64,000 nucleotides of DNA. Origin: Podarcis liolepis (lineage: Eukaryota). The stretch lies in the NCBI GenBank assembly GCA_965112155.1, contig OZ218099.1; one strand, 5' to 3'. Position 1 is the stretch's first letter, and every line of letters begins with the position of its first letter. This document shows positions 1 through 64,000 of the stretch, in pieces. The notes under the pieces were generated by a model that did not search any database, had not been told where the DNA came from, and saw nothing but the letters and a program-made list of their open reading frames with translations. Both the position numbers and the translations under genes were made by a program.

Positions 1-18
1 GGAGTGGGAGAAAAGTGC

Positions 19-38
19 AGTGTGTGTGTGTGTGTGTT
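19..38. repeat. (TG)n microsatellite
   Basis: Direct reading. Confidence 0.9.
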
Positions 39-129
39 GTATTCAATCTCTCCCCACCTGTTTTTAACTCAGGGGAGTGTTTCTACTATTAGGGTTCTCC
101 AGGCATCAGCATGATCTGTGAGCTGCTGT

Positions 130-400
130 GCTTCTACCTCAACCACTACCGTGTACACAATTTCATAGGCACTCCACGCGCAACTTCAAAGGGAACAGCC
201 AAGCGACACAAATCCAACTGAAAACAAAATGGCCCCCTTCTTCTTCCCCTCTTCTCTTACCACTCTTCGTCTGTCGAGGTGCAACGAGCTCCTCCAGGGA
301 GGAAGGGAGCTCCCTCCACTAAGGGACTTCGCCAAACCAAGCAGAAGCAGCGGGAAAGGAAGCAGCCTTCTCCAAGAGGCCTCCAAGCAAGAGGCAGGAA
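130..400 (+). promoter_or_regulatory. Putative promoter/non-coding first exon of the GTPase gene
   Basis: Locally CpG-richer sequence; donor GAA|GTGAGT at 401; strong acceptor (ct)n-ccag| at 2740 upstream of the CDS. Confidence 0.35.
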
Positions 401-825
401 GTGAGTTCCCTTCTGGCCCACAGCAAACATGGCCGCTTCCTGTCTGCCCGGTGTCCTTTTGAAACTGCTCCGTCCTCCCCGCCTTGCCCTGCCTGCTTGC
501 CGAGTCTGGGCTACCTGCTGGTTCTCCTCATGAGAAAGAGCGTTTCAGGAGCTGCGGACGCCGTTTGCTTTATTACTGAGCAAAACCCGAGTTGTACAAA
601 CAGCTACCAGAGAAGGTGAGAGAAGCAAACACAACCTCTAAAAATACACAGCATAAACTATACAGTAGAGTTGCTGGATTTCAGCCTTATATGGGTGTTT
701 TTTGTTCCCCCTGTTTATTATGGAAGAATCCCAACATTTCAGTTACTTGCCCTGGTAAAACGGTGCTCCCCGTTTTTGCTTTCGGGAGGGAGATGTCGGG
801 AATATGTTTTCTAAATGTTAAAATA

Positions 826-914
826 AAAAAATTCCTTCCAGTAGCACCTTAAAGACCAACTAAGTTAGTTCTTGGTATGAGCTTTCGTGTGCATGCACAC
901 TTCTTCAGATACCA
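826..914 (-). mobile_element. Penelope-like element terminal fragment
   Basis: gtagcaccttaaagaccaac...gagctttcgtgtgcatgcacacttcttcagatac resembles recalled reptile Penelope termini and contains a hammerhead core. Confidence 0.65.
873..914 (-). ncRNA. Minimal type I hammerhead ribozyme motif (Penelope-associated)
   Basis: Minus strand reads UGGUAU-CUGAAGA-A-GUGUGC-AU-GCACAC-GAAA-GC-UC-AUACCA: stem I, core boxes, stem II and a palindromic AGCU in place of helix III. Confidence 0.7.
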
Positions 915-3125
915 TTTTCTAAATGTTGTTATTGTAGGCACCCGTGTTGAAGTTTCAGGCCCAGCTCTCTGTTGCTTCTTAAGAGCACCTGCGCTTTTGC
1001 ATTGCAGCTGTTCTATTTTAAAAAAATAAAATGCAATCAGGTCCATCCACATGTTGAAGATAGTTGATATAATTTTTAAAGAGTAATGTAATAGACAGCA
1101 GGTGGAGAAGACCAATGTGTATGTGTGATGATGTGGTTGCCCATCTGTTTTTAAGAGAGTTGATTGTTGTGGAATGTGGAACAGATCTTCAGAACAAGTG
1201 GGATTTGGCAGCACTGCCTCCAGCTGTGGAATTTCTTGCTTGTATGTACACAGCCACAGGTCTAAGAGGGGCATCTTATGTTATTTCCCAAAGAAGCAGG
1301 AATGTTAGAAGCAGCATAAACACAATGTGAGATCTAGGCAGCTCTCTCACCAAGACGATTTGATAACTTCCTGGGTTGGTTTCTGTAGGCTTAGCCTGTG
1401 GACATTTTTTGCACAGTGACTGTGTGAATTATAATTCTGACAGTACCTTTTCATGCTTTGTTTGAAATGGTTATCACTTCCAGTAATGAGGACTAATGAT
1501 AATGATAGGACTGGAAAGACCCCTGTCTGAGCATGCTTCCAGTTCCACATAAGAGATTAATACTACAAATTGGGTATTTGGACATCACTAATAAATTGTT
1601 GGCAGCAGCTTTTTTTTTTTTTTTTAAAAAATGGGTTTTATACAGAAAGGGTAAATCTGAAATAAATTTGGGGGGTGGTGGAATAGGAGCTGACATTTTG
1701 ATGCTGATCACATCATGTGGATTGTGTACATGAGCAGCACCGCTCTCACAATAAACAACTGCCTGGCAGCACATTAAAACCCTGGAGAGCCACTGCCAGG
1801 CCAAACTAAACTAGATGGACCAAATTTTTGACTTGGTGCAAGGCAGCTTCCTGTGTTGTTAAAAGCTGAAGTGGAAATTTACTGGTTTAACGGTGGCTGC
1901 CTTTGGATCCCTTATTCAGCTTCCTAGAGTCCCTCCAGGAAGGACAGTCAATGAAAATGAAGGATGCTTTTGGTTATTCGTGGTGCATTTACTGACTCCA
2001 GGAAATTTGTTTGGGTCAGGGCCTGTCTACTCCCGGAAAACCAGAGCCCTTCACTGTTGTTAGCCTGTAGTGGTGCTGTTTTGAGATGTGTGTGATGCTA
2101 AATTAATGAGGAACATGAAGGAATTCCATGGGGTCAGATGTGGGAAGGCTGGGAGGGGGCAGTCAGGTTGCTCACCATAATTTAGGATGATAGGACAGAT
2201 GACTAGCTTAATTGTTGCTTAATTGTCGACAAATTAAGCACACCTTGCATACAAAAACAGAGCCTGCTCTAACATTCGAGCTATGAATTTGTTACAAATA
2301 CTAGACAGGATTTGGTTTGGTTTTTAAAAAACTTAAAAGTCTGTACTTCGAAATGAAAGTTTACCTTTATCAACACCCCCTCTCTGCAGATTTGATTCTT
2401 ACCTTAGTTCTTCCTATCTCATTGTAAGTCTTGGGGGCCCAAATAACTCTGGTGGCTTGCTTTGAAAAACCAATACATTTTGTTTGTTAATTTAAACTCT
2501 CCCTCCCTGCCCTACAGTACAATCTGCCAATGGAGGGAAGTAAAAAGAGCCCGGGACCTTCTGGGAGTTACAGAGAGCAAGACGCTTTTGCCTTCTAATG
2601 TGAGCCAGTCTTCAAGAAGGGCAGGTGGTTATACTTTGCATTATGCAAAGCAGCTGAGAGGCAGCCAAGCTCTCTCTTGTAACCAGCCGCAGAGTGAGCT
2701 GTGTTCGATGTTTGCTAGTGCAGTTTCTCTCTCTCTCCAGGTGCTGGGGATGGATTTCAAGGACAGCGCTCAGCTGATTGGCCCAGAGCATCCTTCATTT
2801 CCTGCACTCCTCCCTCCACACATATTCCCCACAGCAGAGATTGGAGGAGACAGTCGAGACTGTGTGTGTGTGCAGTGTGGCAGGAGGGAGTGTAAATAAA
2901 TGGAAAGATGAGCTGTGCACACAGCAGCAATTCAGCCGGGAGAAGTTGATGAGCAAAGAGTGTGGAGGCGAACTTGCAGAGCTACTGGGGAAGGAGACGC
3001 TGCTCTCTGAAGCCGGGTCACATAAAGACCAGGCACACATTGCTTCATCACACATTGAGGACTTAAAAGCAACTTGTCTCCCCCTCCGCCCAAGCCAACA
3101 CATCCACACAGACAGGCACAACACC

Positions 3126-3752
3126 ATGTCTTTGGCAGTGAAGGAGAAGAGCCAAGTGCGCTTAGTGTTTCTGGGTGCAGCTGGGGTCGGCAAGACGGCC
3201 CTGATCCGGCGCTTCTTGCAGGACACTTTTGAGCCAAAGCATCGGCGAACAGTAGAGGAGATGCACACCAAGGAGTTTGAGGTGAGTGGAGCCACCATCA
3301 AGGTTGAGATTCTGGACACCAGTGGTAGCTACTCCTTCCCAGCGATGCGCAAACTCTCCATTCAGAACAGTGATGCCTTCGCTTTGATCTATGCTGTGGA
3401 TGATGCAGAGTCCTTTGAGTGTGTGAAGACTTTGCACGAGGAGATCCTAGAGCTGAAAGAGGACAAGTTCCCTCCCATCGTAGTGGTGGGCAATAAGGCA
3501 GAAGCCGGTGGGCTTAGACAGGTATTGCCCGAGGACGCCCTCTCCTTGGTGGAGCTTGACTGGAACAGCCGTTTCCTGGAGGCATCTGCTAAGGAGAATG
3601 AGAACGTGGTGGAGGTCTTCCGGGAGCTGCTTCACCAAGCCAACCTGCCCAGCCGGCTGAGCCCTGCCCTCCGCAGGAGACGTGAGACCTTCCCTAAGGA
3701 GCCCCCACTGCGGCCCCCCATGAACAAAGCCAATAGTTGTACTGTCTGTTGA
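3126..3752 (+). CDS. RASD4: Ras-family small GTPase, RASD4/Rhes-like, 208 aa, intronless CDS
   Basis: Start context accATG; G1 GAAGVGKT, G2 T (RRTVEE), G3 DTSG, G4 NKAE, G5 EASAK; polybasic RRRR; C-terminal CTVC prenylation motif. The N-terminus MSLAVKEK..VRLVFLGAAGVGKTALIRRF resembles recalled fish rasd4. The symbol is less certain than the family assignment. Confidence 0.85.
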   Translation: MSLAVKEKSQVRLVFLGAAGVGKTALIRRFLQDTFEPKHRRTVEEMHTKEFEVSGATIKVEILDTSGSYSFPAMRKLSIQNSDAFALIYAVDDAESFECVKTLHEEILELKEDKFPPIVVVGNKAEAGGLRQVLPEDALSLVELDWNSRFLEASAKENENVVEVFRELLHQANLPSRLSPALRRRRETFPKEPPLRPPMNKANSCTVC

Positions 3753-4574
3753 ACTATGTGAGAATGATAGCTGCATGGGTTTTTGAGAACTTTGGTGACC
3801 TGTGTTTAGAGATCAGGTTGCACCTGCCACAACAGCACTGTGGCACTCTGTCATTTTGGGGCTCAGGAGCTGTTTGTGAACCTTGATGGCTTGTCGTTGT
3901 GACATAGTAATTTCAGCTTTAGTGCCCCAAAGTCACCAGTGTTTGTGCCCATTTTGTGCATTTGATTTTGAGTTGCAACCCAAGAATTGGGAAGCCTGTG
4001 ATGCTGTGCACAGTGTAATGTCTCTAATTCTGGCCTGTTCTGCAGATCCAAGCTGTTATTGTATAAATTGGAAGATATGTCCCTTAAGTCATGGAAGTGG
4101 ATGCCCCAGGAGTGAAGGATGAATGGCCGAACAGACCAGTTTTTGAGGCAACATGGCTGATGTTGACAAGGTCCATAGCATGAACTTAGAAGGCAAGAAT
4201 TTGAGGACTCCTCTAGGAAACATTTAATTCCTGGGACACCTACTTATCTTTCCCTTTTGCATTGATCTCTTTGTGTTTTGAGTGACTGAACAGACACGGT
4301 ATGCTTGAAGATGGGAAAGAAATGACATTTTTGGTGCCTATTGAACATCCAGTGTGTGTGTGTTGCCTCCCCACAAAACAGTGGGTTTTGTTTTGCTTCA
4401 AATGTGTGCATTGACCATTTGCATGCATGTGCTTTTGTGCAGACTTTGTTTAAACTGAGCTCACCATTGTCTGAAGCACCGCTGCATTGTGGAAAGAAAT
4501 ACATGTCACCCAGTGGGTCAGTCTGTGCCTGAGTAGGTATGATTTTAATTTCCAACTTTTCAAGGGTTGTAATT

Positions 4575-4580
4575 AATAAA
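4575..4580 (+). terminator. Candidate polyadenylation signal of the GTPase gene
   Basis: AATAAA followed ~25 nt later by a GT/T-rich tract. Confidence 0.5.
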
Positions 4581-7559
4581 AGAAAACTCAAACACCACCC
4601 AAAAGAGTGTTGATATTTATTTTATATTGCTGCGAGGCTTGTGATTGGAAAACAAGCCACACTTCAAGTTCTTGTCACTCGGTCGTTACATAGCCTCTCT
4701 TGCTCCCATGTTCTGCTTTATGCCTTTGCCTTCATATCTTTGTAGGACAGCCACCCTGCTGAGTTTCTGTAGGTTTTTATGCTCTCGTGGTTTTTATGAC
4801 AGACACTGTAGTCTGGGGGCAATATTGTCAGATTTGTTCCTAGGAGACCATGGCTCAAACTCCTCCTGAGGCATAAACTCATAAGCTTAGCCAGGTCAGT
4901 CCCTCTCAGCTGGGCTTTCACAAAATGGGAATATTCATGATCTCTCTTACAGAGCTGTTTTGAGAGAAACATTGCACATGATCACTCCAGTCCTAGATTC
5001 ATTTACTGGGAACTTTGTACCATTGATTTCAGTGGACTGTACTTGTGACTGATGTGCATAGGGCTGCAACTTGAAGGTGGTGCGTAAATTAATAGCATCC
5101 ACCCAGCCACTCAAGTGCTTCCAAGGTGGGAAGCAAATAAATGTCATTTGTTGTGTTACAGCAGAAAGCGATGATGCGCTGTGGAATGACAGTTCATGTA
5201 GTGAAATAAAACTACAGATATGTTGAAAATTAATGCAAGTAAAGGTGGAGGGAAGGAGACGGCTGGGGATTTTGTCATATACTACATGCAATTTAGCCCA
5301 AAGGTTGAGAAGAAGCTGCCATTAATTTGCCCGACTGCAACGCTACACATGTAGCTCTCCTAAGTTAAGATGCAATATGGGGCCATCTGTTGGCATCTGA
5401 TAATGTTTTGAAGCCAAACTTTTCTGTAGCTGGCTAAAAACAGACACTGAGCTTAGAAGTAATAAGGATATCAGGAACTCTGAAATACAATGTTCTTCCT
5501 CATTTAAAGTTTTCCCTTGAGCATTCAGGTGCAAGGCAGGCAATTATTCTTTTTGAGCTGCAGTGAGGAAACTGTGGCCCTCTAGACATTGTTGGATGCC
5601 AACTCCCCTCAGCCCCAGAGAGCAAAGTCAGTGTTCTGCGAGGAAGGGTGTTGTGGTCCATCTGGGGGGCCACTGGTTCCCCATCCCTGTGTTAGAGCTC
5701 TGTGCTATCATTCTTTCTTGAAGGCATCTGGGAGTAACCACAATCAAAGGATCCTGGTGGAAGAAAGACTCTTGCTCTGATCTGGTAACACCGCTTCCCT
5801 TGCATTTTCTGTGCTGTTGGTAAGCATTTGAATCTGCATAAATGTGACCCAGACAGTTCTATCAACACAATTTCCTGAAACTTTATTAGCCAAACATTCT
5901 AGCAGCTGCTGCTGTTTTCAAAAAAAACTGCCTGCCTACCCTCCATCTAAATAGCTCTAGGTAAATGGTATTTTTTATTAAAAAACAAACCCCAAGGTTC
6001 CTGAGTATCTGTGTATTTTGGTAATCCCCAAACACGTTTATTTACTTTCCATATTTACAGACTGTTTTTCACCATAGATGGTCACAAAGTGGTTTACACA
6101 ACCATCAACAAAGTGATCCATACTACAATGTTTAAATCGAAAAGGTCAAATGAAAATGTACATTCAACAAATAGGCATAGTACAACTTACTTAAAATGCC
6201 TTCTGAAATAGAAAAGTCTTTGCCAAGCACCTGACATTCAACACGGTGGGGGGTGTCTGATCCGTCTGGAATGCGTTCTGCAGCATAGTCAAATGTGTCC
6301 ATATTGTACCACATGTGACAGTGAGGAGATTTGTCTGAACCCAACACAGTGACAGGTGAGAGAAAAATCTCCCAGGTTTGAGGATTGTTTTGCTTTGTTT
6401 TCCCTAACCCGTGCTGAAGGGGGTTTGGTGTGGCTCCTTACTATAGAGGAAGAAGGCACATAACACCTGCTTCCCACAACTGCAGCTTTATGTCAGTGGT
6501 GCATTAAATCCATTTTCTTAAGGATTTTACTCCCTAGAGTACCTGAGAAATACACCAATTAAACAAACAACCTGATTTCTCTCTTTTAATATATTGAGTA
6601 CTGATTTCAGCCATGACTGTGAGCAATCCTTGGTTGTCTTTCCTTCCTAAATTAACAAGAGAAAAGGCGTGTCAGTCTCTCTCTCATACACACAAACATG
6701 CTTTATTAGGTCAGAAAGTGGAGACGACATAAAACTCAAGTCAACTACACCCTCTGCTGGCTTTATCTGAAATTGTTAGTTTCCCCAATATCATTAGAAG
6801 ACCAATTCAGATTTTTGTGATCGTTTTATAATAGATAGTAGCATCTCTTGTGCTAGCACAAATCTGTTGACGGCCATCTGCCTTGAGAGACAATGGAGTG
6901 TGCCTCCGAGGGTGAACACAAACCACTGCATAAGCAGCACCGAAGTGACTTCCCCATATATGGGTTGCCCAGATGACAAGACCCCCCTCTTAGCCTCGTT
7001 TATGTGGTCCATAGGAAAGCAGAGCAGTATGTTTGGCACCAGCCTGGCTGCAGGAGTTGCTTGAAGGAGGCATATAAGGTGGCAGCCAACCATCTTAGAG
7101 ACTCCACCCCAGATGTGTGTAGGGTTTGCTCCTTTCTTCCCTAGAAGATCTCTTACAAGGGAACAGAGGTTTAGGATCAGTTTTCCTTCTTCTAGATAAC
7201 ATGGGCTACTTTCCCATGTTGTCAAGCTGCATCTGCCCCTCACTTCCCTCTATAGCATGTGTAGAAACCACCTTCTTGACCACTGGACCCACTACTGATC
7301 TTGGCCACTCAATCTGCCAGAGCCTGTCTTTGAATGCAGGGGAAGTCCCTAACTCAACGAGGGTTTCAGACCCATGGCTACCCTCACCTGGTTTAGCTGG
7401 CCATTTGAAGCTGTTTCCGGGGTGTAGCTGCTTTTGAATGCTGACAGCTACTAGGAGCCACAGGTGAGAGCTGCATGTCAGGTGCAGCATCACCATCACA
7501 AGAATAGGATGGGTCCTGGAAACAAACATCTCAGATGTCAAAGACCAAGCTGTGTAGTG

Positions 7560-8010
7560 AACATGCCAGCCACACCTCTGTGGGGAGGGAATTGCAGAAC
7601 ATAGGAGCTGCTGCAAAGAATGCCCTATCTTGGACCACCATCACCCCTAACACCTGGATGCATCTGTAGGGAAGGAGGTGGTCTTTTGGATATTTGGGGC
7701 GTAAGCCATTTATGGCTTTAAACACTACCATGAACTCTTTCAATTGAGCCCAGAAATGAACTGATAGCAAAATGCAGCTGTTATATGAATTATAAAAGGA
7801 ACTGCTCCCCTGTAACTTGGCCACTGTGTTTGGACCAGTTCCTAGTCATCATCAGGGGTAAGTTTTGGACTAGCTGAAGTTTCCTAGTCACCATAAAGCA
7901 CAATGCAGTAGTTCACTTTGGAAGTTGCCTAAGCATGGAGTACCATAGCCAAGTCATCTCTGTCCAAAAGGAGCCAAAGCTGTTGAACCAGCCATAGCTG
8001 GAAACAGGCA
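7560..8010 (-). mobile_element. Degenerate L2-like LINE ORF2 3' fragment
   Basis: Translation ...VVFKAINGLRPKYPKDHLL resembles the L2/CR1-clade RT C-terminal FKALxGLGPxYLxDxL motif. Confidence 0.6.
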
Positions 8011-11000
8011 CTCCCTTCCAGACTTGCATTTTCTCACCCCTGCTTTAATCAGTAGGCTTTGATGCATCAGAGGTTCCTCTTCTTCCCGCAGCCAGCTACT
8101 TTCTCTGCCACTGGGTCCAGAGAGAAAGGCCATTCATGCGAACAGGCCTTCTGCTCACTTAGCCTGCTCCTCTGGGCTGGAGGGATTGAGCTGGTGGGAA
8201 CGGCAAGAAGAGCAGCAGCAGCAGAGACAGGCAGCTCTGGTGCTCAGTAGGAGACCCTCTGTGGACTTTGGCAAGTCCCCAACCATGGCAAACCCTGGCA
8301 TGCTTCAGTTAGCACATGCAGAGCTTTTTTCAGCTGGAACTCACCAGAACTCAGTTCCAGCAGCTCTCAGGCAGGCACCATTGCCATTATAAGAGAACAA
8401 GGGAGGTGTTCGTGGGGAGTTTGGCACTTATTTTTCTAAAAAAAATAGCACCAAGCACATCTATATGGATGTACATTTACATAATAAATCAGTTAAAAGA
8501 CCACAAAAATGTGTAAATTAAAGGACAGAACTAGCTAAAAAAAACATGATTAAGTCTTCAGCCATGGTGTGCAGATATGATTACCTTTATCTCTTTAAGT
8601 ATGCGGAGTGCTTTGCAAATTCAGCTCATTTGTTAGTTCCACCATCTCTGAGATAGTCTTTAATATTTCTCTTTCTACAAGAGGGGAACTAAGGCAGAAT
8701 TAATGCAGCTTGTCTCTTCCTACCCTGTTCTCATTCTGAGCACTTTTATATATCCAGATTTTATATATTGTAGTATATAATCTTGAGATTGGAAAGAAAT
8801 TGCTTGTAGCATTCAGTCTGATAATAAAACACAAAAACAACATGATCTGAGAACATTACACTCTGTCTGTAGTAGTGAAGCCTATGGCACTGATTGGCTG
8901 AACTGGTGTGATGATACAGAATGTTCAAGAGTATTCTAATTCATCAGTAAACTTAGCTGTTAGACTGTTTGAATGTAGATTATCTGGAAGGAATTAAAGT
9001 GCTGTGCTAAGGCAACCAGCAACCATTTCATCAGCATGTTTCAGCTTGTTCAAAAGGAACCACCCCCCCTCCCCTCTCACACTGTCCCAAGGATTCCCCC
9101 CCAAAAAACTAATTTTGTTCAGGGCTTCTGTTGATGAGACTCATTAGATGACTCCCACCCTCTGAAAGAAAGATGGTTTTGGCTGGAATTAAAACTTTGC
9201 ATGGGACCTAGCTTTTGGAAGAAGTTTGAAAAATGGGAAATGGGTACAAGTCATAGAGATGCTAAGGACTAGGTAGCAGAAAAGGCTATGGACAGAGAAA
9301 AAGGAAGCTGGGGGAAGTGTAGGTTTAGGAGGTTTGTGGAAAAGAACCATATTCTTTATTAATGTGAACTAAGCAGCCGGGTTCTGTTATGTTTTTAATA
9401 TTGTATTTTTAAATTGCTGCAACCGGTACTAAGACCTTATGGTGAAGTGTGGGTGAGAATAATATAGACATTCAGGCCTCATTTATGGGATAACTTAGGG
9501 TATATCATGATGTTGCAGACTGAAATGTTTTACATATTTTGTCCTACCAGAAATACATTTAAAAAAATGGATCTGTTAAAAACGGATTTCAAAAAATGGG
9601 ATATGAAGTGCAATGTCTTTTCAGATCACCCAGAATGTTGAAATTTGCTGCACACATAGCTAAAGACAGAGTCAGAGCTAGAAAGCCTGACAATGGGAAG
9701 TTTTTGCACCTAACAGCCAAAACCTGGAACATGAAGCTAGTTTATCTGAGTATGCTGAGCCACATGTGGGACAAGCTGCTATAGTATGGGCTCTCTGTTG
9801 CCTCTTCAGGCTTTGCTCGGGTGGTCAGAAGAGGCCAATTTACTGTTATGATTCTGATATAAAAGGCATTTGGGCCCCACTGTCTTGACTCAACAGAGGC
9901 ATTGATAATAATTTGTTACCTCCCTATGATTTAGCAGTATTAAACTTGTTTGATGGCTAGTCCAAAGAACACTGAATATGGGACGCATCTCTTCCCCTCC
10001 GCCCCCAGAAGGCTGCAACTGGACCTGCTTCTACAGGTGGCTTGGTACCCAAGTAGTTCAAGATTTCCAGAGATTTAGATGTGTTATCTTTAGCAGAAAA
10101 AACCAACAAAGAGACTTGTGGTGCCTTAAAAACTAACCAATTTATTATGGAACAAGCTTTCATGAACTAGTGTATTTAACAGTGGTAATTCACAAGTCCC
10201 TAATTACCACTGCCTGTACTTTACCTCAGTTCATTTCCCCTTGACCACACTTTTTACAATCCTCCACCCAAACATATGTATATACATACCTGCAACTCAG
10301 GATAACACTTCATTCATCCAAAGTTGACTGTAGTCCAGAAGCCCTTATGCCTTGATAATTTGTTAAACCTTAGATGCCATAATTTGTTAAACCCTAGTGG
10401 CACTCTGATCCAAAAGGGGGCGTTTTGCACACCTCTCCTTCAGAGGGGGACAGAAAGTGTACTCCAGATACATTAAACACTTCCAAACTGCCCCTAAAGT
10501 TGACAACTTTTCATAGGAACACTAGAAGCCATCCTGGATGATGCTAATACAGCTTATCGTTCCTATTTGAGACAAATACTGCCTTAATTGTATAGAGGGA
10601 AGTTCACAAGTGGCGTTTGATAGCAAGCAGTATCTATCTATCACGAGCTAAGAAAAAACCCATTTCTAACTGCTGGCACTTTTAGACTTACAGCCAATAG
10701 GCACCATCATATACTTCTCAAATACATTAGACACCAATTTATGCTAGTGATTCACACCATCCTGTGGCAGTGAATTGGCCACTATGTGTTGCAATAAGCA
10801 TTCTACCTTAGTTTTCTTTTCATTTTTTGACCATTAATTTAATGGATGTTTAAATTCTGAAGGGGCATGTTTTTCTTCTCAGTAAACAACTTATCTTACT
10901 ATTAGCCCACTTCATGAAACCTAGTAACCACACATTAGCTACTTAAAAAAATACTTTAGTGCTCTGTAGCTTCCACTCATGTGGTGAAACCCAAGACTGC

Positions 11001-11728
11001 ACTGCTTCCTGTTTCTCCGTGCTGCACTAGACTCCACAGATAATCAGAGACCACAGACCACTTCTCCATGTTGGGAGGGAAAGCTCACCAACTCTAGGCC
11101 TTTAGCAGTCACTGGAAAGCACCTTCAGGTCCCACTTAAATGAGATGTTCAGAATGTGTAAAATACCTGTACAGGATTCTGTGCAGATCAGTCACATTTA
11201 AAGGGTTCTGAAGCTCCGATCTTAGCAGCATTTACATGCAAACACAGATTCCCATAAATTACATATACTTATTTAAATATGCATATACTTTTGGCAGGAT
11301 TCACCTAAAAAACCCCATCAGCAGAAGCCCTGAAATTCCATTTGAAACACTGGAGATCTGCATTTTTCTCTGGTCTATGAGGGTGAGTGGGAACATCTGC
11401 CTATAAATGTACTGATTTTCTGAAAACAATGCCATTTTTTTTCCCATTGTCAGATATTATTTACATTTATTGATTCACTTATATCCTACCTTTCCTTCAA
11501 GGAACTAAAGGGTGGCTGCAAAAGAAGTTTCATTTGTGCAAAACGCTATCGCTTACTTGCTCTGTGATGCATTGTTCGCTGACTTGCAGAAGCTGTAAGA
11601 AAAGTCTTGCTTAATAATTATTTGGGCCCCCAGTTATTAGAAAGCCCACTCTTGTCCAAATAGATCTATGCCTCTCAAAGTGTAAACTGCCTTAAAATGC
11701 AAGCTTGTACATGTCTACTCAAAAGTAA

Positions 11729-12040
11729 GGTAAAGGAACCCCTGACTCTGGGGTTGCGACGCTCATCTTGCTTTATTGGCCGAGGGAGCCGGCGTACAAC
11801 TTCCGGGTCATGTGGCCAGCATGACTATGCTGCTTCTGGCGAACCAGAGCAGCGTTTACCTTCCTGCCAGAGCAGTACCTATTTATCTACTTGCACTTTG
11901 ACATGCTTTCGAACTGCTGGGTTGGCAGGAGCAGGGACCAAGCAACAGGAGCTCACCCCGTCGTGGGGATTCGAACCACCGACCTTCTGGTCAGCAGGTC
12001 CTAGGCTCTGTGGTTTAACCCACAGCACCACCCGCGTCCC
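11729..12040 (-). mobile_element. Sauria (Squam1) SINE, internally deleted
   Basis: GGGACGCGGGTGG 5' end, GGTTCGAATCCC B box, ACCTTT tail; 15-bp TSD TCTACTCAAAAGTAA (11714-11728 and 12042-12056). Confidence 0.9.
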
Positions 12041-12448
12041 TTCTACTCAAAAGTAATCCCCACTAAATTCAGTGGAACTTATTCCCAGTTAACTATGTAA
12101 AGGATTGTGGTCTCAGTGCATCACAATCAAGGCTATTCCCTCTTTCAGAAAGTTGCTATTTGAAACCATTAGAGGCAGGCAAATTTGATAAAGATTAAAA
12201 TAGGGATCAGGGGAACAAGGCTCTTAAAAGAATTGTAATATTAAGAGAAGAAAAATAAAGGTGGCATTAGTTTACCATAAATGAATGCTCAGAAACACTG
12301 TCTTGTGACTGTGATTATAGTCTCTCTGCTCACTACTTTTCAATTCTGCATGTGGATGTCTTTGTTCTCAAGAGGTCCAATAATACTGAGGCAAACGGAA
12401 GGGTGGCTCAGAAGCACGACAAAATGGGGTTTGTTTGCAGAGGGTATA

Positions 12449-12711
12449 CAGTGGTACCTCGGTTTACAAACTTAATCCATTCCGGAAGTCAGTTCTTAAA
12501 CCGAAACCATTCTTAAACTTTCCCTAATGGCACTTTCCCTAATGAGCCGTTCTCCCTAATGAGGCCTCCTGCCGCCAGTGCCCTTCCACCATCCGGATTC
12601 CGTTCGTACACTGAGGTAAAGTTCGCAAACCGGGACACTACTTCCGGTTTTGCAGAGTTCGTAAACGGAATCGTTCGTAAACAGGACTGTTCTTAAACCG
12701 AGGTATCACTG
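12449..12711. mobile_element. Tc1/mariner(pogo)-type MITE
   Basis: TIR CAGTGGTACCTCGGTTTA...TAAACCGAGGTATCACTG, TA flanks. Confidence 0.85.
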
Positions 12712-12759
12712 TACTCTGAATTCTACCTCTTATTTCATCACAACTGCAGGAGAGTTCTA

Positions 12760-15700
12760 GAATTTGTTCCACGGCATTGTAAAAGACAAAAACAGACATG
12801 TAGCATTTTAACAAAAATACAATAACTGTTTCATATAAAATGCATTCCTATATTGCGTCAGAAAGATTAAGAGGACAGCTATCAGATACAAATGGCAAGA
12901 GTAGGCAATTGCAAGCCACAAGTCCACAATCTGTAACTGGAATATAGCATGTAAATTAAAGTATACATATATGGAGGGTGAAATTTTAATCACTTCAGAT
13001 ATTTGCAGGTTGCACATGTTTGAATGTGTAAAGCCTTAAAAATGCCCTCAACAACAACAACAAAAACCCCTGTGATCAAAGCTAGAATTAACAGTCATCT
13101 TTGTACACAAGAAAAATACACGGTCATCTTAACAGCCAAGAAAAACTGCAGTTTATTAAGTTTCAAAGAATCTTCGTACTCTTGAAAGCAACTTCTGGTG
13201 CATGTTTTTAACAATCACATTCTATGAGGAGAAATAACATTAAAAGCCACAAACTTTTTTTTTTATCTTTTCATCTCAGAGTTACAGACATCTTGAATTC
13301 AAAATGAAAGAAGGCAAAAAAAAAAAAAAAGTTCAACAGGATGTATTTGCTTTTTTTCTTATGTCCATCCCCAATTTTAAATGATCAGGAGTTCTTTTTC
13401 TACAACTCATTACTAAACTTCAGCATGGAAAATTGTATTGACTATTTCAATCCGCACATAGGCACATATGTATTATATATATATAAATATAATGTGTGTG
13501 TGTGTCTGTGTCTGTGTGTATTAAGGGAGAGAGATATATATACACAATACATATGTAGAGTGCGTGTAATGACAATGAGATGCAAGCACTCTGAGAAAAG
13601 GGTATTCAGCTAAATACACTACGAAAACTTGAGAAAACACAAGTCTGGAACCCAATCTGTGCATAGTTCATGATCCTCTAGAAAACCAGCTTTTGTTGAT
13701 TTGCAATCTTGCAGGACCCTTTTTAATTGGACAAAACCATTAAAAAGCTAATCTTTAACAAAACAAAAAATGTAATGCACAAGTTTCCTGATCCAAGCAG
13801 GCAGGGAGCACAATGTTCATATAATTTTTAAAAACATACTCAAAGGGTATGTTATTCCATTGTCTTTCTTCCTTTCAAAACAATCAAAAACATTGATCAT
13901 TTTTAAACATAAAGCAATTTTTAATATATAAAGCACTCTTCAAACATCTATTTCTTTTGAGTCCATTATTTGGTAAATATGTAACTGCTACACATTAGAT
14001 TAGGTATTTTTCTTCTTCTCTTACTGTCTTTTTATTTTTATTTTTTTCATTTTGTTTTTTAATAATATCTTCAGTGCTAGGAGTTGGGTTTAAAAAATAC
14101 ATGAAATGGTGTGGAGTTGCTCCTCGGGAAACCCGGCTTTCCTGAGACATCTTCCACCATGTGCAAGATAGTGATCACAATATTTTTCGCCACTCTTGAC
14201 GAAGAGGAGGAAAAAACAACAAAGGAGTACACAGCAATGGCCAAAGAAAAGGATAAACAACAACAACAACAATAACAACAACAAACACTGTTCAATCCCA
14301 GAGCTCTGAAGTAGCATATCTTCATTCTGAAAATAGGTTTCTTTATGATGGAAGTCTATTTTTTTTCTTTTTTTTCAATTCCTTTTTTATTTTAAAGTTT
14401 GAAGGAGGAAAAAAAAAGGTCTGTAAACAGGTGGGAGCCGAAACCGTAGGCTCCTCCAAAAGCAGTCAAAACCTATGTCCAAGTGCTTGTTTCCGTTCCG
14501 GCTTGCAGGGAACCATCCACTCTTTACAAGTATTTATGGCCACAGTTCAACAAGTTTTTTTTTTCCTTTTTTAAAACTTTATATTCCGAATGGGGGAAAA
14601 AATGGTGCAATACTCCGGTATTTATTTCCTTGCATTAGTCCACAATAAAAAGCTGCTAAAGGTAGATATACATATTATTCTCCAGAGATACACACTGTAA
14701 GTTTTTTAAAATGCAGTAAGAGTCCTTGAGTAAACATTTACACGTGAATTGTCGCCAGCCCCTCCTATCAGTTTTTTTTTTCAATTTTCTTTTTTAAAAA
14801 CAAGTAGGATTAGCTACAAGAAGGGCTGTGGACACTCAGTGCAAAGTTAGAAGCTAATAACAATTAAACGTTTGACCAAATAGCAAATCAAAAGCATATA
14901 CTGAGAAGTGGGGAAGGGGGAAGAAAGGAAAAAAGTCACACAATTTGTTCAGTTGTACAACTGGCGCGCACACACGTCCATACGCTCACACATCTATCCA
15001 TCTTTTTCCCCAATGCATACGTATAAGAAAGAACTTAACAAAAATATTCCTAGAGCCTGTTCTTTTGTTTTCTGGTGCCGACCTGGAAGTGTAATAATAG
15101 AAAGTGTTCACATTTTGTTATTGGCCTGCTGGATTCAAGTATAGTTGCATGTTTGATATGTTTTTTTAAAAAACCTTCTTCTTTTTTACTATTTTTTGGG
15201 GGGAGTTTAAAAAACAAAACAATGACACAAAAAAGTAATGAAACAAGTGTAATGTGCATAGGCAAGACCCGTGGGAGTAGTGGACATGGATATTCCACCC
15301 CACCTCTCAATCCAAGTCGTACAGCTGAGGGGCATAGGATTTGTTCCCCCCTATGCTGCTGACTGCTGACGGGCTGGTCGGATGCCATCCCCTACTGATT
15401 ACTGGATCCGCCTCTGGTAATGTGCATAATTATCACAGGCTCATTTTAAATAGGCTTTCTCACAACCCTCCCCCCCCCTTCATCCCTCCCCGACTCCCAC
15501 AGTTGATAAAATAACCCTTTCCAGCCCAAATTCTGAAAAGTGCCCTTCATGATAGAACTAGTCTAAGCAGCTTTTATACGTCTTTAAAAACACCATACAA
15601 ACATAAAAACAAAATTAAAAAGCCATTGGAAAAAAACCCACATAAAACCTATCATTAGCACGTGACACTGACCAAAGGGAGCCCATACTGTTGCACTAAC

Positions 15701-15878
15701 AGTTCACAAGGACTTCGGCAGAGTTTCATAGTCGATATTGGACAGAGGTACTAAAAAAAAGGGCTGCCAGTCTGATCTATTAAAGCTGGATTCTTCGCGA
15801 TGCCCTGGACTGGAAAGGGTTACCATTATTTTCCTTTAGTGCTGATGATTGTTACTTCCATTTTGTTTCTCTGGTGTC
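12760..15878 (-). other. TNRC6C: TNRC6C 3'UTR (distal end approximate)
   Basis: AU-rich sequence with no recognisable interspersed repeats directly after the stop; AATAAA on the minus strand at 13152-13157; several miRNA seed matches. Confidence 0.65.
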
Positions 15879-16239
15879 CTAGATGGACTCCCCGCTGAGA
15901 AGGTCACCTGGGAGCAGAGTATTCAAAGGCGTTGGGCTTCCAATAACCCTGCCGTCATCGGTACTGGGTGGACCCCAAAGGCTGCTTGAGTACTGAGGGA
16001 CCCCGCCCCAGAGCAGGTCACTGCTCCCTTTGCCACCTAGGCAGGGGGTATTCCAGTGGCCTGCATCGTTGCGCACCATGCCGTGTGAGCTGCTTGTGGA
16101 GCCCAAACGTGTCTGAGTGGTTCCAGTGTTGGACTGCCAACTGGAGGTGGGGGGCAGTGGCTGGCCTTGTGCTAAGAAACGGTTCACTTCCTCTTCTCCA
16201 GCGAACTCGGCCAAGATGGTAGTGTTCCCCAAAACGCAC
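15879..16239 (-). CDS. TNRC6C: TNRC6C last coding exon ([12 protein letters not shown]...DLLSGESI*)
   Basis: ttttcag acceptor; TAG stop at 15879-15881. Confidence 0.95.
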
Positions 16240-19200
16240 CTGAAAACAGAGAAAGACACAGAGATGCTCAAAGGTAAACCACACTCTTACCTGGGCTCAG
16301 AGAGGGGGATTTGTCTCAGGCTACTTTCATATTCTGTTATGAAACCCAATGCTATGAAAATCTAACAAATCAATCCTTATTGTTTCTGTTTTAATGTATG
16401 ATTATCTATATACTGCAATCATCACTCAGTGGACGGAATGCTAGATGTACGTATGAAAAAGCAGGGCTTGAAGCTCACTGCACCAAGAAAATCTATGGAT
16501 GCACGTAGCATATAAAGCGCACACGCATTTATTTTGCATACTTTATTTTGTTTTGAATATATAGACTTCTGTAGAGTTCAGAATATATATTTCAGATGAT
16601 AGACAACCTTTCCACAACCCATTTCTTTGGACCAGAATTCCAGATGCTTTGGACGACAACTTGTATAAGCCCTAGGCAGAGCAGCCATGCAGGCTGGGGC
16701 TGACAGGTACTGTGGTCCAAAACATCTGGAAGGTGATGCTGGATAGCAGGGGGTATATTAAAAATAACAGTCAATTCTACGTTGGCTGTCTCCTCAAAGA
16801 CAGAAGTGGCTATTATTTTTCAATCCATGGCCTTTGGTAAGGCTTGTGGTTGCTTGTTCAAATACCAAAATCATGGGTTTATTCTAGATCCTCATAATTA
16901 TATTCCACATGTATGCAAGTGTGTGTCCATCCACTTTTCTCCTCCTGAGCTGCTTTGGTAGTGTGGTTGACAAGAGGTACCATGCAAAAGCTGAGAGGGA
17001 GGGAAAGGCATTAGGCTGTGTTTGGGAAACAAATATTTCACCTGGAAGAGACCCTCCTCATGTGCCTTCTTCCCCTAGGAAATGTACTGGGCAAGAGTAC
17101 TGCTTTCAATTGCATGCCTCTGTGGCCTCAGAAATCATTTCTCCAGTCCCTATCTTCACACCCTCCTGCATGTCTAGCAATGAACACACCACACAGTAAG
17201 CCAAGGGGTGGAGACTACCATTCTTCTTCTTAATTAACTCTAATCACTACTTCTGGCCTTACATAATGAAATGCTGCAAAAGTACTCCATATCCAAAGCT
17301 GAGACTGATCTACCATGTCTCTAGGTTTCCTCCTCACCAACCCACATTTAAGTGGGTTACTGCAAACATTAAAATGTTAAACTTATTTTTATTGGTTTTT
17401 AATTCAGTGCAGGATAAAAGCTGCAGAAGCTTCGGGACTGCTGGTGAATGGAATTGGGAGTCCTAAGTAGGAGCAAATCTACCTTTTTTGGAATTTGCCA
17501 GTTTTTATAGGCATATCCTGTATCATGACTTTTCACTTAATGCCCTGCTCATGTAAATCTCACAGCTTAATTGTCATTATTCAGTTCTTCTGCTTCTGCT
17601 CTTACAGACACACCAAACTAAGACACAGAGGTCACATATGAACCACAGCAAATACTGAATAGATTGCATACATATGCAGAGATTTCTGGGCCTTCGCTGC
17701 TTCTTCCTTGGAACTGTATCGAACCACAGCATTCCCTTGAGTCAGGTTCAGATGGAATGTAATAAGAGGACCGTGCTGCAAGCATAGAGTACGCAGTGTA
17801 GAGCCATCAATCTAATTGGAAAAGGAGCACAAATGAGATTGATTTAGAGGCGTCATGAGCAACTGCATCACATTGGTTTTATCTAGCCTTTCTCCAAAAC
17901 TTAACTGCACTCACTTACATTCTCTCTGGAGATCCAGTACAACAAGAGAACTCACACCCACTTCTTTCTCTTTCTGCCTGCTCCCCGATATCAGCATAGC
18001 TACACTCAAGCTGTTTCTGTAAAGCCTCTGTGCCAAGTATTTTGAGGTCATGTTCATTAAGTCTGAAAGCTTTAATTGGTAGGATTGCTTAATTACCCCA
18101 TTAACCCAAAGAGAAATAAGACTTTAATCAGACTTGTCTTAACGTAAAGCATTTGATCTGGTTGCTAATGCTATGCATCTTCTGAGTCAGGGAACTTGCT
18201 TAAGATTATTTCCCAGAGTGAATTATTTCCCGGAGTGGTCAATGTGGTGCCGCCCTTCTGACACCAGCACTGCTGCCACTTACCAGGATGGGGGGGGGGC
18301 AGTGGCCAGGTCTGGGCTGCACAGGCACACCAGTGGGAACATTGGAATGGCTCCACTGATGCACCTGCACAGCTCTGTCCTACTCTGCACTGTCCAGGTA
18401 AGGAGCAGTGATGCTGGTGTTGGGAGGGTGACACGGCCCATCCACATCTAAAGATGGCTAAGATTTTTTCCCAGTTAGGGCAGACTCACTATACTAAGAC
18501 TACAGTTTCTCCTGCAACTGAAGAGGAAAGTTGTGTATCTCCTGCATGGGCAGGTGGCTGAGCTGAACCCCATTTCTGGTGGCCATGCATTTCCATATGG
18601 GACCGAGTGGCGACTTTCTTCAGTAATTACATGGAAAAGTGGATGTGTGAGTTTCTCATACAGAGTCACAGAGTTGTAGAGTTGGAAGGGATCCCAAAGA
18701 TCATCCCCTGCAATACAGGAATCTCAACACACAGTTCCCCATCCAATCTGAAACCATACCAGACCTTGTTTAAGTTTGCAAATGTTTTATAGCTGCACCA
18801 CTAGGAGGTCAGATAGCTGCTCTTACTGCTTCCATAGACCACCTAAAACCATCAGGGGAAATAGTACACTTTCTGTAACGTATACCAATAGCCATGCTAC
18901 TGAAAGACAACCTTGTATATTTCTGGGTATCAAATCATTTGATGTCCCCACTATTTTTAAGATCGCATTTCTGCATTACCTGATGGCCCTGTTTTACATT
19001 TGACAATGAAACCTGCAAAAGCAGGAGGAAGAACTCTGTATTTTCAAGGCAGCTTGTCTTCATTGCTCATACCTACTTCATGCGATATACTTTGCAAGGA
19101 TTCAACCAATAAATGAATAGGTTAGGATAGGGTGGGCAAAAGGATCTGAGTGATCTGCAGTAATTACTAAGGAATTCTGACTCCCTTTGGTTGAACCATA

Positions 19201-22200
19201 GCAACCACCTTTCCTTTCAGATTGGGCTGCTGAAATGAAGAAAATTTGGGAAGAAACTAGGATTGGATTTTGGTGAGAAAGCACTGTGTGCTACTATTGA
19301 AAACAAGTGTCTGGGCTCAGATCCCACAAACTTGGAAGTTTGCTCACTTCTGGGTAAGGAGATTCTATTTTAAATTTAGCAAACTTTGCAGCACTATATA
19401 AAAACACTGGGCTCTCAAGAATGAGGATTTGCATTTGGTTCTAGGTGTGTTTCCAAAGGGTTAAATGAGCTAATCCTAAAACGTACAGCACCCTGAGTGC
19501 TTAGGACAGGATGCACCAATGGCTGTGCTAATGCAGTGTCATAAACACTGACAATTATACAACACGAGGATTTAGAAGCAGGATGCCAAATTTTATCTCC
19601 CTGATATCTCAGATAGCCCATAGCTATTTTCTGAATTAATCAGGAAACTTTGCTTACCTGGGGTGTGAGGTTACGGAGGACCAGCCAGCTACTTGTTCTT
19701 CCTGAGCTGTCAGTACTCCATGCTGAGCCTATACCACAAAGAAAGGAAAGATTATGGAGAGCCCAACCCAACTTACTGAATGAAGGCTATACAACATGCA
19801 GGACACAAACATGAGGAATACAACTGCTATACGGATTCCTAATAAGGAGGTGACTTATCAAATGCCCACTAACCTCTTTTTTCTTGGTAGTGGCCCTGAG
19901 ACAGTACTGTAAATACCTATACCACCATCATGCATCAGATAACGTGGACTCTAGTCCACAAAAGCTAATGCAATAATAGCCTTTGAGGTGCCACAAGAAT
20001 CTTTGCTGTTTTTTTGCTGCAGGTTACCCCCCTGGAAACTGCAGAACTGATGTCTCTCTAAAGTCAGTGATGCTATGTTTCAGTAGCTATGAGGTGAGCT
20101 TAATGGCATGATAAGCAACCTGTGGCCTTTTCTGTTGTTATCCTTTGACACTGTTATCTGTCAAGTTTTGTTTTACAAAATGGCCAGATCATGATTTTAA
20201 AGATTGTGTTTAAAGACAATAGTTTCAAATGCTCAGAAGGCAATTTCAAAAGGATATTGCTGCTTCCACACCTCCTGATTTTCAGATATGCCGAGTTAAG
20301 GCCCCAGGAGTCCAGCTTATCATATTTGAATAGGTGATGTGACAGGGTACTTGCATAGAGCAGAATGCCATGTAAGGCACGGGATGAATGAAACAGATTA
20401 AGAACGTATCTTCCAGCTGTGATCCAGACATCTAGCACCCATTATATGTACAATAAAGCAAGCAATTCAACTCTAGATTTCCAGTTCATTATTTCTTCTA
20501 TACTAAGGCAGTGTTAATTGCTGAACCTGCACTGCTTCGACATTTAAATGGCAGCATTTTAAAAAGGCACATGACTTCCAAAGTCAGGTGGGTTACTGCA
20601 CTTAAGCTGAAATTTGAATCCTTGTTATTTGGCCACCAGGTGGAGCTCATAAAAAGCTAATAATGTGTGTTTTTCAAAGGGTTGATGGGAGCATTTCATT
20701 TCCACACTTACTGGTAAAACAATAAATATTGTGACACGTGAAGAAATCCATCTGAAACAGTGTATGGTGTGTGAAACAGAAGTAGCCAAATAAATGGATC
20801 ATAAAGTAAGGACAGGGAGAAATCTTTTTATGGATTTTGCATCTTATGGGAAGCTATGTATGCCTTAGTTACACATCTTCCCTTCATTCAGAATTAACTT
20901 GCACAGTTTTGCAAATAATTGGCATTGCTTTCCAGAGGATTCTGCCTGGTGCTGCACTAAGGGCCCACACTTAGCAGGAACATTTGGGTGTGATGGTATC
21001 AGCTGAAGAATTTTCATTAGCAGTTTTTTAAAAAAGCAAATCTAGTAAAGCCATCATAAGAAAAGACTGCTGGATCAGGCCAAGGGCTCATCTAGTCCAG
21101 CATCCTGTTCTCACAGTGCCCAAGCAGATGCCTGTGGAAACTGGCAAGCAGGACTTGAGTGTAAGATCCCTCTCCACTCAGCAAGTATCCAGGACTTCTG
21201 TCCCCTTTCCACTCCACTTCCTTCCTAGCTGATTGCTCATCCCAATCATGGCTTGCCTGAATCTTTGAAATCTCCGAATATAGCTGTTTTGTGCTATAGC
21301 AAGCTGTGCCACTTGTGCTGATCCTCCAACTAATTTTGCACTAGCATCAGTTATGGAGATCAACATGGTTCCCATTAGGACTGTGCAGAACAACCAGTAG
21401 GAAAACAGTGGCAAAATAGGTGCAATCATTCTTCAAAATGTTGATCTCATTTCTGCTTTTCCATGAATTCCAGAAGCTTAAGATAGTTATGTCCCATTTG
21501 CAGCACAAACAACCTAAGTCCTTCTTGCCTTTAACTGTATAGCCCTTGCTTACATTACAGTCTGAGGTTTCAACAAGACTCTGTTGTAGCCTGTTTTTGC
21601 CTTATGGGGTAACATGCCTCGTTTTACAAAATTCTGCTTAGCATATGCAGTACAATTGTGCATTATTTTCTCTACAAAAATATGGGGGAGCAGAGAGAGA
21701 AAGCTGGATCAATACCACTTTCAGTAACTTGCAGTGATTTGGTAAATAGGTATGAACTTATATACCAAATGATATAATCATGGACGCCAACAGCAAACTC
21801 ATTCTCTGAGTGTGGATCTTATCATTCATGCGGAAGAGAGAGGGGTTTGCAGGCTTGGAGGAACCTCAGCCGAGCTTATTCCCCAGTAAGTCTTCAATGG
21901 CTTTTATCCTGAATTACTGAAAGCACAACTGCTAATAGCACATAGAAATGCACCTGCCACAGAGGAAATTACTGAGAAAAGTACTTTCTGGGGAGAACTG
22001 TCACGTCTGACTGGTTGCACGAATTTTCCATCTCAGGAATAATCCAGCAAATGAGTGCATTCCACTCACCCTTTGAGGCCTACAGATTTGCTACATTAAA
22101 AAATCTGAACACAGAGAAAGGATAAGAACAAAAAAGTTGTTGTGTTGCCCCCCCCCCCAAAAAAAAACCAAGGAAAGGAAAAAAGACAGGAGTCAGGAAT

Positions 22201-25200
22201 ACCAGAGGAGTAAGAGCTGGTCCAACCCAGTGGGCTGGCACCCCAAGTAGACGATGGCTTGGTGTTTGTTAAGCCTGGAGGTGGTCTTGTAGGAGCAGTA
22301 GTGTTTCTGGGCACCTTCCACAGTTCATGGGACAGAGAGGCTTGTGTGTGAGAAATTGGGCCAGAGGACCACGTTGATTTGATGTCTGACAGTTTACCTG
22401 CAACAGAGAAATGCAATTCATGTATTTGTTAGAATGTAGTATAGGGACACTGAGTGATCCCCAGGGTTCTGTTCTCTTTACACCAGCATAATAAGCACTA
22501 TAGCAAACATTGATCATAACTGGCAGAGCTTCTCTTGCTAATATATCTGCATAATTAATCCACAGCCTTTAAACATTTGTTCCTCCTGGTTTGGACAACA
22601 GTCCCATTAGCGAATGCTTCCAGAGTCCAAACTGTAAGATCTGAAATTAATCTGACTTCTGAATAAAACAAGTCACTTACAGGTTTTAAATCACTAAGCA
22701 CATAACATTAGTCTTTTTTTCGTCTTCTTGAACTGGCGGAACTGTCATGTTTGTTTCTGGGTATGCTAGAGGTTATGGTGGATCAAGTCCCCTGCTAGTT
22801 CCAAAAGTGATCTGCTGACAAGCCCCATTGCCCCATCACCATATTTCATGCCTTCTCCTCTTCCTCCTCCTCCTTCTCTATCCACAGGAGGAAGAGAATT
22901 GCTGACATCTTAAGTTATTGCCCAGCAATTACCCTGGGTGCTCTCCAACTGTTTCTAGATAGCCTGAAAGCAGTAAGAGACCACATCAGGCTGTTTCTTG
23001 CTTAACAATATGTTAACTGTTTCCTCTCCTGTTATCTGTGGGGAAAGGATGATGGGAATGAAGGATGCAAGAGACAGGGAGATCTTGCTCCTTCTGCATC
23101 CTTTAGTCATAGTGTATTACTGAGTCTACACTATCATTGGCATTCTTGTACCTTGGCAGCTGTTACTTTGGCTCTCAGAGGGGAGAGAGTTGACCTCTCA
23201 ACTGCCATCCCAGAAATGAGAGAAGCACCTTTCTCTCCTTCTTTCTGAGGAGGGAGCGAAAGAGAGAAGGGAGTTCCTCATCTTGTTATCTCCTATATTA
23301 ATCTGAAATGTTTCCACAAGGACCCCTCATGGCACAACATTTATTCCTACAATCACACATCCCTTTCTGATTCCTTTTAATCATCACTACCAGAAATGAA
23401 TGGTATGTGTTCAACGAAAGCAAAGAAATGCACATTATTAAGCATCAATCATATAAATGATGTACTTAGAGGTCAGTAAGAAAAATGCAAGATAACTTCC
23501 CAGCCTTAAAATATTTTCACATGTATATAGAGGAAGCTGGTTCACACATGCAGTACTAAACACATTTACCACGGAGTATGCCCTGTGCTGTGAGAGTGTA
23601 ACTTAAACACACAGCCTTGTCCCAATATGAACCTCAAACTTGTGTGGCCTTCCTTAAAAAAAACCGGGGGGGAAAACCAGGACCTAGTCCTTAATTTGTG
23701 TGAAAACTGTACAGCTGTGATGTGTGTGAATTCACCTGCAGTCAAGTTGGTTCTCCTTCTAGAAACAATTTTTTCAACAAGATGAACTCAAAGGATAAAA
23801 ATGTTTAATGCTGCAAAAATGGTCTTACAAACCATATGAGTCTGATTTAAAAGTAATATTCAATGTTGAATCTTCATTTTTTTTAAAAAAAGAAAACATT
23901 TTCAAAACAGTTTTACCATTATGTCACATGGTCAGTGCACAATTCACCAGAGACTTACGTTGTTAAGCAGTATATAAATGGTTGAAGTAGATAAATGATA
24001 AGTAAAAATAGTAGTAGGAGAAAAGCTACATGAAGGAGCAGTGCATAAAAATTAAAATTAAGGGTAAGTAAACTTGTTTTATTTCCTTTTAAAGAATTGT
24101 TAACAGGCAATCTTTTAAAAATACACGCTTTACTGCTTAAACTAAAGAGCTGAAGATTTAAGATTGTAGCCACTGAGGCTGTCCTTTTAATGCAGGACTT
24201 CTGCCTGTGCAATGGGATTTCCTCTCCCTCTCTTGTCCCCATGCCTGTCATCTGCTCAGGAGGGTTGGGGGAACCCCCAGAACAGATTTGGGGACAGCGG
24301 CACATGGGAAGAAGATATTCCACTGCACAGACAAAAGCCCTTGAGCTGAAAGAAGAACTTGGTTGGATACAAGCCTTAATGGGTACATAAATATAAGAAA
24401 CCAAAAGCATGGCTACCTGAGCACAGGTCTGCATGAATGTAAATGACATTGGTGAGCTGTAGAAAAAGTTTCCACAAGCCACCAAGATCATTTACATTCA
24501 TGCAGACCTGTGCTCATGTAGCCGTTTTTGGTGTCTATTCTGTGTTGTTTGCCCCATATGGTTCCCAAAGCAAGCCCGTGGAGAGGGGAGATCTGAAATA
24601 GAGTATAAGATTCCAGCTGTACACCAGTTTCTCAGGACTTCAGGCAGTGTGGGCTTAGTAAAGAAAAACAGCTGAGCTTTCCCTATTACTTACAGATTTC
24701 AGCTTAAACTGCCCATTAAGAAATTCACAGTTACTGGAATTATCATTTGGACTATCTAGGCCTGCATCCAGCTGTGGTGGTAGGTTACATATTGTTTACA
24801 TCAAGGGGGCCAAAGTACTGTAAGAAGACCATGTAACTCAAAAACAGGAAAAATAAATGTTCAAAATATTTTTGAGGTTTTGGGCTACAGTAAAAAAACA
24901 TCAGATCCATGGGCTGTCCAGTTGCTGGCTGAAAAGGAGTTCAGCATTCCTTTCCATTTTCAGCAGTGGGAAACCCAATACCCTCACAGTCTTCAGTCTG
25001 GAGACCAAAATAAAACAGTATCATGTCAACATATTAACATTTTGATCATGGCTCTCAAAAATTACCTATCTGCTAGATGTTAAGTGTCTTATTTTGGCCA
25101 ATCAATTAAAATGCATAAATTTATAACTGCAACATTGCTGGCATTTTCATTCTAGTTAGGGTATGCCTGGCAGTATCTGCAGGTTGAAGCCCCACGTCTC

Positions 25201-28200
25201 TGGGAGGAAATTAGGTGGCAGTGGCAAGGGTAACTTGAGAAAGTTTGCATATACAAAGTCCTCAGCACTGCTCAGGAAAAAAGTAAGCAGCAAGCACCTG
25301 TTCTCGCAGTAAAAGCATTGTGCCCCACCCCTTCTAGTGTGTGATATGCAATGTGGGGGTGCATGGCACAATGATTAAAAGCTGCACTGTGATTAAAAGC
25401 TGCACTGGCTGCTTCCTTCCTGGTTCATGGGCAATGTGAGATAAGGCACAAGTTACCCTCCACTTTGCTGACCTAGCCCCTGTCTCCAGGTAGGAACAAA
25501 ACATGTGCACAGAAACGACCCTATTCCTTTTGAAATGAAGAGAAAGGAGAGGAGAGGAGAGGAGGAGGAGAAGCTGGGCCTTCCCATGAACTCCTACAAC
25601 ATGAAGGGATCAAGCTCATCACCTTTTCCTATCTATGGCGCTGGGAAGAAAACCAGGCTAAGCATTGCCAAAAAACCTTTTATGGCCTGTTTTGTTCACC
25701 CCCTTCCCCAGGTCAAAGAGGAAGTCACAGGACCAAGACAGTAGGGCTTTTTGCTTCAATTTGGCAAAAGTTTAGGCTGGCCCTGAACAAGGCAAGCTAT
25801 TTATTGTTTGGAAACAAATCTTACCTTTACAATACAAGCACAGGTGTTCATTTTGTAATAAGATGCATCGTATGAAAAGGGCATGATCAGGAAGGCCACT
25901 TGGGAATTTAGAGATGGGGAATAGGGACACAATTTGTTGCTGCCCCCTGTTTTCCCAATTGAGTCCACTTGCACCTATTGATCCCAGGGTGGCTGAACAA
26001 AGCAAGATTGCTGACAGCATCTTGAAAATTGCTGGGTATGTGTTAGAAATAATGCAATGGAATTTCAGCCGCATATATGTTGACAGTGACCACACTGCCC
26101 ACTTTCTGCTTCATCAAGACATTTGCTGAGATGGGTAGGCAAAGTTGGGAAGGGAAGGGAGAACAAGGAGAAGTGAAAGACTTTGGTTGTATTGATCAAC
26201 TTATTTCCAGGAAATGAGAAACACAACATCAGACAAGCTATGCTCTTTATTCCACAACTTCTGTTGATGAAACAGTATAAGCTAGTTTGAATGATGGTCA
26301 AAAGCTTTCCTGTTTTCATGAACAGAATTTAGTCCAATATGCACCAAGGCATTGGCACTCTAATTTATGTTTCTCATTTTGAAGTATTTTCAGTGCCAAA
26401 CATCCCCATTACATATTCATCACTGCCAAACTCTCAGGACAGTTACTGGACTGAAGGAGCACAGTATGCAAAAGACATGCGGCACACCTATAGGACCATC
26501 ATTACCACATTGAGCAGAAGCCTTTCAAGAACCTCCTCTCTTTGTGGATAAAGAGGGACTCTAAGTAGAAAGACCATTGGTCGTACCTGCAATGCTAGGT
26601 GCGGATGCAATGCTGCTGAAAGAGCTACTGTAGCCGGAGGCACTAAGTGGCCAGGCACTCGATGAAGGCAGCGTGGCATTCTGAGATGATGTTGGGGATG
26701 ACCCTGCAGAACCAGCAAAGAAGCAACTAAGAAAGATGGGCAGAATGGTGTCTACTGTAGCATATGCAATTCTAACACCGTCATGTGCAAACAGAAACCA
26801 TGCAAGGTAAGATGCTAACCCAGCCTTGCCTTTGAGGTCTAGGAATGAAATGTTATAGGAAGCATGATCCGATGCAGCAGAACTAAGTACCAAAAAAGGG
26901 TGGCACGGTGACAAGGGTAGTTGTGCCCATGCAGAAGGATACATTCTAACTCTCCTTAAACTGTTATTTCCAAGAAGGTGACATTCATTGCCACCGTATC
27001 CAGGATACATGAATCGTAGATGAAAAATGTTTATGAAAATGCAGCTATATCAGTTGTGGTGACCCATGTGTCATAAAGTTAAAAGCATCGTTCTGTGCAA
27101 GGCAGGTCAGACAGATGTGCTCATCTCGGCCCCACTTGCCTTCGACAATCCCTGCAACTGTCGCCAGCCAACCCCACCCCCTCCAGCTTTGTGGCATGGG
27201 ATGTTCCCACAAGCCTCAGCAAAATAAGTCACATCACAGGCCAAGGCCAGAGCTGCAGGACCAAATGCCTCCACAGATCTGCCCTGGGAGCCAAGTGTCA
27301 CGTCTAGTGCTCTGCAGCCACTGTGCAACTGCCACATTCAGGCTATTGAAAACCAATAGGGTGGTCAAGTTGCTAGAAGCCACCTGGAATTATAAATTCT
27401 CTTGTAATGCTTCTTAGACAGAGGCACACAAATTACTTTAGAAGTTATTTATATAGTCAGAAGGGCTAAACATGACTTACACACATGGCATCTTGTTGGT
27501 ATGGGTAACTTATATATGAAGGAAGAATCTCAAGGGGGAAAGCCCAAATAATCGAATCCAATCTAACATTAGCATTACTATACAAGTGGACAACAACTCT
27601 ATTCTAATAAATTAAGGGACTATCCAAGTTTTCAGATGTGGTGGAGCAAACATCAGCCATTCATCTTAAAGGCTTAAGGGTCCCACGGTGAACTCATCTA
27701 TGATAGATTGTGTTGTGTGAATATATCCTCTGTTTGAGGTACCTTGCTATATTGTTGTGAAGACTAGAGAGAATCACTCTTCAGTGACTGGTTTGCTGCA
27801 ATATGTCTTGCTCTTGCACCCAGCATTTTCAGTAATAACACAGGGCCGATCCATATGCTGTGCGGCTGCAGCACCCACATTAATAGGGCTCCCTGGTTTT
27901 TATTTCTCTGCCTGCTCAAACACTGAAAAATATGCAGGCACTGTGATGGGACATCTGTGCATGCCTCACATATCCAGCCCCTTCTCTCCATGCCTTGCAA
28001 GTTACTTGTGGTCATAGCGTAAGTATCTTGTATTGGGCAGAGGACAGACTGGACTGGCATGCATGAGATGTACAGAGATGCTCCTTTCTGTCTAACATCC
28101 TATCACACCACCTGCATGCATGTCTGTGAGGCTTGGGGGCGGGCAGAGGGAAAGCAGATCTCTTCCGAGCCTAGTTGAACTTTTTACCTACATTTGCTAC

Positions 28201-31200
28201 TCCTACAAGAAGATAATGTCCAATGTATATAAATTCAGAAAATGGAAAGTTGATGTTATTTTCTGAGTCTTGAAAAAAGCTGGCCGTTATCTTGTACAAG
28301 TATTTCATAACAAGATAACTATACATACTAAAACCAATTGTAACGCAAAGTTGTGTGATAACTTCTGCTCCAGGATCAATGCTCCAGTGAAAAACCAACA
28401 GTATAAAACCCACAAAGAAACTGCATGATGCTACATAATGTTTTGTGTATCCCACACTCATGTGGACTGCATCATCCCAGACTATAAGGAAGTCAGTTGA
28501 GCAGTCAGTGAGTGTTGCATGAAACCAGTGCTTTAGTTCCCATGAGCATATATATATACTTGAAAGGCTCCCATGCTTCCAGGAAATCAGCAAATCAACC
28601 TGATTATATGTTTGCCATATATGGTGGTGATCCTGCCTTAGCACATAAGGGGGGGGGAGTTGGATCTATGGAAAATTATGAAAGGAAAATATTACTAAAA
28701 TTACTTTAAAAGTCTTGGAAGCAGAATGCTTACAGACATTAAGGCAATAAATGTAAGAAGATTATAAGTGGTATACACCTAGATTTTACTCAAGAGTAGA
28801 CCCATTTAACTTAGACCTAACTTAGTCATGTTCATTGATTTCAGTGGGTCTGCCATGAGTAAACTTAGCTGAACACAACCCTATGGCTCAGCTCACATGA
28901 ATGAACCTCACACGCTTGTGCATTCATTCATTCCCTCATGTATTTTTATTTCTTCCCATACTTCCTAGTTCTCAGCAAAGCATAGTTTGCCATTTCAGCA
29001 TGGTTTGCCTCCAAACCAGAACTAGAAACCAAGATCAAATGATGGTTTCTAGTTCTGTGTTTGCTAAGAACCAGGAAGTGTGGGAAAGAACTGAAACATC
29101 TGAGGAAAGGAAATAATAAGTCAGCCTGAGGCTCATTCTGGTAAAAATACACCAGTGAAAGAGTAAAAGCCTGAGAAGAGAGATCTTGCACTGAAGACAC
29201 TGGGTAGGTTCAGAGTAACTAAAGCATAATTTAGCAATATGAGAACAAGCCCAATCATTCTGTGGGTTTGCATTCTATCCACTTCTCTTCCAACATGGCT
29301 GTGAGGAGGAATTACCATGTCCAAACCAGTGCATCTTAACTATGGTTAGTGACAATAAGCCAACTTTGAACCATAATTTATGAAGCTGGCCTATTTTCAC
29401 TAACCATAGTTAAGTCTAACCACAGTCTAGTTTTCAAATGATCTCCTTGTGCTTGCATCACAGGGGGAAGAGGGTGAGCCCAAGCCCAAGCCCAAGGGAA
29501 ATTGAGGCACATTTTAATAACATTTTACTGTGGTTTAACATTATGTCCAAACACAGACAATCTATTTTAGTGTGAAGATTGCAGGTATGATGCCCTCTAT
29601 CCTCATATACAATGAGAGAAAATGATCTGGAAAAGGTGTGAATCTAAGAACGGTGACCTAGATTTGATGGAGGTAAAGTGGAACTGTCAATGATCATGAC
29701 AAAAAGGCATGACAGAACATTCAATATGCATTGAGGGCAAATAGCTGTAATACAGAAACAGCTGTGGATGAAGATTTGTCCGCAACCTCTAGCAGAAGGC
29801 ACAGTCATTAATGACTGTAAGAAGACATCTCTGGCAATGCATTCACAGCTGTGCTCATGCCAGCTGCTGAAAGAACAACACTCAATACTGAATGTACAGG
29901 GTATTTTTGTATTACTAACAGAGAACCTGAACATCCAGGCAGCATGTATAAGATAGATAAAATTATGGTAGTAAGTAATGCATACGAAGATGTGCTGATA
30001 AATCAGGGTGCCTCAGCTAGTTGCAAAGTCACAGGAATTATGTCAACCATACAAAAATTAAATTTGCATTCCAAATATGCAGATAATTTTTCATTGTGCA
30101 ATAGAATAACCAAGAAGCAACACATAAACAAAACAAGTTTCCATGTTATTCTATATGTGCATTCTGATGCTGAGCCCTGAGAGTCTTAAGAATGCTTCAA
30201 ATATTAGAAAAATCTTGTCATCTACAAAAGGCTTCACTGTTCACAGTCTGTGCAGTACAAATATATCCTGCTCTTTTCATCACCTTGGTTTCCCCATCCA
30301 GAACAATCTACTGTCCTTCTATTACCCACACTTTTCTTTTCAAAAGATTGGTCGGAGACAATTCAGTTTGTAAATCCACTTTAAACTGTGGGTCAAATGA
30401 TGCTTGGAGGTTAGTACTAATTTGCCTAATTTTGATGGCAAACTGTGGTTAGAGGAAGCTCTAAAACAGAAAAGGGAATCATAACTCTTTTGGGGTGTGG
30501 TGGTGAAGGGCTGGAATGTGATTTCTGAACCATGAACCTGGCCACTTCATTATTGAGGAGTCCACATGTATAAATGTTCACAGAATTATACAAAATAGAT
30601 ATTTTCCGTAAGTTTTTCTGGTTTCCGTAATATTTTACAACATCAATTTCTACTTTACAGTATGAAAACAGCTTTGCCTATGGGATGAATAGCTTCTGCA
30701 TTAAGGTATGCATTAAAACAGGGCTGTACAACTTCTAATCATAGTTTGGAGTTCAGTCAAACTGAAGGCTACTTTTATATTTTTACTAATGCAAGAGTAT
30801 TACATCATATGGTTAATAACTGAAACTCATTTTTCTTGAAAATTTTAATGCTGCATTTTCTTTAACCCATTCTCTGTTAACCACTTTCATTTCTACACTG
30901 GGAAACAACATACTTTATTCTTTCTTCAAATCCTGTATTTTTCTGCTTCTCTATCCATAGGTGTTTCTGCCATTACTCCCCTATTTTTTTCTATGCTTCC
31001 TATAGCACTCTTCTTCCCCCTGTACAGATCTCTTAGTATCCAAATTTCCATTTCCCCTCTACAACTTATGATTCCTCTCCCCCACTCCACATGTCTTGTC
31101 TACACTCTCATTACCATCTCTCCCCCCTCATTTCCCCCTCTGCCTTGTGGTGTTTGATCCCTCAACCAAAGTAATGCTCAGCAGTGAAATAATCTCAGAA

Positions 31201-34200
31201 TCAAATTAGATGTTTCTGGGTTGTTGTTGTGTTGTTGTTTTTAACAGTTTAAGAGCGGGTCCAGGGTGTTTATCTGTCATGAATCCAATTAGGATGCTGG
31301 TACTGGGGGAAAGCAAGGAGCTAACACCTAATGAAAACTGCCCCTTACTCATCCACTGAAGTGGATTTGCTGCCATATAGTACCTGTATGTCTTCATGAT
31401 GATAGAAACAGAATCTTGGAAATGAGTTATAATTGTGAAAATGGTGGAAGGAAAAGGAAACCCCCTTTCCTTTCTGCCAGGAAATGATAGAAACCCCACA
31501 CCAGCACCTCAGTTATTTCCACTGCACACTCCACAGTTGCCATTAAACTGTTAAAAAGGAGCTAGAGAGCTAATCATAGATCATGTCTAGCTGCACTCAT
31601 AGAATGCAAAAGGGTCATTCAGTGCAGCTGGGTGGGTGAATAAGCTGGAAAAATCTGGCACCAGTTCCATCTTGGAATCTAGGGAGAAAAGGGCCAAGGC
31701 AAATGTAGTGGTGCATGCATCCTTTCAAATGCCCCCCCCCCAATCTTTGATGGATTTTCAAGGCTCCCACAAATATGAGGCAAAGGACCACAAATAATGG
31801 CTATTTTGAATTCCCTTAAATTCCAAAGGGATGCCACCAGGCAGGAAAGGGAGATACACTAAGTTCACTGGACTTATGATTTACAGCCTGGGTTGAGAAG
31901 AACGGTATTACAGTACATGTAGGTAACAAAAGGCAGAGAGCTTTGTACATACATGCAAATGTCTACTGCTGACTGTAATCTCTTATTCTTATGTATCTAA
32001 CTTCTATGTAAAATCTACATAGATGGCGTAACGGAGACAAACAATTATTTTTTCCAGCCGACAAATCCAAGAACATAGCTGAAAAATACACCCAAACGTA
32101 CAGAACTTCTAAGGACAAAACTGATTCATAGTCATCCTTGAAGATAGGGAGTGAAGCAGCTCAATCTATAACTGGGAGGCCTGTTAAATGTAAATTACCA
32201 ACACAACTATACTCCAGTTAGTATTGTTGCTACATGACTTCCACCGGGCAGTGCAAGTCACTTCAATATAAGCTAGGCATCTTCAGATGCAGCGCTTGTT
32301 TCTGCTACTTTAGAAGCCAGTTAGTACAGTCAATAGCCTGGTGTTTGAGGAAGCTCAGATAAAGATGTGACAAAGAACATTCACTATATAGGGCCTCTAT
32401 TTTTATTTTTATATATATTGCCTGCTTCTGGGTTTAGTGATGGGTCAGCCCATTTTCTCATCACAAATGACACCCCATATGAGATTTATGATATTCACTT
32501 TCTTGTTAACAGGACAGCTGCTTGTAACTGGATTATGACTTCACAGCTGTAATGTACAGGAAAAAGGAAATCTTTACTGAAGCTCAAGAGTGACATAGCA
32601 ACTTCTGATGAACGTGGAAGACTTGTCCACTAAACTAAAACTTGTATAGGCTTAAAATTTCAAAGATGATGATGAAGTCTTCAAATGATACCCTTACAGG
32701 TCAAAGTCAAAATAAATCAAATCTGAAGGCAGATGTTCAAGCAGAAACAGCTATTATGAAATACAGTAGATATTCAGGCACAGTTTTGAGTTGCATGAGT
32801 ATAAGGACCAAAACTAGACATGACATTTAGTGATGTGCATCTTTCTCTATTTGTCTTAAAAATAAGATAAAATTCAGCACTAGTAGGTTGTGAATTGAAA
32901 GCAGAGAGGAAGGGGTGGCTTAGTCATTCCCCTGTCTGGCTCAGCCTTTCCCACAAGTTGAAAGAACAGCTGGAAGGGAGTGATTTTTTGGGTGGGAAAG
33001 CAGCCAGCAGAGAAGGTTTACATAGGGCTGTTCCCTGCTATTCTGCTGGTTAAACTTGTAGCCACCCAAGGCTGTTTATAGCTTAAAAACTAAATGCTTA
33101 GGGAACAAATACAATTGCAAATTATGTCAATTCTGGTCATGAGTACAGATGGCTTTCAGACTTGGGTATACTATAAAAACACAGAAGTTGAAGAGAAAGG
33201 AAGGGAAACAATAAAGGCAACATGATACATGGATATTACTCTACCTCCACTCTTGAGTAGATAGCGATTAACATCTTGTATGGTGGTGTTAATAGTTGGC
33301 CCTGTTGGAACACTTCCTGGTGTAACGTCAGGATCATTCTCAGGGTCAATGTTCTGCAATCCTTTCCATGGTACCCCAGGATGAAATTCTGTTTGGGCGA
33401 AAATAAGATGACATCACATTTCTTACCAAGATCCACATGCGTGGGAAAAGGTACCGCTGCACAGAAGATGAAACCAGGTACACAACTCTCTGGTGATGGA
33501 GTGGGCATTTTGATAAAAAGTTTAAGAAAAACATTTTATAAGGGAGGTTTGGATGGATGGATTTTGTTGTCCAAATTCAGTGCTAGTATCAGACAGGTAG
33601 GAAGTTTTATCCCAGTTCACACCAGGATAAAACATTTTATGTGCCTGTATGCCTCGACCAACAAAAGCGTGGCAAAATGTTCCTCATACTTTCATCTTAC
33701 GGAAGACTACAGCTGGAATGAGCTGAACTAGTATGTTAACATTTGGATACTGAAAGCATTGCCTCAGTAAAGGGGCTTGTATCACATTTCAGATACCTTC
33801 AAGCTCTAAAAGCTAGAATACATATTTTTTTTGTTACCTGGTGGCCAGTTGATACTGGAGCCATTGGAGATTTTATCACTATCAGATTTGGCACGTGACC
33901 AGCTGTGAGGAACGGCTACAGGAGGACTAGCTGGTGACTCGTTGTTTTGAATCAGATCATACCGGCCATAAGAGTCATCAATGGAGGACTTTCCTGGAGG
34001 ACCAATACTCAGACCTCCAGGGATAGCACCTAGAATAAAGAAGGTGGGATGACAGTACAAGATTATTAAGAGCATGGGTAACATTTGGCTCCTTCTCTTA
34101 TTGGTAGTCATTATAATTAGCAAAGCAAAGTATCACTCACACAACACATCTGTAACAGTGGCCAGTTAAGTGAAAGATAGCAGGTTAAACTGGGGCTGAA

Positions 34201-37200
34201 AGGTAGCTAACACAGTTCAAAAGTTATCTATCAAAGATTTGTGAGATTAAAGCTGCTACTGGGTGTAAATCTCACTGAACACACAGTGGGACCTGTTTCA
34301 AACAAACCTGCATGGGTCTGATTTGCTACTGATAAAACTGTCAAGTAAAGTTAAAACAAAAGGACTCTAATGAAAAATGTAAGATACACAACATGGTATT
34401 TTGCTGAGTGTCAGCAAAAGCATTTTGCTATATGGATCATTAAGATCCTTAAAAATCTTACCAATATACTCACAAAATATAAATGTTTTTAAAGAGCACA
34501 GTATTAGCTGTGAGTTTAGAAAATGGGAGTTTGAAACAAGAGCAGGGAGCTAAAACAGGTTTCTCTCAGTATTGGATTAAAATGTATAATGACACTAAGG
34601 GCAATACTGAATTTTCACTTCTGCTCTGCCTACAGTTGTAGTCTGCATTCAATTTACATTAATGTGATGAATTCCAAACACAGTTGGTAGGTATTTTGCA
34701 CTCTCTTTGGGGTGTGTTTTTTTGGAAACTGCTCACCTAAGTGAACCTCCGCCCCTGCCAACTTCTCTTAACATCTCATAAAGTTTAAGATTTAAGGATT
34801 CATGAGAAAAATATAACACATGTGTAATTTAATTTTCTAACTGTGCATTCTATGCTTACCTGTTTGGAGATTAAATCTGATTGAGTTCAGTGGGGCATAC
34901 TTCCCAGTAAATGGATATAAGACTAGCCTAAGCCACTCAAAAGTCGAGATGCTTGATGTTCTGGACTTTTCAAACTGATTTTCCCTTCTTGGTTTTTAGG
35001 CCATTAACATTTATTATGACCAATAATATGAGCAATGAAATCAGTATGAGCAGTAATATGTGTGTGGGGGTGTGGTGGGAATTACAAGAATAAGATATTT
35101 GCACATACAAATGTTCCATTGAGAAATTTATATTCTGTTAAGTACTTTGCAATGCCCATTGCTAACCTGGGGTGGGGGGAGAGAATACAGTGGTACCTCA
35201 GGTTACATATGCTTAAGGTTACAGACTCCGCTAACCCAGAAATAGTACCTCGGGTTAAGAACTTTGCTTCAGGATGAGAACAGAAATCGTGCTCCGGCAG
35301 TGCGGCGGAAGCAAGAGGCTCCATTAGCTAAAGTGGTGCTTCAGGTTAAGAACAGTTTCAGGTTAAGAACAGACCTCCAGAACGAATTAAGTACTTAACC
35401 CGAGGTACCAATGTATCGGAAAAACGTGGAATCTTGCAATTGGACTTGATGTATTTAGAACGATGACACATACCGTGCTTGCTAGGATTCTGGTCAAGTG
35501 GAGAAGCAGCACTGGAGAGATTATCCATTGAGTTGGGATGTGTCCACTGAGGAAGGCGAGATTGGGACTGAGAAGTGTCCTTCACTGACAAACCACCAGG
35601 AATGTCCATGCTGTTTACATTCATGTTTGGGTTCAGTCCAGCTAAGAGGAAGTAGGCAGGCTATTAAGAAACCCTTAATCCCCGATTCTTGGCATTTAAT
35701 CACACTTTACTTTAAGCTGAAATCACAAGCTAATCTTTTTACGTCTACAAGTAATGCAAACATGGGTTAAAGCAGCAAGGGCCCAAGAAGTAAATTGGGA
35801 GGGATAGTATATTACAACCACCAAGTATCTTACAACCACCTAAACTGGTACCTACCACTACATTTTCTGTAAGTTAATTTAAGACTTAAGTTATTTTGTT
35901 CTGTCAGTCCTAAACCTTCTACCATTCAGACTCATTCAGGGATCCTGGATTCTAATATTATACAAGATAAAAAGAGTAAAAGTGCTGCCTGAGTTTTGTT
36001 ATACTGATTTTATTCTCTGCTTCTGAAGTTTTTAACACTGTGCCATTTTTTGATGTTGTTATGGTTCAGTTTTAATGGTATTATTATTATTATTATTATT
36101 AGCTGCCAGAGAACTTTGTTTTTGGGTAGCATATTAATAAAGATAATAAGTAATTTGGACACAGTTGCCAAATTAGTTAAGAAGCAGAGGTATGCAGGAG
36201 AAAGGATTCCAGACTGAAGCAAGTTAAATCACTGTATGTATACATAATTAGGTAATTTACATCCTTCTGAACAGGTCCTTAAATAACTGCACATACCAAG
36301 GGGGTAAGGAGCAAAGGTGTTCGGTGAAGACTGTTGCTCTTTGGTCTGCAGGTCAGATAGGCCAGGAGCCTGGGGATGGGGTGAAAAGTTATCCATGGCT
36401 GATTTGCCTGCAGGGGGGTGCAAAGATAGATGTGGAGGGGGTGGCTGCTGCTTCATAAGCAGGGCCTGGGCCAGCTGGCGCTGGTGCTGCTGGATCTGCT
36501 GCTGCATGTTATTGATTGTACGTGCAACCTGGCAGCAAGGAAAAAATAAAACAAAGTAAGCAAATGCTAGATGGAACAAAGGTTTGTGGCACTTTATCTA
36601 GAACCACTCAGCAGACAGTGAATTCAATAGATTAGGAATTAGATGCATCCCAGACATGGTAAGAGAAACTGGTCTGTCAGCCCCGTGTGTGATTTATGTC
36701 TGCATTAAAGCGTGCAGCACAGTAGATTTCCTTCACAAATAAGCTTTTTCTTGTAACATGCTAGACTCTTTAGAGGCTTTACATTTGGAACTGGGTCAAC
36801 AAGTTGCACCTACTTGCTGCTCCTGTTGTCTGATGGGTCCGGAAACATTACGCTGAGCCTGTAACATCTGCTGCTGGATTTGTAAACGTTGGTACGCCTG
36901 CAAGTTGAGAAAAAAAAAGGTCTAAGGTCACAGTGTGAAGAAGCCCAATGGCCTCACTGCAACTGCATTAAATAACATATGAAACAAATGCATGTTCCCA
37001 AAGCCCTCCTTGCAGGAAGTAACAGACCCAGAGACAGAAGTCAGCTCAGATCAAGAGTGCAAACAATACATGGCCAATTAAAGCTATTTAAAACGTGATG
37101 AGGAAAAGGCATCATCAACTGAATGATTGTTCAAAGAAAATGTAAACACGGAGATGCAAATAGAGTGTTAGTAGCATGTGAGAGAACTAATCACAAAGGC

Positions 37201-40200
37201 CCAGGGTAGACAAAACATTTAATCAGGGTTCATGCTAATTCTGCTCTCTTAATCCTGGTTTAGAACTCAAGTTAACAGGAACACTGTGGTGCAGAGGTTG
37301 CCCACAAGGTGCTTGTTGAAGGTCTTAATAAATATCCCCTTTTAAAACCCCTCAGACTCTTTGCCTTTCTTGTTCAATTCTGTCTGCATGACTCCACCTC
37401 TCCTACACTGAGCATGCCCCCTTAAACATGCCCACATCTCACTGGGTGCCAAGTTGCTCTCTGTGAGCAAGTGTAGCGGTGGCTGATGTATGTACTTTCC
37501 CCCCTTTGATGGGGTGGCTACTGGGAGAGGGGAATGCCACACCATTCTGTCTCCTTTTCCTCTCTTTTTCCTTGGTAGCAAGGTATGTCATGCCCCCACT
37601 CCCGCAGTTATTTGGTATTATGCTACATCTCCACAGCAGCCATTTTGTGTTAGGGCCTGTCCTCCTGGCAGCCATTTTGTGACTGACATCCCTAGCACTT
37701 TCTCAAAATTCCAAGTGTGTCTACTTGCCCAAAAAGATTAGAGAACCTTTAGCTTGTCAAACTAAGCCCTGGAGCACACATACATTGAGATGATACCAGT
37801 GGAATTCATCTGTTGCCTACCTGAAACCCTCTATACAGTCATACCTCATGTTATGTCTGCTTCATGTTACGTTCTTTCAGGTTACGTCCTGTGGCAACCG
37901 CGACAAAGGGTTATTTCCGGGTTTCACCACTTGTGCATGTGCAGAAGTGCAAAATGACGTAATGCGCAGAAGCAGCGAATTGCAACCCGTGAATGCGCAG
38001 ACGCGCCACTGTGGGCTGCGCACTTTTCATGTTGCAAATGGGCCTCTGGAACGGATCCCGTTTGCAACCAGAGGTACCACTGTACTATGGTTCAAACCAT
38101 ACATTCACACCTGGTCTCTGGCTAGGGCTTAAGCTTATTTAAGGTATTTATACCACTGTTGTTATGTCTGTACATACTTCTGTATGCTCACAAAACTGAA
38201 ATAAAAAGAAGTTCTATATTTATAACATGGGGCAGTTTTCTCAAAACCTAAGACTAGTTGTTGCCATTGGGTACATTGAATTCTACACTGGTATCTTAAT
38301 ATCTGGAAGACTGGGTCCTAGAAAAATTTGGTTTGCAATAACTTTGAAAGGTTTGCAATAAAATACATGCATATTAAGGGCATGACTGATTGCACAAATG
38401 AATGGAAATAATGCTCCATTGCATCTACTGGTGAAGAAGTATTGCAGAACATCAATTTTATTAGATTAGCATACAATACAAAAACAACAACACAGGAATC
38501 TATCAGAAATATTGTAGAATTTTGAGTAATAGTAGTGGTACCAGAGGTTGTTTTTGAGGTTACAGTCCTATACATGTGTTTCAAAAGTTAAGTTTAGAAC
38601 AATCCAATGGTAATGAGCAAAGTATTTAGTCTTTATCATACTGGAAGTATCAAGCAACTTTTAAGATTCAGGTAGGTATATAAATTCATTTTCAGAACCA
38701 AGTCTAATCATCATTTCTGAAGTGAACATGCCCATTCATGTGGCTTTAAATGCAAGATTTTCTTTCTGGATTTATAGCTTTCTCACTGTGNNNNNNNNNN
38801 NNNNNNNNNNNNNNNNNNNNNNNNNNNNNNNNNNNNNNNNNNNNNNNNNNNNNNNNNNNNNNNNNNNNNNNNNNNNNNNNNNNNNNNNNNNNNNNNNNNN
38901 NNNNNNNNNNNNNNNNNNNNNNNNNNNNNNNNNNNNNNGTAAGAGGTGAATATTCATTACTACAGTGGTTAGTAATGACCTTAGTTACAGGTCTGAACTC
39001 CTTGCAGAGTTGAAACAAGACAATTCCAAAGAAAGTGGTTTTTAGGTTACTTGCTGTGATTTTTGTTTAATAGAAAGCTATGTGTAGAAGTTGAAAGCAA
39101 GCACAACATATCACAGCAAAATAAACCTTCATTCCAGAATTGCTCATCCTTTCTGAACCTGACACATAAAATATAAATACTTGAGAGTTGTATCCAACCA
39201 ACTCATTGTATGTGTCTAACAACTTCTGCAAGTGCCACACAAATTCCTCTCCCTCTTCTCCCCCCAGAACGGCTCCAGAGGGTTGAGGGAACTCCCACGG
39301 CAGATTTGGGGTGTGCGCAGGGGCAGGAAAGGGAGAGGAAGTTCCACCCTGTTCACAAAAGTCATTCCACACATGCAATGATTTAGTAGGGTACAACCTG
39401 AGTCACTAATAACTTTCCCACAACATGCTATTTTTTGTAATTCAAATAAACTGGCATGGCAAATTAAAAACTCTGTGGCATTTCTCTATACATGGTGCCT
39501 TTCACAGAAGTATATTGTGTAAGTGTTGTGGTGTCAATATTTTATGTTGCATTATTCCAACTGGCACTATCAGCCATCTCTAGGTGCAGATAACTTTAAG
39601 AATATATTATTTTTTTCTTCCATTTAAGTGTTCCACTCAATATGCATTAGTTATGGCACAGAAATGGCCATCGCCAGGGATACAACCATTTTTGCAAAAC
39701 TGAGGAGCCGGTGAGGAGGAGAAACCTGCCTCCTGACCTTACCGACAACCCAAGTGCTAACCGCTAGGCCCTTGTTTTCCAACTGCCAGTGGTTAACGAC
39801 ACCTGGGTTTGCATCCCTGGCTATCACTAATGCTACAGAGCTCAATCTAACCTGAGGGGAGAGAAACTGAGGCACTTGAGCACGAAGACTAGGCTGGGAT
39901 GAGTTAAGAGGTTGCACTGGCGGTTGCTGCGGCTGTTGCATGGTCCTGGCTTGTGCTGCTCCGCTATTGCCAAACATACCCAGATTGCCACTCGGTATCT
40001 GTGGGATGACAAGGTTAGAAGATTTAAGTTTCACAATTTTATAGCTTGTGACAGTCACTGTAGACTAGCTCAAGACATTAGCAAACAAAGGAGCTCTCAT
40101 GCAGATTAGCAGCAGGTGAAGCCTTTAAAGCAGTGATGGCTAAACCTGGCCCTCCAGCTGTTTGGGGACTACAATTCCCATCATCCCTGACCACTGGTCC

Positions 40201-43200
40201 TGTTAGCAAGGGGTGATGGGAGTTGTAGTCCCAAAAAACACCTAGAGGACCAAGTCTGGCCACCACTGGTTTAAAGTATAGCAAACTGAAACATCAGTAG
40301 GCATGTACCATCGGTAGGAGTTTGGTACAAATACATCAGTTGACCTAAATTACTCACGCAGACAACCATGTTCACTTTGTGGAAGCAGCTTCCTTTGGAA
40401 AGATGATGGTGCGTACAAAACTGCACCTAATTCTGTCAAACCATGGCAAATGCCCCTAGAAGAAGGCTAGCAATGATGCCACTGAAAGTGCTGCAACAGC
40501 ATGGGGATCTGCTATAGAAATGCAATGCAAGCAACTGGATGCAGATACAAATAGCCACCCTTAAAGGTAGTTGCATGTCTAAAGCAGGCTTAAATTTCGC
40601 TTTCGAAATGAGTCAATCATAATCTACATGGTATGTGAATTAACTTTATCTAGGAAATGACTTTTTCCCTGGACATATAGTGTAAAGCTTTCCCCTCTAG
40701 TTTCAGTAAAAAATAAATAAATATGTTCACGTGTGGAATGTATGACATAAAAATATAGATTTGGGTACTGGAATGCATTTGGGCATCCTGTTTGACTGTT
40801 GTTTGCTCTTCCTAATGGTCATGCCTGAGCAGAAAGGAGGCAGCTTCTTCATATTATGCTAAACTATAGTTAAGTGTGATGTCCAAATGTGGCCAAAGTA
40901 AAAATGAATTACTATTATTCTAATAAGTTTGGGTCAACATTCCAGCTTATCCTTTTATCACCTTCGCTTTAAAAACAGAAACAAAAACCACTTGTACCAT
41001 GTAGTTTCCTGATTATCAACTATGACACATAGTTCCAATGTTTGGGGCTTTTTAGCTCATGCAAAAGGCAATTGGGGCATGTGAAACAAATTACGTATGG
41101 TGTCGAGAAACTGGATAGTCTCACAGTATTAGAACCCGGGATAATCCATTGAAGCTGAATGGTAGGAGATTCAAGACAGACAAACTTCTTTACACAGTGA
41201 TTGATGCCACCCTGGATAGCTTAGAGGGTGAATGGACAAATTCATGGAGCATAAGACTATCAATAGCTGTACTGTACATTATCTCCAATCTCCAATATGC
41301 CTCTGAATACCAGTTACAGGGGAACAGGAGAGTGCTAAGGAACTTCTGTTTTGCTTGTGGGCTTGGCCACTATAGGAACAGGATGCTGGCATTTAGCAAT
41401 ACCTAGCCAGCTCAAATACAGTGGTACCTCTGGTTATGAACGCTTCTGATTAAGGATGCTTCGGGTTACCAACTCTGCTAACCCAGTAGTAGCTGCTCCT
41501 GGTTGCAAACTCTGCTCCAGGATGTGAAGGGAAATTGTGTGACGGAGGTGCGCACACAGCAGGAGGCCCCATTAGCAAAAGCGCGCCTCAGGATAAGAAC
41601 GGTTTCAGCTTAAGAACGGACCTCCGGAATGAATTAAGTTTGTAACCAGAGGTACCAGTGTGGTGTAGTGGTTAAGAGTGGCAGACTCGTAACCTGGGGA
41701 ACCGGGTTCGCGTCTCTGCTCCTCCACATGCAGCTGCTGGGTGACCTTGGGCCAGTCACACTTATCTGAAGTCTCTCAGCCCCACTCACCTCACAGAGTG
41801 TTTGTTGTGGGGGAGGAAGGGAAAGGATAATGTTAGCCGCTTTGAGACTCCTTAGGGTAGTGATAAAGCGGTATATCAAATCCAAAACTCTACCACTGTA
41901 TAAATAATTTGGTCCATAGGTTTTAGAGCACAGCGTTGACATTATAGTGTAAGCAATGGCAAAAGGGCAAATATTTGGTTTCTCTAGTCAAGTGCTCTAT
42001 CATCTAGACTTGGAAGCAGCACCAAATGTGTGGATTGGACAGTTAAAAATGAATACTGGTCCTGTTCCACCTAACAAGCACATACTGCAACCATGAAAGC
42101 TTGAGGGTGGGGGAGAAGAGTGATATAAAGGCCCCAGTATAGGGAAACCTTTCAACGTATATGAGCTGAGAAGGCGAAGAGGAAGTAAGCAAGAGCGGCA
42201 AGAGCTATGAGAGGCAAGAAGTATGGTCTGTGTGAGGATGGGAAGGAGTGCCAGTGTGCAGGGACGCTGCGGGATGCACCAGAGGAGAAAAGGAACCAAC
42301 AACAAAGACGGGAGGAACTGCAGGGAAGCAAGGGCAATTTCTATAGCTAAGGACCTTTGGGAATCTTGGCGTGCAGTAACAACTGTCATTTAAAATGCGC
42401 TTCAATGACAAGTTGATTTTTGACTTTTCATTCACTTCTTTACGTTTGAGAAAAAGGAGCCTTAAAATGAAAAGCAAAGCCAAACAAATATCTTGCTGAC
42501 TAGCAAGCGCAAGCGTGCCGACATTCAAATAACTGTCACTCGAAAGATACCTTACCTGTCTAGAAGAATTCAAGTTTTGCATGCCCAGCCCTGAGGCAAT
42601 CCCACCCAGGGTCTGATTAGGGAGTGCACTGTTTGAAAGGGGGAGCTTCAGGCTTGGTGAAGGCAAAAATGGTGAAGTAGTGGGCTCTTCCACTAGGCCG
42701 CCATCCTGATTGAAAAAAGAAAGGGTGAGCTGTGTGCAGTGTCCAGGTACAGACAGTGCACAGAACAGTTTCCCATGGAAATATAAGTGGAACATGGATG
42801 AATAAAAGTTCAAAATATTGTTTAAAAAGGCATGAGGAATATATAATGAAAAGTATGGGGTGGAAGGGAGAAGAAAAAGAGAAACAGAATTTAGATACTG
42901 TTTGTCTTTACTTTTCGCTTTGCATTTTGTAAATCTATAACTGAACAGTATTCTGTAGTATGAAAAATGGCAGGCACAAAAAGGGATGCTTCTTGTAACA
43001 TTTTAAAAATAGGAATGTTACAGGGCAACCGATTCCTTGCCTCAAGAGGAATGGCAAGAACACCCACACAAGACAGACTTCTGTCTGATCATTACTTCCA
43101 TGCCCACTTCATTTCCTCTCTTTTCTCTCAATTACAAAATAAAACAAAAGGGGAGGGGTTGGAGGACAAAAGGACATTCAATTCTTCTGAAAAGCCTGAT

Positions 43201-44961
43201 TGCATTTTTGGAACACCGCCATAAGCCAAAGTGGAAACAGACTTATGAAAAAAGTTAAAAATTACAGGAGTTTCAGAAAGCTTTCTTCACTGATACTTTG
43301 GTAATATACATAATCAACAATTCCAATTTTAGGTAGTGTTCTAAATTGCAAATCAGCTGTTGAGAAAACTTGTTCCATTAATCTTCTGTGTCATCTACAG
43401 TTAGGTACATGACAGACATTAAACTATTTTTAAACATTAGCATAGTAATCAGTATGTAAACAAACATCTGCTATTGAATGCAGGTGTATAACAATTTATT
43501 TTTAAATCAGTTACCAATCTGAGGGATGAGGAAGACGACAAGGGGGCTGCTATGTTGACAGTGTCCTAGTCTGAATGCCATGTTTTAGAGCTAATTGGAA
43601 TTTTCAAAGAATTCTGTATTGTCAACTGCAGCCCCAAGCATATTCCAGTTTATATGCATATAAGTTTCACTGGCATGAGTAGGACGTGAATAAGTGGGCT
43701 GAATTTTGTGTCTAATTCTTCAGCTTTGTCATAGCATAAACAAAAACCAAATTGTAACCCACCCAACCCAACCAATTTCCACTTAAAAAATTCTTCAAAG
43801 TATTGGAAGCAAGAACATCCCATAAATTGGTGAGTTCATACGTAACACTTCTAATCCCTCAAGAAATAAGATTATCTCCTCCCTCCCTTGCATGCTCAGA
43901 GTCAATTAAGTTTTGAACCAGGCAAGCCATCACCTCAGTGTTGTCAAGCTGGTTTGTGCATATTCTCCAAACTATTACTGGAAATCACAACTTAAAGTTG
44001 GTTCCCGGTTCTGGTTTGAAGGTCAGCCACAAACCATAGTTTGCCGATTTGGATGAAATGGCAAACAACAATTTGCCTAAAAGATGGGAAGGAGGAAATG
44101 CCATACTAAAGAGGAAGGGGCTTGCACAAAGCTTATTCCCAATCATCCTAACCATGGTTTGGAAGATTGGACACATTATATGTGAAACAATCCAAAATAT
44201 CAAGAAGAAAACCTTACAGCAGAAGCTTTAGGTGGAAGAGGTTTGGGAAGTAATCTCATCTGTCTATGTCTGTCTAGGTGACCATCTTCCACTGACCTAA
44301 TTCTAGGGGTATTCTGCTCTTCCCCCAAAAATGTTTTTTTCTGTGTATAGCTAGTGTCTTTGGGGTTTAATGCAGGATAAACACAGTGGGCCAGTGTGGA
44401 CATAAGATAACTGTGATATAGTGTTACAAATTCCAACATTCATCAAGTGCCAGTTCAGAAACATCTGCTAATCACAATCCCTTGTTATGTCATACTCGAG
44501 AAAACACTGTGCAAATGCTAGTTAGTGAGCAAGCTGGTATCATAAACTACAATTAGACCCTGGGTTTGTCTGAACTAACCAGAGTTCTTAGAGTCTGAAC
44601 ATAACATAATGGTTAATTTAACATCAAAAGAGAAAGTTTTCAATCACCTCTTCTTGTATGCAAGAGGAGAAAAGGTAGAGTGCATAACTTGTGCATGTAT
44701 TCCCCCCCCTTAAAATGTTAAGTGGTATATTAATTATGTAAATAAACAAACATTGTACATGGTTCCTGGGGCTATTGGTTCCTCCCCTTCCTCATGGTTT
44801 CCCCCATCCTACTGACAACCTCACAGTATAATAATACAGATGCCTTCTGAAAACTTCTTTATTTCCACAAGCCTACCTAGATGTATAATTTATTTGGGTA
44901 TATTTGTTTTAATTTTATCTGTGTTTTATTGATAGTTATCATATTATGTTCACTGCTTAGA

Positions 44962-45012
<51 letters not shown>

Positions 45013-45476
45013 TGAACTGCAGCAATCCATGAAGTTGGCAATCAGCCCCACACATGAGCTCAAAGACCTAAGTACAGAGTGTAGCAGTTACAAGTTTCTT
45101 TAAATAAGAGGCTCAACCAGTGGGATATATGTTCTGAGACCCTCAGCTCACATGCGTACCTGCCTGTCTCAATCTCATTCTCCTCAACACAGCTAGACAA
45201 GTAGAACGATTAGGAAGGGAAGGAGCAGGTTATGTTGGGAGGCACTGAAAATCAATGAGAAAGGAATGAAAGTAAGTGATAAGAACAGGCATAGGCAGAC
45301 TCGGCCCTCCAGATGTTTTGGAACTACAACTCCCATCATCCCTAGCTAACAGGACCAGTGGTCAGGGATTATGGGAGTTGTAGTCCCAAAACATCTGGAG
45401 GGCCAAGTTTGCCTATGCCTGGACAAGAAGGACAAAGTGAGTCCTTGGTGAGGGGAAAGAGGCAACAGTAAGAGGG

Positions 45477-45513
<37 letters not shown>

Positions 45514-48500
45514 CTTACTTTTGAAACTGAACAGCAGGAGCCACAAGAAAAGAAGGTAGTGTGAGAAAAGGGGACTGCGAATTTAATCTGTGTGAGAGAG
45601 AACAGTGGAAGAGAAAGTGAATGTATGAGTATGGTGCATGCTTCTGTACGTGTGTGAATAGATGGCTGGGAATTTCCATGTGTGAAAAGAGAATGGTTTT
45701 TTTGTTGGGGTGAGGGGGAGGAAAACAGAGGTGTGTCTGCACACTTTGGGCTTTGGCCTTGCCCATTGCCCTCACATGGTCTTCAGTCACTTTTTCTTCC
45801 AATAAATGCAACTCTTCACTTATAAAAGGTTGTCCACCTCAATGCTAAGCTATTCTTTGGCATTACATCTGAACTGGCCTACATTTATGAATGTGCAGTG
45901 TATGTGCTGTGGAGCAATTAATATAGAAGTGAGAACAGGGGCTTCTATTGCTACGCTATGCCTGTCTGGAAGAACGTTAGTAAACAAAAGCATGTCTTTC
46001 CCGCCCCCACTGGTTTAGTATCACAGACTGCAGCAGGGTGCTGAGCAAAGGTTCTGCCCCTTGTGGAGCCAGATTATTCTCTGATGCTTAAATATCCCCT
46101 TCCGCAGGCAAATATTCTACAAGTAAAAGCCTGAAGTCATGTGGAAAAAAATCTCAATTTTGCTGTGTACTTTGCAAATAATTATAGCTTCACGAGTGTA
46201 TGCATGCTCTTTTGTTAACTTGCTAAAAGCAGTAATTTTACAGCTAATTTGCATCATCTTCCCACCCACTCACTCAGAAGACTATTAAGTGTCAGGGAAT
46301 AGCCCATGTTCCTAAAAAGGGTGAAATATTGTTCCATGCCAATCAAACATGAAATATCTGTGGAGTCCTAAATAAACTCCTGCTAATACAAGTTTTTCTG
46401 CCGGCTCCTTGTAGAGGCCCATGAAAAGTTTCTTTCTCATCAACCAATGTGATACTTAGTTTAGTGCTGGAAGGTCCTGAGGGAGGACACAGACATTTTC
46501 TAATCATATCCCCAAGGTCTTTCAGCTCAACATGTTTCACATTCTGCAAGAATATCCGTCATGCTCCACAAACTGCAGCTTGCATGACAGTAACAGGTTC
46601 AAGGATTTCTTCTGTTCAGGTCATGAGCTGTTTGCTATCCTTTCTTGCCTCTTAAGCAGGAATACTTTTCAGTGTCCTATATGTTCCTTCTGCTCAGGAT
46701 TGGTTTGCTCTAAAAACCAAGGTTCCTATTCACATACAAAATATTGTGGAATGCTTAAAAAGTCATTTGGTCTGAAGTTTGGCCTGAAGAAAGCTAGGAC
46801 ATAGCTGGAAGAAGGGAAAGCATTCCTCAGAAGGGGAAAGTGGCCTTAACACTTCAAAGGCCAAAGAAACAGAAATGAGAATGAAATGTTTTGTTGTGAT
46901 CCATAATCCATAGTCTGATCCACAACAGAACTTTCAAGTACTGCATTTAGGTGCAATCCACCCCCGCACCTTTATGTGCTAATGCCACATAATATTTATT
47001 TTTCCAAGTTATGCTCCTGGTTAACAAGAAAAACTTCCTGAAAGTGTCCTATACTAATGGAAAAGGAATTCTGAGCATTTTCAGACTCAAAGGAGCCCTT
47101 CTGTTCACCAGCGGGGCAAGTCTGGATGGAACACATGGTATTCATTTGTTGTGTTTGCAACCCTTAAAAACACAGAGAAGTGTGATACTGTACCTAGAAC
47201 TGTAAACTGTAGAAAAGCTGGTATTTTCATAAACAAATAAAGGCACTTGCTAAGCAATTAATAATTTTAGAAATAAAGTTGGGGATGCATATGATGATTA
47301 CTTTATCTTGATGTCTCAATTACAGACTCCAAAAGAAGTGTTCTTCCTGGATTCTTATTCTCTGGAGCATTACAAATTGCCATGGCCAGAGATGGGATTT
47401 TGGATGTGGTAGATGTGTCAGTGAAATGTTAGTGCATGTGGTGCCCTCCAGATGTTTTTATTCTACAGCTCGCATCATCCCTGAGCGTTGGCCATGCTGA
47501 CTGGGGCTGATGTGCTTTGGAGCCCAACAACATCTGGATGGCAGCCCATCGGTTGCTTCTGTACTAGAGGGTCTAAGGACAAACCTGTAAGAGAAGCTCC
47601 ATGTAGTGGCTGGGCCTTTTTTAATTATTAAATGTATTTGGGAAAGTTTAAAATCTATTACTGGTGTCTCTCGATTACTTGGCAAAAGACAAGAGAAATA
47701 AATTATTTTTTTCATATTTCACATATCCACACTGCAAGAGGATGTCTCAGCTCAATATTGATTGTTTATATGGCACCACTGAGGTACAATACTGAGTATA
47801 AAAAAGATCTCTGCCTTATGGCAAGATTGGTAAACCTGTGGCTCTCCAGATGTTATTGGACTCCAAATCCCATCAGCTACAGGCAGCAGGGCCAGTGGTC
47901 AGGAATCATGAGTTGTAGTCTCAACAAGGTCTGGAGGCCCATAGGTTAGCCAGCCCTGCTAGAAAAGAACAGCTGGAAGCAGCAAGTGGCGATATTGTGC
48001 TAATGCCAAATGTCTACACCTGCAGATGAAATAGAACATCTCACTCTCCAGTAACTATGCTTTCTTTTACTAGTAAGCTAAGAAGTAAAGGGAGCAGACT
48101 CATGAGGCAAAACAGTACATTTACCTGCCCCACCCATATTTCCAGGTTAATCTAACTTTTATTGTTTCTTCCTACTCTGCTTCCCGAGTGCTGCACCTAC
48201 CTTGTCAAGGAAGGTGGGGCGGTCCATGGAAGACTCTTTGGAGATCGGTGGTGGGCGGCAGCCAAGGGGTTTGGTGACCATTCCATTGTAGTCAGCCACA
48301 CCCATTCCACGCTTGTCCATTTCCACCTTCTTTTCCAGCAGAGCACCTGCAAAAAGTAAACACAATATGAAGACACCAAAGAAAATGAGGGAAGACAAAA
48401 TGACTGTTGTACTGATACAACTACTGCTACACTCCCACTGATATTAATACACTTCATACTTGAAATTTAAAATGCATTTTGTCTTTTAAAACACTAAGAT

Positions 48501-51500
48501 TGGCACTTGATAATTTACAACCAACTCGATCCTTTGATATAATGCTGCTGGGAAAAGTGATGCGAATTTCATTGTAACAGATCAACCCCCGCAGATGTCT
48601 ATTTCAGTTACAAAAATACTTACTCATGGCCTGATCTAGATTCATACTGTTACTCTTCAAGGCCTCTTCTGCTGGCTCTCTCTGTAAAAATGAGAAATTG
48701 CGTTTTTTCACAACTATGAAACACAATGTAGATTTTACAAGAACTGTAAAACAGGTGCAAGGGGAGACATACCTAGAGCTTTCAAACCATTCAATTGGTT
48801 GAAACAGGAATTTTGCAATCAAGTCAGTAATATATATGTAAAATTTGGAGCGAGATGGATTTGCTAGGAGCCATGATTCGGAGCACCTTACAGCAACTAC
48901 CTCCTCTCTTAAGACATCATAATCTGACATGCTGATTTTGGCTGAGACTTATGCGAGCTTGGGTGCAGCAGCATCTGGGGGGCTACAGGTTCCTCATCAC
49001 TGCTTAACACCATGAAGACAAAGCCAGAGGAAATACTAGCACATGAATATTCCTGGACTAGAACCACATGATGGATGAGCTAGAAATTTAATAAATAAAT
49101 AAACCAAATGTTACTCACTGGGAAGCCCATGTCTGTGAGCTGTTTTATCAGACGGTTCATGATCCAGGCCTCATCTTGCTTACTAGATGTCTTCATGCCC
49201 TGAGAAAATTAATTAAGAGGAAAAATGGAAAACTTTTAAACTAGAACACCCTACACCCAATTTAATTCAACAGGACTTACTTCTAGGTAACAGTGTATAG
49301 GACTGCAGTCTAAATTTCTTTATTTGTCATATTTATTGCAGGGAAAGAGAATGAAAATCCACATAAAGTCTTTCCATCTAAATATTGCATGAATGTGAGA
49401 CAGCTTGGGTGCAATGTTAAACCATTGTATAGTGTTGCGTTAGGCAACATGGTGCCCTCCAGATGTTATTGGACTACAAGTCCCATTAACCCCAGCCAGT
49501 ATGGCCAACGGCAGGGGATGATGGAGGTTGTAATCCAACAACATCTGGAGGGCACCACATTGTCTACCTCAGATATACTACTACATGCACGAGCTGTGGC
49601 ATGTTTTGGGTTCACACCAGAGGGGGAACTATGTTTCTTCTTGTCAGAAAAGCAGTTTGGATATAAAGAAAATATATTAGTCTATGGTTAAGCATGGCTG
49701 GGCATCACATCCACAAGTTGCAGCAAGTCTCTCTTTTGTGCAAAAGTAGAAAAAGTAGGGAACGTCTGTTTTTGATTTTTAATTAACCAGTTCCCTGGTT
49801 AGTTTAGACTTGTTAGCTCAAATAAGCCAGGATCAAACAATGGTTTCTGATCCTGGCTTGTTCACTAACTAGAAATTTTGCCACCTAGAATTCCTTAAGT
49901 GTGGATGCAAGGAGGAACTCAGGTTACTTTAAAGCTGGAAGTGGAGGCTTTCAGGTTTACACAAATCTTATACAATCAGCTGAGAAAGATTCCTACTTTC
50001 TACCTTATTTGTTGGACAGCAGAGAAATAGCTTATCACACTTGTTAGCAAGCAGACATGCATTATGACCTGTAAACCTATTGTGTCCCTTATTTGTCAGA
50101 ACTCATTCTGACTATGTGGTCTTTGCATAAATGTTGAAATCCTGCAAAAATCAGATCTGTTTGTAAAGAACACGTGATTGACATCTACAGCAGGGTGCAA
50201 AGGAATCTGTTAGGCAGGGCCATAGCATATCAACTGATTCTCTAGTCCATTCCAGCTTTCCAACACCATTTGAACAAGACAAGTGATGGTAACTACAGGA
50301 TAATAATCTTATTGTAGTGCTTTTTGAAAATGATGACTTTCATACTTTCATAAAACAATTTGATAAAGTATATAAAAAAAAGTGCACGTACCATCTCATC
50401 TTACTGATTTTTATAACCCAGCTGTGCTTAGTCTTACCTTTTGAAGTCCTTTCTTTGGAGCATTTCCCCAGGAGCTACAAGAGGAATTACTCTCTTGTGA
50501 AGCAGTATTATTCCACATATCTCCTTCTTCATCTTCCCACTGACTTGTACTGAGATTTACTTCATCTCCACCACCGCCCCAGCCTTCTTGCATAGAAGAT
50601 TTAGAAGCTGTAGGAGGAATGGAACATTTCAGTTGACCTTCCTATACTTTAAAATCAATGGGCTTCGTTTGCATGTATCAATCAAGACTTAGCACAAACA
50701 TGTGGGATCTCGCTGAGATGGCAGCAACCACTTTGCTCCTCCCTCCAGCACTGCTGCACCACTGTGAACCAAATCATGGATTGGCTTAGTGGCTTATTCA
50801 TCTGAACCTAGGCCTTTGATGTGTCTCATTCCAGACAAATCATGAATGAAAAGTTTTTGCTCAGAGTGAGAAAAACCACGAGCCTGGGTTCAGGAAACAC
50901 ACTAGGCCAAATCACAAGAAGCTGACAGCAGGAGTAATGTGGCCACTAGTTCCTCTCTAGGACCCCAGACGCTCAGGTCACACTAAGCATTATGTGCGAG
51001 TCAATGTATTTGGAAATTTTGTCGAGCTTGTTCTGTATTTTACTATTTGGAGAGCTTATGTCTGAATTAATAAAAAGAGCATAGGTTATACATGTTGGCC
51101 TGTTGTTGGTTGTACAAGTGATCAAGCAGAATACCTGTTTAAGCTAAAAAAAAGGTTATCTATATGAAAACAGAGCTATAATTCTTCTTGCCAACTCAGC
51201 CAAGACAAATCAACACACACACTTACCTGGTTTGCACAGTACTGGGGCAGCAGCTGGTGCACTTGCTCTTCCATATGACCCTGCTGACTCAGCAGAGTTA
51301 TCTCCCCACCCTGTACCACTGCTGGGAGGCTTTCCCCATGCTGAAGTGCCATTATCAACTGCAGCAGAAGGGGAGGAAGGCTCTCCCCATGAAGCTTCAG
51401 GCTTTGCATGGATAGCAGGCATCTCTCCCCAGCCTGCTGAAATCAGAAATGGGGGGGGGGGGAGAGACATGGTTAGAGGAAACAAAGAAACATAAAATCA

Positions 51501-51528
51501 ACTTTTCAGAATACATTTACAGAAAGCG

Positions 51529-51559
<31 letters not shown>

Positions 51560-54500
51560 CATACATAACTAGCTATGGACAACTTTTAAACATGAAGCAA
51601 TTGGGGGAGAGAGGATTTAATTAAGACAAACCCATTTCATTTCCTCTTCAAGGAAGAATATACCTGTGCACAGTAAGAATAACTTGCTGAAATTGTGAAG
51701 GAAGTGGTGCCTGCATCATAATAAGAAACAGCACCTGTGGATTCTTTTGGATGACTGAGTCACAAGCATTCCCTACCTCCTACAAAATGCCAATTGATTA
51801 TGATAATAAGACACATCAGATCAGATAAATGAATATGTAGACACCATAGTGCCCTCCAGATGTTATTGGATAAACTGCCAGGGGCCGATGGGAGATGGAC
51901 TCAAACAATATCCGGTAGGTACTATCTTGGCTACACCTGGAATAATGCATGTCTTGATAACACATATGAAGCAGTTATTAAATCTGGGAACTAAAACCAA
52001 AGTGATTTTTAAAGAAATTAGATGACTGGAGCACATACTGAGTATGCCTTGATTAGATCCAGAGCAATAGGTTACTATCACAGTGACAGAGTGTTGTGTG
52101 TTTTACAAGGATAACATGGTCACTGGAGGAAGGAGTAAACATGAGAAAAGTAATTTGCAACTTGAGATCAGATAATAAACAGAGTTTGCATGCAGTGACT
52201 ATCAAAATTATTATTGTATGATATAGAGAAGACTCCCCCAGCTTTCCCTTATTGTTATGAGCTGTCCAAAGAACACTGTCGTTGGGCAGCATGCAGATAC
52301 TGTAAAAAAAATGAAACAAAAGTCCCTGATCAGGAGCCAAGGATGAACAAAGTTGGCTATGGAACATGGTCAGTGGTATCAAAAGTGGATGACAGAGCAG
52401 AAGTGGCAGAGTTGCTCTTCCACTGTCCCAATGAAGGTTGCCTTTCCCATACACAGTAACCCCACACATTGAAAACAGCTCCTCCATGCTACAACTAGGC
52501 TTGAAAACACTGTAGCCAACCAAGAGCTGTTTTCAAGCATAAATGCTGCATTGGGCAGCTGCAGCTGGGGAGAGGTTAATCCTCCCCATCTTTAGTGTTC
52601 ATGGTCACCTTTGGCAATTTGGTTTGAAACAAGTTGAAATGCTTTCCCAAAAATAGTTGCTGGGGGAGTGATGCATGTATGCTATGCGTATACTATATGA
52701 CCATGTGTGTTATGTGTGAGAATGTGGGGTGGTTGCAGGAAGATCATCGTTACAATCCACATTTGCTCATCCCTTTACAGAATTCTGTCTATCATTCACC
52801 ATTATCCTCGGTTTCTTACAGCTGATGTATCTTTGTTTAGGGTGGCTTTCTGTAATGTACCGGTAAGAAGCTTTGAGGCAGAAAAAAGGTCCTGCACCCA
52901 AACAGAAACATAGTAATTGCTCTGAACCATCCTACATTCCTAAACAGCTTGTAAGCTGACTAGGAGTTGGCATCTTAATGATCAGCCCTTCCTTCTCTAG
53001 TAAAATCCTCCTGCTTCTTGTCCAAAAGGAACCTTTACCACAGGAGGCAACGCTGCAAGGTCAAACGTCATGCTGCTGTTTACCAAAGCCCGTCTCTAAT
53101 GCAGTAGGTCTGGCTTGGTTAATCACAGACAGCATACATCATTCCACTAATCACCTGGCCGCTAGCCAATAGTGGAGGAAAAATCACTTGTTAGCTTTGG
53201 GTCTCAGACCTGTCTTTTTTAAGATAAGTCTTCTCTAAGAGCTGCAGCATATTGAAGTAACGTGATTACGGTAATTTTAGATTCTTATTTTGAATTTATT
53301 TTCACGGCAGACTTCAAAAGATCAGATTCTGATCTTCTCTTATTCAGGGACAAAGAGAAAGAAAATTAAGGCAGAGCTATCTAAAAAATAACATTTGTTA
53401 ACTGTGTGTGATCTGGGAGCTGTGGTATTGGAAGGTGTTTCCCCATGAGTTTGGTTCAAATCCTTGTTTAATGTTCAAATGGGCAAGTCTTTATCTCCAG
53501 GTCTGTGTGTAAAAACAGGAGTTACCTCAGGGGTATCCTTGCTGTAAGGATATCTAATGGGGGAGGGAAACCTCTGGCCCGTGGGCCAAATTTGGCCTGA
53601 CATGGGTTCCAATTTGGTCCCCGAGGCCAACTTCCCCAAATCATGGCCACCTGCCCTATGTATGTGACACCAGGTGTGGGGCAGGTAGAGATGTGGCTGG
53701 ACTGTTTGGGAAGTGTCAAGGTGCTTTTGCCTGCTTTTGTGTGGGGTAGGGGTGGTTCTGAGCATTGCCAGGTTGTTTTCTGTAACCTGGGTATTTTGTA
53801 GTGCTCACACCAGTTCTTAGATTTCCATATGTGCCCTTAGGCTCAGAAAGGTATATTGTGTAATACACTAAGACAAGGGTAGTCAGTGTGGTGGACTGCA
53901 ACTGCTTTTATTCTTGACCACTACACAGACTAGTTAAGCTAATAGGAGCTACTCCTGCTCCAAGGTATTTTATGGGAGTGAAGCTAACTGCAAAGACTGT
54001 GGAGGAGCTACACTAAGGCTGTGGAGGAGCTACTGGGACTAGCGAGAGGAGGGGAGGACCTGTGAAGTAGCAAAAGGAGGCAAACAGCCTAAGATAGGAA
54101 CATAGAAAAGGAGAGAACTGAAGAGTGGATGCCGGATGGAGGTGTTTGTGTAGTGGAGACTGGAGAAAGAATAGTCTGTTCATAAGGCATGGGGAGCTTC
54201 AGAGATAAGGAAATATAAAGTTGAAAAACAGATTTGAAATAGCCAGCCCAATCTTTGGCTGGATGCCTCTCACGTGGAGTTAAAAGGCTTTCCCTCATTT
54301 CTGCCTTCATCCTGTGGTCATATATTGACATACATGTTGGCATAGAAGAAATTAAGTCTCATTAATTATTAGAAAGGAAGCTAGAATGCACAATTTAAAG
54401 AGCTCTGAGTCTTTGCAACAGTACATTTAACCTCAAGCTGAATACTGCAATTTCCACTGCAACATGTATTCATTTATTAAGTACAAAGAAAGAGGGACCA

Positions 54501-57500
54501 GCTTCCCTGGGTTCTCTTTAAATTCAATAATAATGATTAATCACTACCAATCTGTAATGTATAAGCCATTTTGTTAAATACATTGTGTTTTGAGCCACAC
54601 AATGTTATGTAAATTACTACGCACAACAAGGGAGTTCATGCCCTGGTAAATTACATGTAATTACATGAAAACAATAACATGTGTTAAGACACCCATAGTT
54701 TGTAAAGTTCTCAAGAGATCAAATCAAGTGCAAAAAATTGCAGTGTTGAATATGACGGCAGTTAGTTAGAAAAATCTTTAAACAGTAACTTGGGTATTGC
54801 TGACGTTTGAATCCCTGAAACAATTCAAACTCCACTGGGGGTTTCAGAACGGTTATGTGTATTTGCATTTCTTAAGTAACACACTCTCTTTCACACACTA
54901 CCTTCAATCCAATGAAGCATATTACTAATGATATTTCATAGGCTCACAGGATCAGATAGCTGGGTCTCTTTAGAAGTACTGCATTGGAGGGTGATAGTGG
55001 GAGATCTCCACTGGGGATGAATTTCAGCATGATATTTCTTCTGATTTTTTAAATACCCCAGTCATTTGTGTGTCATCCCTCAAAATAAACTGACTCACTA
55101 CTGGTAGAAGGCATTCCTTGATGACCCAGACAAAGAACTGTTCCATAACATTAACCTGCTTTTCCAAACATTAAGGTAAAGGTAAAGGTACCCCTGCCCG
55201 TACGGGCCAGTCGTGTCCGACTCTAGGGTTGTGCGCCCATCTCACTTAAGAGGCCGGGAGCCAGCGCTGTCTGGAGACACTTCCGGGTCACGTGGCCAGC
55301 GTGACAAAGCTGCTCTGGTGAGCCAGCACCAGCGCAGCGCACGGAAACGCCGTTTACCTTCCCGCTAGAAAGCGGTACCTATTTATCTACTTTCACTTTA
55401 GGGGTGCTTTCGAACTGCTAGGTGGGCAGGAGCTGGGACCGCAGACGGGAGCTCACCCTGCCGCGGGGATTCGAACCGCCGACCATGCGATCGGCAAGTC
55501 CTAGGCGTTGAGGATTTACCCACAGCGCCACCCGCGTCCCGTTCCCAACATTAAGGCAGACTTATTTTTAAAAGGGCTACAGCTGTCTGGTTGATGATAG
55601 GGTAACATACTTTATTTCAGCAGAAGCCTACATGTTGCCTTCCAGGTGTTGCTGGACTACAACTCCCATCATCCCTGACACTGGCCATGCTGCTTGTGGC
55701 TGATGGGAATTCTGAGTCCAAAAACATATGGAAGGCCATATGTTAGCCACCACTGCTTTATTTCATTGTAGCTAGAAAGTCAACAAGTAACTGATTTATT
55801 GGAATTCAACAGTCCCAATTTTAAGAATCCTGGAATTGTAGAGTTGGAAGGGACTCCTGAGGGTCATCTAGTCTCAACTAAAGCATCCATGACAGATGGG
55901 CATCCAATCTCTGCTTAAAAACTTCCAAGGAAGGAGTGCCCACTAGCTATGAATTCCCCTCATGACCTGGGACAAGCAACAATGTTTACACTTTAGATAC
56001 CTATGACTAAAATAAAGGTATGTGGGTGCTTTTGGATCTAGATGTATAACTAAAGGTGGATAATATACTTCATAATTTTGTTTACATCCCACGGATACAC
56101 TGTAATTGAATTGTAAGAAGATATAATAGAAGGGGAAAGCTCATCCAGCAAGGGGCAGCGAGAAGTAATTTGGCACTCACCTCTCACTTTGTTATGTCTG
56201 CACTATTGCTGAAAATAAGCCAGAGAAATGGCTTTCTTATCTTACAGTACCTCACCAGGACAACATCCTTACTAGAGGAACACTTCAAAGCACAGAGGAA
56301 ACAGAGGATAGACAAAGGGAATAAATCATCGGGTAGACAAAAACATCAGTAAATGAAGGGTTTTGTGCTGTCATCTTATTTGCTGGAACTGTTTATGTTG
56401 TCTGTCCAGCCCAGCTAGGATAGAAAGCCAAAGTGGCATTAATCCAGGTTTTTACTTTTCTATGCACATATAGCTCAGGGACGCGGGTGGGGCTGTGGGT
56501 AAAACCTCAGTGCCTAGGACTTGCCGATCGTATGGTCGGCGGTTCGAATCCCCGCGGCAGGGTGAGCTCCCGTCTTTCGGTCCCAGCTCCTGCCCACCTA
56601 GCAGTTTGAAAGCACCCCTAAGTGCAAGTAGATAAATAGGTACCGCTTTATAGCGGGAAGGTAACGGTGTTTCCGTGCGCTGCGCTGCTGCTGGCTCGCC
56701 AGAGCAGCTTCGTCACACTGGCCACGTGACCCGGAAGTGTCTCCGGACAGCGCTGGCTCCCAGCCTCTTAAGTGAGATGAGCGCACAACCCTAGAGTCGG
56801 ACACGACTGGCCCGTACGGGCAGGGGTACCTTTACCTTTACGCACATATAGGCTTCATTTGTTACCATGCAGGGTGCAAACTTCCATTTCAAATGTGGCT
56901 ATATAATGTCTCAATAAAGATTTATGATTCTATACATGCTTTAGGGGACAAAAGGATAACTTAGGTCTATATATTTTAAGTTAGTTTGCTGTGTTTTAAT
57001 ATCTTTTTACATTATCTAGAACAGTGTTTCCCAACCGGTGTTCCGCGGCACACTAGTGTGCCGCGAGACGTTGGCTGGTGTGCCGTGGGAGGGAGGCGGG
57101 CGAGTCGGGCGGCGAGAGGCGGGGCGGCGGCGAGGATCCGCATCGAGCCGGGGGCGGCTCCGCGGTGGTGGTGCCGAGGTTTCTCTCTCCATTCTCCCCT
57201 CACACACACACACACAGGAAATAACACAGGATCAGCTGACAGGACCCGGCCAATGGGGCGGCGGCGGGGCAGCGCGCGCAAAAGGGAGGAGCGCGAGACA
57301 GCGGATGAGGAGGAGGCCGGCATGTCCGGGCAGCAGCAGCAACAACAGCAGCAGCAACTCCCGGCGACGGCTCCTCAAGCCCCGGGCAACCCTACTCCCT
57401 CACCGGCCTTGGCCGCCCTCCTGCTCCACCCGCCGCCGCCTCCCCCGCCGCCGCCGGCCACCTCGGCCCCGCCGCCGCCCCCTCCTCTGCCCGCTATCGC

Positions 57501-59276
57501 CGCCACCACCACAACAGCCGCCGCCGCCTTAGCTGCCGCCGTCCCTCAGTCCCTCGCTTTGCTGCCTCCTCCCCCCCACCCCCAAAGCTTGGAGGTTCCC
57601 CGGCAAGGGGGAGGGGAAAAAATTGAAACTTTCACTTTCGTGCGTCCCTCCCGGCGTGACGCTGCGCGCTGACGTCACGGGGCTGTAATGGTGGTGTGCC
57701 TCGAGATTTTTTTCATCAAACAAGTGTGCCTTTGCCCCAAAAAGGTTGGGAAACACTGATCTAGAAAGAAGGCTGCTACTACGAAATAGTAGCCCCACAC
57801 AATGAACTATGAAAGACCACAGAAATATTTAATTCTGTCAATGAGAAATTTAAAATATCTTACATAAACAGCCTTTTTCTAGTGCAACTCTTGTAGCTTA
57901 CCACATAAATAGATTCTATTAGTCACTGGGGGCATTTAGATGACTCAAAGTTATAGATTTTCATGTCTTATTAAGGTCACCACATTACATTACTAGAGTT
58001 TTAAGTTACATTCAAATTGTGTTGTGTTTTCATGCTAGTTTCCCCAAACGGGAAGTACTGCTGAACTCAGCTGCACAATTCATTAGGAGCTGGCACTGAA
58101 ATAATGTTGTGGAGGAGAGGTGTAATCTCTTGTCCTTCACCATGCAGATAATCTGCCATCTGAAGTGTGGCTTCCCTGTAAACTCCTGGTCACACAGAAG
58201 CCTGTCCATGTGATCATCTCTCCCTCTGGGAGAAGAGGCGTTTGTGTGGATGACCCTGCTCACATGGGTAGTTTTCTACATAGTGGAGGTGAGGGGCTTG
58301 TATTGGGACCAAATCAACAGCAAGAATAGGGACTACTCCAAACACATATTGCAGATGAGCCTGAAAATATCAGCTTTCCTTTAAAAGAAAGCAAAAAGGT
58401 TTCTAGGCTATGTGGCTAGAAAGGCCTGTAAATATAACTGCACTAGGTAGTTGTGAGGAAAGCTTTAGGCATCTTTTGGATTCAGTCAGAGAGAAAGGGA
58501 AAACTCATACCTTAGCCCTTCTTTGTAGCTACCATTTATCTCCCTGTTACATACTGCTTTCTAGCCACCCAAGCTGCCTGTCTCTTCTGCCTTGCTCATG
58601 AAAAGACCCTTTTTTCTAAGCAGGAGACTGCTTATGCACCAGTAGAGCAAATCCACCCCTCCTGTCAATACATCCACACTGTATTGAGCTCCACACCAGC
58701 TCGCCCTGTCCCACAAGATAAGTGGCAGTGACACACCTGCTGGGAAGCTAGCATTGCAGCTTTGCCCCACTGGGTGAGTCGCTACTGCTGGTATATTACT
58801 ATACAACTTGTAACAAATGCTGCTGTTATTGATCCAGAAAATCATTGATTTAGAATATCTGGATAGCCTTGTCCAAGTCCCTCATGCTTATGTAAACTCA
58901 GCAGTCTGCACACAGTAAATGTACAGGAGAGTCACTTTGTGGATGCAATTTAGGGTAGTGGGTAAGAGTCATAGCTACCATTTCATTCAGCCATATACCA
59001 TCGTTTCATTTATGGTTGAAAACTGAAAACATCAAACAGTGTTTTCATGGATAAATTCAACTGCTGATCCCTAAATATATGGAACTGAGATTGCAGCTGT
59101 ACCAGTTGCTGGCACTTCTGTGACTCGGGCTACTCTCATCTCTGTATCAACTCTGCCTTCTATACTGGCTCATGGGAGAGGGCTGGCCAGTATTTGGGGC
59201 TACAGGATTGTGACATATCCCACATAAGAACACCCTGCACACAAGGGTCTGGACTGCTCAGTCCCCGGGGGCATTG

Positions 59277-59327
<51 letters not shown>

Positions 59328-62300
59328 TGCATTTAGGGGGAATGAAAGTAGGAGGATCTTAATGAAATCTACAAATCCCACCCCTCTGACTGTCCCCAAA
59401 TTTAGATCTATTATGACCCCCCTCCACACAATGCATTTTACAGGGTGATTCCTTTAAAAGAGGCCCTGTGGATGCAGGGTACACATGTTCCACGGGGCCT
59501 CTTTAAAAGACTCACCCTGTAGAACAGCAGCGGATGTGGTTAGCACAAAGGACAAGGGGACAGGATACTTCTGCCCCTGTAAGGCCCCACATCAGGGCAG
59601 ACTGTCACAGCTGTTCCATCATGGTTCACAGCTGCTTGCCCACATGTGAAGCTTCCAGGGCACTTGGTAGGGGTTGAATCATGCCCACTTTGTAGAGATG
59701 TCCATATCCCACTAAAGGTTTGAATATTCATTTTTAATGCTGAAGTAACAGGTGCTTTAAAATCTTCCTACCCAAGCTTGATGATCTGTCACTACTTATG
59801 AGCTTGAGTACAGGTAGCTCATCTACCTTCATGTGACTATAAATTTAGTAAAGTCAGGAAAACTCAGGATTCTAGAGATAGAACTGATTATACGAAACCC
59901 TACCAAATCTGGTCAAAGGGTTACAAAATTTCTAGGGGCATGAGATCCAAGTACATAAGACATTCAGACTGGATAAAATCTCCTCCAAAAATATTTTCTT
60001 AAACATTATCAAGTGAAATAGAGAAAATGGCACAAAGACATAAAAATTGGGGGGGGGAGCATTAATGATTAGGAGCTGCATTCATCTGGTAGTGGTAAGT
60101 TAAAACTTGAGGACTGGCTAAAAGTACAAGGATTGTCAAAGGTTTTCTTCACTGCTGCAAAAAACTGGAAGTTTTTAAATACCAGGACAACACAAACTAC
60201 AGCTAATTATTTTGTTCAGCAAAAAATAAAAAGTAAACACAGAGTTTTCTATTTCTTAAGACAAAAATCTCTTTGTATGAGATAATGAATAAAAATCACT
60301 GGTTCAACAACTAAGCAGCCTCTTGGGTAACAGCCACAATTGCAGAAATGTGTCTTTGGCAGGAGACAGCCAGAGTAACAGAAACAGATGGATAGTGTCG
60401 GAGAATGCACATCAAAGAGGGACAAACAGCAACAGAGCAAAGAAAGTAAATTCAAAAACATGATGAAATTATATCTTACCATATAATATTTTTGTAAGAA
60501 AAAAGTCATGCTGCAGTTTGTGTGGCTGCCAATAGGTGGCCATGAGTACTGCAGCGACAACAGCAGGCAGAGCAAGTGAGCAGAGCAGACAGGCTGGCAG
60601 CACGAGTGAGCGAGCTGGCAGAGCAAAACAGCAGGTGGGTTACCCTGGAAGGCCTTCCCATGTTGTCTGCAGCCACTGCCACCTGGGAAGCCTGGGGTTT
60701 GAACAAGCAGGCAGGCCGTCCAGCAGAGTGAGCATGCACCCTGGCAGACCGTCATGTGCTCCCTGTCTTTGCTGCTGCTGCCCAATGTTTGCCAAAAACT
60801 CCCCCCTCTCCTCACAACTTGCCTCAAACCACTGCAGTGTGAGGCAAAGGGGAGAAAGACTTTCTCCTCTTCATTCCCCTGTCGTCTGCGAGTGGCAGCA
60901 GGATCTTGGGATGGGGCAAGCTGTGAGGGTATGGGGGTGTTTTGGGAGATAGGGATCTGCAATTGAGTTGGCAACAGTTAGACAGATTAAATGAGGTGTG
61001 AGGGGATGGGGAGCTATGAGTGGAAGAAGGGGATTGGCAAAGGGATTGGGGGAGATGGCAAGCAATGTGAGCCACAGCAACGCTCCCTAATGAAGATGAT
61101 ATTGTCAGATATGTCCTATGAAGGGATAGTGATCTGACAAGCATGTGCAGATGAACTGACAACCATTATGTCCCATAGAATTGCCAGATTATGGCTTTAA
61201 ACACACCTACTTGGCTAGGTATATTTTAAAACAAGGTATTAGTATCACTAGCCAATTACCAAAATCATTTCATAATCTGATAATTCTTTATACCTTTTCG
61301 ATTTCTCTCTCCATCCTTAGTAAAACAATTATTATCGTAACCACAATTTCAAAAGAAAGATGATCCACAGACTGATCTAATGTCATGCTGTCTGCATCTT
61401 CTATCCTTTTGCATATCATTTCTCCTATTTTCATCTGGTCACCCTAAATTTTAATAGCAATGAGTATTTTGGACACCTTTTTACACCTTATTCGTATTAA
61501 ATACAAACTTATCCTTAAGGCAGGAAGTATAGCTTGAATATAAACAAATAATGCCTACATCACACTTATTAAAGTTTCTTTCCAAAAGGTAGCATACTTA
61601 TTTTGAGAAAACAAAAGCTGTATCATACCTGGACCAAGCAGCGGGGACCGGTTTGACTGGGCACTTGACTGGTGCGGTGGCTGAGGTTCAGCCATGTTTG
61701 CGTTGATAATGGTGGTGCTAGTGGTGGCGGTTGTGGTACTGCTCTGGATTACCGGATTGTTTCTATCCCACATGTTTACAGTCTTGTTGTTATTGTAATT
61801 TGGGTCACCCCAAGCTGAGGTACCATCATCAATCTCCATCTTGCGCCGAATGGATGGTGGAGAGGGCTCTTCCCACCCCGTTGCTTCACTACTATCTTTC
61901 TGTTTGGCTGGCACTGGTCCACCAACCCATCCTGATCCAGTCTGTTTAACAGAAGCAGCTCCTCCCCAATTACTCACGTTGTTGTCCTGGGATTTAGAAG
62001 CCCAATTCTGTTGAGGACCAGGTTTTAAAGATTCCCCCCAGCTCGTACCTGTATTAGCCTTGCTGTTTGTGCCATTTCCCCATCCAGTGGTCCCAGAACG
62101 CGTAGTATCATTCCAGCCAGACCCTGCTCTATTGTCAGCATCCCATCCAGAACCATTCTTTTTCCCATCTCCCAAGTGTCCAGGGACAGATGAGGAATCA
62201 ACCCAATCTCCACCCCCTGAAGTCCAGCCTGGATTCGATTTCTGTCCATCTCCCCAGTTTTGAGATTTGGGTTTCTGAGGTTCACCCCAAGTAGGCGACT

Positions 62301-63999
62301 TGTCCTCCTGATTTGTGGTCCCACTCCAAGTGTGGCCACTTTTGGCAGCAGCAGCATTATTGACAGCAGTAGAACTTGCTGGCTCTCCCCATCCCCCTGG
62401 GCCATTTGGCGCTTTGTTATTGTTGTCGCCCCAACCTGTATTAGTTGGAACTGTTGCAGGTGGAGAGCTGACCCACCCAGATACTGAAGAGGTATTTGTA
62501 CTGTTCATGATGGACCCATCATTCTTGCCCCCCGAGTTTGAAGGCTGAGTAGCTGCACAACCCCAGGCCTCCGTTCCATTGTCATTCTTTCGTTCAGACC
62601 TTGGGGATTCTTCAAATTCCCAGGCAGTGTTTTGTTTTACAGGAGTCTGTCCCCATCCAGTGTTGGACAGAACCCTTGGGTCAAGGTCATTCCTTGGCAA
62701 CTGGACTTGTCCTTGGTCTAGCATTCCCTTGTCTCTTCTTCGAGCCTCTCCAGTTCCTTCCCTCCCAGTACTGCCTTCATTCTGACTCCCATTGCTATCA
62801 TTACTGCCTTCACTACCTGTGTTGCCAGATGCTGCAGCTTTGGCCCAAGAGTTTATTTGTTCATTGCCCTGCTGCATGGCAGGATTCTGGCTGGTAACAC
62901 TAGAGCTATCCCACCCTGTTGATCCTTTCCCATTGATGTCATTACTGGAATGCTGGTTTGGGGGCTTGCTCCATTCACCATTAACGCCATTACTGGTGCT
63001 GCGGCTTGGGTGGCCCCAAGCACCAGAATGCATATTACCAACACCACTGTTGCCACTGCCCCTGCCCCATGCTAAGATCCCAGGACCAGCAGGAGGCCCC
63101 GAATCCCATGCACTTGTTCCGTTCCCTTCCTTTTGTACAGCACTGCTGGATCCATTTTGTTTAGCACTTAATGCTGAGTTCACAGTGTCTCCATTCCCCT
63201 GACTGAACCCAGAATTGCTGTTTCCTGTGGCAGGATTACCTGGGGATATCCCCCACACTGAATTGCCCATTCCTTCACCACTTCCCCCACTGACTTGAGA
63301 AACTGATGTCCCATTAGCACCAGGAAGGCTTTGCAGGTGGGGCGGGATGATGGCCCCCATGCCAACAGCCATGCCCCAGTTCGGCAGTCCATTTGTCTGC
63401 ATTGCATTGATAGGGTTTGGTGAAGAGTTCATNNNNNNNNNNNNNNNNNNNNNNNNNNNNNNNNNNNNNNNNNNNNNNNNNNNNNNNNNNNNNNNNNNNN
63501 NNNNNNNNNNNNNNNNNNNNNNNNNNNNNNNNNNNNNNNNNNNNNNNNNNNNNNNNNNNNNNNNNNNNNNNNTCCCATTCTGGTTGCCCATGTTCTGACC
63601 TATGGCACTGACTGGACTGCAAATACTGGAAGGGTTGCCTGCTCCCACAGTTCCTTCATGTCCGAGTACAGGCCAGGCAGCTGGATTGGCATTTGGATTA
63701 AGGTTAAGATTAATGCCAGCATTTGAGTTGGAAGCACCCCAGCAATTTTGACTTCTACCATCTCCAATCATGTTGTCCATCTTTCCATCCCCACCACTGG
63801 CAGAGCAATGAGCTAAGCCAGAGTTGGAACCTGTGGCAACACCCCACACTCTGGCTGAATTTCCATTACCATTTGCTCCACCAGCTCCAAGGGCACTCTG
63901 GTTAGAAGTGCTTTGGATGAGTGCTCCATTGGTGCCATTATTGCCATTGGGTTTCTTTGTATGTCCAGTGAAGTTGCCTTGGGCACTCCCTGTAGCCAT
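15879..63999 (-). CDS. TNRC6C: Trinucleotide repeat-containing 6C (GW182 family, AGO-binding miRNA silencing scaffold); spliced CDS span, ~1717 aa including one inferred 120-nt exon
   Basis: Exon translations match recalled vertebrate TNRC6C from [16 protein letters not shown] to [12 protein letters not shown]. All visible introns have GT-AG ends with compatible phases. GW repeats, UBA, Q-rich region, PAM2 and RRM appear in the expected order. Confidence 0.97.
17672..17811 (-). CDS. TNRC6C: TNRC6C RRM exon ([23 protein letters not shown]...KSLHM)
   Basis: aattag acceptor, AT|GTATGC donor; 140 nt. Confidence 0.94.
19658..19728 (-). CDS. TNRC6C: TNRC6C exon, start of RRM ([23 protein letters not shown])
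   Basis: gtatag acceptor, CAG|GTAAGC donor; 71 nt. Confidence 0.93.
21055..21180 (-). mobile_element. CR1-like LINE 3' end fragment
   Basis: cataagaa...ctgctggatcaggccaa...catctagtccagcatcctgttctc pattern. Confidence 0.55.
22203..22397 (-). CDS. TNRC6C: TNRC6C exon ([10 protein letters not shown]...ELWKVP...SYSS)
   Basis: ttgcag acceptor, G|GTATTC donor; 195 nt. Confidence 0.93.
24396..24536. repeat. ~140-nt near-perfect inverted repeat
   Basis: GGCTACCTGAGCACAGGTCTGCATGAATGTAAATGA pairs with TCATTTACATTCATGCAGACCTGTGCTCATGTAGCC. Confidence 0.9.
26587..26703 (-). CDS. TNRC6C: TNRC6C probable cassette exon ([23 protein letters not shown]...APSIA)
   Basis: ctgcag acceptor, G|GTACGA donor; 117 nt, symmetric phase 1-1. 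Confidence 0.88.
33245..33388 (-). CDS. TNRC6C: TNRC6C exon ([12 protein letters not shown]... second half of PAM2 ...LLKSG)
   Basis: aaacag acceptor, G|GTAGAG donor; 144 nt. Confidence 0.93.
33838..34029 (-). CDS. TNRC6C: TNRC6C exon (GAIPGG...SSINWPP; first half of PAM2)
   Basis: ttctag acceptor, G|GTAACA donor; 192 nt. Confidence 0.93.
35188..35413. mobile_element. Tc1/mariner(pogo)-type MITE
   Basis: TA|CAGTGGTACCTC...GAGGTACCAATG|TA; same family as the 41419 copy. Confidence 0.82.
35474..35641 (-). CDS. TNRC6C: TNRC6C exon with CCR4-NOT-interacting motif QSRLPQW
   Basis: cctcttag acceptor, G|GTATGT donor; 168 nt. Confidence 0.93.
36079..36100. repeat. (TAT)n microsatellite
   Basis: Direct reading. 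Confidence 0.9.
36297..36528 (-). CDS. TNRC6C: TNRC6C Q-rich exon (VARTINNMQ...FAPYPL)
   Basis: tgccag acceptor, G|GTATGT donor; 232 nt. Confidence 0.93.
36814..36897 (-). CDS. TNRC6C: TNRC6C Q-rich exon ([10 protein letters not shown]...RQQEQQ)
   Basis: cttgcag acceptor, CAA|GTAGGT donor; 84 nt. Confidence 0.93.
37836..38082. mobile_element. Tc1/mariner(pogo)-type MITE
   Basis: TA|CAGTCATACCTC...GAGGTACCACTG|TA. Confidence 0.75.
38791..38938. other. 148-nt N-run, probably hiding the ~120-nt TNRC6C Q-rich exon (VQAQLLQFAAK...QLYQLQL)
   Basis: This exon, expected from recalled orthologues, is not found elsewhere between its neighbours. A minus-strand pyrimidine tract (ttcacctcttac) runs directly into the gap. 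Confidence 0.75.
39852..39998 (-). CDS. TNRC6C: TNRC6C exon (IPSGNLG...QFLSPQ)
   Basis: cccacag acceptor, CAG|GTTAGA donor; 147 nt. Confidence 0.93.
40131..40268. mobile_element. Short palindromic hAT-type MITE
   Basis: CAGTGATGGC...GCCACCACTG; near-perfect 8-bp TSD ctttaaag/gtttaaag; GACTACAA-TCCCATCA hairpin body. Confidence 0.8.
41070..41410 (+). mobile_element. CR1-like LINE 3' fragment, degenerate
   Basis: ...[11 protein letters not shown]-like ORF2 end followed by a CR1-like 3'UTR. Confidence 0.55.
41419..41898. mobile_element. Tc1/mariner(pogo)-type MITE interrupted by a SINE
   Basis: TA|CAGTGGTACCTC ... GAGGTACCA[SINE]TACCACTG|TA. Confidence 0.8.
41655..41890 (+). mobile_element. 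Squam3-type tRNA-derived SINE nested in a MITE TIR
   Basis: CCAGTGTGGTGTAGTGGTTAAGAG head, GGGTTCGCG B box, ...ATCAAATCCAAAACTC end; TACCA duplicated on both sides. Confidence 0.8.
42556..42705 (-). CDS. TNRC6C: TNRC6C exon (DGGLVEEP...NLNSSRQ); alternative in-frame acceptor at 42729
   Basis: caatcag acceptor, CAG|GTAAGG donor; 150 nt. Confidence 0.92.
44966..45007. repeat. (TA)n microsatellite
   Basis: Direct reading. Confidence 0.95.
45286..45421. mobile_element. Short palindromic hAT-type MITE
   Basis: CAGGCATAGGCA...TGCCTATGCCTG; TSD gataagaa/gacaagaa. Confidence 0.85.
45478..45510. repeat. (TG)n microsatellite
   Basis: Direct reading. Confidence 0.95.
48201..48346 (-). CDS. TNRC6C: TNRC6C exon (SALLEKKV...RPTFLDK)
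   Basis: tttttgcag acceptor, AAG|GTAGGT donor; 146 nt. Confidence 0.93.
48624..48681 (-). CDS. TNRC6C: TNRC6C exon, UBA ([19 protein letters not shown])
   Basis: tttttacag acceptor, A|GTAAGT donor; 58 nt. Confidence 0.93.
49119..49199 (-). CDS. TNRC6C: TNRC6C exon, start of UBA ([27 protein letters not shown])
   Basis: ttctcag acceptor, CCA|GTGAGT donor; 81 nt. Confidence 0.93.
49440..49570. mobile_element. Degenerate copy of the same palindromic hAT-type MITE (further copies near 5560-5690, 16650-16755, 47435-47560, 47820-47958, 51838-51937, 55620-55755)
   Basis: Shared CCCTCCAGATGTT...ACATCTGGAGGG inverted arms. Confidence 0.7.
50438..50607 (-). CDS. TNRC6C: TNRC6C exon ([10 protein letters not shown]...KKGLQK)
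   Basis: ctacag acceptor, AAG|GTAAGA donor; 170 nt. Confidence 0.93.
51227..51433 (-). CDS. TNRC6C: TNRC6C exon (GWGEMP...[11 protein letters not shown]...LCKP)
   Basis: CAGCAG acceptor (alternative start 51436), donor G|GTAAGT; 207 nt, phase 1-1. Confidence 0.9.
51530..51567. repeat. (TACA)n microsatellite
   Basis: Direct reading. Confidence 0.95.
55173..55540 (-). mobile_element. Sauria (Squam1) SINE, full length
   Basis: tRNA-like head, (ACCTTT)n tail, TSD-like AACATTAAGG flanks. Confidence 0.92.
56478..56840 (+). mobile_element. Sauria (Squam1) SINE, full length
   Basis: GGGACGCGGGTGG...GGTTCGAATCCC...ACCTTTACCTTTA; TSD-like GCACATATAG flanks. Confidence 0.92.
57022..57758. mobile_element. 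Non-autonomous hAT (Charlie-like) DNA transposon with GC-rich captured cargo
   Basis: Perfect 15-bp TIR CAGTGTTTCCCAACC...GGTTGGGAAACACTG; perfect 8-bp TSD ATCTAGAA (57014-57021 and 57759-57766); subterminal GTGTGCC motifs at both ends. Confidence 0.92.
57240..57545 (+). pseudogene. RANBP9: Captured RANBP9-like 5' fragment (CCAAT, 5'UTR, ATG at 57322, N-terminal Q/P-rich coding part) inside the hAT element
   Basis: [13 protein letters not shown]...[25 protein letters not shown] resembles the recalled RANBP9 N-terminus [13 protein letters not shown]...[23 protein letters not shown]. The sequence is low complexity, so the match needs alignment. Confidence 0.6.
59279..59318. repeat. (GT)n microsatellite
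   Basis: Direct reading. Confidence 0.95.
59441..59519. mobile_element. 79-bp mariner-like mini-MITE (hairpin)
   Basis: TA|CAGGGTGA...TCACCCTG|TA, ~32-bp inverted arms. Confidence 0.7.
61629..63999 (-). CDS. TNRC6C: TNRC6C large exon: GW-repeat AGO-binding region (exon probably begins beyond the window edge)
   Basis: [10 protein letters not shown]...[10 protein letters not shown]...SPLLGP; donor CCAG|GTATGA at 61628; contains a 140-nt N-run. Confidence 0.95.
63433..63572. other. 140-nt N-run inside the TNRC6C large exon, frame-preserving
   Basis: 47 masked codons between ...NQNG and MNSSPNP. Confidence 0.9.
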
Positions 64000-64000
64000 G

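What the first reader, a model, noticed from the sequence alone, without database searches (positions are those of the whole stretch)
57022..57758. Pack-hAT: a young DNA transposon carrying a captured host CpG-island/first-exon fragment, apparently from RANBP9
Seen: a 737-bp element with perfect 15-bp TIRs and a perfect ATCTAGAA TSD, no transposase, and an extremely GC/CpG-rich interior inside an AT-rich intron. The interior has a CCAAT (57250-57254), then GAGGAGGAGGCCGGC-ATG (57322), then [55 protein letters not shown]. Knowledge: nTCTAGAn is the Charlie-group hAT target preference. From memory, the RANBP9 (RanBPM, CTLH complex) N-terminus has the same ordered signature MSGQ / polyQ-L / [22 protein letters not shown]. 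Gene-fragment capture by TIR elements is common in plants (Pack-MULEs) and much less documented in vertebrates. Inference: a lizard hAT family captured the 5' end of RANBP9 and moved it into TNRC6C. Intact CpGs, TIRs and TSD indicate a recent event.
Basis: partly seen in the sequence, partly recalled or inferred. Interest (0 to 1): 0.9.

Follow-up and report, generated by a model that had tools for sequence, protein, structure and literature searches.

The report
Lizard hAT transposon carrying RANBP9 exon-1 fragment
A 737-bp non-autonomous hAT DNA transposon, sitting antisense in an intron of a TNRC6 (GW182) gene of a squamate, carries the start of the host gene RANBP9, so it is a clean vertebrate example of a "Pack" transposon, a kind already described in animals.

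Summary
Window 57022-57758 is a 737-bp element with perfect 15-bp inverted ends (CAGTGTTTCCCAACC) and a perfect 8-bp target duplication (ATCTAGAA). It has clustered GTGTGCC subterminal motifs and no transposase domain. GC is 68% and CpG o/e 0.86, against 0.24 for the window.

Ends and target match Charlie-like hAT families of Anolis. The internal ORF (57322-57672) matches native squamate RANBP9 exon 1 (P0003/P0005, named through PDB 7nsc_A, E 1e-41) from the start codon to about codon 68. The match is far above composition-preserving shuffles (z 18.6) and then stops; the native exon runs on into the SPRY region.

The last ~38 codons recur in a Podarcis muralis model (A0A670K811), there behind a PRKAR2A-type RIIa fragment. 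So the 3' part is probably transposon backbone that meets different first-exon fragments.

Not shown:
- whether the promoter-like 57085-57321 also comes from RANBP9 (its only homologue, P0004, has other flanks);
- whether the composite transposed or formed in place;

Pack-hATs are documented in vertebrates (Tan et al. 2021), so this is a new member of a known kind. The host is a TNRC6-family gene; paralogue C was not tested.

The parts
57014..57021 (.). left copy of the 8-bp target-site duplication ATCTAGAA
   Evidence: Read directly. It is identical to 57759-57766 and fits the NTCTAGAN target of Charlie-like Anolis hATs.
57022..57036 (+). 5' terminal inverted repeat CAGTGTTTCCCAACC
   Evidence: A 0-mismatch pair with 57744-57758. 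It starts with the hAT terminal motif YARNG.
57037..57084 (+). 5' subterminal hAT region with a perfect 22-nt palindrome (57044-57065) and GGCACAC/GTGTGCC motifs at 57047, 57056 and 57078
   Evidence: CpG o/e is 0.95 over 57022-57084.
57085..57321 (+). segment B: CpG-rich promoter-like DNA of unresolved origin. GC boxes at 57121, 57151 and 57255; (CA)8 at 57201-57216; CCAAT at 57250-57254
   Evidence: Motifs. Positions 57133-57300 are homologous to P0004 (HMMER E 6.4e-7). P0004 has unrelated sequence on both sides.
57322..57540 (+). segment C: captured 5' part of RANBP9 coding exon 1, from the start codon to about codon 68; homology fades between 57516 and 57540
   Evidence: Matches the native exon-1 ORFs P0003 and P0005 (E 1.3e-10; tblastn 78% over 69 aa; shuffle z 18.6). 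P0003 is RANBP9 by PDB 7nsc_A, E 1.1e-41.
57322..57672 (+). 116-aa chimeric ORF (RANBP9 N-terminus plus transposon-derived tail), with no known domain
57541..57672 (+). segment D: internal 3' region shared with the Podarcis muralis model A0A670K811 (P0002), most likely transposon backbone. It ends in the palindrome TGACGTCA at 57670-57677
   Evidence: P0002 shares two blocks with it, 17/20 and 20/23 identical. In P0002 these blocks follow a PRKAR2A-type RIIa fragment.
57673..57743 (+). 3' subterminal hAT region with GTGTGCC motifs at 57694 and 57724
57744..57758 (-). 3' terminal inverted repeat (reverse complement of the 5' TIR)
57759..57766 (.). right copy of the 8-bp target-site duplication ATCTAGAA

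Best explanation
The element is a non-autonomous hAT transposon of the Charlie-like group that has picked up host DNA, that is, a Pack-hAT.

Shown here:
- 15-bp TIRs, an 8-bp TSD on the preferred TCTAGA target, and repeated GTGTGCC subterminal motifs. By analogy with other hATs these motifs are likely transposase binding sites, but that role is inferred.
- An interior of about 455 bp of CpG-island-like DNA. Its downstream ~220 bp is the beginning of RANBP9 coding exon 1, from the ATG to about codon 68.
- A following ~220 bp up to the 3' TIR that recurs behind a different first-exon fragment (PRKAR2A type) in Podarcis muralis.

Inferred:
- That 3' part is transposon backbone.
- The host DNA entered the transposon by template switching during repair or replication of a break inside a hAT copy. 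These are the gap-filling and FoSTeST routes of Tan et al. 2021.
- The composite was then cut and pasted in trans by a hAT transposase into an intron of a TNRC6-family gene, antisense to it.
- The insertion is recent or kept unmethylated, because CpGs are undecayed even in the transposon ends.
- The 116-aa ORF holds only the disordered, low-complexity N-terminus of RANBP9 with no SPRY, LisH, CTLH or CRA domain. It is most likely non-functional as a protein.
- Any effect on the host would come from planting a CpG-island or promoter-like block antisense in the intron.
For: - TIR and TSD are perfect and unique in the window.
- The TIR differs at one of its 15 positions from the first 15 of Anolis hAT-N3_AC (CAGTGGTTCCCAACCT) and resembles hAT-HT3 (CAGTGRTTCCCAAA). 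The TSD fits NTCTAGAN and the terminus fits YARNG (PMC3014272).
- Half of the window's GTGTGCC motifs lie in the two subterminal regions.
- The same 22-nt terminus occurs at hAT-like ends in unrelated AT-rich contigs, one of them a 276-bp MITE.
- No Pfam domain in any ORF.
- RANBP9: P0003 and P0005 are native exon-1 ORFs. They run on into the conserved stretch that starts LNEQEKEL and reaches the SPRY region, and they match human RANBP9 in PDB 7nsc_A at E 1.1e-41, with RANBP10 scoring lower. The element's ORF matches them at E 1.3e-10 in 5.8 billion sequences, at 78% identity over 69 aa, and at z 18.6 against 5000 composition-preserving shuffles, none of which reached the score.
- Backbone: P0002 shares the tail (E 1.4e-5 in 1.8 billion) behind RIIa residues 3-41, best PDB hits PRKAR2A.
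- No other RANBP9 exon lies in the 64-kb window. The parent is therefore distal, which in Tan et al. is the pattern of transposed multicopy Pack-TIRs rather than of in-place gap filling.
- CpG o/e is 0.95 in the 5' transposon end and 0.6 in the 3' end, against 0.24 for the window.
Against: - No nucleotide comparison with the native RANBP9 locus of the same genome was possible, so breakpoints and identity are unknown.
- BLASTP with compositional adjustment gives no significant score for the ORF against P0003 (E 8.8). A direct search of the ORF against PDB sequences did not pick up human RANBP9. Significance therefore rests on HMMER and on my shuffle test.
- No insert-free copy of the same hAT family was seen. 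The 'backbone' status of 57541-57672 rests on one gene model whose DNA I could not read.
- Segment B's only homologue (P0004) does not continue into RANBP9, so a RANBP9 promoter origin is not shown.
- No second copy with a different TSD was demonstrated, so transposition of the composite is inferred.
Confidence: 0.8

Rival explanations
1. In-place gap filling. A plain hAT MITE was already resident in the TNRC6 intron. A break inside it was repaired by copying RANBP9 (and perhaps other) DNA, and the composite never transposed.
For: Tan et al. 2021 find this to be the main route for single-copy animal Pack-TIRs. No second copy with another TSD was shown here. The exact ORFs of the element are not in the protein collection.
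Against: That route shows a strong bias to parents within 15 kb, and no other RANBP9 exon is in the window. The transposon ends are as CpG-intact as the insert, and the TIR and TSD are perfect, so the host element is not an old relic. The same 3' part sits behind another gene fragment in Podarcis.
Confidence: 0.25
2. Mosaic capture. The interior was assembled from more than one locus. Only 57322-57540 is RANBP9, and 57085-57321 comes from another CpG-island promoter (the P0004 locus). Segment D could also be captured DNA rather than backbone.
For: P0004 matches 57133-57300 (E 6.4e-7). Upstream it diverges where the hAT end begins, and downstream it diverges about 20 nt before the RANBP9 ATG. 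No RANBP9 exon-1 ORF was returned from a contig of P0004's length (2394 bp). The contig lengths differ: 2394 bp against 2182, 1159 and 1751 bp. Multi-fragment inserts are common in plant Pack-MULEs (my own knowledge).
Against: P0004 is a frame-dependent ORF call on a short Logan contig of unknown species. Its divergence lies next to CAG and GC-rich repeats, where short-read contigs can misjoin. Segments B and C form one uninterrupted CpG island with a CCAAT box 70 nt upstream of the ATG, as expected of a native TATA-less promoter plus first exon.
Confidence: 0.3
3. Chance resemblance of low-complexity sequence: poly-Q and poly-P runs in GC-rich transposon DNA that merely look like RANBP9.
For: Composition-adjusted BLASTP gives E 8.8. 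The ORF gives no PDB hit to RANBP9.
Against: - None of 5000 shuffles reaches the observed score (z 18.6).
- The non-repeat stretch is 19/24 identical (z 12.5).
- The same order is kept: MSGQ, a Q run, a 24-aa spacer, nine P, ATSA, a P run, and a T run.
- HMMER gives E 1.3e-10.
Confidence: 0.02

Closest known systems
Pack-hAT-N8_XT of Xenopus tropicalis, and animal Pack-TIRs in general (Tan et al. 2021, PMC8277862)
   Same: A non-autonomous hAT with TIRs and an 8-bp TSD whose interior holds a few hundred bp copied from the 5' end of a host gene (there 291 bp of the CAPSL 5' UTR). The parent is distal and the element lacks a transposase.
   Different: The capture here includes the start codon and about 68 codons of a coding exon with CpG-island character, and the host is a squamate. 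That survey found 0 Pack-TIRs in its only lizard, anoCar2. Multicopy status and an insert-free consensus element are shown there but not here.
Charlie-like non-autonomous hAT families of Anolis carolinensis: hAT-N3_AC and hAT-HT3 / hAT-HT3N1-N3 (Novick et al. 2011, PMC3014272)
   Same: TIR of 14-16 bp starting CAGTG and continuing TTCCCAA; 8-bp TSD NTCTAGAN; length 300-800 bp; no ORF.
   Different: One TIR position differs (T for G at position 6). Internal sequences could not be compared because no repeat library was available. Those families are not reported to carry host gene fragments.
Pack-MULEs of rice and other plants
   Same: A TIR transposon carrying gene fragments. The capture here is a GC-rich 5' end of a gene, which recalls the known GC-rich and 5' bias of Pack-MULE acquisition (my own knowledge, not tested here). 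It also creates a chimeric ORF.
   Different: A different superfamily: Mutator, with 9-10-bp TSDs and long TIRs. Pack-MULEs number in the thousands per genome and are plant elements.
Ssk-FB4 of Drosophila melanogaster (Tan et al. 2021)
   Same: A promoter plus coding region of a host gene lies inside a TIR element and was moved to distal sites.
   Different: Ssk-FB4 carries a nearly complete gene and makes a protein. Here only a disordered N-terminal fragment is carried.

Membership tests
hAT superfamily, non-autonomous element (Charlie-like group) | 8-bp target-site duplication | tested here: met
   ATCTAGAA on both sides, 8/8 identical.
hAT superfamily, non-autonomous element (Charlie-like group) | Short TIRs (about 10-25 bp) beginning with YARNG | tested here: met
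   Perfect 15-bp TIR starting CAGTG. The criterion is from PMC3014272.
hAT superfamily, non-autonomous element (Charlie-like group) | Target preference nTCTAGAn, as in Charlie-like families | tested here: met
   The TSD is ATCTAGAA. The Anolis Charlie-like families have NTCTAGAN.
hAT superfamily, non-autonomous element (Charlie-like group) | Subterminal short repeats at both ends | tested here: met
   Five GTGTGCC/GGCACAC motifs within about 65 nt of the ends, out of 10 in the 64-kb window.
hAT superfamily, non-autonomous element (Charlie-like group) | An autonomous partner with the same ends that encodes a hAT transposase | not testable with these tools
   No squamate genome or repeat library was available. 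None is in the window, and the element's own ORFs have no Pfam domain.
Pack-TIR / Pack-hAT | The sequence between the transposon ends is homologous to a host gene that exists elsewhere without the TIRs | tested here: met
   At protein level, in a related species. Native RANBP9 exon-1 ORFs P0003 and P0005 continue into the SPRY region, which the element lacks. The parent in the same genome was not seen.
Pack-TIR / Pack-hAT | Nucleotide-level parental copy and defined breakpoints in the same genome | not testable with these tools
Pack-TIR / Pack-hAT | The transposon backbone is identifiable apart from the captured insert | tested here: inconclusive
   The 3' internal part recurs behind a PRKAR2A-type fragment in P0002. 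No insert-free copy was found, and a search with P0002 residues 39-138 found only P0002 itself.
Pack-TIR / Pack-hAT | Multicopy, with distinct TSDs (transposition of the composite) | not testable with these tools
   P0001 may be a second copy (first 29 aa identical), but its DNA and flanks are unavailable.
RANBP9 (functional gene or paralogue) | SPRY, LisH, CTLH and CRA domains | tested here: not met
   The 116-aa ORF has no Pfam domain. Its homology to the native exon stops at about codon 68. It is a fragment, not a gene copy.

The most novel reading that the evidence does not exclude
One young hAT family of lacertid-type lizards repeatedly picks up the CpG-island first exons of housekeeping genes: RANBP9 here, and a PRKAR2A-type RIIa exon in Podarcis muralis A0A670K811. 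It then spreads them as start-codon-bearing, promoter-like cassettes. This would be a vertebrate counterpart of the 5'/GC-biased, multi-capture Pack-MULE families, able to seed antisense promoters and chimeric ORFs.
Probability: 0.3. Interest if true: 0.7.

Novelty: new member of a known kind. Interest (0 to 1): 0.5.

Why it matters
Gene-fragment capture by cut-and-paste transposons is a major source of exon shuffling in plants. In vertebrates it is known mostly from degraded, single-copy cases formed in place.

This copy is unusually clean. It has perfect ends, a perfect target duplication, undecayed CpGs and a start-codon-bearing first-exon fragment from a distal gene. That makes it a good handle for asking three questions in a squamate genome where hATs may still be active:
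- How does capture happen (breakpoints, microhomology)?
- Does one family capture repeatedly?
- Does a transplanted CpG island stay unmethylated and fire antisense inside a host gene, here a miRNA-silencing factor?

If it proves to be only a single ordinary Pack-hAT, it adds one well-defined squamate example to a known catalogue.

Tried and rejected
1. A direct PDB sequence search with the 116-aa ORF found no RANBP9, only a weak protocadherin hit. Low complexity defeats it, so I reached RANBP9 through the native exon ORF P0003 instead.
2. BLASTP with compositional adjustment, ORF against P0003, gave E 8.8. I replaced it with a composition-preserving shuffle test.
No DNA of the relatives could be read, and I did not try to get round this.
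4. The full-library HMMER search returned only two hits, P0001 and P0002.
5. The three word-index searches added only P0003 and P0004 and nothing for P0002's tail. Full-length RANBP9 models lie outside the length window of those searches.
6. Exact look-up showed that none of the element's own ORFs is in the collection.
7. A metagenome scan for the TIR plus 7 nt found ten contigs that share only the first 23-49 nt. A viral scan found none.
8. blastn of the element against the rest of the window found no other copy.
9. I looked for P0001's and P0004's non-matching parts in all frames of the element and found nothing convincing.
10. Rejected readings:
   - Retrocopy: the element has no poly-A, contains upstream non-transcribed-looking DNA, and has a TIR and TSD.
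   - Assembly artefact: the TIR and TSD are perfect.
   - RANBP9 N-terminus derived from the transposon: the motif is conserved in human RANBP9.
Full report
**Observation.**
- CAGTGTTTCCCAACC at 57022-57036 and its reverse complement at 57744-57758 are the only perfect matches in the window.
- ATCTAGAA flanks both sides, at 57014-57021 and 57759-57766.
- The 737 bp have 67.6% GC and 72 CpG, o/e 0.86. The window has 42% GC and o/e 0.24.
- CCAAT is at 57250 and ATG at 57322. A 116-aa ORF ends at 57672.
- By my analytic estimate, a perfect 15-bp inverted repeat with a perfect 8-bp flanking duplication is expected about 2e-6 times per window.

**The ends are hAT ends.**
- Novick et al. (PMC3014272) define lizard hATs by 8-bp TSDs and YARNG termini.
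- They list Charlie-like families with TIRs CAGTGGTTCCCAACCT (hAT-N3_AC) and CAGTGRTTCCCAAA (hAT-HT3), and TSD NTCTAGAN. The present TIR differs at one of its 15 positions from the first 15 of hAT-N3_AC, and the TSD fits.
- Five of the window's ten GTGTGCC/GGCACAC motifs lie within about 65 nt of the two ends. A perfect 22-nt palindrome lies at 57044-57065.
- The 22-nt terminus also occurs at hAT-like ends in ten AT-rich metagenome contigs, one of which holds a 276-bp MITE. Similarity there stops after 23-49 nt.
- No ORF of the element has a Pfam domain. It is a non-autonomous hAT.

**The interior holds RANBP9 exon 1.**
- A full HMMER scan and two word-index searches with the ORF returned four relatives.
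- P0003 (153 aa) and its cluster mate P0005 (318 aa) are ORF calls on short Logan contigs. They begin MSGQ and carry the same Q-run, spacer, nine P, ATSA and P-run. They then run on into the conserved stretch starting LNEQEKEL, as far as RVHYKG.
- P0003 matches human RANBP9 (PDB 7nsc_A) at E 1.1e-41 and RANBP10 less well. These are native RANBP9 first exons of a squamate.
- The element's ORF aligns with them from residue 1 to about 68: 78% over 69 aa by tblastn, and HMMER E 1.3e-10.
- Composition-adjusted BLASTP is not significant, so I ran 5000 composition-preserving shuffles. The observed score was 276; the shuffles had mean 86 and maximum 141 (z 18.6). The non-repetitive 24-aa spacer alone is 19/24 identical (z 12.5).
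- The native exon continues for another ~80 codons that the element lacks, so the element carries a truncated 5' fragment.
- The motif is conserved in human RANBP9, so the direction of transfer is gene to transposon.

**Backbone.**
- Residues 75-116 of the ORF (57544-57669) recur in two blocks, 17/20 and 20/23 identical, in P0002. P0002 is UniRef A0A670K811 of Podarcis muralis.
- P0002's first 41 residues are a RIIa dimerisation domain, truncated at profile position 32 of 38. Its best PDB matches are PRKAR2A. Full-length RII-alpha chains match nothing beyond residue 41.
- Two unrelated, truncated first-exon fragments thus sit upstream of the same sequence. The simplest reading is that 57541-57758 is the 3' part of the transposon and that the family has met host first exons more than once.
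- This rests on one gene model whose DNA I could not read. A search with its tail found only the model itself.

**Open points.**
- Segment B (57085-57321) holds GC boxes, a (CA)8 run and the CCAAT box. Its one homologue is P0004, matching 57133-57300 at E 6.4e-7.
  - P0004 differs upstream where the hAT end begins, and downstream about 20 nt before the ATG. It shows no RANBP9 start.
  - B may be the RANBP9 promoter, with P0004 diverged or misjoined. It may be a second captured locus, or it may be backbone.
- P0001 is identical to the ORF over its first 29 residues.
  - It keeps the native Ser at position 30. The element has Leu (TTG) there, which would fit a TCG-to-TTG CpG transition, assuming a TCG codon in the native sequence that I could not read.
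  - It then has shorter P runs and an unrelated tail.
  - It may be a second copy, the native locus of a close species, or a misjoined contig.

**Context.**
- Exons were searched one at a time, by reference, and I built no joined model.
  - The ORFs at 39651-40058 and 36229-36579 (minus strand) hit the GW182 M domain.
  - The ORFs at 33806-34123 and 22096-22416 (minus strand) hit TNRC6-PABC_bdg.
  - A GW-rich ORF at 61555-63999 starts with Met.
- The element lies in the intron after that large exon, with its ORF antisense to the host.
- The family is TNRC6/GW182. Paralogue C agrees with my memory of the N-terminus but was not tested.
- A tRNA-derived SINE with its own TSD lies 176 bp upstream (56470-56845). 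It has two more copies in the window, which fits a squamate genome.
- The two N runs were left as they are.
- I took no fetched contig for human.

**Age.**
- Forty-six error-free TIR and TSD positions bound divergence only loosely, below about 6.5% at 95%.
- The stronger sign is that CpG o/e is about 0.95 even in the 5' transposon end. Either the insertion is a few million years old at most, or the whole block is kept unmethylated. That is inference.

**Mechanism and rivals.**
- Tan et al. (PMC8277862) describe two routes. One is in-place gap filling of resident TEs, with parents mostly within 15 kb. The other is template switching followed by transposition, with distal parents and multicopy families.
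- Three things favour the second route, at roughly 0.6 to 0.25:
  - the parent is not in the window;
  - the transposon ends are as fresh as the insert;
  - the tail recurs with another gene fragment.
- Chance low-complexity resemblance is rejected.

**Novelty.**
- Pack-hATs are catalogued in vertebrates: 208 of 370 animal Pack-TIRs, including a 5'-UTR capture by hAT-N8_XT.
- That survey found none in its only lizard, and I found no squamate report.
- This is a new, very clean member of a known kind. The more novel reading is a repeatedly capturing family.

**Limits.**
- Full-length RANBP9 models were outside the length window of the protein searches.

Noticed in passing
window 61555-63999, 39651-40058, 36229-36579, 33806-34123, 22096-22416 (all minus strand): Exons of a GW182/TNRC6-family gene. 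There is a large GW-rich first coding exon starting with Met at 63999, two exons with M_domain hits and two with TNRC6-PABC_bdg hits (Pfam). The Pack-hAT lies in the intron after the first coding exon, antisense to the gene. Which paralogue (A, B or C) was not determined.
   Followed up: partly
window 56470-56845 (+), 55176-55540 (-), 11744-12041 (-): Three copies of a tRNA-derived SINE, at 100%, 94.5% and 75% identity to the first. The first is flanked by the direct repeat GCACATATAG and lies 176 bp upstream of the hAT. It accounts for the other GC-rich, CpG-rich patches near the element.
   Followed up: partly
P0002 (UniRef A0A670K811, Podarcis muralis): An annotated 138-aa 'RIIa domain-containing protein'. 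It is a chimera of the first ~41 residues of a PRKAR2A-type subunit and sequence shared with the 3' interior of this transposon. It is probably another Pack-hAT, or a gene model that reads into one.
   Followed up: partly
window 2778-3752 (+): An uninterrupted 324-aa ORF with a full Ras-family GTPase domain (Pfam Ras, E 2.9e-37). It lies downstream of the last TNRC6 exons, on the opposite strand, and is a likely single-exon small-GTPase gene.
   Followed up: no
L001-L010 (JGI metagenome contigs); L010 991-1266: hAT-like ends with the identical first 15-22 nt (CAGTGTTTCCCAAC and onward) in AT-rich contigs of unrelated, probably invertebrate, origin. L010 holds a complete 276-bp MITE with GGTTCCG subterminal repeats. 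This suggests a widely distributed hAT lineage with a conserved terminus.
   Followed up: partly
window 38791-38938 and 63433-63572: Two runs of N, 148 and 140 bases. The second interrupts the large GW-rich exon.
   Followed up: no
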